Shown piece after piece: positions 1 to 53,225 of a stretch of 53,225 nt of DNA; the first letter of the stretch is position 1; every line of letters begins with the position of its first letter. This DNA is from an uncultured archaeon (lineage in GTDB: Archaea > Asgardarchaeota > Thorarchaeia > Thorarchaeales > Thorarchaeaceae), in NCBI GenBank assembly GCA_964631415.1, contig CAZVZC010000003.1, forward strand, positions 1-53,225. Reading direction: 5' to 3'. A program made the position numbers and the translations under genes. The notes beneath the pieces were generated by a model, which was not told the DNA's origin, did no database searches, and saw only the letters and a program-made list of their open reading frames with translations.

Positions 1-253
1 CGACGTATTCATCGAAGTCCATCACGTGCCCCTTCAGTCCCGAATAGTGACCGAAGCCTCTCATGTCAGGGGCGAACACTGCAACGCCCCGCTCACTGAG
101 ATAGACGCCAATGTTGGTGAGAGCAGAGCCATGACTTCCAAGTCCGTGAATAGCTATCATGAGAGCACGAGGCCGCTCGTCGTCAGGAGTCCACACTGAC
201 ATGAACATCTGGGTGCCATCGTACCCTGTGTAGCTGCTCTCTTCGTACTTCAT
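1..253 (-). CDS. Alpha/beta hydrolase, lysophospholipase/Hydrolase_4-like (runs off the window)
   Basis: Not in the ORF track. Manual translation from ATG 253 gives MKYEESSYTGYDGTQMFMSVWTPDDERPRALMIAIHGLGSH...FAPDMRGFGH, with HGLGSH and DxRGxG motifs. Confidence 0.85.
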   Translation of the reverse strand, partial: MKYEESSYTGYDGTQMFMSVWTPDDERPRALMIAIHGLGSHGSALTNIGVYLSERGVAVFAPDMRGFGHYSGLKGHVMDFDEYV

Positions 254-347
254 TTGTGCCACTGAACATGACATGCCAAAACGCTGCTATTAACGTTGAG
301 TAGCAAACCACATTCAATTATACACTGGCCGGAATCTTGGAGAAGGA

Positions 348-379
348 TGGGGCGGGCCTTCTTGAATCGGGTCGCCCCA
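348..379 (-). terminator. Hairpin downstream of the 3-hydroxyacyl-CoA dehydrogenase gene
   Basis: TGGGGCG (348-354) / CGCCCCA (373-379) inverted repeat just after the stop, followed by a pyrimidine-rich tract on the minus strand. Confidence 0.45.
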
Positions 380-387
380 GATAGGTT

Positions 388-1269
388 TCAGAATCTCATT
401 GGCTTGGGGGGATCGGTTGAGTAGTCATAGAAGCCCTTCCCGGACTTTCTGCCCAGCCATCCTGCACGAACCATCTTGCGCAACAGAGCAGGTGCTCTGT
501 ACTTGCTGTCCTTGAACTCATCCACGAAATAGTCGGAGATGTACAACGCTGTGTCTAGGCCCACGAAGTCAAGAAGTGTCAGCGGACCCATTGGCCAGTT
601 CAGGCCGAGCTTGATAGCTAGGTCCATGTCTTCAACTGTCGTGATGCCTTCCTGAATCGCAAAGACAGCCTCATTCAAGGCGGGCACCAGCAATCGATTG
701 ACTGCAAACCCTGGCGCTTCCTTGACGACCACGGTCTGCTTGCCGACCTTAGTCGAAACAGCCTTTATGATATCGACAGTTGCTTCGTCGGTGGCTTGCC
801 CTTTTATGATTTCAACAAGCCCCATGACAGGCACCGGGTTGAAGAAGTGCATGCCTATGAACTTCTGAGGCCGCTTTGTCACAGCCGCCATCTGGGTGAT
901 ACTGATACTCGAAGTGTTCGACGCTAGTATGGCATTGGCGGGCGCGGCAGCGTCCACTTCCTTCCATGTGTCCAACTTGAGCTTAACTATCTCGGGAATC
1001 GCTTCAATAACCAGATCAGCGTCCTTCACTGCCTCCTTCAGATCGAGAACACACTTTATGCGACGCAGTGTCGCATCTGCGTCCGCCTGAGTGATTTTGC
1101 TCTTCTTCACCATGCGGTCCAAGTTTCCCTTTATCGTAGCAAGACCCTTGTCCAGGAACTGTTGTTCTATGTCTCGCATCTTGACTTCATAGCCTGACTG
1201 AGCACAGACATGGGCAATACCGTTGCCCATCTGGCCTGCGCCAAGCACGGCAATCTTCTTGATATCCAT
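388..1269 (-). CDS. hbd: 3-hydroxyacyl-CoA (3-hydroxybutyryl-CoA) dehydrogenase
   Basis: GAGQMG Rossmann motif, ASNTSS, GMHFFNP, PMGP and GRKSGKGFY. Confidence 0.92.
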   Translation of the reverse strand: MDIKKIAVLGAGQMGNGIAHVCAQSGYEVKMRDIEQQFLDKGLATIKGNLDRMVKKSKITQADADATLRRIKCVLDLKEAVKDADLVIEAIPEIVKLKLDTWKEVDAAAPANAILASNTSSISITQMAAVTKRPQKFIGMHFFNPVPVMGLVEIIKGQATDEATVDIIKAVSTKVGKQTVVVKEAPGFAVNRLLVPALNEAVFAIQEGITTVEDMDLAIKLGLNWPMGPLTLLDFVGLDTALYISDYFVDEFKDSKYRAPALLRKMVRAGWLGRKSGKGFYDYSTDPPKPMRF

Positions 1270-1733
1270 CCTGACCTGTCTCCAGTTGTTAGTAGGTACT
1301 GCACAGGTTCTGAATCAGGTTCGTAATATCTTTGACTGTCGCACTCCTAGACCCCGGCCTGCGTGACCGGTAACATGAAGCGGTCCCATCACGTGACCCC
1401 ATGATGTGGCTGCGGTTTTTATTGCTACCACTGATGAAACGCTTGTGAAAGGCTACGGCGTCGCCCTCGCGTTGGGTATTCACAACGTAAGGACTCAGCG
1501 CATATTCCAACTTCGGTCCGTCAACCCCACTCCACTCGATGTGCACCCGCAAATAAAGGTCCCATCATCAATGGTTTATTGCATCAACAGTGTCATATTT
1601 ACATGGTGTCAGCATCAAACCATAATGCCACCATGAGGTAGAGGCTGTGAACAACAGAACAGTGACCATGGTTCATTCCCACGAGCACCGCTTGGGGCGC
1701 AAAGGGGAGCCAGCCTCTCCCGCAAATCACTAC

Positions 1734-1793
1734 GACCACACGACTTGTGGTCAAATGACCACTTGTGGTCACTTGAATGACCACTGTAGACCA
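1734..1793. repeat. Cluster of alternating GACCAC/GTGGTC half-sites (nested palindromes), possible operator
   Basis: GACCAC at 1734, 1757 and 1779, GTGGTC at 1747 and 1765. Perfect TGACCAC-TT-GTGGTCA at 1756-1771. Direct repeat ACTTGTGGTCA at 1743 and 1761. Confidence 0.7.
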
Positions 1794-2146
1794 TCAGTTA
1801 CATATCAAGTGACCAGCCCAAACCAAACCGAGGTGACATGGTTGAGTAGACTCGTCGCCCTCTTCCAATTCGCGGCTGGCCGGTTCAATGAAACTGCCGG
1901 AAGCTCCGATACTCGGCAAGAAGCAGAGTCGCTCAACAACCATGCTCACCGATGCACAGCTAAGCATACCTACTCTCTCAGCAGCGGTCCCTGCAGGGTG
2001 ATTGCGGGGGCCGCACCCCGAGAAATCACGAAGTCGAACCAGGAGAACACCTGAATGATGACTCACGCGAAACAGACACGCTTTGATTCACGGTTCTTGC
2101 AGCATGACTCGGCCTTCCGAAGCATGATTGGAGGACTGAACACAGA

Positions 2147-3631
2147 ATGACCGGCAACTCGAGGTTCTTTGGACTAAGAGATGCACCTGACTCAATACTG
2201 AGAATGGCCAGAGTCATGTCCATCTTTCTGCCTCTGATCGCAGCAACTGTCACCTTCTCGACAACATTCTATGTCATCTTCATAGCGACCGCTTTGGGCG
2301 GAGGGGACTACATCCAAGGAATGGCCCTTATCGGGACGTTGATTGTGATACAGATGGCCGTCCAAACAGTGTTTGACTACCCCACAGGTGCAGTGGGAGA
2401 CTGGATCGGTCAGAGATACGTCATCTCGCTTTCATTCGCGCTGTATGGCCTGACATTCTACCTTGTTTCGCTAGTAAACGTCCAGACGCCATATGTGCTC
2501 TTGGTCGCCATCTATGCTATCAATGGTATTGCTGATGCTCAGCAGAGCGGAGCCTGGGGAGCTTGGTTTGACAACAACTACAGAGTTGCCATGCCAAACG
2601 ATGTGGACAGGAAGCAATACGGTGTTATGCAGGGAAGGATCGGGATGCTCTTCCAGATTGTATCGACAGTGGCTCTTCTGCCTGGCTCATTGATGGCAGT
2701 TATGTTCAGTAGATCGTGGGTCTTTCAGTTGCAGGCACTCCTGTGTGCCTTGATAGCGGCCTCCGTCCTTGTTGTAGTACAGGACTTGCCCGAGGTCAAA
2801 GCCAGCCGACAGAAGAGACCATCGTTCGGCGAATATGGCTCGCTTCTAAAGGCAGGTGTCAGCTACATCTTCAGCGAGCCGTTTGTCAAGTATGTGATGA
2901 TAGGCACGATGGTCGCAGCGAGCAGCATCATTGTGTGGGGAAATTTGATACTCTTCCCCATGTACTACGCCTACTTGACGACTGACGTAGCCGTTGCTCT
3001 ATTCAGGACTCTGCTGTTCATTCCAGGGGTTGCCTCCCAAGAACGATCTGGGATTTGGTCAAGGAAGTTCGAGCCCAAGAAGTGGATCCCACGTTTCAGG
3101 CTCGTTCAGATGTGCGGATTCGTCTTCTTCCTCACGTTCGCCGGAATCATGTACCTGCTTCCTCCCGCCTCTGCAGGGACGCCGACCATCGACATCTTCT
3201 TCCCATTCACTCAGTTGGTGATACTGAAGCTGCCACCGAGCACTGTGCTTCCCGTGGTCTTGATGTTCATTACCTTCACGGTGACGGGCTTCTTCGGAGG
3301 ATTCGCTGAGATCCTGACTCAACGCATTCTGATTGATGCTATTCCCAACAGAATCAGGAACAGCATGTATTCGCTGCAGCCAGCCCTGGGCACGATCATT
3401 GCAATGCCGCAGATCGCGCTCTTTGGCTGGCTCATCCCGCGCTGGGGTTTCCCGCTTACCCTTGTATCTTGTGGGATTGTATCCGTCATAGGCGTGTTCA
3501 TGATATCGAAAGGTTTCAAGTACCCGCTCCCGGTTACTGGCGACGAGGCCTTTGTAGGACATCAGCAGAAAGCGTCCGAGCCCAGTGAGGCCTCAGTCGA
3601 GCCCGCGATGACAGAGAAAACCAAGGACTGA
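2147..3631 (+). CDS. Major facilitator superfamily transporter
   Basis: About 12 hydrophobic segments and MFS motif A (DYPTGAVGDWIGQR). Confidence 0.85.
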   Translation: MTGNSRFFGLRDAPDSILRMARVMSIFLPLIAATVTFSTTFYVIFIATALGGGDYIQGMALIGTLIVIQMAVQTVFDYPTGAVGDWIGQRYVISLSFALYGLTFYLVSLVNVQTPYVLLVAIYAINGIADAQQSGAWGAWFDNNYRVAMPNDVDRKQYGVMQGRIGMLFQIVSTVALLPGSLMAVMFSRSWVFQLQALLCALIAASVLVVVQDLPEVKASRQKRPSFGEYGSLLKAGVSYIFSEPFVKYVMIGTMVAASSIIVWGNLILFPMYYAYLTTDVAVALFRTLLFIPGVASQERSGIWSRKFEPKKWIPRFRLVQMCGFVFFLTFAGIMYLLPPASAGTPTIDIFFPFTQLVILKLPPSTVLPVVLMFITFTVTGFFGGFAEILTQRILIDAIPNRIRNSMYSLQPALGTIIAMPQIALFGWLIPRWGFPLTLVSCGIVSVIGVFMISKGFKYPLPVTGDEAFVGHQQKASEPSEASVEPAMTEKTKD

Positions 3632-3785
3632 AGTCGGCCGACCATGCATCGGGGTTGCAGACCAATGAAGACCGTCAACTAGCAAGCTTATTATTGCTGC
3701 GTAATGACCACCTTTGTGGTGATATGGTTTGTCAGAGCGACCAGGTTTCATGAGCGTTTCATTCTCTGACTCTGGACTTACGACC

Positions 3786-4589
3786 ATGGGTTATGAGAAG
3801 AAAATGATCCGTGAAGACGAAGTCAAGTTCGAGGGACAAGACGGAATCCTCGAGCTGACTGATGTGAGGCTTGTCTGGTACAAGAAACCCAGCAAGCAGG
3901 GAGGTCTCAAGAAGTTTGGTGCCTTTGCTGGTGCAGTCGCTGGCGCAGCCTTGCTCGAGGGAGTCGGTTCACGTGTAGGAGGCATCGGCGGACACGCAAT
4001 CAGAAGTGTGGGACGCGGGGTTGGCGCTGCCGCTGTGTATACTGCCATTTCCTCATGGACACAGGACTCGTTCATCAACAAGGATGCCAAAGGCAACGCC
4101 GAGAGCATGGCAATCCCTATAGTTGCAGTTTCGCAGGCACAGATGTCTGGGAACAAACTGATACTTCCTCTGAAGTCCGGAGGAGATATGAGATTCGAGT
4201 TCAAGCAGCCCAAGGTGATCTCTGCTATCATAGCAAACATCTCATCGGCCCAAGGCCAAGGCAAGTGCCCATACTGCGGCGCTCCATCAGGTGGAAGAGC
4301 TTCATGCGCCCAATGTGGAGCCGTCCTACAAGGAAGTGGCGGCGGTGGTGCTCCGCGAGGATCCGGTGGAGACGAAAGCGTCACAATGACCAGTAGCGGC
4401 GACGAAGAACAGGGATCTTTCACGATCACTAGCACAGGATCAGGTCGTGGAGGACAGCCTGACCGCGCGACCATCACATTCAAGACCACGGGCGGTGGTG
4501 GCGGCCGTGGCGGTTTCTGCCCGAACTGTGGCCAGCCTTTACCTGCCGGAGCCAAGTTCTGTAACAACTGTGGACAGAAAGTAGGTTAG
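3786..4589 (+). CDS. Zinc-ribbon protein with N-terminal PH/GRAM-like region and glycine-zipper insert
   Basis: CPYC..CAQC and C-terminal CPNC..CNNC knuckles, GILELTDVRLVWYKK strand and a Gly/Ala-rich segment. Start moved to ATG 3786. Confidence 0.7.
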   Translation: MGYEKKMIREDEVKFEGQDGILELTDVRLVWYKKPSKQGGLKKFGAFAGAVAGAALLEGVGSRVGGIGGHAIRSVGRGVGAAAVYTAISSWTQDSFINKDAKGNAESMAIPIVAVSQAQMSGNKLILPLKSGGDMRFEFKQPKVISAIIANISSAQGQGKCPYCGAPSGGRASCAQCGAVLQGSGGGGAPRGSGGDESVTMTSSGDEEQGSFTITSTGSGRGGQPDRATITFKTTGGGGGRGGFCPNCGQPLPAGAKFCNNCGQKVG

Positions 4590-4602
4590 TCAATGGACAT
4601 AC

Positions 4603-4641
4603 GAGGCAGGGCTGTGCCTTGCCCCTTCTCTCCTTTTTCTT
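4603..4641 (+). terminator. Hairpin plus T-rich tract
   Basis: GGCAGG..CCTTGCC imperfect stem followed by TTCTCTCCTTTTTCTT after the stop at 4589. Confidence 0.45.
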
Positions 4642-4680
4642 GTCGCAGATAGGCGATTCAGCAGTCTATTCCATACTAGA

Positions 4681-5439
4681 CTATCTGAACAGGTCCTCAG
4701 ACTTTGGCCTTGGGACCCTCCTACCGAACTCAGACCCACCAGAGTACGGGTATCCCCTAACTATTACAGCTGGCACGCCTTCGCCTGCTTGTCCCATTGC
4801 ATGTTCTGCTGCTGCGGCGAGTTCATCGATCTGACAGACCGTCGAGTGTTCAAGGACTCTTCCATACAGGTCCTGTCTGCCCCTGTTGTACTTGAACGCG
4901 TTTATGCCTGCGCACCCAATGGCCAGGTTCACAGACCCGACCCGCCAAGGTCGGCCCTGAGTGTCCGACACTATGACTGCAAGCCTGCTCAGACCTGATC
5001 GTTCAATCAGAGCATGCATGATGTGTTCTGCACTCGCGTCGGGGTCTTCGGGAAGGAGGATGTACGAGCCTGTTGGTGCATTCGACCTGTCAACGCCACT
5101 GAAGTTGCACACTATGCCGTTCCTGGTTTCAGTAATCAACACACGTTCGGTCCTAAGCACCTCTCGACTCTCATCAAGAGCCAGCTGAACTTGGCAGGGA
5201 TCAAACCCATTGCGGTTGGCAATGTCTTGGGCATGCTCAGACACCTGCACATCGCTCTGACGGACGACCCGTCCCTCCGACTTCGAAACTATCTTCTGAG
5301 CTACGACTAACACATCACCGTCAACAAGCTTCTCGCCAGATCTTCCGAGGGCTCTCAGGATGATTTCGGGGAGGTCCGACGGACCATCTATCACTGGGAT
5401 GCCTTCAACTGCGATGACTTGAATCCGAGGGCTGGGCAA
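4681..5439 (-). CDS. cofE: Coenzyme F420-0:L-glutamate ligase
   Basis: AQKIVSKSEGR, SGVDRSN, LLPEDPD, DTQGRPWR, DELAAAA and C-terminal DLFR. Confidence 0.93.
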   Translation of the reverse strand: MPSPRIQVIAVEGIPVIDGPSDLPEIILRALGRSGEKLVDGDVLVVAQKIVSKSEGRVVRQSDVQVSEHAQDIANRNGFDPCQVQLALDESREVLRTERVLITETRNGIVCNFSGVDRSNAPTGSYILLPEDPDASAEHIMHALIERSGLSRLAVIVSDTQGRPWRVGSVNLAIGCAGINAFKYNRGRQDLYGRVLEHSTVCQIDELAAAAEHAMGQAGEGVPAVIVRGYPYSGGSEFGRRVPRPKSEDLFR

Positions 5440-5717
5440 CGTCCACTACTCGTGGACACGCCACGTCGCGACTCTAAAAGCCTGTCTATGGTCACAAGAA
5501 CCCCGAAGTGCACGATTTTGGAGCCCCGTAGAGGCCATCGGGGTCGGTCGAAACAGCCCGTTCTGACCCAAACGCGCCCTATGAAGCCCCGAAAGGAGGC
5601 ACAACGGGAAAACAATAAATGGATACACTGATGACCAAATCGAGCCAACGAGCTATTTGTCCCGGCCTGTTGCGAAGTGCATTGATTGGACAGCACGATA
5701 TATTCGAGGTGAGCCCA

Positions 5718-7922
5718 ATGAGTCCCGCGAAGAAGGACAGTGCAAAGAGCGCTGCAGAGAAGAGCGTCAAGAGCAAGGGCAGCAAGAAGCCTACTCCGAA
5801 GAAGAGCGCCGAAAGCAAGAGCAGGAAACAGGCCGTCCCGAAGAAGACTGTCGAGAAGAAAGCTAGGAAAGAACCCGTTTCCAAGAAGAGGATTAAGAGA
5901 AAGGGAAAGAGAGAAACCACTCCAAAGGGAAGTGAATCCGCAGTCGAAGCTCCTCTCGAGGAGTCAGGAGAGATCAAGCAGGGCACCATCGCGAAGTTCA
6001 TGCGAAAGAGGACACAACTTGTTGGTTTCGAAACAGGTCTGAACAAGCATACCCAGTATTCTATCGAGTTCATCGACAACGCGATTGACGCACTGGAGAG
6101 CTGGTGGTGGAAGACTGACAGAAAACCTCGACTAAGCGACCAGCTTGATTCGAAGCTTGTTGAGGAAGTCAAGGAGAAGTTCAAGGACCAGCTGGAAGAC
6201 ACAATTGCCCTCAGCAAGAAGATCGAGAAGGACATGCGTGACGGGAAACAGGTGGATATCCCGCCGCGACCCAAGGATAACCTGGAAACGCACCTCGCGA
6301 GATTCAGGAAGTTCCTTGTTCCATTCCGAGGACTAATCACGAAGCACGAGCCCCTTGTTGTCATTCAGGTGACCGAGCTTCTTATGCCCGACTTGGTCCC
6401 AGTGGTCAATGAGGAGGGTTTCAAAGTCTATGAGTTCATCTGCTTCGACACTGGTGTCGGAATGGTACCGGCAGACCTCGAGAAGTTTGGCATTTATCTG
6501 GCCTCGAGCAAGTCAGAACAACTGAAACAGACTAGGGGAAGTCAAGGGTTCGGAGCTCCTTCAGCTTTCAGCGACGCTCAGAACACGACAGGAAAACCGA
6601 TATTCGCAGTCACGAAGAAGTTCACATCAGAAAAGGCGACTGTAGCTGAGTACTACACGACAACTGCAAACACGAAGGAGTATGTCAACGGCCCACTGGA
6701 GATGGACCTGCCCTTCGAGCATGGCACTTTCATCAAGCTCTACTATCTCAACATCCAGTACAAGCGAGGATACGCGGACGTCTACGCCCAGATGACCTCA
6801 CTACTGGACCCTCACGTCACTATTGTGTTCATTGACCCCTATGGTGAGGTGCATATCCATCCTCGACGAGTGAACGCGTTCCCAGAAGAACCGAAGTACG
6901 CCCAAGCGCACCCCGCCAGCATAAGGATAGGTGAGTTCCAAGACCTGCTTCGAGAAACATCAGAACGAGACCTCCATGGTTTCCTTACAAGGGGTTTTTG
7001 CAGACTGAGCGGAAACAAGGCCGCTGCTATTATAGAGAACACCAACAAGGAACTGAGGATTCGCAAGCTTCCTACTATAGGTCCGAGGACTCCAACAGAC
7101 TCGTTGTCGAAGACAGAGGTGGAGTTTCTCTACAAGGCATTCTCGAGCTAAGAGTACATTGCTCCGCCCACGGACACAGTTGTACCGGTCGGAGAGGAGA
7201 TCTTTGAGAAGACCATAAAGCAGGCCTACAACCCTGAGTTCGTGACCGCAATAACGAGGAAACCTACCTCAGGAAAAGGACTATCCTTTGCGGTCGAGGT
7301 ATGCATTGCTTATGGCGGCGACATCAAACCCGCAGGATCAGCGAACGCGGTACTGTGGAGGTTTGTCAATCGAGTACCAAAGCTCCGGGACAATAGTGAC
7401 TGTGCTACTTGGAAGGCAACGACCTCTGTGAAATGGAGGAACTACAAGCTGGATTCTTTCGACAATGGCATACCAAGAGGACCAGTCATGCTTTTCATAC
7501 ATGTCTGTGGGGCCTACGTCCATGTTATGTTCAAGGGTCAAAGCAAGCAGGCATTGGCAGAAGATGAGGTTCTCTTAAGAGAGATCAAGCTCGCACTTGA
7601 GGATGCAGGAAGGAAGTTCAGGCTATTCATAACCCGTCGAGAAACTGCGAAGAAGAAGGCCAAGAGAGCCGGCATTCTTGCCATGTACGCTGATCAGTTC
7701 GCTCACAGCCTTGTTGCGATAGTCAATGATAACAAGCGGAAGAAGTTGTACGACGCCGAAACGATTGCATCCAGACTGCGAGATGCCATATCGGGTTTCG
7801 AGATGGAGGCCGATGAAGAGGAGATCGAAGGCGACGTACTGAGCGCGGATTTACTTGCAGATATTCCGCTTGGAGATAGTGAAGACAACGACGTTGGCAC
7901 CTCGCCAGGTGGAGATGACTAG
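5718..7922 (+). CDS. top6B: DNA topoisomerase VI subunit B (734 codons) interrupted by one in-frame TAA at 7149-7151
   Basis: GHKL motifs EFIDNAIDA, DTGVG and QTRGSQGFG, H2TH region and transducer RFVNRVP. The 5619 and 7242 ORFs share a frame, and the gap reads EYIAPPTDTVVPVGEEIFEKTIKQAYNPEF. SD GAGGTGA precedes ATG 5718. Confidence 0.9.
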
Positions 7923-10039
7923 TGGCTGCTAAACGGACTGATAACAAGGAGGCTGTCCAGACCACCCTAGGGAATCTGGTCGAGCCAAAGAAGGCGAAAG
8001 ACTCAAAGATGAGGTCTCTCAGGCACAGACTCTCTCGGAAGGAGAGCAAGGCATCGGACAAGAAACGGACGGAGAAGAAGGGCAAGCCCGAGAAGAAGAA
8101 GCCAGAGCCCAAGATGGCAAGCAAGAAGGCCGGCGCAAAGAGAGAGAAGAAGGCCCAAGGCAAGGCAACACCCAAGATCCCGAAGGCCGTTCACAAGGAG
8201 CAGCCGCCTGCAGAGACATCGCTCGGACTCCTAGCTGGAGTTGGTAAGAAGTTAGAAAAGAAACTGATTGAAGCAGGATACGACTCTATCGAGCAGCTTT
8301 CAAAGGCAAAGGCGGACGCCGTGTCGCGGCGAGTAGAGGGAATGACCATCGACTTTGCGAAGAAGCTCATCAAGGCTGCGGCCGAATACCTGAAAGCCTC
8401 ATCAGCTGGTTTGGAGGAAAAACAGCCCCCGTCTACAGAAGCCGTGCCGAGTGCAGAGGCGACTGGCCCCGAACCCGAACTGACCGATCTGGACGGTGTG
8501 GGCTCCAAGCTCGCACAGAAACTAGTATCTGCCGGGTATGACTCCGTCGCTAGGATGTCAAGGACTCGTCCAGAGAGTTTGGCACGTACAGTGGATGGCT
8601 TAAGCGTGAGCCATGCGAAGTCACTCGTGACGGCCGCCAAGGAGGCCATGAGGTCGAGGCAGCTCGCTCAGGTTTCTGGTGAACCCGAAGCAGTCACTAC
8701 TTCTCCTGAATCAAAAGCACCCAAGGAACCCCGCGAGAAGAAGACAAGTAAGAAGACGAAAACGCAGGTAGAAGAGACTGTGGTTACCACACACCGAAAG
8801 CCCAAACCCATAAAGGTCCCATTGAAGCGAGCGAAGCCGATCCGCAAGTCGTCAGGGCTGCCTGTCCCGCAGCCTATAATCGACCTTGCCGAACAGATGA
8901 GAGCACAGTGGCGCGCGGCAGAGAAAGAACCGGTTTCGAAGGAAGGGGTCACATCACCAGATACAGTTCCGGTGGCGAACCTGACATCAGACGAAACCAT
9001 CGAGAGACTGGTGGAGGCAGCAGTCGAGGTTCTGAATGAAACCATGACCACCGGGCGACCTTCGTTTGAGATACCAAGCAGGTCTGCTGAGAACATAGTC
9101 TGGGACGAAGTAAGAGACCTCCTTCTGCTGGGCATGCGGACGATCTCTCGTCCCTACCACTCACTAGCATCTGTCGTGGATGCCACCCGCACTGCAAGAG
9201 TCATGGAGATAGTATATGAACTGCTGAAGTCGAGCCTTCATGCTACGAAGAGAGAAGTCTACTATTCAGATGTCAACCTCTTTCGCGACCAGAAGTACAG
9301 TGACAAGATACTCGAGGACGTTTCATCAATGCTGCAGACGACCCGTGACAGCGTACACGTTGTGGCCGCTGCCCGTGGGTCGGCGATGGGACGCGTCGTC
9401 ATAAGGGATGCTGGTGACAGGATTGATCTCACTCAGATGGGTACCGGTGGTTGGGCCATAACGCCATTCCTTGATGAGGTCGAGATAGTTGAGAGTGATG
9501 CCGAATTCATTCTTCTGTCAGAGAAAGACGCCGCAGTGATGCGGTTGGCAGAAGCCAAGTACTGGAACAGACAGCCGTGCATCGTGCTCACAGGAAAGGG
9601 CTCAGGCGACATGGCCACGAGAGCCTTCCTGAAGATTATGGTCAAGGAACTGGAGATTCCGGCCTTCGCACTCATGGACTCTGACCCGTACGGGCACTAC
9701 ATCTATTCCGTCTTTCTCCGAGGTAGCAAGCGACTGAGCTACGAATCGCCGTTTATTGCAACGCCCGAACTGAAGCTCCTCGGAGTGCTCAGCAGAGACC
9801 TAGATGAGTTCAAGATCCCGAAGAGCGTTCGCATCCCCATGATGCCAGCAGACATCAAGCGAGTTAAGGAGATGCTCAAGGAGCCCTTTGTGCAGAAGAA
9901 TGGCCCGTGGGTTCAAGATCTGGAGCTTATGCTCCGTATCAGAGAGAAGGCAGAGATTCAGGCGTTCGCAAGTCATGGCTTCGAGTACCTGACAGACGAA
10001 TACATTCCGCGCAAACTTGAGACCGGCGACTGGATATGA
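7922..10039 (+). CDS. top6A: DNA topoisomerase VI subunit A (Spo11 family) with long N-terminal extension containing two HhH domains
   Basis: TKREVYY with catalytic Tyr, TOPRIM SEKDA and DSDPYG, KAEIQA. Coupled to top6B by a TAGTG overlap. Confidence 0.93.
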   Translation: MAAKRTDNKEAVQTTLGNLVEPKKAKDSKMRSLRHRLSRKESKASDKKRTEKKGKPEKKKPEPKMASKKAGAKREKKAQGKATPKIPKAVHKEQPPAETSLGLLAGVGKKLEKKLIEAGYDSIEQLSKAKADAVSRRVEGMTIDFAKKLIKAAAEYLKASSAGLEEKQPPSTEAVPSAEATGPEPELTDLDGVGSKLAQKLVSAGYDSVARMSRTRPESLARTVDGLSVSHAKSLVTAAKEAMRSRQLAQVSGEPEAVTTSPESKAPKEPREKKTSKKTKTQVEETVVTTHRKPKPIKVPLKRAKPIRKSSGLPVPQPIIDLAEQMRAQWRAAEKEPVSKEGVTSPDTVPVANLTSDETIERLVEAAVEVLNETMTTGRPSFEIPSRSAENIVWDEVRDLLLLGMRTISRPYHSLASVVDATRTARVMEIVYELLKSSLHATKREVYYSDVNLFRDQKYSDKILEDVSSMLQTTRDSVHVVAAARGSAMGRVVIRDAGDRIDLTQMGTGGWAITPFLDEVEIVESDAEFILLSEKDAAVMRLAEAKYWNRQPCIVLTGKGSGDMATRAFLKIMVKELEIPAFALMDSDPYGHYIYSVFLRGSKRLSYESPFIATPELKLLGVLSRDLDEFKIPKSVRIPMMPADIKRVKEMLKEPFVQKNGPWVQDLELMLRIREKAEIQAFASHGFEYLTDEYIPRKLETGDWI

Positions 10040-10165
10040 GCATGTAGCAAACGGAACCTCTCGGCACTTCTGGATGCATCGCCCGGAGTTCATGCGGCTT
10101 GACGCTGATTCACGCTTGAATGTGTTCAGAGTGACTGCGGAGTCGGAACTCTCGGTGGACGCAGG

Positions 10166-11515
10166 CTACGCCTTTCTGATTCTCTTCTCAAGACCCGCCA
10201 ACCCCTTTGAGTCCTCGCCTTCTCTGAACTTCTCAGCGGCCTCTTTGTATTTTGTGAGCGCTTCTCTTGTCTCTCCGCTTTTCGCCAATGTGTCACCCTC
10301 GGACTCGAGCTCTCTTCCCCATGCACTATAACTCTCGCGTGCCTTCTCAGCACATCTTGCTCTCTTCCTTGGATCGGTGCTGAACATGTACAATTCACGA
10401 GCCTTCTTGAACTGCACAACTGCCCACTCATATTGTCCATCCTTCAGATGACGCTCCCCCTGAACGATGTGAGACTCAGCCATGGCGTCATAGCCCTCAT
10501 TCGCTCTTCTTGTGCTCTCCTCCACCATCTTGCTATTGCCTGCTCTCTCGAACAGCTTCTTCGCTATCTCGAATGACTCAATGGCCTTCTCGTACTCATT
10601 CTCTTTTATCTTACTAAGACCATTTTCCAGTCTGGCCTTAGCCATTGCCTCGTAGACGTATGGAGGATAGTCGAATCCGTCCTGAGTCACTGCAGCACCA
10701 CATTGAGGACACGTCGGAGCCTCCATCTCGACGACCGTGAGGTCAGCCCCAATCCTCGTGGGTTTTCCAACGACGGCATCGATGAACTGCCGGCTTGTGA
10801 CCCCTCTTCCCTGCGGGAACAGATGTGCCACGGCTCGTCTCGTGGGTTCGTCTTCGGCGCCGGAGGGTGTTTCCTCCGTGGTAGGACCGGGGTGGGGTGC
10901 ACCCTCTTCTGACACCACCCTAGGGGGCTCAATCTCTTGGAAGGGGTTGCCCTCCTTCACATCCTCGGGTTCCATTTCTGGGATACGATCAGAGTACTCC
11001 CACGTGAGAGCTGACTCTCCTCTCTCACCAACACGGGAAGATTCATCTCGTGCTGGAACACGTGCTTCTTCCGGAACGAGCGCGGCCGGCGACTCTGTCG
11101 GCCTAGATTCTGCCTCCATATCCAGTGGAGGAAGGAAGGCTTCATCCGAAACAGGTGTTTGGGGCTTTGCGGCCTCTGCAAGACCAACCGGAACCTCTTT
11201 GCTGTCAATCTCTAGCTCCTCGAGTTCCGATTCATCGAGTTCAGGGAGAGTCGCAAGTTCTTCATCTTCTCTCGGACCGGTTTCTTTGGCTTGGGGCTCC
11301 TCTTCACCCCCCAGCATGCCAAGCATCCGTTCCTCAAGGTTTGAAAGATTCGGAGCTTTGGTTCCTTCTGCTGGAGGAACAATCTCTTCTTGTATGCTCG
11401 CGATGGATCCCTCTGCGGCGGCAGCCTCGCTCAGCTTGTAGCCGCAATGGAAACAATGTGTGGAGCCCTTGCCAACGCGGGAACCACACTTCGGACAGAC
11501 AGGTTGGTCCTGCAA
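10166..11515 (-). CDS. Zinc-ribbon + acidic linker + TPR-like repeat protein
   Basis: CPKC..CFHC at the N-terminus, internal CPQC, and helical repeats (YEKAIESFEIAKKLF, YEWAVVQFKKARELY). Probable TTG start at 11515. Confidence 0.75.
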   Translation of the reverse strand: MQDQPVCPKCGSRVGKGSTHCFHCGYKLSEAAAAEGSIASIQEEIVPPAEGTKAPNLSNLEERMLGMLGGEEEPQAKETGPREDEELATLPELDESELEELEIDSKEVPVGLAEAAKPQTPVSDEAFLPPLDMEAESRPTESPAALVPEEARVPARDESSRVGERGESALTWEYSDRIPEMEPEDVKEGNPFQEIEPPRVVSEEGAPHPGPTTEETPSGAEDEPTRRAVAHLFPQGRGVTSRQFIDAVVGKPTRIGADLTVVEMEAPTCPQCGAAVTQDGFDYPPYVYEAMAKARLENGLSKIKENEYEKAIESFEIAKKLFERAGNSKMVEESTRRANEGYDAMAESHIVQGERHLKDGQYEWAVVQFKKARELYMFSTDPRKRARCAEKARESYSAWGRELESEGDTLAKSGETREALTKYKEAAEKFREGEDSKGLAGLEKRIRKA

Positions 11516-11750
11516 CTTGAACTTGCCACCTATGCAAGCAAGTGGCACGCGTGACAATATGAATGCTTTTTGTGTATGGGCAACCTCAAAGCTGACCACG
11601 CAAGGAGGCATCCTCTAGCCATCATAGCCATCGATGAGCGCACTACAGAGTCCGGAATCTTGGAACAACCTACCGACGGGTCAGATGCATGTCTTCTTGG
11701 TTTCGGAGGGATTACTCTGAAATGAGGCCGTGAACGGCCCCTTTAGGAAT

Positions 11751-12386
11751 CTAGCCTGTGTAGAGAAGAGCATAGACAAAGTATGTCACGATTGCACCGA
11801 TGACTAGGCCAGCCACAGACTGAGCGAGTGTGTGTTGCTTCAGGAAGGTCCGCGCCCACACAACAGCGACCCACAGGGCAAGCACCGGGACGGCCAGCAC
11901 CCCATAGACGTAGAGCAATGCTGCCCCCGGACCACCCACGCCTGCCGCGTGTACAGACACCTTTGTGCGGAGCGTGGAGATCATCACCGCGAGAGTGACT
12001 CCGAAGTAAGCAGCAGCCAAGACACTCATCAGGCCACATTGAAAGAACCAGTAGACGACGTATGCCAACGCATAGCACACAAGAGAGAACATGAAGAATC
12101 TCAATCGCATCTCTCTGGTTGACACATCGAGGTCGACCTTGCCACGCCATGCCTGAAACACTATCGGGGACAGCGGCAGAACCACCATCAAAGCCAGACA
12201 TATGAGCACGACAGAGAGGGGATTGAGGTACGGTCCAAGAGATTCGGGAGGAAAGTAGGACATTATGAGTGTAACGTAGAGGTTTACGAATGGGGCAGGC
12301 ACTACCCGGGAGATGGCACGGGCCAGCAAAACACGTCTACCCGTGAGTCCTAGCGTTTCGTCGTAGTATTTCACCGGGAGCACCAA
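11751..12386 (-). CDS. PAP2-like membrane protein
   Basis: About 6 TM segments with KVSVHAAG and WAR...QHTLAQ motifs. Confidence 0.6.
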   Translation of the reverse strand: MVLPVKYYDETLGLTGRRVLLARAISRVVPAPFVNLYVTLIMSYFPPESLGPYLNPLSVVLICLALMVVLPLSPIVFQAWRGKVDLDVSTREMRLRFFMFSLVCYALAYVVYWFFQCGLMSVLAAAYFGVTLAVMISTLRTKVSVHAAGVGGPGAALLYVYGVLAVPVLALWVAVVWARTFLKQHTLAQSVAGLVIGAIVTYFVYALLYTG

Positions 12387-12581
12387 CCTTACATCGTGCC
12401 CGTAAGAGGGCCCTCTTTATCCTTTGTCCCTCTATCAATGCCCTAAGGAGCAAGTACTTGGTTTTGAGCAAGAATGCTTCCTAGACCTGAAGGTTCGCCC
12501 CACATTCGCACAATGGTTATATTGTACATGCGCAAGTCTGCGATAAGAGGAGTCTACTGACCTCTCACGGATGTGCACACA

Positions 12582-12890
12582 ATGCCCGCAATGCCAAAGC
12601 GCGAGATCTTCGAGAGGATTATCCAAAACATCACAAGCAAGTTCCCTGATGTCTATGCCGCTCTGTTCATAAGCCCTGAAGGCTTCACCATAAACAGCTG
12701 GGGACTCAGCCCGGAGAGATGCGAAGAGGTTTCTGCCCTTCTCGGAGCATTGATTGGCAAGACTAAGGAGGTAATGGGCCAGATGATGAGGGGAGGTGAC
12801 CTCCTGTTTATCCAAGTCCAGACATCCATGGGTGGAATACGTATTGCTCCTCAGGACGAGTTCATCCTAGTCACAATGACTCATAGCTAG
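12582..12890 (+). CDS. Roadblock/LC7 domain protein
   Basis: About 100 aa with AALFISPEGFTINS, VSALLGAL and terminal beta strands. Start is 12582 or 12591. Confidence 0.8.
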   Translation: MPAMPKREIFERIIQNITSKFPDVYAALFISPEGFTINSWGLSPERCEEVSALLGALIGKTKEVMGQMMRGGDLLFIQVQTSMGGIRIAPQDEFILVTMTHS

Positions 12891-12967
12891 AGTGTACGTG
12901 CCCGCGAGCATTTCGGCGACACGCAAACTAATATACCAGAACCCGACCCATCATAGCGGGTTGAGAT

Positions 12968-13897
12968 GTGACTTCTGATGCTTTCAGCACAAACGCTCTG
13001 TCGAAGCTGTATGGCAAGACCCTAGCTCTCGATGATGTGACGGTAGGAGCGCCCAAGAGGGCAGTTGGTCTGCTGGGACCGAATGGGGCTGGCAAGACTA
13101 CTCTTATCCGAATCCTCATGGGAATCATCCGGTACTCTTCTGGATCTATCAGTGTGCTAGGTCGAAAGATGCCGGAGTCTATCAAGGAAATCCGCGATCA
13201 CATTGGTTATTCACCGGAGTTCTCGCCCATAATGCCTGATGTCAGTGCGCAGAAGTATGTGACCTTCATGGGGAGGCTTTCTGGCCTGGACTCTGTTGAG
13301 GCGGCTCAGAGAGCACACGACACCCTGCATTATGTCGGCCTTGCAGAGGAACGATACAGACACCTCAGAGAGTTCAGCACGGGAATGATGCAGAAGTGCA
13401 AGCTTGCGGCAGCCCTTATTCACGACCCTGAACTCGTGATACTCGACGAGCCAACTGATGGGCTGGACCCCAACGGACGGCATCAGATGCTCGAGCTCAT
13501 CAAGAAGCTCTACCAAGAGGAAGGCAAGAGCATCTTACTTTCATCGCACTTGCTGTTCGATGTTGAACGAGTGTGCGACTGGGTGGTCGTCCTAGGTCAG
13601 GGGAAGGTAATCGCGAACGGAGAGGTGTCACAGATGCTTGCGGACACCTCCGGTGCAGTGAGGGTCAAGGTTTCAGGAGACCCTCAGAAGCTGCTAGAGA
13701 GACTCAAGTCTAGGGGACTTGAGGGTCAACTCGATGGGCAAAACCTGGATGTCCAGAGAACTGACAACGTTGAAATGATCATCCTTGAGGAGATACACAA
13801 AGAGCCAAGTCTGACTCTGCGCTACCTCGGGCGCAAGACTCGCAGTCTTGAGGACGCGTTCATGGCACTTGTTGAAGGTAGGAGTGATATGGAGTGA
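12968..13897 (+). CDS. ABC transporter ATP-binding protein
   Basis: GPNGAGKTT, FSTGM and ILDEPT. Confidence 0.93.
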   Translation: MTSDAFSTNALSKLYGKTLALDDVTVGAPKRAVGLLGPNGAGKTTLIRILMGIIRYSSGSISVLGRKMPESIKEIRDHIGYSPEFSPIMPDVSAQKYVTFMGRLSGLDSVEAAQRAHDTLHYVGLAEERYRHLREFSTGMMQKCKLAAALIHDPELVILDEPTDGLDPNGRHQMLELIKKLYQEEGKSILLSSHLLFDVERVCDWVVVLGQGKVIANGEVSQMLADTSGAVRVKVSGDPQKLLERLKSRGLEGQLDGQNLDVQRTDNVEMIILEEIHKEPSLTLRYLGRKTRSLEDAFMALVEGRSDME

Positions 13898-14883
13898 GCG
13901 ACCAATCCGAGCACGAAACCTATGTGAGGAAGTTTAGCTTCAGACCTTTCTCAGGGGTACGTAGGGGCAGACTGTACCGAGTGTTCGCCATAGGCTGGTT
14001 CAATCTTGTTGAATCAGTGAGGAGGTCCGGATTCACCAAGTTCCTTCTCTTCATGATGGTGATCAGTCTCATTATCCAAGACGTAGTGCCAATCGTGATG
14101 ACCAGGTTTCTTGCGCCCGGGTACCTTGAGTATCTTGGGATCACGGTCAACGACCTGTTCCGCGGAGTGTATACCGAGTCCGTTCTCGGTATGGTCGCCC
14201 TGACAAACCGCATCGGCGTCGACTTCATGTCGGGTTTCTCATTGTTCAGCTTCACGTCCATAGGAACTAGTTTGATGTGGCTTCTCCTCCTTTCGATTAT
14301 AGGTGGAGGCCTAGTCGCCGATGACAAGCTATTCAGAACAACGGAGGCATACTACTCAAGGGTTTCCCGCTTTGAGTATATCATAGGAAAGCTGCTCAGT
14401 CTAGTCATCTTCTCGACCCTTGTGATCACACTGCCAGCGGCTCTTCAGTACACATTGCTGACAATGGGACTCAACACGAGCTTTGCTGCCAATGCCGACC
14501 TCTTGCTTTGGGCCATCGGTTTCACTACAATGGCAGCAGTCGCTCTCAGCCTTCTTATGCTCTCGATTTCAAGCTTGACGAAACGAAGAGGAGTAGCCAC
14601 CTTGGTGCTTTTCATATTCGCTATCGTCATGTCAGGTCTCCCCAGCGCATTCGGTTCATTGTACGCGAGTGACTCACCCACGCTTCTGATTGACTTTGTG
14701 GGTTGCATCGCAATGATTGGAACAATGATGCTCGGCCGCAGCTACATTATCGTCAACGGTTCACGTGTTGATTTCTACAATGGGAGCGGACTTGAAGGTT
14801 ACATGGTTGTGGCTGTCGTCGGACTCGTCTTTCTGATCGGGTTCCTGATACTGTTCATGAACCTTCTCAGGAGGGACGCATAG
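13894..14883 (+). CDS. ABC-2 type permease
   Basis: Multiple TM segments, SRFEYIIGK, GTGA overlap with the ATPase gene. Confidence 0.85.
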   Translation: MSDQSEHETYVRKFSFRPFSGVRRGRLYRVFAIGWFNLVESVRRSGFTKFLLFMMVISLIIQDVVPIVMTRFLAPGYLEYLGITVNDLFRGVYTESVLGMVALTNRIGVDFMSGFSLFSFTSIGTSLMWLLLLSIIGGGLVADDKLFRTTEAYYSRVSRFEYIIGKLLSLVIFSTLVITLPAALQYTLLTMGLNTSFAANADLLLWAIGFTTMAAVALSLLMLSISSLTKRRGVATLVLFIFAIVMSGLPSAFGSLYASDSPTLLIDFVGCIAMIGTMMLGRSYIIVNGSRVDFYNGSGLEGYMVVAVVGLVFLIGFLILFMNLLRRDA

Positions 14884-15827
14884 TGCCTGCAATTCATCTC
14901 GATGAGGTTTCCAAACAGTATGGCGAGGTCATCGCTCTCAGCAGGTTCAACATGGGTGTGACCGAGGGATCCATCACAGGCTTCGTCGGGCCAAACGGGG
15001 CAGGGAAGTCTACATCCATACGGATAATCACTGGCCTGACTCGTCACGATACGGGCAAGGTGACAGTCTTTGGAGAGGACCCTTACGACAACGTTGCCAT
15101 CAAGAGGCGAATGGGATACGTGTCCGAACATGACGATCTCTACTCTTGGGCCACAGTGAGATCATCTGTGAGGCAGCTGACACGCATCAATCTGCCTTGG
15201 GCGAAGGACATCAACTCAATTGTCGACAAGGCGATCAACGACGTGGGCATGGCCAAGTTTGCAGACCGAAAGGTTGCCGCACTCTCAAAAGGCATGAAGC
15301 AGAGGACAAAGATCGCGGCAGCTCTTGCGCACGACCCTGATTTGCTGATTCTCGATGAGCCTCTTGGAGGACTCGATCCACTTGGACGCAGGCATATGAT
15401 GGACTTACTGAAGAGGCTGAATCAAGAGCGAGGAGTGACGGTCCTTGTTTCGAGTCACATATTGGAGGAACTGGAGCAACTCGTCAACAGGATCACGCTG
15501 ATACACCGCGGCCAGGCCGTGGCAGAGGGAGACCCTGACAAGATTCGGAGCCTTCTCTACCAGTACCCTCACGAAGTGGTGTTCCACTCGAAGCCAGACA
15601 ACCTCAAGTCAGTCGCGAGTGGTCTTGTTGAGCTTGAAGGAATCGTCAGGTCGATGTCGTTTGCTGAAGCGGGCTCAGGTCTCTTGGAGTGCCGAGTTGT
15701 CACACCACAGCTTGAGCAGTTCTACCGTGAGCTGGTCCGAATCTCAGTGGAAAAGCGTGCGCCGATTGTCGATGTCGACACGGTTTCGGAGAGTGTTGAA
15801 AGACTCTTCGAATTCCTTGTAGCGTAG
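14883..15827 (+). CDS. ABC transporter ATP-binding protein
   Basis: GPNGAGKST, LSKGM and ILDEP. TAGTG overlap. Confidence 0.93.
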   Translation: MPAIHLDEVSKQYGEVIALSRFNMGVTEGSITGFVGPNGAGKSTSIRIITGLTRHDTGKVTVFGEDPYDNVAIKRRMGYVSEHDDLYSWATVRSSVRQLTRINLPWAKDINSIVDKAINDVGMAKFADRKVAALSKGMKQRTKIAAALAHDPDLLILDEPLGGLDPLGRRHMMDLLKRLNQERGVTVLVSSHILEELEQLVNRITLIHRGQAVAEGDPDKIRSLLYQYPHEVVFHSKPDNLKSVASGLVELEGIVRSMSFAEAGSGLLECRVVTPQLEQFYRELVRISVEKRAPIVDVDTVSESVERLFEFLVA

Positions 15828-15837
15828 GTGGTCAAAG

Positions 15838-16662
15838 ATGGCGACTCAATCTTCATCCAGCGAGAGTTCGGTCAACGAAGCCGGAACGACATTCAAGTCC
15901 GTGTTGGGAAGAGGGTTCTCGTTGCTGACCCTTTTCGTTATCGGTTTCTTCAAGGACCGAAAGGGACAGTTGATGCTCGCGCTTAGCGTTTTGCCAGTGG
16001 TCATGATAATCGTGACTAGAATCGTGCCCAACACACCTTATCCAGCTATGCTGCTGTATATCGACACGATAGGGATGGTGTATGGAGCACTCCTCGTCCC
16101 ATTGCTCGGTCTGTTATTGGGCATGGCTGCTCTGAGCGACGAGATAGAGTCACACACGATTGTGCAGCTTGTGAGCAGGCCTATCACTCGCGTGGAAATC
16201 CTCGTCTGGAGGTATATTGCGACTCTCGTTGCAGGCACATTCATGCTCATGATCGCAACGTGCCTTCTTTTCGGTTGGTTCGCTCTTGTCGCAGGTCTTG
16301 ATGCCAATTACATGACTCTGGATCTACTCCCTCGGACTTGGAGCTTCATTGGTCTCTGTAACGCGGTCTACTGCTCTATCTTCATGCTATTGGGAATCGC
16401 ATTGAAGAGGCCGCTCTTCTGGGGCGTGATTGTGGCGTTATACGAACAGCTACTCGGGGTCATATTCAGCTTCATAGGCGGAGCAGCCTACTCGCTATCA
16501 GCACACATAAGGAATGTCGGAACAACCATATTCCTTCACACACCCGGCAACTGGTCAATCTCAGATTGGACACCTGAAACGTCTGGATTCCTCCTGTTTG
16601 TATTACTGGTGGGGTCGCTAGTATTGGCCGCATTCTTGTTTAGAGCCAAGGACCTTTCATAG
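15838..16662 (+). CDS. ABC-2 type permease
   Basis: About 6 TM segments, SDEIESHT...RPITR and C-terminal KDL. Confidence 0.85.
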   Translation: MATQSSSSESSVNEAGTTFKSVLGRGFSLLTLFVIGFFKDRKGQLMLALSVLPVVMIIVTRIVPNTPYPAMLLYIDTIGMVYGALLVPLLGLLLGMAALSDEIESHTIVQLVSRPITRVEILVWRYIATLVAGTFMLMIATCLLFGWFALVAGLDANYMTLDLLPRTWSFIGLCNAVYCSIFMLLGIALKRPLFWGVIVALYEQLLGVIFSFIGGAAYSLSAHIRNVGTTIFLHTPGNWSISDWTPETSGFLLFVLLVGSLVLAAFLFRAKDLS

Positions 16663-16882
16663 AGCTAGCTCACCTGGGCGTGCATCGAGCATTCAGAACA
16701 AGATATGAACGTCCCGAAGGAGAATTCTGTATTCAGAACGCCTCGCAGTGAACAGAACGGTCTAGGGATGTGCGGGTCTACATCGTACACTAGTGCTCCT
16801 TTTATATCTGCTAGACCGATACAATCATAACTGAACGCTTTGTCAAGCTGAAGCAAAGTCGACCTAACACCCGAGGGAGGTC

Positions 16883-17947
16883 GTGACTATTCCACCTGAG
16901 AAGGATGACGACGAAAAAGAAGATGCGGATTACGAGGATTTCGAAGGCGCCGAGGCCGGCGCGCCGAAAGAACCCGGCGAGGGTACCGTTGAATCTGGAA
17001 CCGCCATAACTGGTATGGACGTGACAGACCTTCCTGGGGTCGGTCCTGCCATCGCAAAACGCTTGGCTGAGGCTGGCTACAAGAGCGTCGAAGCAATCGC
17101 CGTAGCATCTCCGCCCGAACTTGCTGCCGCTGGCTCAATAGGAGAAACCACTGCAACCAAGATCATCAAAGCTGCGAGAGAGATGTTGGACATCGGTTTC
17201 GAAACTGCTGATCTCCTCTTAGAGCGACGCCGCAACGCTGGCCGCATTACCACCGGTTCGAAAGCGTTGGACGAAATGCTCGGCGGTGGCTTCGAAACTC
17301 AGAGCATCACGGAGATCTATGGGTCTTTCCGGTCCGGGAAGACTCAGATCGCTCATCAGCTTGCAGTGAACGTTCAGCTGCCGCCTGAGAAGGGTGGCCT
17401 CTCTGGGACGGCAATCTATGTTGACACAGAAGGCACCTTCAGGCCCGAACGGTTGGTTGACATGGCCGAAGCCGTGGGACTGGAACCCGCGAAGGTCCTC
17501 AAGAATGTCGTGTGGGCACGTGCCTACAACTCCGATCACCAGATACTCTTGTGCGACCAAGCCATGGAGATGGCTCAAGAGAAGAGTGCCAAGCTCTTGG
17601 TCGTCGACTCTGTCACCAGTCACTTCAGGGCCGAGTACACTGGCCGAGGTACGCTTGCCGCAAGACAGCAGAAGCTGAACAAGCACCTCCATCATCTCAT
17701 GAGAGGTGCTGAGATAAACAACATGGCAGTCTACATCACGAATCAGGTCATGTCTCGTCCTGACGCCTTCTTTGGAGACCCCACAGCACCTGTCGGCGGG
17801 CACGTTCTTGCACATGTACCCCAGACTCGGTGCTACATAAGGAAGTCAAAGGGTGAACGGAGAATATGCCGCCTCGTTGACTCACCGAGCCTGCCCGAGG
17901 GCGAGGCCGTATTCACAGTGGTCAAAGACGGAATAAGGGACGTCTAG
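16883..17947 (+). CDS. radA: DNA repair and recombination protein RadA
   Basis: N-terminal HhH domain, GFETA polymerisation motif, [24 protein letters not shown] and GGHVLAH. SD GGAGG. Confidence 0.96.
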
Positions 17948-17999
17948 TGTGCAAACCGCCGAAACACGAGGTTTCTGTTTCCAGCAAGCACAGTGTTCG

Positions 18000-19355
18000 T
18001 CACTCGAAATGCGCTGACTGCAGTATGTTGTCCACTGAACGAACCCAGCTGTCAAAGCCCTCAGGACCCACAGGATAGTTGAGGTAGGCCTTGTTCATCT
18101 TCTTCATGAGACTTGCGGCTCTCTGGAGCTTCATGAGAAGACCAAGACGCCCACTAGACCGTTTGACACGACGCAGTTTCTCCGCAATGCCGAGAGAGAA
18201 ACCATCGCCTCGGTTCGCACTCATAAGATCCTCTGCTTCCAGAAGACGCCTATCGAATCCGAAGTCCATATCATCGTCGCCCACATCCTGCAAGAGCCTT
18301 CGGAATATCTCGAGAGATGCGAGTCTTCTCCCGTAGTCTGAAAGGAACCTGCTGTTGTAATCCCAGAGACCCTCAGCAGACACATCACCCTTCGCAATTG
18401 CCTCCTTAGCAACCTCACCTAGGATTATTCCTGCGCGCATGCCAGGCCCAATGCCGCCACCGTGAATGGGATTCACTTGGAGAGCAGCGTCGCCGACAAA
18501 GGCAACACCGTCAGCGACCAAGCTCATCAGCGGCCGCCTCACCGGCACCGCGCCGCCTCCGCCTTCTAGCTCCTGACTCCCAAAAAGGAGAGGGTATTCT
18601 GCCTTTATCTTCAAGAAGTACGATTTTGGGGATCCTCGACTCTCTCCTCCCGTTATTCCGATGCCAGCATTGACCTCGCTGACTCCTCTTGGAAACACCC
18701 AAGCATAACCGGCGGGTGCCACTCTTGCTCCAAGGAACACCCGAGCCACATTCGGCTCCGCAAGAGGCATCTTCAGGCGAAGGAATTCTCTGTAACAGAG
18801 GGCTATGTCAGTCTTGGCTATGTGCTTCTCAACTAGTGGGTTGTCGAGCTTGCTTCTGATCACTCCCGCAAATCCGCTTGCATCCACGACAAGCTTGGCC
18901 GCTACTGTTGTGATGCCTCCAGTATCAGGCTCTCGGTACTCAACCCCAATGACCTTGCCATCCTTAACCACCGGTCCATTGACATGACAGTTGGGGTGGA
19001 AGACCACGCCTTCGTTCACTGCCGCCTTGAGCAGTCTTTGTCCGAAGCTGGCTCTGTTCAACATCCATCCATCGAACTCAGTCCATCCACGGACCTTGAG
19101 CTCTCTCTCCATGCTAGGAGGGTACACATCAGCACCTGTTATGATATTCGCAATCTCTTCACCTTGCGGGTATTCTATACCTGTAGCATCAAAGTGCGAT
19201 CTGCTCACCTCATCACCGCATACCTTCTGGCCTACGAGCGGCTGAGGCTTCCTATCTAAGAGCAGGGTCTTGAGACCCATCTCCGCACATCGGTGGGCGG
19301 TGACACATCCTGCGCTGCCCGCACCGACAACAACGACCTCAACTCTCTTCAACAT
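18000..19355 (-). CDS. Geranylgeranyl reductase family (DGGGPL reductase-like)
   Basis: GAGSAG, KVCGD, GYAWVFP and GDAA..VNPIHGGGI. Confidence 0.88.
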   Translation of the reverse strand: MLKRVEVVVVGAGSAGCVTAHRCAEMGLKTLLLDRKPQPLVGQKVCGDEVSRSHFDATGIEYPQGEEIANIITGADVYPPSMERELKVRGWTEFDGWMLNRASFGQRLLKAAVNEGVVFHPNCHVNGPVVKDGKVIGVEYREPDTGGITTVAAKLVVDASGFAGVIRSKLDNPLVEKHIAKTDIALCYREFLRLKMPLAEPNVARVFLGARVAPAGYAWVFPRGVSEVNAGIGITGGESRGSPKSYFLKIKAEYPLLFGSQELEGGGGAVPVRRPLMSLVADGVAFVGDAALQVNPIHGGGIGPGMRAGIILGEVAKEAIAKGDVSAEGLWDYNSRFLSDYGRRLASLEIFRRLLQDVGDDDMDFGFDRRLLEAEDLMSANRGDGFSLGIAEKLRRVKRSSGRLGLLMKLQRAASLMKKMNKAYLNYPVGPEGFDSWVRSVDNILQSAHFE

Positions 19356-19545
19356 CAGTCATCGTGTCTAAATCGGTGGCCGTTATAAACATCAATGTCT
19401 AGCGGCCTATTCTCCAAGAGCATGAACCAGCTCTTCTCTTCATGAACTGGTGAATCGGATTCGAAACATCCTTCCAAAACGATGAAGAAGCCTTCCTGTT
19501 TCGTCGTCAGCCCAGACAGCCGGGCATAGTGATTGAACAGACTGT

Positions 19546-20082
19546 CTAGACATGCTTGAACTCTATAATGACGATCGAAACGATCACCATAGCCACAATG
19601 ACACCGATGACAGGCGGCATCCAGTTCAGAAAGACTCCGAAGTAGAACAATATGGTACCCGGATCAAGCGCGATGGTCAGTACGTGTGCGTAGGTGAAAA
19701 GGAAGCCGTACACTGCGAACACAGGGTAGAAAATCGGGCCGCCTGTTATGACCAATAGGAGGACGACCACCGCAAGTCTGCTCTTGGTCGGGTCAAGGAT
19801 CTTCAAGGGTATGAGCTCTTCATCGCTGAACTGGAAATAGTAGGCTATTAGGAATGAGGGCATCTTCATTCGAACCAGCTCCAAAACCTGGATGCCGAGC
19901 TGTATTGACAGAAGCATGAATGTGTGAACAACCATGGAAACAAGGAGGAGTACATTCAGGAAGGGGAGGTCTTGCTGAAAGAGCTTGAAGCTCTCGATGA
20001 TGCCTACCAAAACACAGAAGTTGATGAAGAAGAGAACGAAGTGGCCAATAGCACCCTTCACGATTTGTCTGCGAGCAACCAT
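19546..20082 (-). CDS. Hypothetical multi-pass membrane protein
   Basis: About 4 hydrophobic segments, co-oriented directly downstream of the GTPase gene. Confidence 0.7.
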   Translation of the reverse strand: MVARRQIVKGAIGHFVLFFINFCVLVGIIESFKLFQQDLPFLNVLLLVSMVVHTFMLLSIQLGIQVLELVRMKMPSFLIAYYFQFSDEELIPLKILDPTKSRLAVVVLLLVITGGPIFYPVFAVYGFLFTYAHVLTIALDPGTILFYFGVFLNWMPPVIGVIVAMVIVSIVIIEFKHV

Positions 20083-20107
20083 AAGATCGCACTCCCATCA
20101 TAAGTAA

Positions 20108-20716
20108 CTAGGTGATCTTCGATGGTCGAGTCGTGCGAATCGCTTCTGCGCTCTGGTCTGCGGTACCGATAGGCCCAAGATGACGCTGCTTCTCCATTGC
20201 TCGCAGAACCAAATCCGTGAACAGAGTGCTGACGTTCTCTCCAGTCTTGGCAGAGGTTTCGTAGTGGAGAACGTCTAGCCATTTCTGGACCATTTGGCCT
20301 GCCTCGTGGGGGACAAGCCTGTCAGGTCTGTCGATTTTGTTAGCAACCACGGCGACCACGGCGTTCGGACAGACAGTGATGAACTTGGTGAACCATTCGC
20401 CTATATCGAGGAAAGTCTGGGGACGAGTGACATCATATACGATGATTGCCATCGAGGCTCCTGCCATGTATCTACGTCGCAATTCATTGTATGTGGGCTG
20501 CCCCGCAAGATCCCAAAGGACGACTCGAGCGGTGACTTTCGACCCGGTTGGACTAGTCACCTCAACCGTCTTCAGAGCGAAAGTGGTACCAATGGTCATA
20601 ATGTACTTCTCGCTGAAGCTGTCCTCCGTGTACCTCTTGATGCAGCTTGTCTTTCCCACGGCTCCGTCACCTAGGGCGACGAGCTTGAACATATGGGAAA
20701 CAGGCTCAGAGGACAA
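20108..20716 (-). CDS. Rab-like small GTPase
   Basis: GDGAVGKT, TIG, WDLAGQ, NKID and ETSAK. Probable TTG start near 20716. Confidence 0.92.
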   Translation of the reverse strand: MSSEPVSHMFKLVALGDGAVGKTSCIKRYTEDSFSEKYIMTIGTTFALKTVEVTSPTGSKVTARVVLWDLAGQPTYNELRRRYMAGASMAIIVYDVTRPQTFLDIGEWFTKFITVCPNAVVAVVANKIDRPDRLVPHEAGQMVQKWLDVLHYETSAKTGENVSTLFTDLVLRAMEKQRHLGPIGTADQSAEAIRTTRPSKIT

Positions 20717-20882
20717 ACAGGTCACTTCCTTGCGTTCGCAGTTACACCGGAGGGTACCGGATGCCATTTAACGCTTCTAGCAAAACCCTAAAGATATATC
20801 TGTGCGGTATATCGCAAGCTATCAGACAAATGCTTTTCTTGGGACTGTTGCTAGGTGGTCCCACACCAAGTGGTGAGCAAAG

Positions 20883-21527
20883 ATGGCTGAGCAGTTTCTA
20901 AATCGCCTGACACAGATTGAGTCAAGCATCGCATCATTGGGTAAGACGCTCGAGAGAATGATCACAATTCTGACAGCCGTCACCGAGATTAAGTCTGAAC
21001 TTAAACTGACAAAGGGGGAGATACTGGAGGCGATTGGCAAGCAGGCTCGTGCAACCCCTGCTGCTGGATCAAGCGATGAAGCGGTGAGAGTGCTGAAGGC
21101 TGAGATCCAGAGAATCGAGGGCTCTCTGACAGAGGCAATCGAGAGCCTGAAACAGGGGGTTTCTCAGTCGATTCAAGGCATCCAGATTGCTGCACCTGCG
21201 GCCATAGGTGAGTCAGTTGTCGCAGCGCCTTCTGCTGCACCAGCAGTCAGGGTTCCGGCAGACAAGGCAATGCAGGTGGCAGATATTCTTCACGGTATCA
21301 TAAGTTCCCTCAAGATGGGGTGTCTTGCGGGAGACGTCCTCGAGGCATTGGCTGATGCCAAGACCTCTGTGATGAAGATACTACCAAGTGACGCAATCAT
21401 GGTCAAGATTGATCGCTGGAACGGCATGGTTGCAACTTATCCAAAGCGCAACGAACTGCAAGCCAAGGACATTCTGAAATTGAAACAGGAGATCAAGGCA
21501 GAGATAGCAAGGTATCAACCGGCCTAA
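20883..21527 (+). CDS. Hypothetical helical protein (coiled coil, Ala/Pro linker, helical C-domain)
   Basis: Heptad-like N-terminus and GGTGA SD upstream. Confidence 0.75.
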   Translation: MAEQFLNRLTQIESSIASLGKTLERMITILTAVTEIKSELKLTKGEILEAIGKQARATPAAGSSDEAVRVLKAEIQRIEGSLTEAIESLKQGVSQSIQGIQIAAPAAIGESVVAAPSAAPAVRVPADKAMQVADILHGIISSLKMGCLAGDVLEALADAKTSVMKILPSDAIMVKIDRWNGMVATYPKRNELQAKDILKLKQEIKAEIARYQPA

Positions 21528-21928
21528 GGCTCCGCCGCGCCGTCTGCAATCAGCTTCATCGTGGCCAATACACGCAGTATGTCTGTGGAGGTCACTATTC
21601 CAATAATGGTATCATCATCTATCACCGGGATGTGTCTCTTGCCTGTCTGATGCATGAGCGTGATGACCTGACCAAGCTCGGCTTCTGGGCTCACTGTCAC
21701 CACCGGACTGCTCATTATGTCCTGCAAAGATAGACTATGGTACAATTCCTCAGACAGGAGCTGTGCGGCGATTATGTCTTTCTGAGTCACGAGACCCACT
21801 AGAACGTCACCTGTTGTCACAATTAGGCTCCCCACATCTTCGACAGCCATGAGCTTAGCCGCCTCTAAGACAGGCGTAGTAGCATCAGCGGTGACTATGA
21901 CAGATGTCATGAAGTCGCGTACCAACAT
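21524..21928 (-). CDS. CBS-pair domain protein
   Basis: VRDFMT, GSLIV..GLVTQKD, IMSSPVVTV and HIPV..GIVTSTD. Confidence 0.9.
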   Translation of the reverse strand: MLVRDFMTSVIVTADATTPVLEAAKLMAVEDVGSLIVTTGDVLVGLVTQKDIIAAQLLSEELYHSLSLQDIMSSPVVTVSPEAELGQVITLMHQTGKRHIPVIDDDTIIGIVTSTDILRVLATMKLIADGAAEP

Positions 21929-21966
21929 AGTGAAGCCTCTGTCTATTGTGGATTAGCATGAGGAAA

Positions 21967-22575
21967 TCACATTTGCGGTGTGCGTTCCGCAGTGGCCTCG
22001 TTCAGTACAATCTCGGCCATACGAGTGAAGACATCATTGACTGAAGAACCTGTCTTGGCTGATGTTTCATAGTACTCAGCTTGGAACCAGTTTCGCAGCA
22101 TGAGCCCTGGTGCAACTGGGACCATTCTCTTCCCTTCCAGGTCCACTTTGTTCGCACATATGATAACCGGATCAGACGCGCACACCTCGCGAAAAGACTC
22201 AAACCAAGTATTCATCGCCATGAACGTTTCGGGCCGAGTCACATCATACACGATGATGGCGCCCGCGGCACCTTTCATATATTGCCTTCTGAGCTCTCGG
22301 TATGTCTGCTGACCACCCATGTCCCAGATCACAAGCCGTACTTGTCGAACCTGCCCAGAACTGTCAGATACGCTTACGTCCTTCGTGGAGAAGGTTGTGC
22401 CCAGCGTCTGCTTGTACTCCTCGTCAAAAGAGTTCTCGGTGTACCTTCGGAGCAATGAGGTCTTTCCAACGGCTGCCTCACCCAGCAGGACTATTCTGAA
22501 CTTGTAGCCATCGAAGCGGTCTACGTCTGGTGAACTCGCTGCGGGCGTGACACTTGGCGTCTGTCGTCTGCTCAT
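21967..22575 (-). CDS. Rab-like small GTPase
   Basis: GEAAVGKT, TLG, WDMGGQ, NKVD and ETSAK. Start placed at ATG 22575. Confidence 0.92.
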   Translation of the reverse strand: MSRRQTPSVTPAASSPDVDRFDGYKFRIVLLGEAAVGKTSLLRRYTENSFDEEYKQTLGTTFSTKDVSVSDSSGQVRQVRLVIWDMGGQQTYRELRRQYMKGAAGAIIVYDVTRPETFMAMNTWFESFREVCASDPVIICANKVDLEGKRMVPVAPGLMLRNWFQAEYYETSAKTGSSVNDVFTRMAEIVLNEATAERTPQM

Positions 22576-22862
22576 TCGATAGCTACCCCTAAATCGATTG
22601 CCAGGTCTACTGCTGCAAAGAATCCTTTGTTGCTTCTTATATCTTTTCTGCGGTGAGTGGTCCCGTCTAATGGTCATCAAGAGGCCACCTGCTATCACCA
22701 TCCCCGATTGAGCTAGGACTGACACAGGAGCCTTTGCTCACTTGAGAGAGCCCATTGGCACGCTCCTTGAGGCAAGACTGAGTCGGACTTAGTCATGAAC
22801 CACCACAGACTGTCGTCCCTGACATATGGGACTGTCTGACCTCCATGCGACCACTCCGAATC

Positions 22863-24524
22863 CTATGTGACCAAGAAGAACTCGAAGGCCACAACTGGGA
22901 CTGTCATCCCGAACCGAGTGATTACCTCGGGCGAAAGCTCGCCTAGAGCCCCAACTGGCTTGTCGTCAATCAGGATTCCAGCTGCCCTTCCTTCGATGTA
23001 GGTCTGGTCCGTCAGCGGCACATATCGGAACCTGTTATCGAAACCCAAGTTTCTGAGAACAAAGCCGAGCTGCGTCATGATCTCTGTCAAGTTGACACGC
23101 GCATCCGCGATAAGCCCGCACACAGAAGCTCTTTGGAGTGTCCTTGTTTCCGCGTTCTCGTCGGGAATAACAACGTCACCAACCTCGAAGACCCTTTGGG
23201 GATAGTCAGCATGCTGGTTTCTCGACATGAAGTCCATCAGTGCCGGAAGCAGAGAGTTCCTGAGGACTGAGAAGTCTAGGCTCTTTGGGTTACCGGTTGT
23301 GATGAGGGGTAGATTCCGCATCATTTTGACGCTCATGATATCAGGAGAGCTCATGACGTAGGTCATTATCTCTTGGTACCCTGTGCCGACCATCAGGTCG
23401 CGCACCTTGTTCTTCAAGCGCGTTGTGGGAAGGAAACGACCCACGGTCGTCGTCACTGGCATCGTTGGCTCTATTCTGTCGAAACCGTAGCCTATGGCGA
23501 CGTCCTCTATGAGGTCAACAGCATGAAGGATGTCTATCCGATACGCCGGAATCTCTACAGCCACCCTTCCTCTCGACGCAATTCTCGCCCCGTAACCCAT
23601 CTTCCTGAGAGAGTCAACCACTTGCTGGTCGCCCAACGCCAACCCGGTGAGGTTGACGACGTCCTCTGTGGCAACTGGCATCTTCCCAGGGGACAAATCC
23701 GGGGTATCGACCTCGGTTCCGTCAGGATAGAGTACCGTGACGGACTCTATCTTGCCGCCCCTATCTGCGAGTGATGCTATCATTATGTTCAGTGCTTGGT
23801 CCACACAGAATCTCTGCGTGCCTGTCACCTCTACGAACATGTTTCGAGTACTCGTCGTCAAACGGCCAAGGTCGTGGCTGTTGATGACTGGAGGAAGACT
23901 CAGCACCTTCCCTGCACCGTCAACCAGAAGAGGCCACTTCTTGAACCCAGATATGATTGGCCCATATGCGATGCCCTTGTCATGAGTACGCACAATGGTC
24001 CAGCCGTCCATAGGGGTTTCATTACCAAGAGGGACGAACTTGATTGAGTCTGGCTTCTCGACCTGATATGTCACCGGGAAATCTATGTCATCTAAGACAT
24101 AGAGGCCGATGCTGGCCTTCTTCCGATTCCTTCCATGTGTTGCAGTCAGCAGCTCCTGCAAATGCATGTAGTCCTTGATCAGCTCATCACTGGTTTCAAC
24201 ACCCTTCACTATGCCGCAAGATATGAACGGCCTTATCTTCTCAAGGCCCGGCTTTACGATGACCTGGTATGGAGACTTCTTCACATGGTAGCTCCTCAGC
24301 CCCAGTTCTATTCCCAAGAAGGCACGCATCGCTCGTGCGATTCCCTCCGAGGACAACATGTCTTGCCTGTCGGGGTTGATTTCTATCTCAATTCTGTTAC
24401 CCTGGACACTCTCGATCTCGGCCTTTAAAAGGAACAGAGATTCCTCGATTTCTTTGAGAGTAAGTGGTTTCCCGATGAGCTGTAAGAGATCGTCTATTCT
24501 GCATTGAACTATCATTGCGGTCAC
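22863..24524 (-). CDS. pheT: Phenylalanine-tRNA ligase beta subunit (archaeal type)
   Basis: NPDRQD, SLPPVINS, RIDILHAVDLIEDVAIGYG and RNSLLP. Confidence 0.95.
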   Translation of the reverse strand: MTAMIVQCRIDDLLQLIGKPLTLKEIEESLFLLKAEIESVQGNRIEIEINPDRQDMLSSEGIARAMRAFLGIELGLRSYHVKKSPYQVIVKPGLEKIRPFISCGIVKGVETSDELIKDYMHLQELLTATHGRNRKKASIGLYVLDDIDFPVTYQVEKPDSIKFVPLGNETPMDGWTIVRTHDKGIAYGPIISGFKKWPLLVDGAGKVLSLPPVINSHDLGRLTTSTRNMFVEVTGTQRFCVDQALNIMIASLADRGGKIESVTVLYPDGTEVDTPDLSPGKMPVATEDVVNLTGLALGDQQVVDSLRKMGYGARIASRGRVAVEIPAYRIDILHAVDLIEDVAIGYGFDRIEPTMPVTTTVGRFLPTTRLKNKVRDLMVGTGYQEIMTYVMSSPDIMSVKMMRNLPLITTGNPKSLDFSVLRNSLLPALMDFMSRNQHADYPQRVFEVGDVVIPDENAETRTLQRASVCGLIADARVNLTEIMTQLGFVLRNLGFDNRFRYVPLTDQTYIEGRAAGILIDDKPVGALGELSPEVITRFGMTVPVVAFEFFLVT

Positions 24525-26029
24525 CTCACAAAGTACTTCCCACGTATCCAGGTCAAGTCTCGTGAGAGAATATCTCTAATATCTGATATCTCCAGCGAAG
24601 TCATGTACAACCTCATTGCTCCAATCCCCCAGGCAAGCACCGTGTCCCTGATGCCCAATGGGTGTGTCACCTCTGGTCTGAAGATGCCACCGGGAGCCAC
24701 TTCTATCCATCCAAGCGTTTCATGTTTGGCAAAGGTTTCGACACTGGGTTCTGTGAACGGGAACTGGCCCGGTTTGAACTTGATCTTCTTCACGCCAACC
24801 CTACGACAAATCTCGCTCAGGTAGCCCATGAGGTCTCTGAGTGTGAGACCCTTGTCCAGTATGATGCCCTCACACTGATCGAACTCCTGACCATGTCGTG
24901 CATCAAGGGATTCTGCCCTGAAGTTTCTGTCAATGATGAACATCTTCTGAGGGGGTTCCTTGTGTTGGCTGAGATACCTCACTGAAACTGGCGTGGTATG
25001 GGCCCGGAGGCAGAGCCTTGACGAGATCTCTTTGCTGAATGGCCATTGCCAGCCCTTTGAACCAGTCCCACCGCCGTTCTCATGGACTGCTTTGACTAGT
25101 GCGTAGTACTTGGCATCAGGGATAATGCCATGGTCGTAAGGTTTCGTTACCCTGAACTGATCCTGCACTTCTCTGGCAACATGGTCCTGGGGGACGAACA
25201 GTGCATCATTATTCCAGAACTCGGTCTCTACATAAGGTCCCGACCACTCTGTGAACCCAAGCCCGACAAAGATTTCCTTGAGCCAATCCACGAACTCGGC
25301 ATACGGATGTTTCCGGCCATAGTTCGTGCGCGCCGCTTCCAGCTCGACATTGAACGGCCTGAAGGACTTACCTTTCCAGGAACCTGTCGTCAGCATCTCG
25401 GGTGTGACATCGATCATACCCTCTAGTCCTTTCGCTAACAGGTCATCTATCACTCCTCTCTTCTCTTTTCGCAGTTCTGCGACGTAACTCTTGGCTATTT
25501 CACGCTTCACAAGAGTTCTCTCTATGGCCTGTTTGATTCCCTCCGCGAGCTTTTCGGGTATCTGAGAAACACCTCTCTCAAGCAGAGTCAATACCTCGGC
25601 GACCTGTGAAACCGCTTTGTCCACGCGCACCTCAATCATGGTGTCGCCATCGATCTTGATTACGTCCAGCCAACCATTCTTGCGAGACCAGTTCACAGCT
25701 ATCCCTTTCGAGGCCTGCGTCAGACCAGCTGCTGAAACAGCATCTTCCAGACGCATCTTGTTTCCTGAACTCTTGACAGCTGTGAAGAGGCGCACTTCTG
25801 GAAGACCTTCCGTCAAATAACGACGACCCTCCTCTGTCAGAGAGAGAAGCTCCGATTCGAGGGTTTCCAGCAAGACGAGTTCTCTCTGAACCAAGGAATT
25901 GAGCACTGAAACCACTCGCTGCTCGCTGTCCTTCAGCTCCTGGGCTAGGTTCCGTGCCAAGACGGGTTGATCGTGTCGCACGAGTTCGGCTAAGACCAGT
26001 CGCTCTCCGTCTGTCAACTGCTCGCTCAT
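24521..26029 (-). CDS. pheS: Phenylalanine-tRNA ligase alpha subunit
   Basis: FWNNDALFVPQDH, LRAHTT, FPFTEPS, GIFRPE and AWGIG. Confidence 0.95.
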   Translation of the reverse strand: MSEQLTDGERLVLAELVRHDQPVLARNLAQELKDSEQRVVSVLNSLVQRELVLLETLESELLSLTEEGRRYLTEGLPEVRLFTAVKSSGNKMRLEDAVSAAGLTQASKGIAVNWSRKNGWLDVIKIDGDTMIEVRVDKAVSQVAEVLTLLERGVSQIPEKLAEGIKQAIERTLVKREIAKSYVAELRKEKRGVIDDLLAKGLEGMIDVTPEMLTTGSWKGKSFRPFNVELEAARTNYGRKHPYAEFVDWLKEIFVGLGFTEWSGPYVETEFWNNDALFVPQDHVAREVQDQFRVTKPYDHGIIPDAKYYALVKAVHENGGGTGSKGWQWPFSKEISSRLCLRAHTTPVSVRYLSQHKEPPQKMFIIDRNFRAESLDARHGQEFDQCEGIILDKGLTLRDLMGYLSEICRRVGVKKIKFKPGQFPFTEPSVETFAKHETLGWIEVAPGGIFRPEVTHPLGIRDTVLAWGIGAMRLYMTSLEISDIRDILSRDLTWIRGKYFVR

Positions 26030-26414
26030 GACTGCACCAAGACCTCCAGAATAATGGATGGTTGCATAAAAGAAACAGCCGCGCCGAAACTGACCTCAAC
26101 TAAACAAGAAACGCCTATGAGGCCAATGTAAATTGGCGTGGCCACATTCCTTTCGCACCCTTGACTACGCTCATCCAACGACCCCTTTTTTAATCTTCTC
26201 ATCGACTGAGTTGCCATTGGCACAGTGGGAATCCTACGTGAACTGCTCTCATGCCAAGCTCACCCTGCACACCGGCACCGGGCTAGTCGCTGGACATGTT
26301 GTTGCATAACGTTAAAATAGACAGCGCCGAGGACCTCCTCGCCAGCACTCGGACGTGTTGCCTCGTTCTTCGTGGTTCCGCAATCCGAGAAGGCAGGGAT
26401 GTGGACATCTATTC

Positions 26415-27497
26415 ATGCTTGACCGATACCAGCTGAAGCGGAAAATAGCAGATCTCAAGGCATTCAAGGGAAGGCAGAGCTCATTCACCACTCTAACGGT
26501 TCCTCCCAACAAGGCCTTGGCAGACGTCATCGCCTTCGTGAGGGCAGAGCTCGCCGGATGCGAGAACATCAAGAGCAGAGTCAACAGAAGGAATGTGGCA
26601 GACAACCTGACAGCAATCCTAAGCGAACTTACAAAGATGAAATCGGTCCCTGAGAACGGCGTCGCTTTCTTCTATGGGATTCAGGAGGGCGTGGGTGGAG
26701 GGACCAACAAGGAGATCAGGGAAATCCTGGTTCCCCCCGCTCCAATCACACAGTTCGTCTACATCTGTGGGCGAGAGTTTGCAGTCGAAGAACTGGAGAG
26801 CATGACCCACCCGAAGAGTCTGATTGTAATTGTACTGATTGAGGGTGGAAAGGTTACGATTGGATATCTTCGCGGCAAGCATATGGAGCTCGTCCGAGAT
26901 GAGGACTACTACATCATTGGCAAAACAAGAGCAGGCGGCCAAAGTGCAAGAAGGTTTGAGCATATTAGGGATGGGCTGATGCTTGACTTCTTCAAACATG
27001 TTGGCAGGATGCTGGGCGAGCTCCTGCTGCCCAATATCCAGAACGTTGATGCAATAGTCCTTGGAGGCAACACTATCAGGGCGCAGGAGTTCTTGGAGAA
27101 AGGTGATCTCGATTATCGCCTGAAACTCAAAGTCGCAGAGACAATAATTCCAGTCAGCCAAGTTGACGAGATCGGTCTGTTCGAGGCCATGAAGGAAGCC
27201 TCTAGGATACTCAAAGAAACTGAGATCTACGCTGAGAGGCAGGCATGGGATGTATTTCTTGAGAGTCTCATGAAGGGCTCGTCGGCGGTGACATATGGGA
27301 GAAAGGAAGTCATGGAAGCTCTGAAAGCAGGACGTGTACAGAGCTTGCTGGTAACTGAGGACAGTCCAGACTTGAGTGACGAACTCCTCCAAGAGGTTTC
27401 CAACTATGGAACCGAGCTGATGGTGTTTTCTAGTCAGACTGAGTCCGGTTCACAGCTTAAGGGCTTTGGAGGAATTGCCGCGATACTGCGGTGGTAA
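26415..27497 (+). CDS. prf1: Peptide chain release factor aRF1/eRF1 family (divergent N-domain)
   Basis: NIKS, YICGREF, GGQSARRF and C-terminal FGGIAAILRW. Start at ATG 26415. Confidence 0.88.
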   Translation: MLDRYQLKRKIADLKAFKGRQSSFTTLTVPPNKALADVIAFVRAELAGCENIKSRVNRRNVADNLTAILSELTKMKSVPENGVAFFYGIQEGVGGGTNKEIREILVPPAPITQFVYICGREFAVEELESMTHPKSLIVIVLIEGGKVTIGYLRGKHMELVRDEDYYIIGKTRAGGQSARRFEHIRDGLMLDFFKHVGRMLGELLLPNIQNVDAIVLGGNTIRAQEFLEKGDLDYRLKLKVAETIIPVSQVDEIGLFEAMKEASRILKETEIYAERQAWDVFLESLMKGSSAVTYGRKEVMEALKAGRVQSLLVTEDSPDLSDELLQEVSNYGTELMVFSSQTESGSQLKGFGGIAAILRW

Positions 27498-27509
27498 TCG
27501 ATCTACTCG

Positions 27510-27923
27510 TCATTCATGAGGTGGGTGTGGCAGTTCGCTTAGAGTTTCAATGTCTAAGAGCCAGCTCGTGAGCTCTTTTGCGATGCCCTCAATATACCCC
27601 AGAAGTGACTCCTGGTACTGGTGCAGGTGTTCGGGTTCCAGCTTGTTCTCTTTCTCCATGTAGTCCTTGACTCGCTTGGGCAGACCGGTCGTCCACATCT
27701 TGAGGGACAGCTCGGCCTTGCGATCGCTCAGAATCTTGTCAGCCATCTTGTGTTTGCTGCGTGCCTTGATCAGCTCATTGACAGTCTTCTCTGCAGATAT
27801 CGTCGCGATTACAAGCTGTTTTGCATCATCCTTTGTGCCCTTGTTCTTGGTCGAGTAGTATACCCGCTTCAGGAGTCTCTTCGCCTCCAAGACCCGCAAC
27901 AGGAAATCCCGCAGCTCGTGCAT
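27510..27923 (-). CDS. Hypothetical helical protein
   Basis: Protein-like amphipathic helical sequence from ATG 27923. No recognised motif. Confidence 0.7.
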   Translation of the reverse strand: MHELRDFLLRVLEAKRLLKRVYYSTKNKGTKDDAKQLVIATISAEKTVNELIKARSKHKMADKILSDRKAELSLKMWTTGLPKRVKDYMEKENKLEPEHLHQYQESLLGYIEGIAKELTSWLLDIETLSELPHPPHE

Positions 27924-28620
27924 GACCCATGTGGAAACGCAGCCCAAGATGTGCTTTTTGCTGCGCTACTGAGTACCTGCATTGGCCCAATCCTCCAAAG
28001 GGGCACCCAGAGCACTTGGTCCGCTCAGGACAAGGTCGCGGAGGACGCACCCCCTTCCAGACCTCATCCAATCTGTGGAGTGTCTGAACAACCTCGTCGG
28101 ACTTGAACCGTTTCAGAAAGATACGAGGCTTCGAGCAGCTCAGGCAGTTAGGAGACGTGCTTCTCCCACAACGAAATGCATTCTGCTGTTTGCAGTACAT
28201 GATTATGAGCCTGGCCGACTTGCAGGAAACACCCGAGTCCAACAAGGCAAGAGAATAGAGGCCAGCTTGAAAGGCGTCCTCGGGTTTAGCTCTGCTCGGC
28301 AAGGATCCCATGGGGAACTTCCTCTCAATGACCGCATCAAGAATCCGGACTTCTCCGAACCGCATAATGGCATGATCGAACCTTCCACCGAAAGACTGCT
28401 GCTTTGAGCAGACCCATTGTTCAGTGAAGAGATAGCGCTGATTCTCCCTCAGTCCTGGCGGCACAGATGCCAGAAACGTGAACAAATCCCAAGGAGCCGA
28501 CATCGATCCGCGAAGAAGCCTTCCCAAGAAGTGCAATGACGTTTGAGCTCTCTGGTATACCAAGAACGTGATGCCTGCGACAATCACGAATGCCAGCACA
28601 GTCGTTAACGTCAGATCCAA
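27826..28620 (-). CDS. Membrane-anchored Cas4-like PD-(D/E)xK nuclease, large subunit
   Basis: N-terminal TM, GRFD, IERK, QAGLY and C-terminal CSGCPFGGLGQC. GGTGG SD precedes TTG 28620. Confidence 0.72.
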   Translation of the reverse strand: MDLTLTTVLAFVIVAGITFLVYQRAQTSLHFLGRLLRGSMSAPWDLFTFLASVPPGLRENQRYLFTEQWVCSKQQSFGGRFDHAIMRFGEVRILDAVIERKFPMGSLPSRAKPEDAFQAGLYSLALLDSGVSCKSARLIIMYCKQQNAFRCGRSTSPNCLSCSKPRIFLKRFKSDEVVQTLHRLDEVWKGVRPPRPCPERTKCSGCPFGGLGQCRYSVAQQKAHLGLRFHMGHARAAGFPVAGLGGEETPEAGILLDQEQGHKG

Positions 28621-28880
28621 ATCGACCACCCGACAAAGCATAGCAGTAAAGCAGATACCGCCAAGAGAACAATGATGACCGGTCCTGTCTGGTGAGGCAG
28701 TCTCTTTCGTGTTGACCTAAGCGTTCGCTTCTCATGAAGCCACGTACCTGTGACACCACTGGGATGGGGCATGTCACCGAGGGTCTGCTTCAGGTGAAGC
28801 CGATACTCACACTGGAATTGTGTCCGCAGGTCGGCAACGTTTCGCAGAAGACTAGGTGGTTCACGAGTTCCTGATGACAC
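28611..28880 (-). CDS. Small membrane protein carrying the Cas4-like N-terminal motif
   Basis: VADLRTQFQCEYRLHL...GTWLHE followed by a C-terminal TM helix. Start uncertain (28880-28952). Confidence 0.65.
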   Translation of the reverse strand: MSSGTREPPSLLRNVADLRTQFQCEYRLHLKQTLGDMPHPSGVTGTWLHEKRTLRSTRKRLPHQTGPVIIVLLAVSALLLCFVGWSIWI

Positions 28881-29140
28881 CAGACTCACGCTCTCGTACA
28901 CACGTTCTGTATGACGACTCAAAAGCACCACCGCATTCTCTGCAGACAACATACATCAACGGGCACGGCTAGTGTTGGGGGTCTGATTCCCGGCCATTGT
29001 TTCAGTGTCCGTGTCCCACATCGAGGCCGTCTTTGCCAGCTAAAGGGCGATTTTGGGATAATCACAAGAGGAATACATATATTGGACTGTCATGATGCCT
29101 AGTTCTAGCAGACTCCGCATTCAGTCAAGGGGAAGTCAAC

Positions 29141-29560
29141 ATGCCAACCAGCTATGAAGGAGCAACGGCAGGCCGCGTATTGGTGTTCGACGACAGCGAC
29201 AGTGTGAGATTTCCGAAGGCTTTCAAGACCGCAATGGGAACCAAGAAGGGACTCATGGTCCTCGTACACAAGGACAGGCTGATCAAGGTCTTCCCTCTGG
29301 ACACTGACGAAGTGAGCTTCCTATCGCTCGAGATTGGCAAGCTCACAAACAACTTCCTCACAATGTTGTCAGGGATATTCAAGAAGTCAGGATTGGTCGA
29401 TCTGCTTTTCTCAACCGGAGTGTGCCTCAGAGGTACGAAGTGCTTCTATGAGTGTTACTTCTCGCCGAAACAGCTGACAGTCGGAATGGATGAGCTGAGG
29501 CGCTTGCTCAGGGAACTGGAAGGCGTAAAGAACGTCGTCATCGAACCTGTCCCAGCATGA
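29141..29560 (+). CDS. Putative AbrB-like + ACT-like domain regulator
   Basis: DDSDSVRFPKAFKTAMG resembles a swapped hairpin, and the C-terminal LRELEGVKNV resembles an ACT end. Confidence 0.5.
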   Translation: MPTSYEGATAGRVLVFDDSDSVRFPKAFKTAMGTKKGLMVLVHKDRLIKVFPLDTDEVSFLSLEIGKLTNNFLTMLSGIFKKSGLVDLLFSTGVCLRGTKCFYECYFSPKQLTVGMDELRRLLRELEGVKNVVIEPVPA

Positions 29561-29724
29561 GATGACTCGGGGTCGTCGGCCCACGTTCAGTACATATCTG
29601 TTCAATATGCAGACCGGAAGGTTCTGCATATCGTTCGGCAACAGGAGCATATATCACTCACAGTCCAAGCGAGAAAGTTGATGCGCTAGTATCGCGCTTC
29701 GGAAATGCTACGGGGTGATGCACA

Positions 29725-30333
29725 CTGCAAGACCTGTTCCTAATCCTACAAGACCTAATCCAGCAGGGCTATCCCGGTCTGCTATTGGCCTGCTTCGTCA
29801 TAAACATGGTTCCATTTCTGAGCCCGAGCAACATGGTGCTTGCTGGCCTTGCGGCTATGCTGGTTCCGACGATGCACTGGGTGTCGATCGGCTTCGTAGT
29901 AGCAATATCTGCGACACTTGCCAAGGCGATTCACTATGGAGTCGTCCGCTCTTCAAGAATAGCGATGTCTGACGAACACCTCAGGTCATTGGACCAGGAA
30001 AAGGCACGAGTCGAGAAGTGGGGTGCGTTGGCTCTTTTCTTTGCAGCGGCGTCACCAATACCGGACGACCCACTGATAGTCTACGTCGGCCTAACAAGAT
30101 ACAGCCCCGTCAAGTTCATAATCAGCTATTTCATCGGGAAGCTGACTGTCACCCTTGCTGGGGCTCTCGTGGGCTACGTCGCTGGTGGCCTGTTCGAGGG
30201 TGCCCCCATTGTAATTGCATCAGTCGTACTCACTGCAATCATCACAGGCATACTCTTCAAACGAAAAACCGAGAGGAGTCCAAGCGACCCTGTCCAGCAT
30301 CATGACAGCGGCAGTCTATCGACTGCTTCCTAA
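29725..30333 (+). CDS. DedA/VTT (SNARE-associated) membrane protein
   Basis: WGALALFFAAASPIPDD..VGLTRY..FIISYFIGK. Frame extends upstream to CTG 29725 behind a GGGGTGA SD. Confidence 0.82.
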   Translation: MQDLFLILQDLIQQGYPGLLLACFVINMVPFLSPSNMVLAGLAAMLVPTMHWVSIGFVVAISATLAKAIHYGVVRSSRIAMSDEHLRSLDQEKARVEKWGALALFFAAASPIPDDPLIVYVGLTRYSPVKFIISYFIGKLTVTLAGALVGYVAGGLFEGAPIVIASVVLTAIITGILFKRKTERSPSDPVQHHDSGSLSTAS

Positions 30334-30420
30334 AACATGATGGCTTCAATCACTGAACTGTTGAGGTCACAAGTCTTAAGTGGCGAGCTGAATGGTCACT
30401 CAGAGGTCTTGATTAACGAC

Positions 30421-30846
30421 ATGCCCGGGAAGATCTCAATCGAAACCAAGTGTGCCAAGTGTGAGAACGTCTTCGAGACCGAGATAATCGAGCATGTGGA
30501 CATGTCTGAGGACGGCGACCTGGCAAAGTCCTTGAAAACAGGCAAGGTCAATCGTGCTATATGCCCCAGGTGCAAGAAGGTCAACTACCCTGAGCGTGGC
30601 ATTGTCATCAACTTCGAGCCGGAAAGCCTCATCGTTGTCTTCGATCCTTCTGCCAAGTCTTCCCAAGCGAAAGAACAGCTGAAGAAGGACTATGACACAG
30701 TCGTGAACTTCAACGAGATACTTGCTGAAGTTGGCAAGGAAACAGAGTTCCGGGTCGTGTGCGAACTGGACGAACTCAAAGGTCTTGTCGACACATACGT
30801 CAAGAGTCACTGGCTGAGCGAATCACAGCCGCTTCTTCCCGAGTAG
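30421..30846 (+). CDS. CpXC-like zinc-binding protein
   Basis: CAKCENVF ... CPRC pattern. Start placed at ATG 30421. Confidence 0.7.
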   Translation: MPGKISIETKCAKCENVFETEIIEHVDMSEDGDLAKSLKTGKVNRAICPRCKKVNYPERGIVINFEPESLIVVFDPSAKSSQAKEQLKKDYDTVVNFNEILAEVGKETEFRVVCELDELKGLVDTYVKSHWLSESQPLLPE

Positions 30847-31887
30847 ATACTCCTCGACCCACCGTTCTGCCTTGTACATCGTTGTTGGAACAGGCGGCTT
30901 CTTGAACCCGTAGGCAGATATCGACTCCAAAGCTCCCCCGACTTCTCTAGTCAGTGCCAGCTTCGTCCCTCTGATCGCATCCATGAGGACTGGTCCTGCA
31001 TTGGGTCCGTCAGTCACTTCCATTCGAATGTCAATGGCAATCGGAGCACCTCCAAACTGCCTTCCGTAGATATAGAAGTAGGACTCACGCCCGTTGTTCA
31101 GAAAAGACACATAGTCTGAAGATCCCGCCACGAGGGGAGCCTCATATGGCAGATCCTGACTGATTGCGGCCGTCTTCACGTCTCGCTTTCTCATGCGGCC
31201 TCTGTAATGTGAGTCAAGCGATTCGGCACCTCCGCCCACGTCGAGTTGGTAGCTCTTGTCAACATGAACCCCCCGAGCCACCAACAGTTGAAGGATGCTT
31301 CGATGCAGCACTGTCGATCCGAGCTGATCTTGAATGTCATCACCAACAAGAGGAATCTTCCTCTCGGCGAACTTCTTACCCCATTCGGGGTCAGATGCGA
31401 TCGAAACCGGTGTACCGTTGATGAACGCACACCCTGCTTCAAGACAGGCATTCGCATAGAATGCTGTAGCCTCCTGTCCGGAACCCGGCAGCAGATTCAC
31501 TGCAATCTCTGCTCCAGAACTCTTCAACGCCTTGACAACATCGACTTCTGGGATTGGAGAGATTTTTACCAGTGTTCTCAGATTGTCGTCTACACCATCG
31601 AGCAGAGGCCCTCTCAGTACCTTCACACCAGTCTTCGGAACGTCTATGATGTGCATTACGTTGTTTGGCTCTGCGAATATGGCTGTGGCCAAGTCGGTGC
31701 CCACCTTCCGGTCAGTGACATCGAATGCGGCAACGAACTTTATGTCTCTCACGTGATATCCTGCGAAGTCTGGATGGTTCAGGCCAACTAGGTCACCATT
31801 CCCTTTTGCACCCTTGTAGAACTGGACACCTTGGACGAGGGCGCTGGCGCAGTTGCCAACTCCGAAGAGGGCCACCTTGATCTCCAT
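30823..31887 (-). CDS. ino1: Myo-inositol-1-phosphate synthase (archaeal/actinobacterial type)
   Basis: GVGNCASALVQG, VAAFDV, GDDIQDQLG, DGPNAG and FKKPP. Confidence 0.9.
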   Translation of the reverse strand: MEIKVALFGVGNCASALVQGVQFYKGAKGNGDLVGLNHPDFAGYHVRDIKFVAAFDVTDRKVGTDLATAIFAEPNNVMHIIDVPKTGVKVLRGPLLDGVDDNLRTLVKISPIPEVDVVKALKSSGAEIAVNLLPGSGQEATAFYANACLEAGCAFINGTPVSIASDPEWGKKFAERKIPLVGDDIQDQLGSTVLHRSILQLLVARGVHVDKSYQLDVGGGAESLDSHYRGRMRKRDVKTAAISQDLPYEAPLVAGSSDYVSFLNNGRESYFYIYGRQFGGAPIAIDIRMEVTDGPNAGPVLMDAIRGTKLALTREVGGALESISAYGFKKPPVPTTMYKAERWVEEYLLGKKRL

Positions 31888-32156
31888 TGGATACACCTCA
31901 AATTCGGAAACCTATCTGGTTCACGACTCAAAGCCCGAGTGTTATATGACCATATAAGTGTTATGAAGAAGTCTGATACCGATCATCAGTCAAAGGGCAA
32001 TCGTGGCCGAAAGGGGCACTTGTGCACCCGGGAAAGGTCGAATGATGAGTGTTCTGAAATGGTGAGAGAGCAAAACGGTCCCGTACAGAATTAGACTAAT
32101 ATGGAATCGAGCATACTGTGTATCCAAGCACAACTGTTGACGGGGTTTCGCGGGCA

Positions 32157-33689
32157 GTGAACAAGACCTTCAGTACTCGGTTTGTCATCTTGATCCTCCT
32201 GCTGCTAGGCGCTTTCTCAGTGGGCCAACCTGCATTGGAGCACGAGTATACACAGGGTGTTCAGAGAAACGCTTTGACCCAGACGGGGAAAACACTACTC
32301 ATCGGCTCTATGGAAGCCCCAATCCTCACTTGGAGTTCGCATGAAGATACGAATTGGTCACCCCTGAATGGTCATACCGTCGTGGAGGGTGACCACGTTC
32401 TCTTCCGTGCGTATTTCTCGGACTATTGGCTGCCACTAGGATCCAAGGTGACTTTCTGTGATATGTCCGTGTTTGAAGGATTCGGGCTGTATCTTCAGGG
32501 TAGACTGAAGATCCCTGATGAAGCGTACGATCCATTCAGCGGCACGGTTCAGGCAAACCAGTACACATGGCAGCAGGTTTCAGGGATTGAGCGAGGGTAC
32601 AATGTCACGATAACGCTCGATTTCATGAACAACGACACCGATCTCATGATGTGGTGGGCAGACACTAACTCCTCAGATTGGTCATATGGCAACAACCTGA
32701 TGGCAGATCAAATGGTTTCCGGAGCCCGTCCGGAGATTGGCACCTTTGTGGCAGACAGAAACGGTACGCTGGCAGTTTGCATATATGACCGCAGCAGAGA
32801 AGAAGGCAATTACACACTCTGGATTGACAGGAGGTATTACTATCTCAATGCGTCAGCATCCGGGGACGAAGTGCTTATTGACACGTATACGCTCGGAAAC
32901 AAATCTGAACTCATAGTGGTCGCGAATGCATACGGCGAAACAGGACCCCTGCTGTCGGGTGCGGCTGTTGCCGGTGTCACTGTCTGCAACTTGTTCGCCC
33001 CCCGGATCACTGACATCAGGATTGATGGACTCGGCGCCCTCAAGAATGTGAGCTGGACCATTGTCGATCGGAACGCGGGTGAAAGCCACGTAAGTGAAGT
33101 GTGGTTGTCTCCCGATAGTGGAGTATCGTTTTACATCCTTGCGTCGAACCTCACAGAATCATATTACTTGTGGGACTCAACGGGTTATTTGGCTCGAGAC
33201 ACATACGTTTTCAGGGTGAGAACAAGAGACAGCAGTGATCTCTGCGGCGAGGCTCGTTCCGCGTCCTTTACTCACACTCAGAACCCGGGTCAGCCGGTGC
33301 ATGTCAGCTTTGGTCAGCCTGACAACATCACCTACGTGGAAGGATCCACAGGACACTACATTCCCTGGCAACCCGACAGTATTGGCCCGTTCGAGTATGA
33401 GGTTCTCAGGAATGAAACTCATTATGCAAATGGTACTTGGTCAAGTTCGGTCACCCAGACAGGTAGTTACATGAATGTGTATGTTGACGGGCTTGCTGCT
33501 GGCGTGCACATGTTCAGGATAGCCGCTGTTTCGACAGGGTACTCAGGAGAAGACATCGTCTATGTGACTGTGACTCAAGGAACAAGTCCATCTCTTGCAA
33601 TGCCAAGTGCTCTCATAACGGGTGCGTGTATTAGTGTCATCGTGGTCTTCTCAGTTGCTATAGTCCGGGAAAGGGCGGCAAACAGATAG
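32157..33689 (+). CDS. Secreted/surface glycoprotein with beta-sandwich (FN3/Ig-like) domains and C-terminal membrane anchor
   Basis: Signal-like N-terminus, many NxS/T sequons, YVFRVR strand and C-terminal TM. Confidence 0.75.
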   Translation: MNKTFSTRFVILILLLLGAFSVGQPALEHEYTQGVQRNALTQTGKTLLIGSMEAPILTWSSHEDTNWSPLNGHTVVEGDHVLFRAYFSDYWLPLGSKVTFCDMSVFEGFGLYLQGRLKIPDEAYDPFSGTVQANQYTWQQVSGIERGYNVTITLDFMNNDTDLMMWWADTNSSDWSYGNNLMADQMVSGARPEIGTFVADRNGTLAVCIYDRSREEGNYTLWIDRRYYYLNASASGDEVLIDTYTLGNKSELIVVANAYGETGPLLSGAAVAGVTVCNLFAPRITDIRIDGLGALKNVSWTIVDRNAGESHVSEVWLSPDSGVSFYILASNLTESYYLWDSTGYLARDTYVFRVRTRDSSDLCGEARSASFTHTQNPGQPVHVSFGQPDNITYVEGSTGHYIPWQPDSIGPFEYEVLRNETHYANGTWSSSVTQTGSYMNVYVDGLAAGVHMFRIAAVSTGYSGEDIVYVTVTQGTSPSLAMPSALITGACISVIVVFSVAIVRERAANR

Positions 33690-33740
33690 CAAGCAGCACG
33701 CAGTAGCCAGAAAGATAGCCCAGTTTATGGCCTGTCAACG

Positions 33741-33769
33741 AATGCAGTTTCTTTTTTTTGGACTGCATT
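33741..33769. terminator. Hairpin with T-run between convergent genes
   Basis: AATGCAGT-N13 (T-rich)-ACTGCATT. Confidence 0.5.
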
Positions 33770-33824
33770 TGCTCCTCTTGTAGATATGGCAGAAACCCAG
33801 GCCCAAAGATTTCTCGGCCCATGA

Positions 33825-34961
33825 TTATTCTTCTATTCCTTCCTGTATCTGACGAATAGCACTAATGCTAGGAACTACTATTGCGCCCACAGTAACGATT
33901 GTCAGACCAATGAGAAATGGAGATTCTTCTCCACTTATCGTACTCATACTAGTTGATTCATTTGCAGCTTCAATCTGAAGAATCTCCAAACCATCTTCTC
34001 CATCCGCAACAAAGACCAAGTCATCAACTACTTCTAGGTTTGTAGCACTCCCGCCATCGAAATAACGACCAATTTCAGTGATATTAGCAGAGTTCTTGGC
34101 AGTCAGGACTTCCAAACCATCATCCCTGTCAGCAATTATCATGTAATCCTCAAAGAACTCCAAGTCAACAGCATTTCCTCCATCGTAATAACCACCTATC
34201 TCCACGAGAGAATCGGGATTGCTGATATTGAAGATCTTAACGCCCCCGTACGAACACATCATGTAGGCGATATCTCCGACAAGATCAATGGAAAAAATCT
34301 CGCCGTCGATTGTGTACTCAGCGATTTCCTCTATGCTAGATAAGTCAGAGATGTTCAGGATTTTTAGTGCCTTTTCAGATGCGGAAATGTAATCAGGAAC
34401 ATACGCCAAATCATTGTTCACTTCAACATTGAAGATATAGCTAATACCTGTGTCATACTGGAATGATTCTTGGGGGTGCGTTGGATCAGTTATATTCACA
34501 ATTTCAAGTCCGTCTTCAAAGTCAGCCAAGAAGGCGAAGTCCTCACAGATCTCGAAAGCCCCAACTTCCCCTCCATCATGGAATTCACCTACAAGCGTTG
34601 GGTTCTCCAAATCTGAAACATCTATTATCTTGAGTCCTTCAGTATAATCCGCCAAATACACTAGATTCTCTTCGACATAGATATCGTGAATGTGATCTAT
34701 GGATTCATTGTATCGGCTTAGTTCCGTTGGATTATCAGGATTTGAGATATCGATGATGTACAGACCAGCTTCAGAGGCTGATACATATGCGGTATCATCT
34801 TGCACATGTACACTTGCAGCCCATCCAGTGGTTTCCATCTGCCCAATCTCCGTTAGTTCCAGCCCCTGATCCGACTGAGCATCTGCATAACTTCCCACAC
34901 TGTAATTCAAGAGTGCAGCGATTAGAAGGCTGCCAACTAGTAGGAGTCCTGTTCTCTTCAC
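33825..34961 (-). CDS. LVIVD-repeat beta-propeller surface protein
   Basis: Six repeats of the AYV...GLxIxDIS.P type, with signal peptide and C-terminal TM. Confidence 0.88.
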   Translation of the reverse strand: MKRTGLLLVGSLLIAALLNYSVGSYADAQSDQGLELTEIGQMETTGWAASVHVQDDTAYVSASEAGLYIIDISNPDNPTELSRYNESIDHIHDIYVEENLVYLADYTEGLKIIDVSDLENPTLVGEFHDGGEVGAFEICEDFAFLADFEDGLEIVNITDPTHPQESFQYDTGISYIFNVEVNNDLAYVPDYISASEKALKILNISDLSSIEEIAEYTIDGEIFSIDLVGDIAYMMCSYGGVKIFNISNPDSLVEIGGYYDGGNAVDLEFFEDYMIIADRDDGLEVLTAKNSANITEIGRYFDGGSATNLEVVDDLVFVADGEDGLEILQIEAANESTSMSTISGEESPFLIGLTIVTVGAIVVPSISAIRQIQEGIEE

Positions 34962-35210
34962 GTGACATGCCCTTCTGGTCTTGTCTTCTACCTTTGGAGA
35001 AACTCAGTACGAAATCGCTAACACGACTCAGATTGGCGCACGACGCTGTCTGTCTAATAAGGAATCGTTTCATAGCAATCGTTACTATTGTGGTGGACAA
35101 TGGTCAACCCCGGTGGCTCCACAACTGTGAGCAATGCTTGGCGTCAGTCAACTGGTGATTTGTCAAAGCAATCCAGTATCAGTCTGCTCAGGATTTCGTA
35201 CTCTATGAAC

Positions 35211-36374
35211 TCACTGAAGGCTGGCGGCTAGAAGACCAACTACATCAAGGACGGCTATTCTGCTCCCAAGAAGGTCCTTCCCGGCATTGAGGTTATGCTC
35301 ACAGAACGGACACGAGGTGGCGATCACCTCCGCGCCAACCGCCTCTGCTGCCTTGATACGGTCTGCCGCGATTCTCTTGGCGAGATCAGGAGCAAACGAC
35401 CTCAGACCGCCACCGGCTCCACAACATATGGCCGCCTGTCTGTTAGGATCCATTTCAACAAGCTCGACGCCAGGAATGGCTCGAAGGACGTCGCGGGGGC
35501 TCTCATAGATGCTCAGTTCCCGTCCCAAGTGGCATGGGTCATGGTAGGTGACCTTTGTGACTTCCTTGAGCGGTTTCGGACGAATCCTGCCTTCCTTGAT
35601 CAGTTCCTGAACAAACTCGGTGATGTGTAAGACTGGCGGTAGCTCCAAGCCAAAGCGCTTGGGATAGTCGGTTTTCAGCGCTCTCAAGCATCCGGCACAC
35701 GAAACAATCACCTTCTCAGCTCCAGTTTCAGCTATAGACTCGACCAAACGGAGAGCATTGTCCTTGGCCTCGCTTATTCGTCCAGTCCTCAGCATGACCG
35801 ACCCGCAGCACGGCTCATTCTCCATGACTGAGAAATCCACCTTGGCCGCTCTCAGGACACGGGCTGTTGACTTGGCGACCTCGGGCAGCCTCAGCCCCGT
35901 TGTGCAGCCCACGAAGTACAGTGTCTTCCCTTTGGTGGGTATCCTGAACCCTAGCTCATGTACCCACTTGCGTTTCATAGCACTGTCTTCGGAATACGGG
36001 TTTCCTCTGGCTGCAATAGCTTCAGCAACAGAGTCGCGAGTCGCGTTAGGTATGCCAACAAGAGCTTCGCGGGTCTTCTCGATTGCGTCCTTTGCGTTGA
36101 ACTCTGCCGCGCAGATCTGAGTGCAGTTACCGCAGAGTGTGCAAGTGTACAGGGACTCAGCGTTCTCTGGCGTCCTGTCTAATGTACCATCGAGCAGAGC
36201 CAATGCGACCTGTACCTTCCCTCTCATGAAACTGGTTTCAAAACCACTTGAGTTCTTCCAAACAGGGCAGACGCCGTTGAAACCCTCCGCCTCATAGACA
36301 GCGTTCCGACAGATTCCGCATCTACGACATTGGAGAAGCTCCTCTCTGAGCTGGTCTAGGTCCACACTGGCCAT
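35211..36374 (-). CDS. Fe-S oxidoreductase (GlcF/HdrD-like, two 4Fe-4S + CCG domains)
   Basis: CRRCGIC, CTLCGNCTQIC, PCCG, YHDPCHLGR, CCGAGG and CPFC. Confidence 0.9.
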   Translation of the reverse strand: MASVDLDQLREELLQCRRCGICRNAVYEAEGFNGVCPVWKNSSGFETSFMRGKVQVALALLDGTLDRTPENAESLYTCTLCGNCTQICAAEFNAKDAIEKTREALVGIPNATRDSVAEAIAARGNPYSEDSAMKRKWVHELGFRIPTKGKTLYFVGCTTGLRLPEVAKSTARVLRAAKVDFSVMENEPCCGSVMLRTGRISEAKDNALRLVESIAETGAEKVIVSCAGCLRALKTDYPKRFGLELPPVLHITEFVQELIKEGRIRPKPLKEVTKVTYHDPCHLGRELSIYESPRDVLRAIPGVELVEMDPNRQAAICCGAGGGLRSFAPDLAKRIAADRIKAAEAVGAEVIATSCPFCEHNLNAGKDLLGSRIAVLDVVGLLAASLQ

Positions 36375-36375
36375 T

Positions 36376-37782
36376 TCACACACCTCCAATCACGCCCGGG
36401 TTCAGAATCCCTTTGGGGTCCAAGAGCTTCTTCAGTGATGCAATGAAGCTCACATAGTCCTCCATCTCGGAAACCCCGTCAGTCCAGTAGGGAGCCAACT
36501 TGAATGGGACTGCACCGGTCTTGAAGAGGCGCTGCGCCAGCTCCGCGTGGGCGTTTCTGGCCTTCTGCTCATCGTCTTCGTCGGCAGGATCAAAGAAGAG
36601 CATCGGGTAGAAATTGTAGGAGCCGTGGTCCGTCAGGAAACCGGCAGTATGACCCACGATACCGAACTTGTCCATGACCTCCCAGATCTCTTGAATCGAC
36701 TTGTGCCAGCTAACAGGCGGCTGATGGTGATACAGAATCCTCCAGTGCCACCCATGGGCGTACGAAGATCTCGCAAAAACCCACATTCGGTCTTCCCATT
36801 CACCCTTTGGAAGCTCAGAGATGCCAATGACCTCTCCTCCAATCTCTGTGCATATCCTCTTTGCTTCCTCGGCGTCACTCCGGAGCTGGTCTTCCCGCAA
36901 TCTTCCGATGGTCACTGAAACAGTAAACGGCGGCCACTCGTGTTTGGGAATACCATACTCATCACCAAGCATGTCCATGAAGAACTCGAGAATGCGCCCC
37001 TCGTATACGGATACGAACAGAGCATTGACATCATTCTCTCTGAGTTTTAGCAGGAACGTCTCCGCTCTAGAAACATCGTCAAAGCCGAAGGTGTTGTAGT
37101 AGAAATGGTGTATGCGTCTGAAGGTCTTGAGTGACACCTTGGTGATGATTCCAAAGCCACCGAGTGACCCGATGAACAGGCCTGTCAGGTCCGGGCCGAA
37201 TGCATACCTTATGAAGGGCCCAAGTGCATTGGGGTTTGCCTCAGAACCTGTCTGAATGACCTCTCCACTCGCGAGAACAACCTCGAGTCCCAGAACCATC
37301 TCCGCGATGCAACCATGTACGCTCGACCCTGGACCTGCTCCATTCACTGCAACATTCCCCGCCACCGTACAAACAAGGGATGACTCCGGGTAGACTGGCA
37401 CCCAGAGATTGTACGGGCTCAGGAACTTGTCCAACATACCAAAGGTCACTCCGGCACCTACGGTGACTGATCTGAGATCCTCGTATAGGCTAATCTTATC
37501 GAATCTCATGAGCTCGACAACGAGACTGTCCGGCTTGGGGATGACTTCACCCTGAAGGCTTGAGCCGCCGGACCTAGGAACCACAGTGATTCCATTCTCA
37601 TTGGCAAGTCTGATTATCCTCGAAACCTCTTCACAGTTTGCTGGGCGAACGACTGCCCCTGGCAATGTGGAGTCATAGCCTATAGAAGCAGATGCAGAGT
37701 AAGTGAGAAGGACATCCTTCCGCGTGGAAACATACTCATCACCCACAATCTCAGCTAGCTGTTTCACTATCCTCTGGTCCAT
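36376..37782 (-). CDS. FAD-binding oxidoreductase (VAO/PCMH, GlcD-like)
   Basis: PRSGGSS, TVAGNVAVNG, LFIGSLGGFGIIT and DPKGILNPG. Confidence 0.9.
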   Translation of the reverse strand: MDQRIVKQLAEIVGDEYVSTRKDVLLTYSASASIGYDSTLPGAVVRPANCEEVSRIIRLANENGITVVPRSGGSSLQGEVIPKPDSLVVELMRFDKISLYEDLRSVTVGAGVTFGMLDKFLSPYNLWVPVYPESSLVCTVAGNVAVNGAGPGSSVHGCIAEMVLGLEVVLASGEVIQTGSEANPNALGPFIRYAFGPDLTGLFIGSLGGFGIITKVSLKTFRRIHHFYYNTFGFDDVSRAETFLLKLRENDVNALFVSVYEGRILEFFMDMLGDEYGIPKHEWPPFTVSVTIGRLREDQLRSDAEEAKRICTEIGGEVIGISELPKGEWEDRMWVFARSSYAHGWHWRILYHHQPPVSWHKSIQEIWEVMDKFGIVGHTAGFLTDHGSYNFYPMLFFDPADEDDEQKARNAHAELAQRLFKTGAVPFKLAPYWTDGVSEMEDYVSFIASLKKLLDPKGILNPGVIGGV

Positions 37783-37809
37783 AGGTAATGCCTCCGCACG
37801 GGTTGTCCC

Positions 37810-38136
37810 CTAGAAGATGTGACGTATCTTCATCAAATCACTCGCAGAGCCCTTGACCTTGAGCTTCCGAGTCAAGAGTGCGTTGGCAGCACTCATCTGC
37901 TCCAGGAACAGCTTCCGTATCGTGTCATCGTCACTCTCGATTCTCATATCCGGATTGTCAATCGCACCCAAATCCACCGTGATCTTGCTGTCCTTGACTA
38001 AGAAGTGATAGGTGCGTCCGTCCTTCAGAGTGAGCTGTGCGGTTTTCTGCCAGCCTTCGATTGCCTCGAGTGTCTTCTGGCGCTGTAACCCAACAGATAT
38101 TCTCTGTCGCATAAGCTCAAGCAGGTCTTCACTCAT
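37810..38136 (-). CDS. SCP2 sterol/lipid-binding domain protein
   Basis: PDMRI...ALLTRKLKVKGS..LMKI. Confidence 0.8.
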   Translation of the reverse strand: MSEDLLELMRQRISVGLQRQKTLEAIEGWQKTAQLTLKDGRTYHFLVKDSKITVDLGAIDNPDMRIESDDDTIRKLFLEQMSAANALLTRKLKVKGSASDLMKIRHIF

Positions 38137-38399
38137 TGTTCTCTGTCTCCTAGGTTAGGCGCGCATCTGCCCGTTTTAGTTGTTTCCCTCCGAAACAGAA
38201 GGATTTCGACAGTCAGCGAACCATGCTCGTCGCAGACGGCCTTCTTAGAAGTCTCTGACGTCTGCTCGCTTGACCAGGCCTGCAGGTCAGCTGTCAATAC
38301 TACTTCCAGCTCGCCTATCCAAGATTCTGTTTGGATCTCTGGGGCATCATTCAGATTATTCGACGCGAAAGAGGCGGGAGTAGGTCCAGAGAGAACCTA

Positions 38400-39053
38400 C
38401 TACTTCTTTCTGTATTTCCTGACGATCTCGAGGAACTTTTTGACGTTCTCAGTTATTATGTCGTAGCGTCCCTCTTTGATGGCCTTGGAATCTGCTATCG
38501 CACTGCCTACTCCCAGAGCAAAGGCTCCGGCCTCGAGCAGCGGCCCGGCCGTTTGCAGGTCAACTCCTCCAGTCGGTATCAATGGTATGTGAGGAAGAGG
38601 AGCTCTGACCGCTTTGATGTACGCTGCTCCGCCCACCTCACCACATGGGAAGACCTTGACAGCATCAGCACCCCACGTATATGCTTGGAGTATTTCTGTA
38701 GGAGTCAGCGCGCCGGGGAAACACGGTTTTGCATACCTTCGAGAGATCTCAATCAGCTCTTTGGAGTACGAAGGAGCCACGATGAACTCGCTGCCAGCTA
38801 GAATGGCTCTTCGGGCAGTTTCCGGATCCAGCACGGTTCCTGTACCTACCAGAACCTTGTCGCCCACCTTCTCTGTCAGCTTCTGAACGACATCCGTAGC
38901 TCCGGGCACACTGAAAGTCACCTCGATGATGTTCACCCCTCCGTTGAGGAGTGCATCTGCAACCTTCATTGCGATATCAGCGGACTCCACTCTGATGATT
39001 GGAATCAGCGCTGTGTCATGTACTAGCTTCATTGCGTCTTGCTTGTCCCACAT
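38400..39053 (-). CDS. eda: KDPG/KHG aldolase
   Basis: IEVT, GTGTVLD, PGALTPTE, VKVFP (Schiff-base Lys) and PTGGV. Confidence 0.92.
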   Translation of the reverse strand: MWDKQDAMKLVHDTALIPIIRVESADIAMKVADALLNGGVNIIEVTFSVPGATDVVQKLTEKVGDKVLVGTGTVLDPETARRAILAGSEFIVAPSYSKELIEISRRYAKPCFPGALTPTEILQAYTWGADAVKVFPCGEVGGAAYIKAVRAPLPHIPLIPTGGVDLQTAGPLLEAGAFALGVGSAIADSKAIKEGRYDIITENVKKFLEIVRKYRKK

Positions 39054-39065
39054 TCTTGTTCTCAC

Positions 39066-40058
39066 CTACCTCTGAATGCGAAGCCCTGAAGCTCCTTTCA
39101 TCAGGCTCTCCACCTCGGACTTGTAGATGTAGGCAAGGTCACCGGGCACTGAGTGCTTCAGAGCGGACAAAGCAGCTCCGAACTCTACAGCTTTCTGAAG
39201 GTCCTTGAGTTCAAGGTAGCCGTAGATGAACCCGGCACTGCAGGAGTCACCTCCGCCCAGCCTGTCAACAATCTCAACATCGTAGGTCGGACTGCGGTAG
39301 ATTTTGCCCTTGGAGTAGGCAAACACCGACCACTTGTTCAGCCACACAAGTGGTGTTTCACGAAGCGTGATGACGACCGCTTCGAAGCCGAACTTGTCGG
39401 CGAGTTTCCTTGCCACCTCTTCATAGTCCTTGCCTTCAATACCATAGACGACCTTCGTATCCTCTTCTGTCGTGATCAGTATGTCGATCATCTTTGAGGC
39501 GGGTTCGGCGAAAGCCCTAGCCTGCTCCGGCGTCCAGAGCTTGCCACGATAGTTGACATCGAACGACACCTTGCATCCCTGCTCGTGCGCTATCCTGAGA
39601 GCCTCCTCTGTCGCCTTTGCGCAGTTGGGGCTCAAAGCAGGAGTGATCCCGCTTGTGTGAAACAGCCTCGTACCCTTGAGAATCTCGGACCAGCGAATCT
39701 CTCCGGGCTTCAGCTTACTGATTGCAGACTGTTCTCTGTCGTATATCACGCGCTGGCTTCTGGGGGCTGCACCGAACTCAACGAAGTAGACACCACAGCG
39801 ACTATTTGGGTCCCAGAGGACGTTTGATGTATCGACACCTTGCTCACGCGCCTTGTTCCGGATGAAGTGACCAATCGAGTTGTCGCCCAGCTTGGTCACA
39901 TAGGCCGTCCTTAGGCCCATCCTCGCACACGCGACAGCTACATTCATCTCAGCGCCGCCTGCATGCGCGTTGAAAGCAGTGGTCTGCTCAAAGCGCATGA
40001 AGTTGGGCGGCGATAACCTAAGCATCACCTCTCCAAAGGTTACAACGTCGAAACCCAT
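39066..40058 (-). CDS. kdgK: 2-keto-3-deoxygluconate kinase (PfkB family)
   Basis: FGEVMLRLSPP, GAEMNVA, FHTSGITPALS, DVNYRGKLW and VDRLGGGD. Confidence 0.88.
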   Translation of the reverse strand: MGFDVVTFGEVMLRLSPPNFMRFEQTTAFNAHAGGAEMNVAVACARMGLRTAYVTKLGDNSIGHFIRNKAREQGVDTSNVLWDPNSRCGVYFVEFGAAPRSQRVIYDREQSAISKLKPGEIRWSEILKGTRLFHTSGITPALSPNCAKATEEALRIAHEQGCKVSFDVNYRGKLWTPEQARAFAEPASKMIDILITTEEDTKVVYGIEGKDYEEVARKLADKFGFEAVVITLRETPLVWLNKWSVFAYSKGKIYRSPTYDVEIVDRLGGGDSCSAGFIYGYLELKDLQKAVEFGAALSALKHSVPGDLAYIYKSEVESLMKGASGLRIQR

Positions 40059-40128
40059 CGGTTCACACTCCGACAGTTTAACTGACCAGCACATCTGATG
40101 TCTTCATGTTAAAGCTGTCGCTGAAACC

Positions 40129-42489
40129 TCATGCGGTGCTGCCTTTGAACTCGGTGCGTGCGATGACCTCATCTTGAACGAATGGGTCAAGCTCAATGAA
40201 GTAGGCGCTGTATCCAGCAACCCTCACTATCAGGTTCCTGTGTTGGAGGGGGTGAACCTTCGCGTCCTCCAACGTATCCCTCGACAGCACATTGAACTGG
40301 ATATGCAGCCCGCCGAGATGGAAGTAGCCGTCGATGAGACCCATGAAGTTCTCGCGTCCTGCTTGCGAAGAGAAGATCTGCGGATTGAACTTCATGTTGT
40401 ACAGCGTGCCATTGAAACAGGCACCATGGTCCAGCTTGGCCACAGACTTCATAGCCGCCGTAGGCCCGTGAACGTCCCTGTTGTGTGCTGGTGAAACACC
40501 ATCAGACAGCATTACGCCTGCACGACGACCATCAGGCGTTGCACCCACACTTTCGCCCTGTGGAATGTACATTGAAACAGAGAACAGTGCAGCGTGATAC
40601 GGACCGTTTCTGGTCGTCATTCTGCTCTGCACTGATTTGCAGAAGGACTCCCCTATTCCACGAGCCAATGAGTCCACATGCTCTAAGTCATTGCCGAACT
40701 TGTCAGGATCATTCTCTAGCCTGACTCTGAGGTCCTCGTAGCCTTCGAAGTTCTTCGCCATTGCATCCAGCAGCTGACCCATCCCAACTCTCTTCTGCTC
40801 GAAGACATGTTTCCTCAACATCGAGAGTGAGTCGGTCGCTATCGCAATGCCCACTCCTTGGATGCCGCCGGCGTTGTACTTCGCACCTCCGTCCTGCATA
40901 GTACGGCCGCTCTCGACACATCCCTCCAGCAGTGCAGACATGAATGGGGTCGGCACGGCGCTGGCATGCACTTGCGCAGCCACGTGGTCGGCCCTAGTAA
41001 GCAAATCAATAGCATAGTCCAGCTGTTTTGCGAATGCATTCCAGAGCTGGTCAAAGGTGTTGAAATTCCGGGGGTCTCCCGTTTCAAGACCGACAGTCAT
41101 GCCCGACCGCGGGTCTCTTCCGTTGTTGAGTGTGACCTCCAGCACCTTGGGAAAGTTGACAAAACCTATGTTGGGCCTGACATCGGTCTTTCCTTCAACG
41201 ATGGGTTCAACACAGCCCAAGATTGAGTAGTCGTGTGCCTCAACTGAGTCAATCCCTTTCTTCAGCATCATTGGGACAATGACGCCGTCGTTGAACAGAC
41301 CTGGCATACCAAGACCCTTGGATATCACATCCACAACCTTGAACTTGATGTCCCTTGGGGTCTTCTCATGCCAGCGGAATGAAACTGTTGGCTGTGTGAC
41401 CCGCATGTTTGCTGTTGCCTCCAGCGCAAGCAGGGTCACCTCGTTTGTCATATCCTTGCCGTGAATATCCTGACCGCCAACAGTGAGATTCTGAAACATG
41501 GGGTAGCCTGCGAAGGCGACACTATAGTACTCGTCTCTCACCTTGATCACAGAAGAGAACTTGATCCACAGCATCTCAAGCAGCTCAAGGGCTCTCTCGC
41601 GGGTCGTTCGCCCAGCCTTGACGTCAGCTGAGTAGTAGGGGTACAAGTATTGGTCGAACCGTCCTGTTGATATCGAATGACCATTGCCCTCCGTCTGTAC
41701 AAGTAGATGGATGAACCAGAATGACTGTAGTGCCTCATGGAACGAGGTCGCAGGCTTCAAGGGGACTCGTTTGCAGATTCTCGCAATGTCCAGCAGCTCC
41801 TCCCTTCTCTGCGCATCGCGTTCTCCGCGTGCCATTCGTGATGCTACCTCGCTGAATCGTTCAGCAAAGCGGACTAGCGCGCTGACTTCGACCTCAACCG
41901 AATCATAGAAGCTGGTCTTCTCTTGGTTGCCTCTGCTCTTGGACTTGTACCCTTTGACCCTTTCAAGCACGTCTTCGAGACCCTTGTTGATTACTCTCCG
42001 ATAGTCCACGATGACATGCCCTATTCCTGTACCTGGCGCTCCAATCGTAAACAGCCCTGCCTTGGCAGCACGTCGCGCCTCCTCAGGCATCTTCTGTGCG
42101 CAGATCTCGGAAGTACTCTTGCCACTCCAGTAATGAAAGACTTCGCGGAGTTGCTCTTTGTCCTTCTCGCTGATCTCGAACTTCTCCGTCCGTCTCTTGT
42201 CGAACCTGTCTAGCTCCTTCTCAACCCATGTCCAGCTGTACTCGGGGAAGACCTGACAAGAGCGAAGAGTCGGTCCCATGTTCCCAACTATGAGCTCATC
42301 AGGCTCGATGCGAATGGTCATGTTGTCAAGTACGTAGGCAAACGCCTTCGCAAGCCTCATTCTGAGGGGCTCGTCCTCGTGCTCCCGAAGGCACCGAGTG
42401 AAGAGATAGGCTCTCTCTGAAGAAAGAGTTGGACGGGAATCCAGCATGCGTTCTCTCATGAGAGACGTCCGTGAAGTCATGAGCCGCAC
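40129..42489 (-). CDS. Glycyl radical enzyme, dehydratase/eliminase type
   Basis: Single-Cys loop GCVEP, Gly loop RVAGYS, GIGH, NGHSIS..RFDQY and FAGYPMFQNL. Confidence 0.9.
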   Translation of the reverse strand: MRLMTSRTSLMRERMLDSRPTLSSERAYLFTRCLREHEDEPLRMRLAKAFAYVLDNMTIRIEPDELIVGNMGPTLRSCQVFPEYSWTWVEKELDRFDKRRTEKFEISEKDKEQLREVFHYWSGKSTSEICAQKMPEEARRAAKAGLFTIGAPGTGIGHVIVDYRRVINKGLEDVLERVKGYKSKSRGNQEKTSFYDSVEVEVSALVRFAERFSEVASRMARGERDAQRREELLDIARICKRVPLKPATSFHEALQSFWFIHLLVQTEGNGHSISTGRFDQYLYPYYSADVKAGRTTRERALELLEMLWIKFSSVIKVRDEYYSVAFAGYPMFQNLTVGGQDIHGKDMTNEVTLLALEATANMRVTQPTVSFRWHEKTPRDIKFKVVDVISKGLGMPGLFNDGVIVPMMLKKGIDSVEAHDYSILGCVEPIVEGKTDVRPNIGFVNFPKVLEVTLNNGRDPRSGMTVGLETGDPRNFNTFDQLWNAFAKQLDYAIDLLTRADHVAAQVHASAVPTPFMSALLEGCVESGRTMQDGGAKYNAGGIQGVGIAIATDSLSMLRKHVFEQKRVGMGQLLDAMAKNFEGYEDLRVRLENDPDKFGNDLEHVDSLARGIGESFCKSVQSRMTTRNGPYHAALFSVSMYIPQGESVGATPDGRRAGVMLSDGVSPAHNRDVHGPTAAMKSVAKLDHGACFNGTLYNMKFNPQIFSSQAGRENFMGLIDGYFHLGGLHIQFNVLSRDTLEDAKVHPLQHRNLIVRVAGYSAYFIELDPFVQDEVIARTEFKGSTA

Positions 42490-42523
42490 TCTTCCCCAAA
42501 CCTATTAACAGTTCACTATGCGG

Positions 42524-43696
42524 TCATTTCTGTTTTCTCAGAAGCTTTGGAAGGTATGTGTCGAGACGCCGAAGGGCCTCCTCAATTGTTTCTGTCGACA
42601 CAGCATAGCAGAGCCGCAGGTAACCCTCACCATATTTCCCGAACCCCGAGCCATGGACTGTCACGACGCCAGTATCTTCCAGTAGCTTCACAGCGAGGTC
42701 ATATGACTTCATCTTGTAGGCAGCAACATCGGGAAAGACGTAGAACGCACCAGCTGGGGAATCCACACGTATGCCTTGAATCGACTGGAGACCCTTGGTG
42801 ATAAGGTCGCGTCTCTTCCTGAAGGTGCTGAGCATCTGCTCCACACATTCCTGCGGACCATTCACCGCTGCTTCTGCAGCCTTCTGTGAGATTGCAGTAG
42901 GCATAGACAGGACGTGCTCCTGCATCCTGGTCATTGCCGCTACGACTTCCTCGGGGCCAATGGCAAACCCAATTCTCCATCCTGTCATTGCATAGCTCTT
43001 CGAGAATGAGAACAGTGTGACAGTTCTCTCCTTCATCCCGGGCAGTGAACCGATGAACAGCGGTTTCTCACTAACGTATCTGAACTTCTCATACGCTTCA
43101 TCTGCAAGGACAATGATGTCTTTCTTGATTGCCAAGTCCGCTATCTTCCTCAGCTCTGAGTTCGAGATCACTCCCCCAGTGGGGTTGTTCGGGTAGTTAA
43201 TGACAAGAAGCTTGGTCTTGCTCGTGATGAGTCGCTCTATGTCTTCGGCCTTCACTGCGAAGCCGTTCTCTCTCTTCTGCTGGAATGGCACTGGAACGCC
43301 GCCTGTGAGCATGATGTGAGCGTAGTGGCTGACAAATCCTGGATCGGGATAGAGCACCTCGTCGCCGGGGTTCACGAGAGCTAGGTTCGCCAACAGAAGA
43401 GAACCCATGCCACCGGCAGTACAGATGACCTCCTTGGCGGGGTCGGCATCGATCCCGTTTTCCCTCTTTGCCTTTTTGGCAAGAGCTTCCCGGACTTCGA
43501 TAAGTCCTGCATTGTGAGTGTACTTAGTGTAGCCATCATCCAAAGCCTTCTTGCCAGCATCCTTGATGAACTGGGGAGTATCGAAGTCCGGCTGACCCAC
43601 AGTCAGGTCAAGGATGTTAGGACGCCCTCGAGCCATATTGTACATCTTGCGAATCTCAGAAGCAGGAACGAGTTTGGTTCTGTCAGCGAGCTTCAT
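42524..43696 (-). CDS. PLP-dependent aminotransferase class I/II
   Basis: GQPDF, NYPNNPTG, DEAYE and SFSKSYAMTGWRIG. Confidence 0.92.
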   Translation of the reverse strand: MKLADRTKLVPASEIRKMYNMARGRPNILDLTVGQPDFDTPQFIKDAGKKALDDGYTKYTHNAGLIEVREALAKKAKRENGIDADPAKEVICTAGGMGSLLLANLALVNPGDEVLYPDPGFVSHYAHIMLTGGVPVPFQQKRENGFAVKAEDIERLITSKTKLLVINYPNNPTGGVISNSELRKIADLAIKKDIIVLADEAYEKFRYVSEKPLFIGSLPGMKERTVTLFSFSKSYAMTGWRIGFAIGPEEVVAAMTRMQEHVLSMPTAISQKAAEAAVNGPQECVEQMLSTFRKRRDLITKGLQSIQGIRVDSPAGAFYVFPDVAAYKMKSYDLAVKLLEDTGVVTVHGSGFGKYGEGYLRLCYAVSTETIEEALRRLDTYLPKLLRKQK

Positions 43697-43875
43697 CGGC
43701 AACACCTGCGCTGCTTGGTAAGCCCGAGGCCATTGCGCCTCCTCTTAAAGGTACTCGATTGTGAGCTGAAGGTTCAGTCCTAGGCACGGGCCAAGTCATG
43801 GGCTTTGTCGTTCCGCATCACATTTAAGATAGCCGACACAGGTTCCCGCAAAGGACCGGTCACACGGTGGTGTCC

Positions 43876-44345
43876 ATGAAGACTCCCACAGCAGATGACG
43901 TGCGAAAGAACAGCATGGTCGTGGTCGCCAGTGCTCATGCGGTGTACGTTGAGGCGGCGCGCAAATCGGCAGGCAAGAAAGGTCTGAAAGCGATTGGCGA
44001 AGCGAATCGGATTCACGGGTTGGAGCTGGGCAACGCAGGAATCAAGGAAGGCGGACTGAGGAAAGGAGACCTCAAGTCCATCTTTGGTTTCTTCGACTCA
44101 GCACATCCCTACTTCGGGTTCGATCTTGAACTACTGCAGGCATCTGGCAATGTACTTGAAATGTAAGTCACGCACTGCCCGTGGCTTGAAACCTTCAAGG
44201 CAAAAAACGCTGGTGAAGACATAGCGAATGGGTGTGTCGAATGGACGAGGGCATCGGGCAGGCCGTTGACCCAGATTTGAAGATGACACTGACGAAGTGC
44301 ATGATGCGTGGAGATGACCACTGTATCTACCGTTACTCCAAATGA
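43876..44345 (+). pseudogene. V4R / ATC-hydrolase family gene with in-frame TAA (44164) and a 1-nt deletion (~44224)
   Basis: Repairing both lesions gives ...LEMxVTHCPW...DI(C)EWVCRMDEGIGQAVDP..LTKCMMRGDDHCIYRYSK, the family's Cys pattern. Confidence 0.75.
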
Positions 44346-44376
44346 AACAACGCACTTCAATGCCTTAGGTGATGAT

Positions 44377-45045
44377 ATGTCAAGCAAGAAGAGCAACCCG
44401 ATAGATCGATGCATGAGACTCTATGTGGCGGCACTTTCCGACGCAGCAGACGAGATTGGAATAGGCCGCGTATGCATGGACAGCAGGATCGTACCTGTGA
44501 CAAAGAACAAGACTGTGGTTGGTTTCGCGAGACCCGCGAAGCTAGCGAAGTCTGCCGTGCGACAGCCATATGACGAGGTCCAGCTCGAACGATTCATGAC
44601 CATAGCAACACGTGCAAAGAGAGATGACGTCGTCGTCATCCAGATGTCAGGAGCAACTGACTGCTCTGGATGGGGACAGATCATGACGAAGATCTCTTCG
44701 TCTATGGGGATTCGTGGAGCAGTTGTTGACGGCACCGTGAGAGATGTGGATGAAACAGATAGAATCGCGTTCCCTGTGTTCGCTCGAGGACGCCACCCCG
44801 GTACCGTTCGGGCTAGGCTAGATATCGAGTCAGTTGGGGAGCCAATGGAGTGTGGCGGCGTGACCGTACGCCCCGGTGATCTTGTATTCGGTGATGGTGA
44901 TGGCGTGGTAGTGATACCAAGCGGTCGGGTCGAAGAGATACTCACCGCCGCTGAGCGTGTCGCGGCAACGGACAAGTGGTGGTGCTCGATGCTCGACCAG
45001 GGCAAGGACCCCCAAGAGCTGCACAAGCAGAAGCCGATTCCGTAA
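44377..45045 (+). CDS. RraA / HMG-CHA aldolase family protein
   Basis: ALSDA, WGQIM, DGTVRD and PGDLVFGDGDGVV. SD AGGTGA precedes ATG 44377. Confidence 0.88.
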   Translation: MSSKKSNPIDRCMRLYVAALSDAADEIGIGRVCMDSRIVPVTKNKTVVGFARPAKLAKSAVRQPYDEVQLERFMTIATRAKRDDVVVIQMSGATDCSGWGQIMTKISSSMGIRGAVVDGTVRDVDETDRIAFPVFARGRHPGTVRARLDIESVGEPMECGGVTVRPGDLVFGDGDGVVVIPSGRVEEILTAAERVAATDKWWCSMLDQGKDPQELHKQKPIP

Positions 45046-45132
45046 GCAGAGGTCGTAGTCACCGGACAGTTTTGCGAGTCCGGCTTTCAGTCGTGCAGAT
45101 TGGCTTCATGTCACTGAAGGACAGGTACCCGT

Positions 45133-46260
45133 TCAGCTGATTGGGTACCTGCCTTTCTTATCGGCATAATCGTACATGTAGACTATCTTTTCAGGTGTCG
45201 AGTCATCCTGAATGTTGTGTGCTGGAGCCAGTATGTAGCCTCCACCAGGTGCCAGCGCCCTCAGTCGCCTGTCAATCTCGTCCTTGACATCTTTCATAGT
45301 TCCCATAGAGGACATTGCGTGCTGAAGATCTATTCCACCGTGGAAGGTCAGTCTGCTTCCATACTTCTGCTTCAGAAGAGCCGAGTCCATTCCCTTCGCC
45401 AAAGGCTGGATCGGGTTGAGTATGTCAACGCCCACTTCGATGAGATCGTTGATCATAGGCTCTACCGCTCCGCAGCTGTGAAACAGCATCTTCACATCGG
45501 GAGCTCTCTTGTGAATGTCGCTGTAGATTCTCATGTGACGTGGCTTGACGAGCCGCCTATACATAGTAGGACTCATAATCAGACCTGTTTGATGCCCAAG
45601 GTCGTCACCGACCTGCACAAGGTCTAGGTACTCCCCCACTTCATCGAGGAACACACGGTTCATCTCAAGTGCCAAGTCCATGCACTTGTCCATCATGGCT
45701 TCCGCGAGCCTAGTCCTCTCCACAAGATCTACCAGAAACTTGTCGAATCCTCTCATGTAATGGGCACACATCTCGAACACGCCCCAGGGGCCCCCCACCA
45801 TTCCAGCAACTGCGTAATCAGTCTCATCATGTAGATGTTTCGCCCACTCGGTGACGCCTTCCATCCTTGAGGGATCGTCAGGGTCCATCCATTCATAGTT
45901 CTCGACTTGGTCGACGTCCGTGAAGTCGGCCCAAGGGTAGTGTACGACTTCCCAGTAGGGCCCGAACCACTTTCCCCGAAATCCCATCTCGGAGTCCGTG
46001 CTCCCGTCAGGGTAGGTCCTAGCCTTGAACGACGACGAAGCGTGCATGTACACTCTTCTGAAGTCTAGATGTAGCCTCCGTAGTATCTCTTCCGAGATTA
46101 GCCACGAGCTCATTATGCCCCACTCTTGTGTTTCGGGTGCCGTAATCTTCAGGTAGTCACGAACCTTGGCGTACGCCGCTGGAGTGATCCAGAAGTCCAG
46201 TGGCACTCTGTCAGGCTCTTCATGATTGACTATATGGTGGAATCTTTCTCGAGGCTTCAT
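45133..46260 (-). CDS. Uroporphyrinogen decarboxylase / MtaA-CmuA family protein
   Basis: EEPDRVP, GDDLG, FHSCG, LNPIQP and GGGYILAPAHNIQ. Confidence 0.85.
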   Translation of the reverse strand: MKPRERFHHIVNHEEPDRVPLDFWITPAAYAKVRDYLKITAPETQEWGIMSSWLISEEILRRLHLDFRRVYMHASSSFKARTYPDGSTDSEMGFRGKWFGPYWEVVHYPWADFTDVDQVENYEWMDPDDPSRMEGVTEWAKHLHDETDYAVAGMVGGPWGVFEMCAHYMRGFDKFLVDLVERTRLAEAMMDKCMDLALEMNRVFLDEVGEYLDLVQVGDDLGHQTGLIMSPTMYRRLVKPRHMRIYSDIHKRAPDVKMLFHSCGAVEPMINDLIEVGVDILNPIQPLAKGMDSALLKQKYGSRLTFHGGIDLQHAMSSMGTMKDVKDEIDRRLRALAPGGGYILAPAHNIQDDSTPEKIVYMYDYADKKGRYPIS

Positions 46261-46394
46261 TGGATATCTGAAACGTGATTCGAGTATTTTAAGAGCTGCG
46301 TGTGGAACTGCTTCCAGTTTAAAGGATGATACCGCGGCGTTAATAACGTGGTTTTCCCTCAGAAGTCGCTGACTCTCAAGCGGGTGAACCCCAA

Positions 46395-47777
46395 ATGGTT
46401 GACGTAGCGAGAATCACTGGCTTGTTGAAGAAGGCGGTTGGCCCAAACCGTGTGACAGACCGGGACTTTGACATTCTGGCTTATAGCAGGGACGTGAGCC
46501 CAGCTAGACAGAAGTTGGCGACACACATAGTAATGCCTCAGTCACGGGAAGAAATCCAAGCTGTCCTGCGCATTGCCAATGAGAATGACGTCCCGGTGTA
46601 CATCCGCGGTGGCGGCACTTCACACTGGGATGCCTACTTGCCTCAAGAGCCCGGAATCATGCTTGACATGGGTCAGATGAACCGGGTAGTTGAGATAAAC
46701 GAACGCGATCTCGCGGCAACGGTCCAGCCGAATTGCACATGGGCCAAGTTGGATAACGAACTCAGGAAGAGAGGGCTGACCTACCTCTGTAGTGAGGCGG
46801 GAGGACCCGCCATGACAATCGGGGGATCGGTCATGAAGGCAGGTGGAGGACCCTCTGGTACAGCCAAGTTTGGGTTTCACGGCAATGCAGACATACTGAC
46901 GCTTGAGATGGTTCTGCCCAATGGTGATGTCGTGCAGACGGGGTCCGCAGCTTGGCCCAGCGCAGGGAAGTTCAAGAGACAATGCCTTGGACCAGATCTT
47001 GCTGGGCTTTTCATCGGTGCTGAGGGGACACTGGGCATCTGCACAGAGCTGACACTCAGAGTCCGTCCGGCCACTGATATCAGAGAGCGGATGGTGGCCA
47101 CCATGAAGAGTCTGGACGATGTGATTGAGCTGGGTCACTTCGTCAACAGAAATGTCGGAGATGAGTATCTCCAGGGCTTCTATCTCTGGGTTGACCCATC
47201 TGCACCTGACGTCTTCATCGTGATGATGGACGTGTTCGGATATGAGAAAGAAATCGTGGAACACAGAAAGAATCGTGTTCTCGCGAAGATTAAGGAACTG
47301 GGTGGAGCAATCGGAGACCGTGCGGCTGCTGATGACTACTACGGACGGATACTCACAGGATTGACAGAGATATTCACAGCTGGGGTCTGGCATTTCTTTG
47401 GCTCCGGCTCTTTGAGGATAGACGACATCAAGTTCCTCTACCGGGTGTGGCGTGACGAGCTCATCGGCAAGAGAGGCTACAAGAAGGCTGGTTTTGGAGG
47501 ACAGGTTTTGCCGCGTGACTGGCTGGCCTTCATGGTGACCAACTATCGCGAGCCGGGCGAGTGGGACGAGATGATTAGGATATCAGACGAGATCAACGAC
47601 ATAGTCTTGAAGGGACCCGTGGTCCCCTACGGGATTGGTGGTCGGGACGGTCTCAGAGCCTTTGTGGAGGCACGTGATACGGGATACTACAGACTGCTGA
47701 AGACCATAAAGAAAGCTGTCGATCCCATGGATATTCTACAACGGGGCATATTCATCCGGAAGGAGGAATTGGAATGA
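46395..47777 (+). CDS. FAD-binding oxidoreductase (GlcD-like)
   Basis: RGGGTS, TIGG and LFIGAEGTLGICTE. Confidence 0.88.
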   Translation: MVDVARITGLLKKAVGPNRVTDRDFDILAYSRDVSPARQKLATHIVMPQSREEIQAVLRIANENDVPVYIRGGGTSHWDAYLPQEPGIMLDMGQMNRVVEINERDLAATVQPNCTWAKLDNELRKRGLTYLCSEAGGPAMTIGGSVMKAGGGPSGTAKFGFHGNADILTLEMVLPNGDVVQTGSAAWPSAGKFKRQCLGPDLAGLFIGAEGTLGICTELTLRVRPATDIRERMVATMKSLDDVIELGHFVNRNVGDEYLQGFYLWVDPSAPDVFIVMMDVFGYEKEIVEHRKNRVLAKIKELGGAIGDRAAADDYYGRILTGLTEIFTAGVWHFFGSGSLRIDDIKFLYRVWRDELIGKRGYKKAGFGGQVLPRDWLAFMVTNYREPGEWDEMIRISDEINDIVLKGPVVPYGIGGRDGLRAFVEARDTGYYRLLKTIKKAVDPMDILQRGIFIRKEELE

Positions 47778-48970
47778 GAATCGAACAGTATCACGATATG
47801 ATCTATGCGTGCGGCCGGTGCAACTTCTGTCGTGGTAGCGATTTCAACGAGAGATGCCCACAGCTGTTCACTCAGCGTTGGGAGTCGTCAACGGCGAGGG
47901 GTCGGATGGCAATTGCTCGTGCGATTCTCGAGGGAAAGCTGGACTACACTGAAGACCTCAGAGAGAGAGTATTCGGTTGCTTTCTGTGCAGCAGGTGCAG
48001 AGAGGAATGCAAGAAGGCGGCCAAGATAGACGTAGTAGCTATTACGAGAGCGATGCGTGCCGACTTCTCGGACAAGGGCATCGGTGCGCCTGATGATGGC
48101 CGCCGGATGGCTGAAACGATGTTGCAGAAGAGAAACATCTTCGGGGATTCGTCCTCCGAACACACAAAGTGGGCTGCAGGAATCAAGTTTCAGAAAGGAT
48201 CTGGAACGCTCTTCTTCCCAGGATGCCTCGCGAGCCATCGATTCAAGGAGAAGACAGGAATCCTCGTCAGCGTTCTTCAGGCCGCGGGGTACAAGCTTGA
48301 CTTCCTCGGTGAGGACCAGACTTGTTGTGGAACGCCCCTGTGGATCACTGGAAATGTCAAGCAGGCAAAGCAGTGGGTCCAAGACTATGTAAAGAAGCTG
48401 AAGGCACGTGGGGTAAAGGAGATCATTACACCCTGCCCTAGCTGCTTCAGAGCCCTAGATGAGGAATACCCTCAGCTCCTCGGCCTAAAGGAGTCCCCAT
48501 TCAAGGTTAGACACACAAGCCAAGTGTTAGAGGAGATTGTGCGCCAGAAGAAGCTCGCCCTCAAAAAGCGTGTGAATAATGTTGTGACCTACCATGATCC
48601 CTGTGAGATCGGACGTTATCGGGGTATATACGAGCCCGCCAGAAATGTTCTAGCGGCCATTCCGGGTGTGACCTTCAGAGAGATGCCCAGGAATCGCGAC
48701 CAAGCATTCTGCTGCGGCGGAGGAGGAGGAGTGAAGATCATGTATGGCGACTATTCCCAGCAGGTTTCCGTTGAGAGGATAACGGAGGCTTTGAAGACAG
48801 ATGCCTCTATCGTCGCAACCATATGCCCGGCGTGCGAATTGAACCTGACTCATGCCGCTTATGAAACCAATGCACACATTCGAGTGTTGGACGTCGCTGA
48901 GATCCTAGCAGTGGCAGCCGGACTAGCGAGCGATGAGATCCTAGATCCAGACTACATTCCTGAAGATTGA
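47774..48970 (+). CDS. Fe-S oxidoreductase (GlcF/HdrD-like)
   Basis: CGRCNFC, CFLCSRCREEC, CCG, YHDPC and CCGGGGG. ATGA overlap. Confidence 0.9.
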   Translation: MRIEQYHDMIYACGRCNFCRGSDFNERCPQLFTQRWESSTARGRMAIARAILEGKLDYTEDLRERVFGCFLCSRCREECKKAAKIDVVAITRAMRADFSDKGIGAPDDGRRMAETMLQKRNIFGDSSSEHTKWAAGIKFQKGSGTLFFPGCLASHRFKEKTGILVSVLQAAGYKLDFLGEDQTCCGTPLWITGNVKQAKQWVQDYVKKLKARGVKEIITPCPSCFRALDEEYPQLLGLKESPFKVRHTSQVLEEIVRQKKLALKKRVNNVVTYHDPCEIGRYRGIYEPARNVLAAIPGVTFREMPRNRDQAFCCGGGGGVKIMYGDYSQQVSVERITEALKTDASIVATICPACELNLTHAAYETNAHIRVLDVAEILAVAAGLASDEILDPDYIPED

Positions 48971-49037
48971 ATAGGCGACATGGACCAACGGTTCATCTGC
49001 CTAGTTCTCGCCGCACGCCGACGATCCTGGAGTCTGG

Positions 49038-49355
49038 CTACCCACCGACAGCAGCAATCATGAATACGATAAGGTCGCCTTCGGCGAGCTCGGTCTTCTC
49101 CCCCTTGCGAGCGACCATGTTCTGACCGTTCACGATGACTATTGTTTCCCGTTTCAGAGTCCTCCTCCGAGAATCATCGAGATAGACCTTGAACCTCTCT
49201 GGCTGGCGTTCGTACAATGCATCAATCAGATCTCGAACTGTCGCATCTGGCTTCGTTTCAAAGGGGAACATATCGTGCTCCTTGTACTTCTGCCCCTTGT
49301 TCATCAGTTTCACGAAGACCTGTGCCAACACCACTCGCTCCGCTCTATTGAGCAA
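49038..49355 (-). CDS. MoaD/ThiS/SAMP-family ubiquitin-like protein
   Basis: TVRDL, IVNG, TELAEGD and C-terminal VGG. Start uncertain. Confidence 0.85.
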   Translation of the reverse strand: MLNRAERVVLAQVFVKLMNKGQKYKEHDMFPFETKPDATVRDLIDALYERQPERFKVYLDDSRRRTLKRETIVIVNGQNMVARKGEKTELAEGDLIVFMIAAVGG

Positions 49356-49568
49356 CAGCCGTCATCTTAAAGTGAACATAAAGATTATATTAACATGCCG
49401 AACAGCTCAAGGGCACTGGGGCATTACGTTGACCCATTCGATGGCCGCTGTGGGGGCCTCAGAAGGTCTAGCCTCAGTTGACATGAGCATGGAAGACGCG
49501 AATCTCAGCTTCAGCATGCCTACGCGGCTCAGGGTTGAAGCAGAAAAAAGCAATGACGGTGTGACCAA

Positions 49569-50351
49569 ATGGCAGACAAACAACAAAGGCGGACTCTCAG
49601 AGAATGGCTGTCTGAGAACGCGCGAAAGGAAGCTAAGCACTACACAGAGATTGCCGAAGCTCTGGGAAGAGACCCTGCGTCTGTGTCCGCCTCATTGTCC
49701 ATCGAACGGAAGCAGGCCCTTGAAGACAACCGCCCTCCGTATTTCGTTAGAGTTGCACCAGGTCTATACCGATACAACGACGTATGCGAAGGCGCCCTAG
49801 ACGAAGACCTGATTGTTGAAGTCAGGAACAGGGCAGAGGAGTTTAATGCCGCGACCCGCAGAGAGATGCGGTACGCAATCTAGGAACTGGACATACAGGC
49901 TTTTGAAAAACTTGCAATGATAATTCTGACCAACATCCGGGCAAGGGTCGAAGAAACCGAAGTCATCAGGCGGCATGATGACACTGTAGTGATGATCACC
50001 TCGTGGCGCGATGATGGCGGTCATTCCCCCGTCGTTGTATATGCCAAGAAGTGCGAACTCGATGAACCGGTTGGCCGAGAAACAATCCTTGAGATTCGAG
50101 GCTCTCTGCCGACTCTCAGGGCCAACCAAGGCGTTCTCATCACAAATGGTGTCGTTTCTAAGGAGGGTAGGGCTGAAGCCCTCGGATATGTCTTAGAAGA
50201 TGTCAAGACAGTAGTCCCCCCAGTTCACTTACAGGATATCGATATTATGCTGAACATCCTTCTGGAGAGCAGGACGGGCGTCAGGGTGAGACCTGTCGAG
50301 GTGCTTCTGCTCGACGCAGAGTTCTTCAAGCACATCTCCAAGGCGGACTAG
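49569..50351 (+). CDS. HARE-HTH + Mrr-like restriction-fold protein interrupted by an in-frame TAG at 49881-49883
   Basis: The 49569 and 49917 ORFs share a frame, with bridge RYAI*ELDIQAFEKLAM. HYTEI..PASVSA..FVRVAPGLY wHTH motif and Mrr-like VGRETI..IRGSL..GVLITNG. Confidence 0.72.
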
Positions 50352-50549
50352 AGACTTCGGGACACAGAACCTTTGTACTGTGGCTCCAGATGAGTCTGTA
50401 CGATGTCGATATATGCGCAAACGTGTCTTTTTGTCGTAGGGCATCTGGTTTCTTAACCGCATTAACTCACGAGTCCTATGGTTTTAAATACAGGTTGTTG
50501 CCATTAGACCTCCCATCACGGAACTCCATAAGAATCCGTGAAAGTAAAA

Positions 50550-52139
50550 ATGGAGAAGAACGCAATGAGCGGAGATCAAAAGATGCTCTTCGTCAGAGAG
50601 AGCTCAGGCCTCGTGAAGGAGGTCGGCACAGGCTTTGCCCTGCTGCTTCCGATTGCGCTCACGCTGGGTCCATGGTTCCACTACGGTGGTGTTTACATCT
50701 CAACTTGGTACCCAGGTGCGCACATCACTGCGATGTTTGCAATCGGCTCCTTTACAGTGTTCTTTGAGGCGCTGGCACTGATGTGCTTGATGCTTTCGAT
50801 GCCGAGATCAGGAGCGTCCTACTACTTCACAGGAAGAGGACTCAGCCCGATATTCGGTGTGATGGAGGGCTGGCGAAGTGTGATAACGAATCCAGTCTTC
50901 AGGGGCACTGGCAGCTTCTTTGCTGTGCAGGTCTTTGTAGGCGGACTGACAGTTGTAGGTGCCGCCACAGGCGATGCATTTGTGCAGGGCTTGGCAGTTA
51001 CCCTAGCCGCACCCATCCCACTGTGCTTAACGGCAATTGCGATGATCCTGGTTGGATTTGTCTTCAGCTACATGAGCGTCAAGTGGCTGGGCTGGTTTGT
51101 GATCATACTTGGACTGGTCAACATCCTCGCCCTAGTAGTCGCTGACGTGGTAATGCTCGCGACTCCACATGCCTCCCTTCAAGGCATATGGGACACCGTC
51201 TTTGGTGGAGGCGCCTACGCCGGGGTTGTTACCGCTGGCGGTGACATTGGTGCATATACTAACTTCAACTGGAGTGCAGTCGGTCCCGCACTGATTCTGA
51301 CTGTCGGTATGATGTGGCCTTACCTCATTATGCCAGTTGCAGGTGAGGTTGCCCAGCCAAGCAAGAACATACCACTCTCAAACGTGGGTGGTTGGGCAGG
51401 TATCGCCTTCTTCTTCCTGCTGTCAGGCTTTGCCCTAGAGAGCATGATGGGGACATTCCTGTACTCAAACAACATAGCCGCGTACACTGCCACTGCGGGC
51501 TCTGTCTTCCCAGGATTCGGCAACTTCGCTGCCGTCGTCCTTGCAGCCCAAGGCAGTCCTCTGGTGTGGTTCGTCATCCTCTGTCCGATATACGCAAGCG
51601 TGCTTGACTCACCCAGCAACGCCCTATGGGTGACTAGGCCATTCCACTCAATGGCTATGGACCGCTTCTGCCCAGCAGCTTTCGCAAGTGTCCACCCGAA
51701 GTACCACGTACCACATGTTTCGCTGTGGTTCTGGCTAATACTGACCATTGCAACGACAGTCTACGCTACCATCCTACAGGTTGTCACCGGCACGGGTCTG
51801 AGTGCGCTTGTGGGTGTCGGCTTCACGTACGTGTTCATAAGGTGGCAGATGGCACTCGCTGCAGTCAGCTTGCCATACTACCGCCCGACGCTATGGGAGC
51901 GCAGTGGTGCTTGGATGGTGCCCGGCCTCAAAGTCCCGCTGATTTCATTCGGTGGCTTGATTTCTGGCGCCATATTCTTCTATGCAATGATCGCCTTCCA
52001 AGCCACAGCCGTATACGAGATTCTTTTCACGGTGATCGTGTACGTCTGGGGTCAGATCATGTACATATACTACGGTGCGAAGAACAAGGCGAAGGGCATC
52101 GAGCTCGGAGCTATCTTTGGACAGCTACCACCTGAGTAG
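50550..52139 (+). CDS. APC family (amino acid/polyamine/organocation) permease
   Basis: LFVRESSGLVKE, MPRSGASY, AGEV, MAMDR..P..F..VHPKY and C-terminal LPPE. Confidence 0.9.
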   Translation: MEKNAMSGDQKMLFVRESSGLVKEVGTGFALLLPIALTLGPWFHYGGVYISTWYPGAHITAMFAIGSFTVFFEALALMCLMLSMPRSGASYYFTGRGLSPIFGVMEGWRSVITNPVFRGTGSFFAVQVFVGGLTVVGAATGDAFVQGLAVTLAAPIPLCLTAIAMILVGFVFSYMSVKWLGWFVIILGLVNILALVVADVVMLATPHASLQGIWDTVFGGGAYAGVVTAGGDIGAYTNFNWSAVGPALILTVGMMWPYLIMPVAGEVAQPSKNIPLSNVGGWAGIAFFFLLSGFALESMMGTFLYSNNIAAYTATAGSVFPGFGNFAAVVLAAQGSPLVWFVILCPIYASVLDSPSNALWVTRPFHSMAMDRFCPAAFASVHPKYHVPHVSLWFWLILTIATTVYATILQVVTGTGLSALVGVGFTYVFIRWQMALAAVSLPYYRPTLWERSGAWMVPGLKVPLISFGGLISGAIFFYAMIAFQATAVYEILFTVIVYVWGQIMYIYYGAKNKAKGIELGAIFGQLPPE

Positions 52140-52153
52140 AGATTCCCCAACAA

Positions 52154-52192
52154 GAAGAGAGCTTCCAGCTCTCTTCCCTTCTTTTTCTCCCT
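52154..52192 (+). terminator. Hairpin plus pyrimidine tract
   Basis: GAAGAGAGCT-TCC-AGCTCTCTTC followed by CCTTCTTTTTCTCC. Confidence 0.6.
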
Positions 52193-52289
52193 CTCGATTC
52201 TGCAGCTCAACCGCCTGCCACGTAGTCTGTGGTTCGCCATTCACATGATGTCGCATTAGCCCCGATACTGCCCCTCAAAACAGCAGCGA

Positions 52290-53219
52290 CTAGTCCTCTT
52301 CTGTAAAGTCGTATATTGGCGGGAACCGATTCCTGCTCGCTTTGCTTGCGAAGGGCTCAAGGTGGTCCCAGCTTCTGTGGAGGCATGACGGAAATGACCA
52401 CGGTCTTATCAACAAGACTTGAGGAACGCCCTCGGATGACCTGTATGTGTTGAGCGCATTCTCAGCCGCTGAGAGAACGGTCCGTCGTTCCTCTTCCTCC
52501 CATACCTGCTGTCGGTAGATGTACGAGTCCTCATGCCACTGATAGAGGATCTCGACGTCGTCCACGAGTATGCTCTTGATGCGCCGCCATGGCCAGAAGG
52601 TTGACATTTGCTCCAGCTGCTCTCCTGTGCCGTAGAGGTCAATAGCCATTCCCTCTCTGCAGAGGACATACGTAGCGCCCTTCTCCCTCCACCTCTTCTC
52701 TCGCGGTTTAGTGGATGGGCCTTTGTGCAGCCAATCGTGCCATTCAGCTTCGTGCCGCGAAAGGACTTCGCAATGGTCCACAACATACCGAACCGCCGCT
52801 GCTGTCGCATGATGCGCAAGACCTAGTAACGATGGCGTTTCAGTGTATTTCTCCACAAGCTCCGTCACGTCCCGCACATCACTCTGGGGAATGTACGCCC
52901 ACACCTGGAAATGTGCTTCTCCATAGGGCATGGCATACACGAAGAGCATTCCTGCTGGACCAATGACCTTGTAGTTACCGGGCAGCTCCTCCGTTAGCGG
53001 CCACGACTTCTCGTCTCTGCAGTAGTTGACTTCACAGCATTCGAAGGAAACAACCTCAGACCACTCGACATCGAACAACGCTTGGTATGCTTTCCCCTTC
53101 CTCTCTCTCGGCAATACGAATCTTGCACCCTTGGCGCATATCTTCAGCTCACCGACAGTCTTGCTGTGAGGGTCCACTCCGACGTACTCGAAGTCAGTGA
53201 AATCCAGATCTCTAGACAA
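52290..53219 (-). CDS. Hypothetical protein, possibly tandem PH-like domains (start may lie outside the window)
   Basis: Long ORF with two segments of the type G/Y-x-L-x-x-x-G...W-x-x-I/V. Confidence 0.6.
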   Translation of the reverse strand: MSRDLDFTDFEYVGVDPHSKTVGELKICAKGARFVLPRERKGKAYQALFDVEWSEVVSFECCEVNYCRDEKSWPLTEELPGNYKVIGPAGMLFVYAMPYGEAHFQVWAYIPQSDVRDVTELVEKYTETPSLLGLAHHATAAAVRYVVDHCEVLSRHEAEWHDWLHKGPSTKPREKRWREKGATYVLCREGMAIDLYGTGEQLEQMSTFWPWRRIKSILVDDVEILYQWHEDSYIYRQQVWEEEERRTVLSAAENALNTYRSSEGVPQVLLIRPWSFPSCLHRSWDHLEPFASKASRNRFPPIYDFTEED

Positions 53220-53225
53220 CCCAAG

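Follow-up and report, generated by a model that had tools for sequence, protein, structure and literature searches.

Introduction

Among glycyl radical enzymes (GREs), those that catalyze 1,2-elimination carry a CxE motif in their Cys loop; the mechanism of one of them, glycerol dehydratase (GD), has been described (PMC13450708). GD of Clostridium butyricum (DhaB1; 1R8W/1R9D) and two propanediol dehydratases (PDs), from Roseburia inulinivorans (5I2A) and Raoultella planticola (GRM3 PDH, 9RCO), are the solved enzymes most similar to the archaeal GRE analyzed here. The DHPS dehydratase HpfG is likewise a GD-like eliminase; it acts on an anionic diol and is encoded in sugar-cleavage clusters. In extended sulfoglycolysis clusters, HpfG works on the reduced aldolase product (PMC11489063). 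In concept, the closest system is that of Escherichia coli YbiW/PflD, GREs that prepare a sugar derivative for a downstream aldolase by cleaving a C–O bond in 1,5-anhydrohexitol-6-phosphate (PMC13450708). Unlike the enzyme proposed here, YbiW/PflD are bacterial, are classed as isomerases, act on sugar phosphates and are coupled to an FSA-type aldolase.

An earlier note on the DNA described below proposed that a GRE encoded beside a 2-keto-3-deoxygluconate (KDG) kinase (KdgK) and an Eda-type aldolase may produce a 2-keto-3-deoxy acid for these two enzymes, an activity that its author did not know of for any GRE. This agrees with a June 2026 review, which lists no GRE acting on sugar acids and no characterized archaeal PFL-like GRE, the known functions all being bacterial (PMC13450708). 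Our literature search on sugar-acid GREs and on Entner-Doudoroff (ED) or KDG metabolism in Thorarchaeota found nothing relevant. If the hypothesis holds, the GRE would share its product and its place upstream of KdgK and Eda with Edd/IlvD, the enolase-superfamily gluconate dehydratase, UxuA and UxaA; unlike a GRE, these classical dehydratases have unrelated folds and use non-radical Fe-S or metal chemistry.

Gene organization of the operon

The whole stretch of DNA analyzed, hereafter the window, comprises 53,225 nt of contig CAZVZC010000003.1 (GCA_964631415.1) from an uncultured Thorarchaeaceae archaeon (Asgard), the genome of which is 2.16 Mb and 85% complete. An aminotransferase, the GRE, KdgK and Eda are encoded in this order by four real ORFs, all on the minus strand and separated by 34, 34 and 0 nt (Table 1). 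The one-directional arrangement with short gaps that had been described for this region was thus confirmed, and the families were assigned with Pfam and NCBIfam. The aminotransferase ORF starts at 43705, and position 43696, previously taken as its end, is the next in-frame ATG. No NCBIfam equivalog was reached for the aminotransferase; among solved structures its closest relatives are 1gd9 and 1dju, both AspAT/AroAT structures from Pyrococcus (E 4e-97), and its gene adjoins that of the GRE in 23 of 25 orthologous loci.

Table 1. Genes of the operon and of the surrounding block (positions in the window)
Feature	Position	Strand	Remarks
GlcD-like FAD dehydrogenase (36376-37782) and CCG/Fe-S subunit (35211-36389)	35211..37782	-	PF01565, PF02913, PF02754
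Small SCP2-domain protein	37810..38136	-	PF02036; present in 18/25 loci
Eda-type KDPG/KHG aldolase	38400..39065	-	221 aa; PF01081 151 bits
2-Keto-3-deoxygluconate kinase (PfkB family)	39066..40094	-	342 aa; PF00294 150 bits
Glycyl radical enzyme (GRE)	40129..42489	-	786 aa; PF02901 722 bits, PF01228 116 bits
Aminotransferase, class I/II (AspAT/AroAT-like), PLP	42524..43705	-	393 aa; first gene of the operon; PF00155 262 bits
RraA-like class II aldolase or oxaloacetate decarboxylase	44308..45045	+	PF03737 109.5 bits; divergent from the operon
URO-D/MtaA-like protein	45133..46260	-	PF01208; kept in orthologous loci
Second pair of GlcD-like FAD dehydrogenase and CCG/Fe-S subunit	46395..48970	+	conserved in loci
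APC-superfamily permease (amino acid/polyamine/organocation type)	50538..52139	+	PF00324 48.6 bits

Family placement and active site of the GRE

The GRE, an oxygen-sensitive enzyme, consists of a PFL-like barrel domain (PF02901) and a C-terminal glycine radical domain (PF01228), in which the glycine loop RVAGYS (residues 756–761) is exact in 22 of 25 sequences and variant in the remainder. All motifs quoted in the earlier note were found, namely (GRE numbering) GIGH at 155–158, NGHS at 269–272, FAGYPMFQNL at 326–335, GCVEP at 425–429 and LFSVSMY at 635–641. The GCVEP loop, invariant in 24 orthologues, contains a single Cys and conforms to CxE; the enzyme is not a PFL, as had been argued from this loop, and it scored 173 bits against the PFL model TIGR01255 (cut-off 994). 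A likeness to B12-independent glycerol and propanediol dehydratases rather than to CutC or HypD had also been suggested, and the best solved relative is indeed GD (1r8w, E 1.6e-203), followed by the two PDs; YbiW/PflD gave a weaker match (E 2e-157, 528.6 bits). In NCBIfam, the GRE exceeded the cut-off of TIGR01774 (766 bits versus 678) and reached no equivalog: the best-scoring one, HpfG (626 bits), fell far under its cut-off of 1000, and HypD (610/1100), PRK09983 (604/1109), CutC (566/1050) and HpsG (561/1000) were also below theirs. At 50% identity the GRE forms a cluster of its own, with 41–43% identity to the nearest other clusters (43% to the PD-like representative P0123), and no characterized enzyme shares that cluster. 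The GRE belongs to a new, uncharacterized clade that is confined to Thorarchaeota.

The alignment with GD runs end to end at an identity of roughly 40%, as read from the alignment, and the catalytic set of GD is retained, i.e. C433, E435, H164, H281, S282 and the radical glycine G763 (GD numbering). H158 of the GRE corresponds to the acid/base residue H164, and H271/S272 on the NGHS strand correspond to H281/S282; all are conserved in the orthologues. Since the Cys loop, H164, H281/S282 and the glycine loop are shared with GD, the same direct-elimination chemistry is plausible for the GRE. The two enzymes differ in the substrate pocket, where W445R, H446P, D447N, Y640F and N645Y (GD numbering) are invariant in 24/24 orthologues, and where the GD loop NYYYN is shortened to AP-GT in all 24. 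Three residues of C. butyricum GD that we take to be ligands of the glycerol C3-OH, Y339, S642 and D447, are replaced by F332, V638 and N440, so that the GD ligand set is absent. F332 and V638 form the hydrophobic pair that marks PD against GD, and both PDs have F and V at these positions. In contrast to both PDs, in which the hairpin after the Cys loop reads GWHD, the GRE has VRPN at this site, and its gene is accompanied by neither a microcompartment shell nor an aldehyde/alcohol dehydrogenase partner. The remark that the pocket strand differs therefore stands, and the pocket as a whole departs from both glycerol and propanediol dehydratases. In HypD, the same hairpin bears Tyr450, which binds the substrate carboxylate (PMC7077986).

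These similarities bear on an alternative that we consider unlikely, in which the GRE, as a dehydratase or lyase, would act on a small vicinal diol or on a diol-sulfonate, either on a side branch or after the aldolase; the substrate would be 1,2-propanediol, a deoxy-acid diol of three to four carbons or a compound resembling DHPS. The KDG for KdgK and Eda would then have another origin, such as unsaturated uronates acted on by a reductase. This alternative is consistent with GD and the two PDs being the best solved relatives, with the PD-like F332/V638 pair and with HpfG as the top equivalog; the pocket Arg could hold a sulfonate or carboxylate group at a distance of three to four carbons from the diol, and HpfG sets a precedent for a GRE inside a sugar-cleavage cluster (PMC11489063). 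One lineage, moreover, has an intact GRE away from kdgK. It is opposed by the replacement of W445, H446 and D447, all conserved in GD and both PDs, by the shortening of the Tyr-rich loop and by the low HpfG score. Furthermore, no aldehyde dehydrogenase/reductase, microcompartment shell or sulfite/sulfonate exporter genes were found in the block and, unlike for HpfG, no sulfoglycolysis genes lie nearby; GAP, the product of KDPG cleavage, is no GRE substrate.

KdgK, Eda and other sources of KDG

The nearest solved relatives of KdgK are the Thermotoga maritima KDG kinase 2afb (E 2e-80) and 1v19 (E 9e-41). Y89, Y103, R105, I134, R167 and the GxGD Asp of Thermus thermophilus KDGK, which are presumably its KDG-binding residues, are aligned and identical in KdgK. 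The protein scored 305 against an NCBIfam equivalog cut-off of 440, and its true start is probably an internal Met near 40058. Eda exceeded the cut-offs of both TIGR01182 (183.7 versus 156.05) and PF01081 (151 versus 27.8), and its VKVFP segment fits what we take to be the Schiff-base lysine motif. Its best natural solved relative is the T. maritima KDPG aldolase 1wa3, and the whole genome contains one copy. Judged by their sequences, KdgK and Eda are bona fide members of their families. Enzymes of the Eda type double as KHG aldolase and oxaloacetate decarboxylase.

Searches of the genome (2.16 Mb, 85% complete) gave no match for IlvD/Edd, UxuA, UxaA/GarD, KduI, GntP or KdgT, and the sole MR_MLE match genome-wide was enolase itself. 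The lack of IlvD/Edd and of enolase-family dehydratases that had been reported for the window thus extends to the whole genome at this completeness. IlvD/Edd occurs in only 5 of the family's 46 genomes, and UxuA was above the cut-off in none of the 46. Because the genome has no known source of the substrate of KdgK and Eda, the GRE may make it by an undescribed reaction.

Conservation of the gene cluster

Of 25 orthologous loci in further genomes of this family, 24 share the order aminotransferase–GRE–KdgK–Eda, with GRE identities of 65–76%, and the order was seen again in named Thorarchaeota MAGs. Such conservation indicates that the arrangement did not arise by chance, and the synteny of the GRE with kdgK and eda is conserved. 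Neither of the genomic findings that the earlier note had named as refuting its proposal, grouping with a characterized enzyme and a lack of conserved synteny, was thus observed. At least 12 genera keep the gene order at protein identities down to 65%; gene order in archaea generally decays quickly. In the g4 genomes, a 3.4-kb sensor kinase gene is inserted between GRE and KdgK, and the cluster has not dispersed.

In the family sample, a GRE orthologue (58–76% identity) is listed for 32 genomes; exactly these genomes also have Eda, and 12 genomes lack both. The expected co-occurrence was therefore observed, but it is confounded, because gain and loss affect an entire block of ~17 kb, which includes the URO-D-like gene and the permease gene. 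No URO-D-like orthologue was found in five GRE-negative family genomes (93–98% complete), and the permease is present in 21/21 GRE/Eda-positive and 0/11 negative family genomes sampled. Since these two genes show the same pattern and the genomes are related, the co-occurrence of GRE and Eda is not independent evidence of a shared function. Two cases depart from the general picture. In the first (G055), 3 stops have made the GRE a pseudogene and Eda is frameshifted; neither the orphan-type activase nor the permease was found there. In the second (L079), an intact GRE orthologue adjoins a thermosome gene, and kdgK is absent from the surrounding 5 kb.

Mere adjacency, that is, an independent GRE without a shared pathway inside a lineage-specific, vertically inherited block, is the explanation to which we give the least credence. 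One family supplies all orthologues, and shared descent may partly explain the synteny; the block, functionally unrelated genes included, is present or absent as a unit; and the GRE was relocated in one lineage (L079). A look-alike arrangement teaches the same caution: in G025, which belongs to a different family, KdgK and Eda are preceded by an HgdAB-like pair together with two activator ATPases and an HpcH aldolase. We considered this cassette as convergent support for a radical dehydratase and rejected it as a chance adjacency; not one of the 80 best metagenome loci with an HgdAB-like cassette has KdgK, Eda or HpcH. Weighing against mere adjacency at the thorarchaeal locus are the co-directional genes with 34-nt gaps, the survival of their order at 65% protein identity in at least 12 genera and through the sensor kinase insertion, and the joint loss or breakage of GRE, Eda, activase and permease in G055.

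Flanking genes and transport

Downstream of Eda, the SCP2 gene opens a second co-directional unit after 263 nt. The GlcD/CCG pair that follows is of the D-2-hydroxyacid dehydrogenase type and reached no NCBIfam equivalog; it is conserved across loci, and its GlcD gene is duplicated in some. On the other side of the operon, the RraA-like gene adjoins that of the aminotransferase in most loci. The permease, which Atlas places in APC permease clusters (score 0.98), is the sole transporter encoded in the block; no transporter for sugar acids was identified. In 14 genomes the permease gene is on the contig of the cluster, 1.5–16 kb away.

These neighbors suggest another reading, which we regard as quite unlikely: the block would serve the catabolism of an amino acid, or of an amino-sugar acid, that the APC permease imports. 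Nitrogen would be removed by the aminotransferase or by the GRE, as a HypD-like enzyme or C–N-lyase, and Eda and the RraA-like protein would serve as KHG-type 4-hydroxy-2-oxo acid aldolases, a division of roles that we think equally improbable. Eda-family and RraA-like enzymes cleave acids of the 4-hydroxy-2-oxoglutarate type and decarboxylate oxaloacetate. The operon begins with an aminotransferase gene, the permease gene is syntenic and shares the block's pattern of occurrence without exception, and the GlcD/CCG pairs could oxidize released glycolate, D-lactate or D-2-hydroxy acids. However, a clear KDG kinase with intact binding residues would be without a role in a KHG route, and the GRE has the diol-type NGHS/His set rather than that of HypD (Asp278-type), the HypD model giving 610 versus a cut-off of 1100. 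The permease is assignable to the level of the APC superfamily only, and block-level inheritance can account for its co-occurrence.

GRE activases

Three activases in the genome (C81, C24 and C10) scored above the TIGR02494 cut-off. Unlike the situation for GD, which also has a bacterial host and another operon, no activase gene adjoins that of the GRE: the window contains none, and in all 25 loci the 8 kb around the GRE lack one. Orthologues of the unpaired C10 activase are also present in genomes that are negative for this GRE, where they adjoin a paralogous GRE (e.g. in G069); C10 is thus a candidate rather than an assigned partner of the GRE.

Discussion

The best reading of these data, which we hold tentatively and at somewhat short of an even chance, is that the GRE is a radical sugar-acid dehydratase feeding KdgK and Eda. 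The GRE would be a working 1,2-eliminase of the glycyl radical type, and a radical-SAM activase whose gene lies in another part of the genome would activate it in trans. It would supply a 2-keto-3-deoxy sugar acid, which KdgK would phosphorylate and Eda would cleave to pyruvate and a triose phosphate; substrate, product and flux direction are inferred here. In the proposed mechanism, the Cys426 thiyl radical would abstract hydrogen from the carbinol carbon that adjoins the carboxylate, namely C2 in a hexonate or similar acid, and deprotonation of the C2 hydroxyl by Glu428 would give a ketyl radical. The neighboring C3 hydroxyl, or possibly an amino group, would be protonated by His158 and leave, and hydrogen would return from Cys426 to the α-keto radical, yielding KDG or a closely related compound. 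A larger anionic substrate may be accommodated and bound by the invariant hairpin with Arg438 and Asn440, together with the shortened, Tyr-poor loop.

Several observations count against this radical route. In an aldonate complex, F332 and V638 would face a hydroxylated C4, which they would fit poorly, and an aldonate route needs neither the aminotransferase, the first gene of the operon, nor an APC-type permease. In L079 the GRE is intact and lies away from kdgK and eda. Further points on this side are the lack of an activase gene close to the GRE, the inheritance of the block as a whole, and the KHG aldolase and oxaloacetate decarboxylase activities of Eda-type enzymes. KDG may also come from unsaturated uronates by way of a simple reductase. 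That Thorarchaeota possess a "radical Entner-Doudoroff-type" entry, in which the GRE turns an aldonate or amino-aldonate into KDG for KdgK and Eda, is in our judgment possible, if doubtful.

If this proposal is true, the enzyme would be the first GRE with demonstrated activity on a sugar acid, and for the first time a function would be assigned to an archaeal PFL-like GRE. A family already rich in anaerobic chemistry would gain a new reaction. It would also explain how KdgK and Eda are used without a known dehydratase in Asgard archaea that are abundant in sediments, and it would change models of carbon flow for the Asgard archaea, the relatives of eukaryotes.

Gene organization around the glycyl radical enzyme

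The finding sits on contig C3 of a 2.16-Mb genome (81 contigs, 85% complete). The gene order described in the earlier note is real: four co-directional ORFs are separated by short gaps of 34, 34 and 0 nt, respectively, and their families were confirmed. A second co-directional unit, consisting of SCP2, a GlcD-like FAD dehydrogenase and a CCG Fe-S subunit, lies 263 nt 3′ of the operon. Divergent genes upstream of the operon encode an RraA-like aldolase, a URO-D/MtaA-like protein and a second GlcD/CCG pair (GlcD2-CCG2), and an APC-type permease gene is located approximately 1.6 kb beyond that pair. Between GlcD2-CCG2 and the permease, within the co-inherited block described below, are two ORFs (203 and 144 aa) that match no family (window 49189-50351). 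The remaining window genes are housekeeping genes, encoding RadA, PheRS, topoisomerase VI, an eRF1/Pelota-like protein and ABC transporters. The topoisomerase VI region (window 5619-10039) looks unusual. A 510-aa ORF lacking any Pfam match precedes an ORF of 226 aa whose sole domain is the Topo VI-B transducer domain, and next comes Topo VI-A (705 aa), which carries helix-hairpin-helix domains at its N terminus; the B subunit may be split and the A subunit extended.

Genes of the operon containing the glycyl radical enzyme (GRE), with window positions
Gene	Position	Strand	ORF length	Family assigned by
Aminotransferase	43705..42524	minus	393 aa	Pfam + NCBIfam
GRE	42489..40129	minus	786 aa	Pfam + NCBIfam
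PfkB kinase	40094..39066	minus	342 aa	Pfam + NCBIfam
Eda	39065..38400	minus	221 aa	Pfam + NCBIfam

Family and active-site pocket of the GRE

The GRE combines a PFL-like barrel with the RVAGYS glycine loop and a Cys loop, GCVEP, that has a single Cys, and all of the motifs cited in the earlier note are present where they had been placed. The only NCBIfam model that it passed was the broad subfamily TIGR01774 (766; cut-off, 678), and its scores were well short of all equivalog cut-offs: HpfG (626/1000), HypD (610/1100), PflD-type (604/1109), CutC (566/1050) and PFL (173/994). Its top solved relatives were C. butyricum glycerol dehydratase (GD; 1R8W, E 1.6e-203) and the propanediol dehydratases 5I2A, from Roseburia, and 9RCO, the Raoultella GRM3 enzyme (PMC12756279). 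When compared with 1.84 billion representatives of a library clustered at the 50% identity level, the GRE clade formed one cluster (representative P0024, 67% identical), and the next clusters were just 41-43% identical. The GRE therefore clusters with no characterised enzyme, which leaves standing the earlier proposal that it may make a 2-keto-3-deoxy acid from a sugar acid or amino-sugar acid. The closest proteins and loci were labelled Candidatus Thorarchaeota, and a few Hermodarchaeota or Promethearchaeota, so that the source is an uncultured Asgard archaeon. The GRE represents a new, lineage-specific clade, predicted to be of the 1,2-eliminase type. A June 2026 review covers six C-O eliminases (GD, propanediol dehydratase, HpfG, HypD, HypG and HpzG), three C-S lyases, CutC and, as isomerases, HplG, YbiW and PflD, and it states that every characterised PFL-like GRE is bacterial (PMC13450708). 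Neither a sugar-acid GRE nor a Thorarchaeota operon of the aminotransferase-GRE-KdgK-Eda type was described in any paper that our literature search retrieved.

In the GD mechanism, Cys433 takes the hydrogen, Glu435 deprotonates O1 and His164 protonates the departing O2 (PMC13450708). Residue-by-residue alignment to GD showed that all of these groups are kept in the GRE, as C426, E428 and H158, and that H281/S282 and the radical Gly (GD numbering, here and below) are likewise kept. Two replacements, Y339 to F and S642 to V, both correspond to the propanediol dehydratase state; that the GRE works on a side branch, dehydrating a small or sulfonated diol, is an alternative that we consider unlikely. 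Further replacements are W445 to R, H446 to P, D447 to N, Y640 to F and N645 to Y, and the GD loop FTVGNYYYNGVGH reads FTIGAP-GTGIGH in the GRE, with three tyrosines gone. Across 24 orthologues (65-76% identity) these states vary little or not at all, and they were never combined in any of approximately 140 neighbouring cluster representatives. The substrate carboxylate of HypD is bound by Tyr450, on the hairpin that follows the Cys loop (PMC7077986). Because the GRE has an invariant Arg/Asn at this type of hairpin and a roomier loop, we infer that the pocket points to a larger, anionic substrate, still with a vicinal hydroxyl or leaving-group pair.

KdgK, Eda and the supply of 2-keto-3-deoxygluconate

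Judged from their sequences, KdgK and Eda are genuine. The top solved relative of the kinase was T. maritima 2-keto-3-deoxygluconate (KDG) kinase (2afb, E 2e-80), and Y89, Y103, R105, I134, R167 and the GxGD aspartate of T. thermophilus KDG kinase are all conserved in it. The aldolase passed the eda model, was closest to T. maritima KDPG aldolase and is the sole PF01081 gene in the genome. IlvD/Edd, UxuA, UxaA/GarD, KduI, GntP and KdgT were not found, which at 85% completeness does not mean absent, and the single MR_MLE match in the genome is enolase. Across the family, IlvD/Edd occurred in 5 of 46 genomes and UxuA above cut-off in none, many of the 46 being 95-99% complete. KDG could also arise from unsaturated uronates through a reductase route. 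The rarity of IlvD/Edd, which was not found in this genome and occurs in few of its family, is also relevant to how these archaea make branched-chain amino acids.

Activases and other associations with Eda

The genome contains four GREs (on contigs C81, C28 and C24, and in the window) and three activases (on C81, C24 and C10); the loci on contigs C81, C28, C24 and C10 are L001-L003 and L009-L012. The C81 and C24 GREs each have an adjoining activase, whereas the C28 and window GREs have none, and no activase was detected within 8 kb of the GRE at any locus examined. The C10 activase stands alone, and its unpaired type is also present in GRE-negative genomes.

A second, patchy GRE-Eda association is found in family f9, where a different GRE clade and a different Eda lie ≤6 kb apart in 5 of the 11 clade-bearing genomes (L072:6285-10606 in G177; L073:9995-15826 in G174). 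Its members (837-871 aa, ~30% identical to the window GRE) have a GCVD Cys loop, no NGHS motif and their own activase; L073 also carries an FGGY (XylB/GntK-like) kinase, a 2-hydroxyacid dehydrogenase and an MBL-fold gene, and L072 an MFS_2 sugar transporter. In G025 of family f18 (L071:2266-10624), a KdgK-Eda pair of the same type as that in the window (54-58% identical) is preceded by a cassette. The cassette comprises an HgdAB-like pair (2-hydroxyacyl-CoA dehydratase), two activator ATPases of the BcrAD/BadFG kind and an aldolase of the HpcH/HpaI kind. This cassette was discarded as a candidate, and its position looks accidental: the adjacency occurred in 0 of the 80 best metagenome loci, though the cassette is common there.

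Conservation and co-inheritance of the block

The synteny on which the earlier proposal depended is conserved, as KdgK and Eda follow the GRE in 24 of the 25 orthologous loci fetched. The aminotransferase precedes the GRE in 23, and the 24th locus with KdgK-Eda ends inside the GRE. The majority of the 25 also have the SCP2-GlcD-CCG unit and the divergent RraA, URO-D and GlcD2-CCG2 genes, and the same arrangement was observed on named MAG contigs. In genus g4, a PAS histidine kinase gene is inserted between GRE and KdgK, with the cluster still held together; this multi-PAS kinase (1143-1147 aa; L063:10608-14051 and L061:4339-7770) could be a sensor of the pathway's substrate. In a 201-genome phylum sample, GRE matches of 58-76% identity were confined to f1, the window's own family, and the next matches were ≤41%. 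The f1 genomes listed with a GRE orthologue are the same 32 that have Eda, and 12 have neither, the GRE-negative set including four (G155, G161, G170 and G188) with only a weak GRE match of unstated identity.

Because of two exceptions, in one lineage (loci L088, L079 and L070:7721-10608), the link between the GRE and kdgK-eda is strong but not obligatory. In G055 (97% complete), the aminotransferase, KdgK and Eda genes are adjacent without the GRE, Eda is split over two frames, and the GRE copy, interrupted by three stop codons, adjoins a thermosome gene (L088:6001-8346); this genome yielded no match for either a C10-type activase or the permease. The Guaymas contig L079 (552-2900) carries an intact GRE at the same site beside the thermosome gene, and the surrounding 5 kb contain no kdgK. 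That the GRE and KdgK-Eda are merely co-located is, with the synteny above, distinctly improbable.

The APC permease is syntenic in 14 genomes and, in a second sample, was present in 21/21 GRE/Eda-positive versus 0/11 negative f1 genomes; the URO-D-like gene was not found in five GRE-negative genomes (93-98% complete). Since both genes share the presence pattern of GRE and Eda, the whole block of ~17 kb is the unit of gain and loss. The perfect GRE/Eda co-occurrence therefore cannot be counted as independent evidence, and neither can related genomes. The block, which includes an aminotransferase and this permease, might be an amino-acid or amino-sugar-acid module, a reading that we regard as rather improbable. 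The most economical reading, which we put forward tentatively, is that in these archaea the GRE makes the substrate of KdgK by dehydrating or deaminating a sugar acid through radical chemistry.
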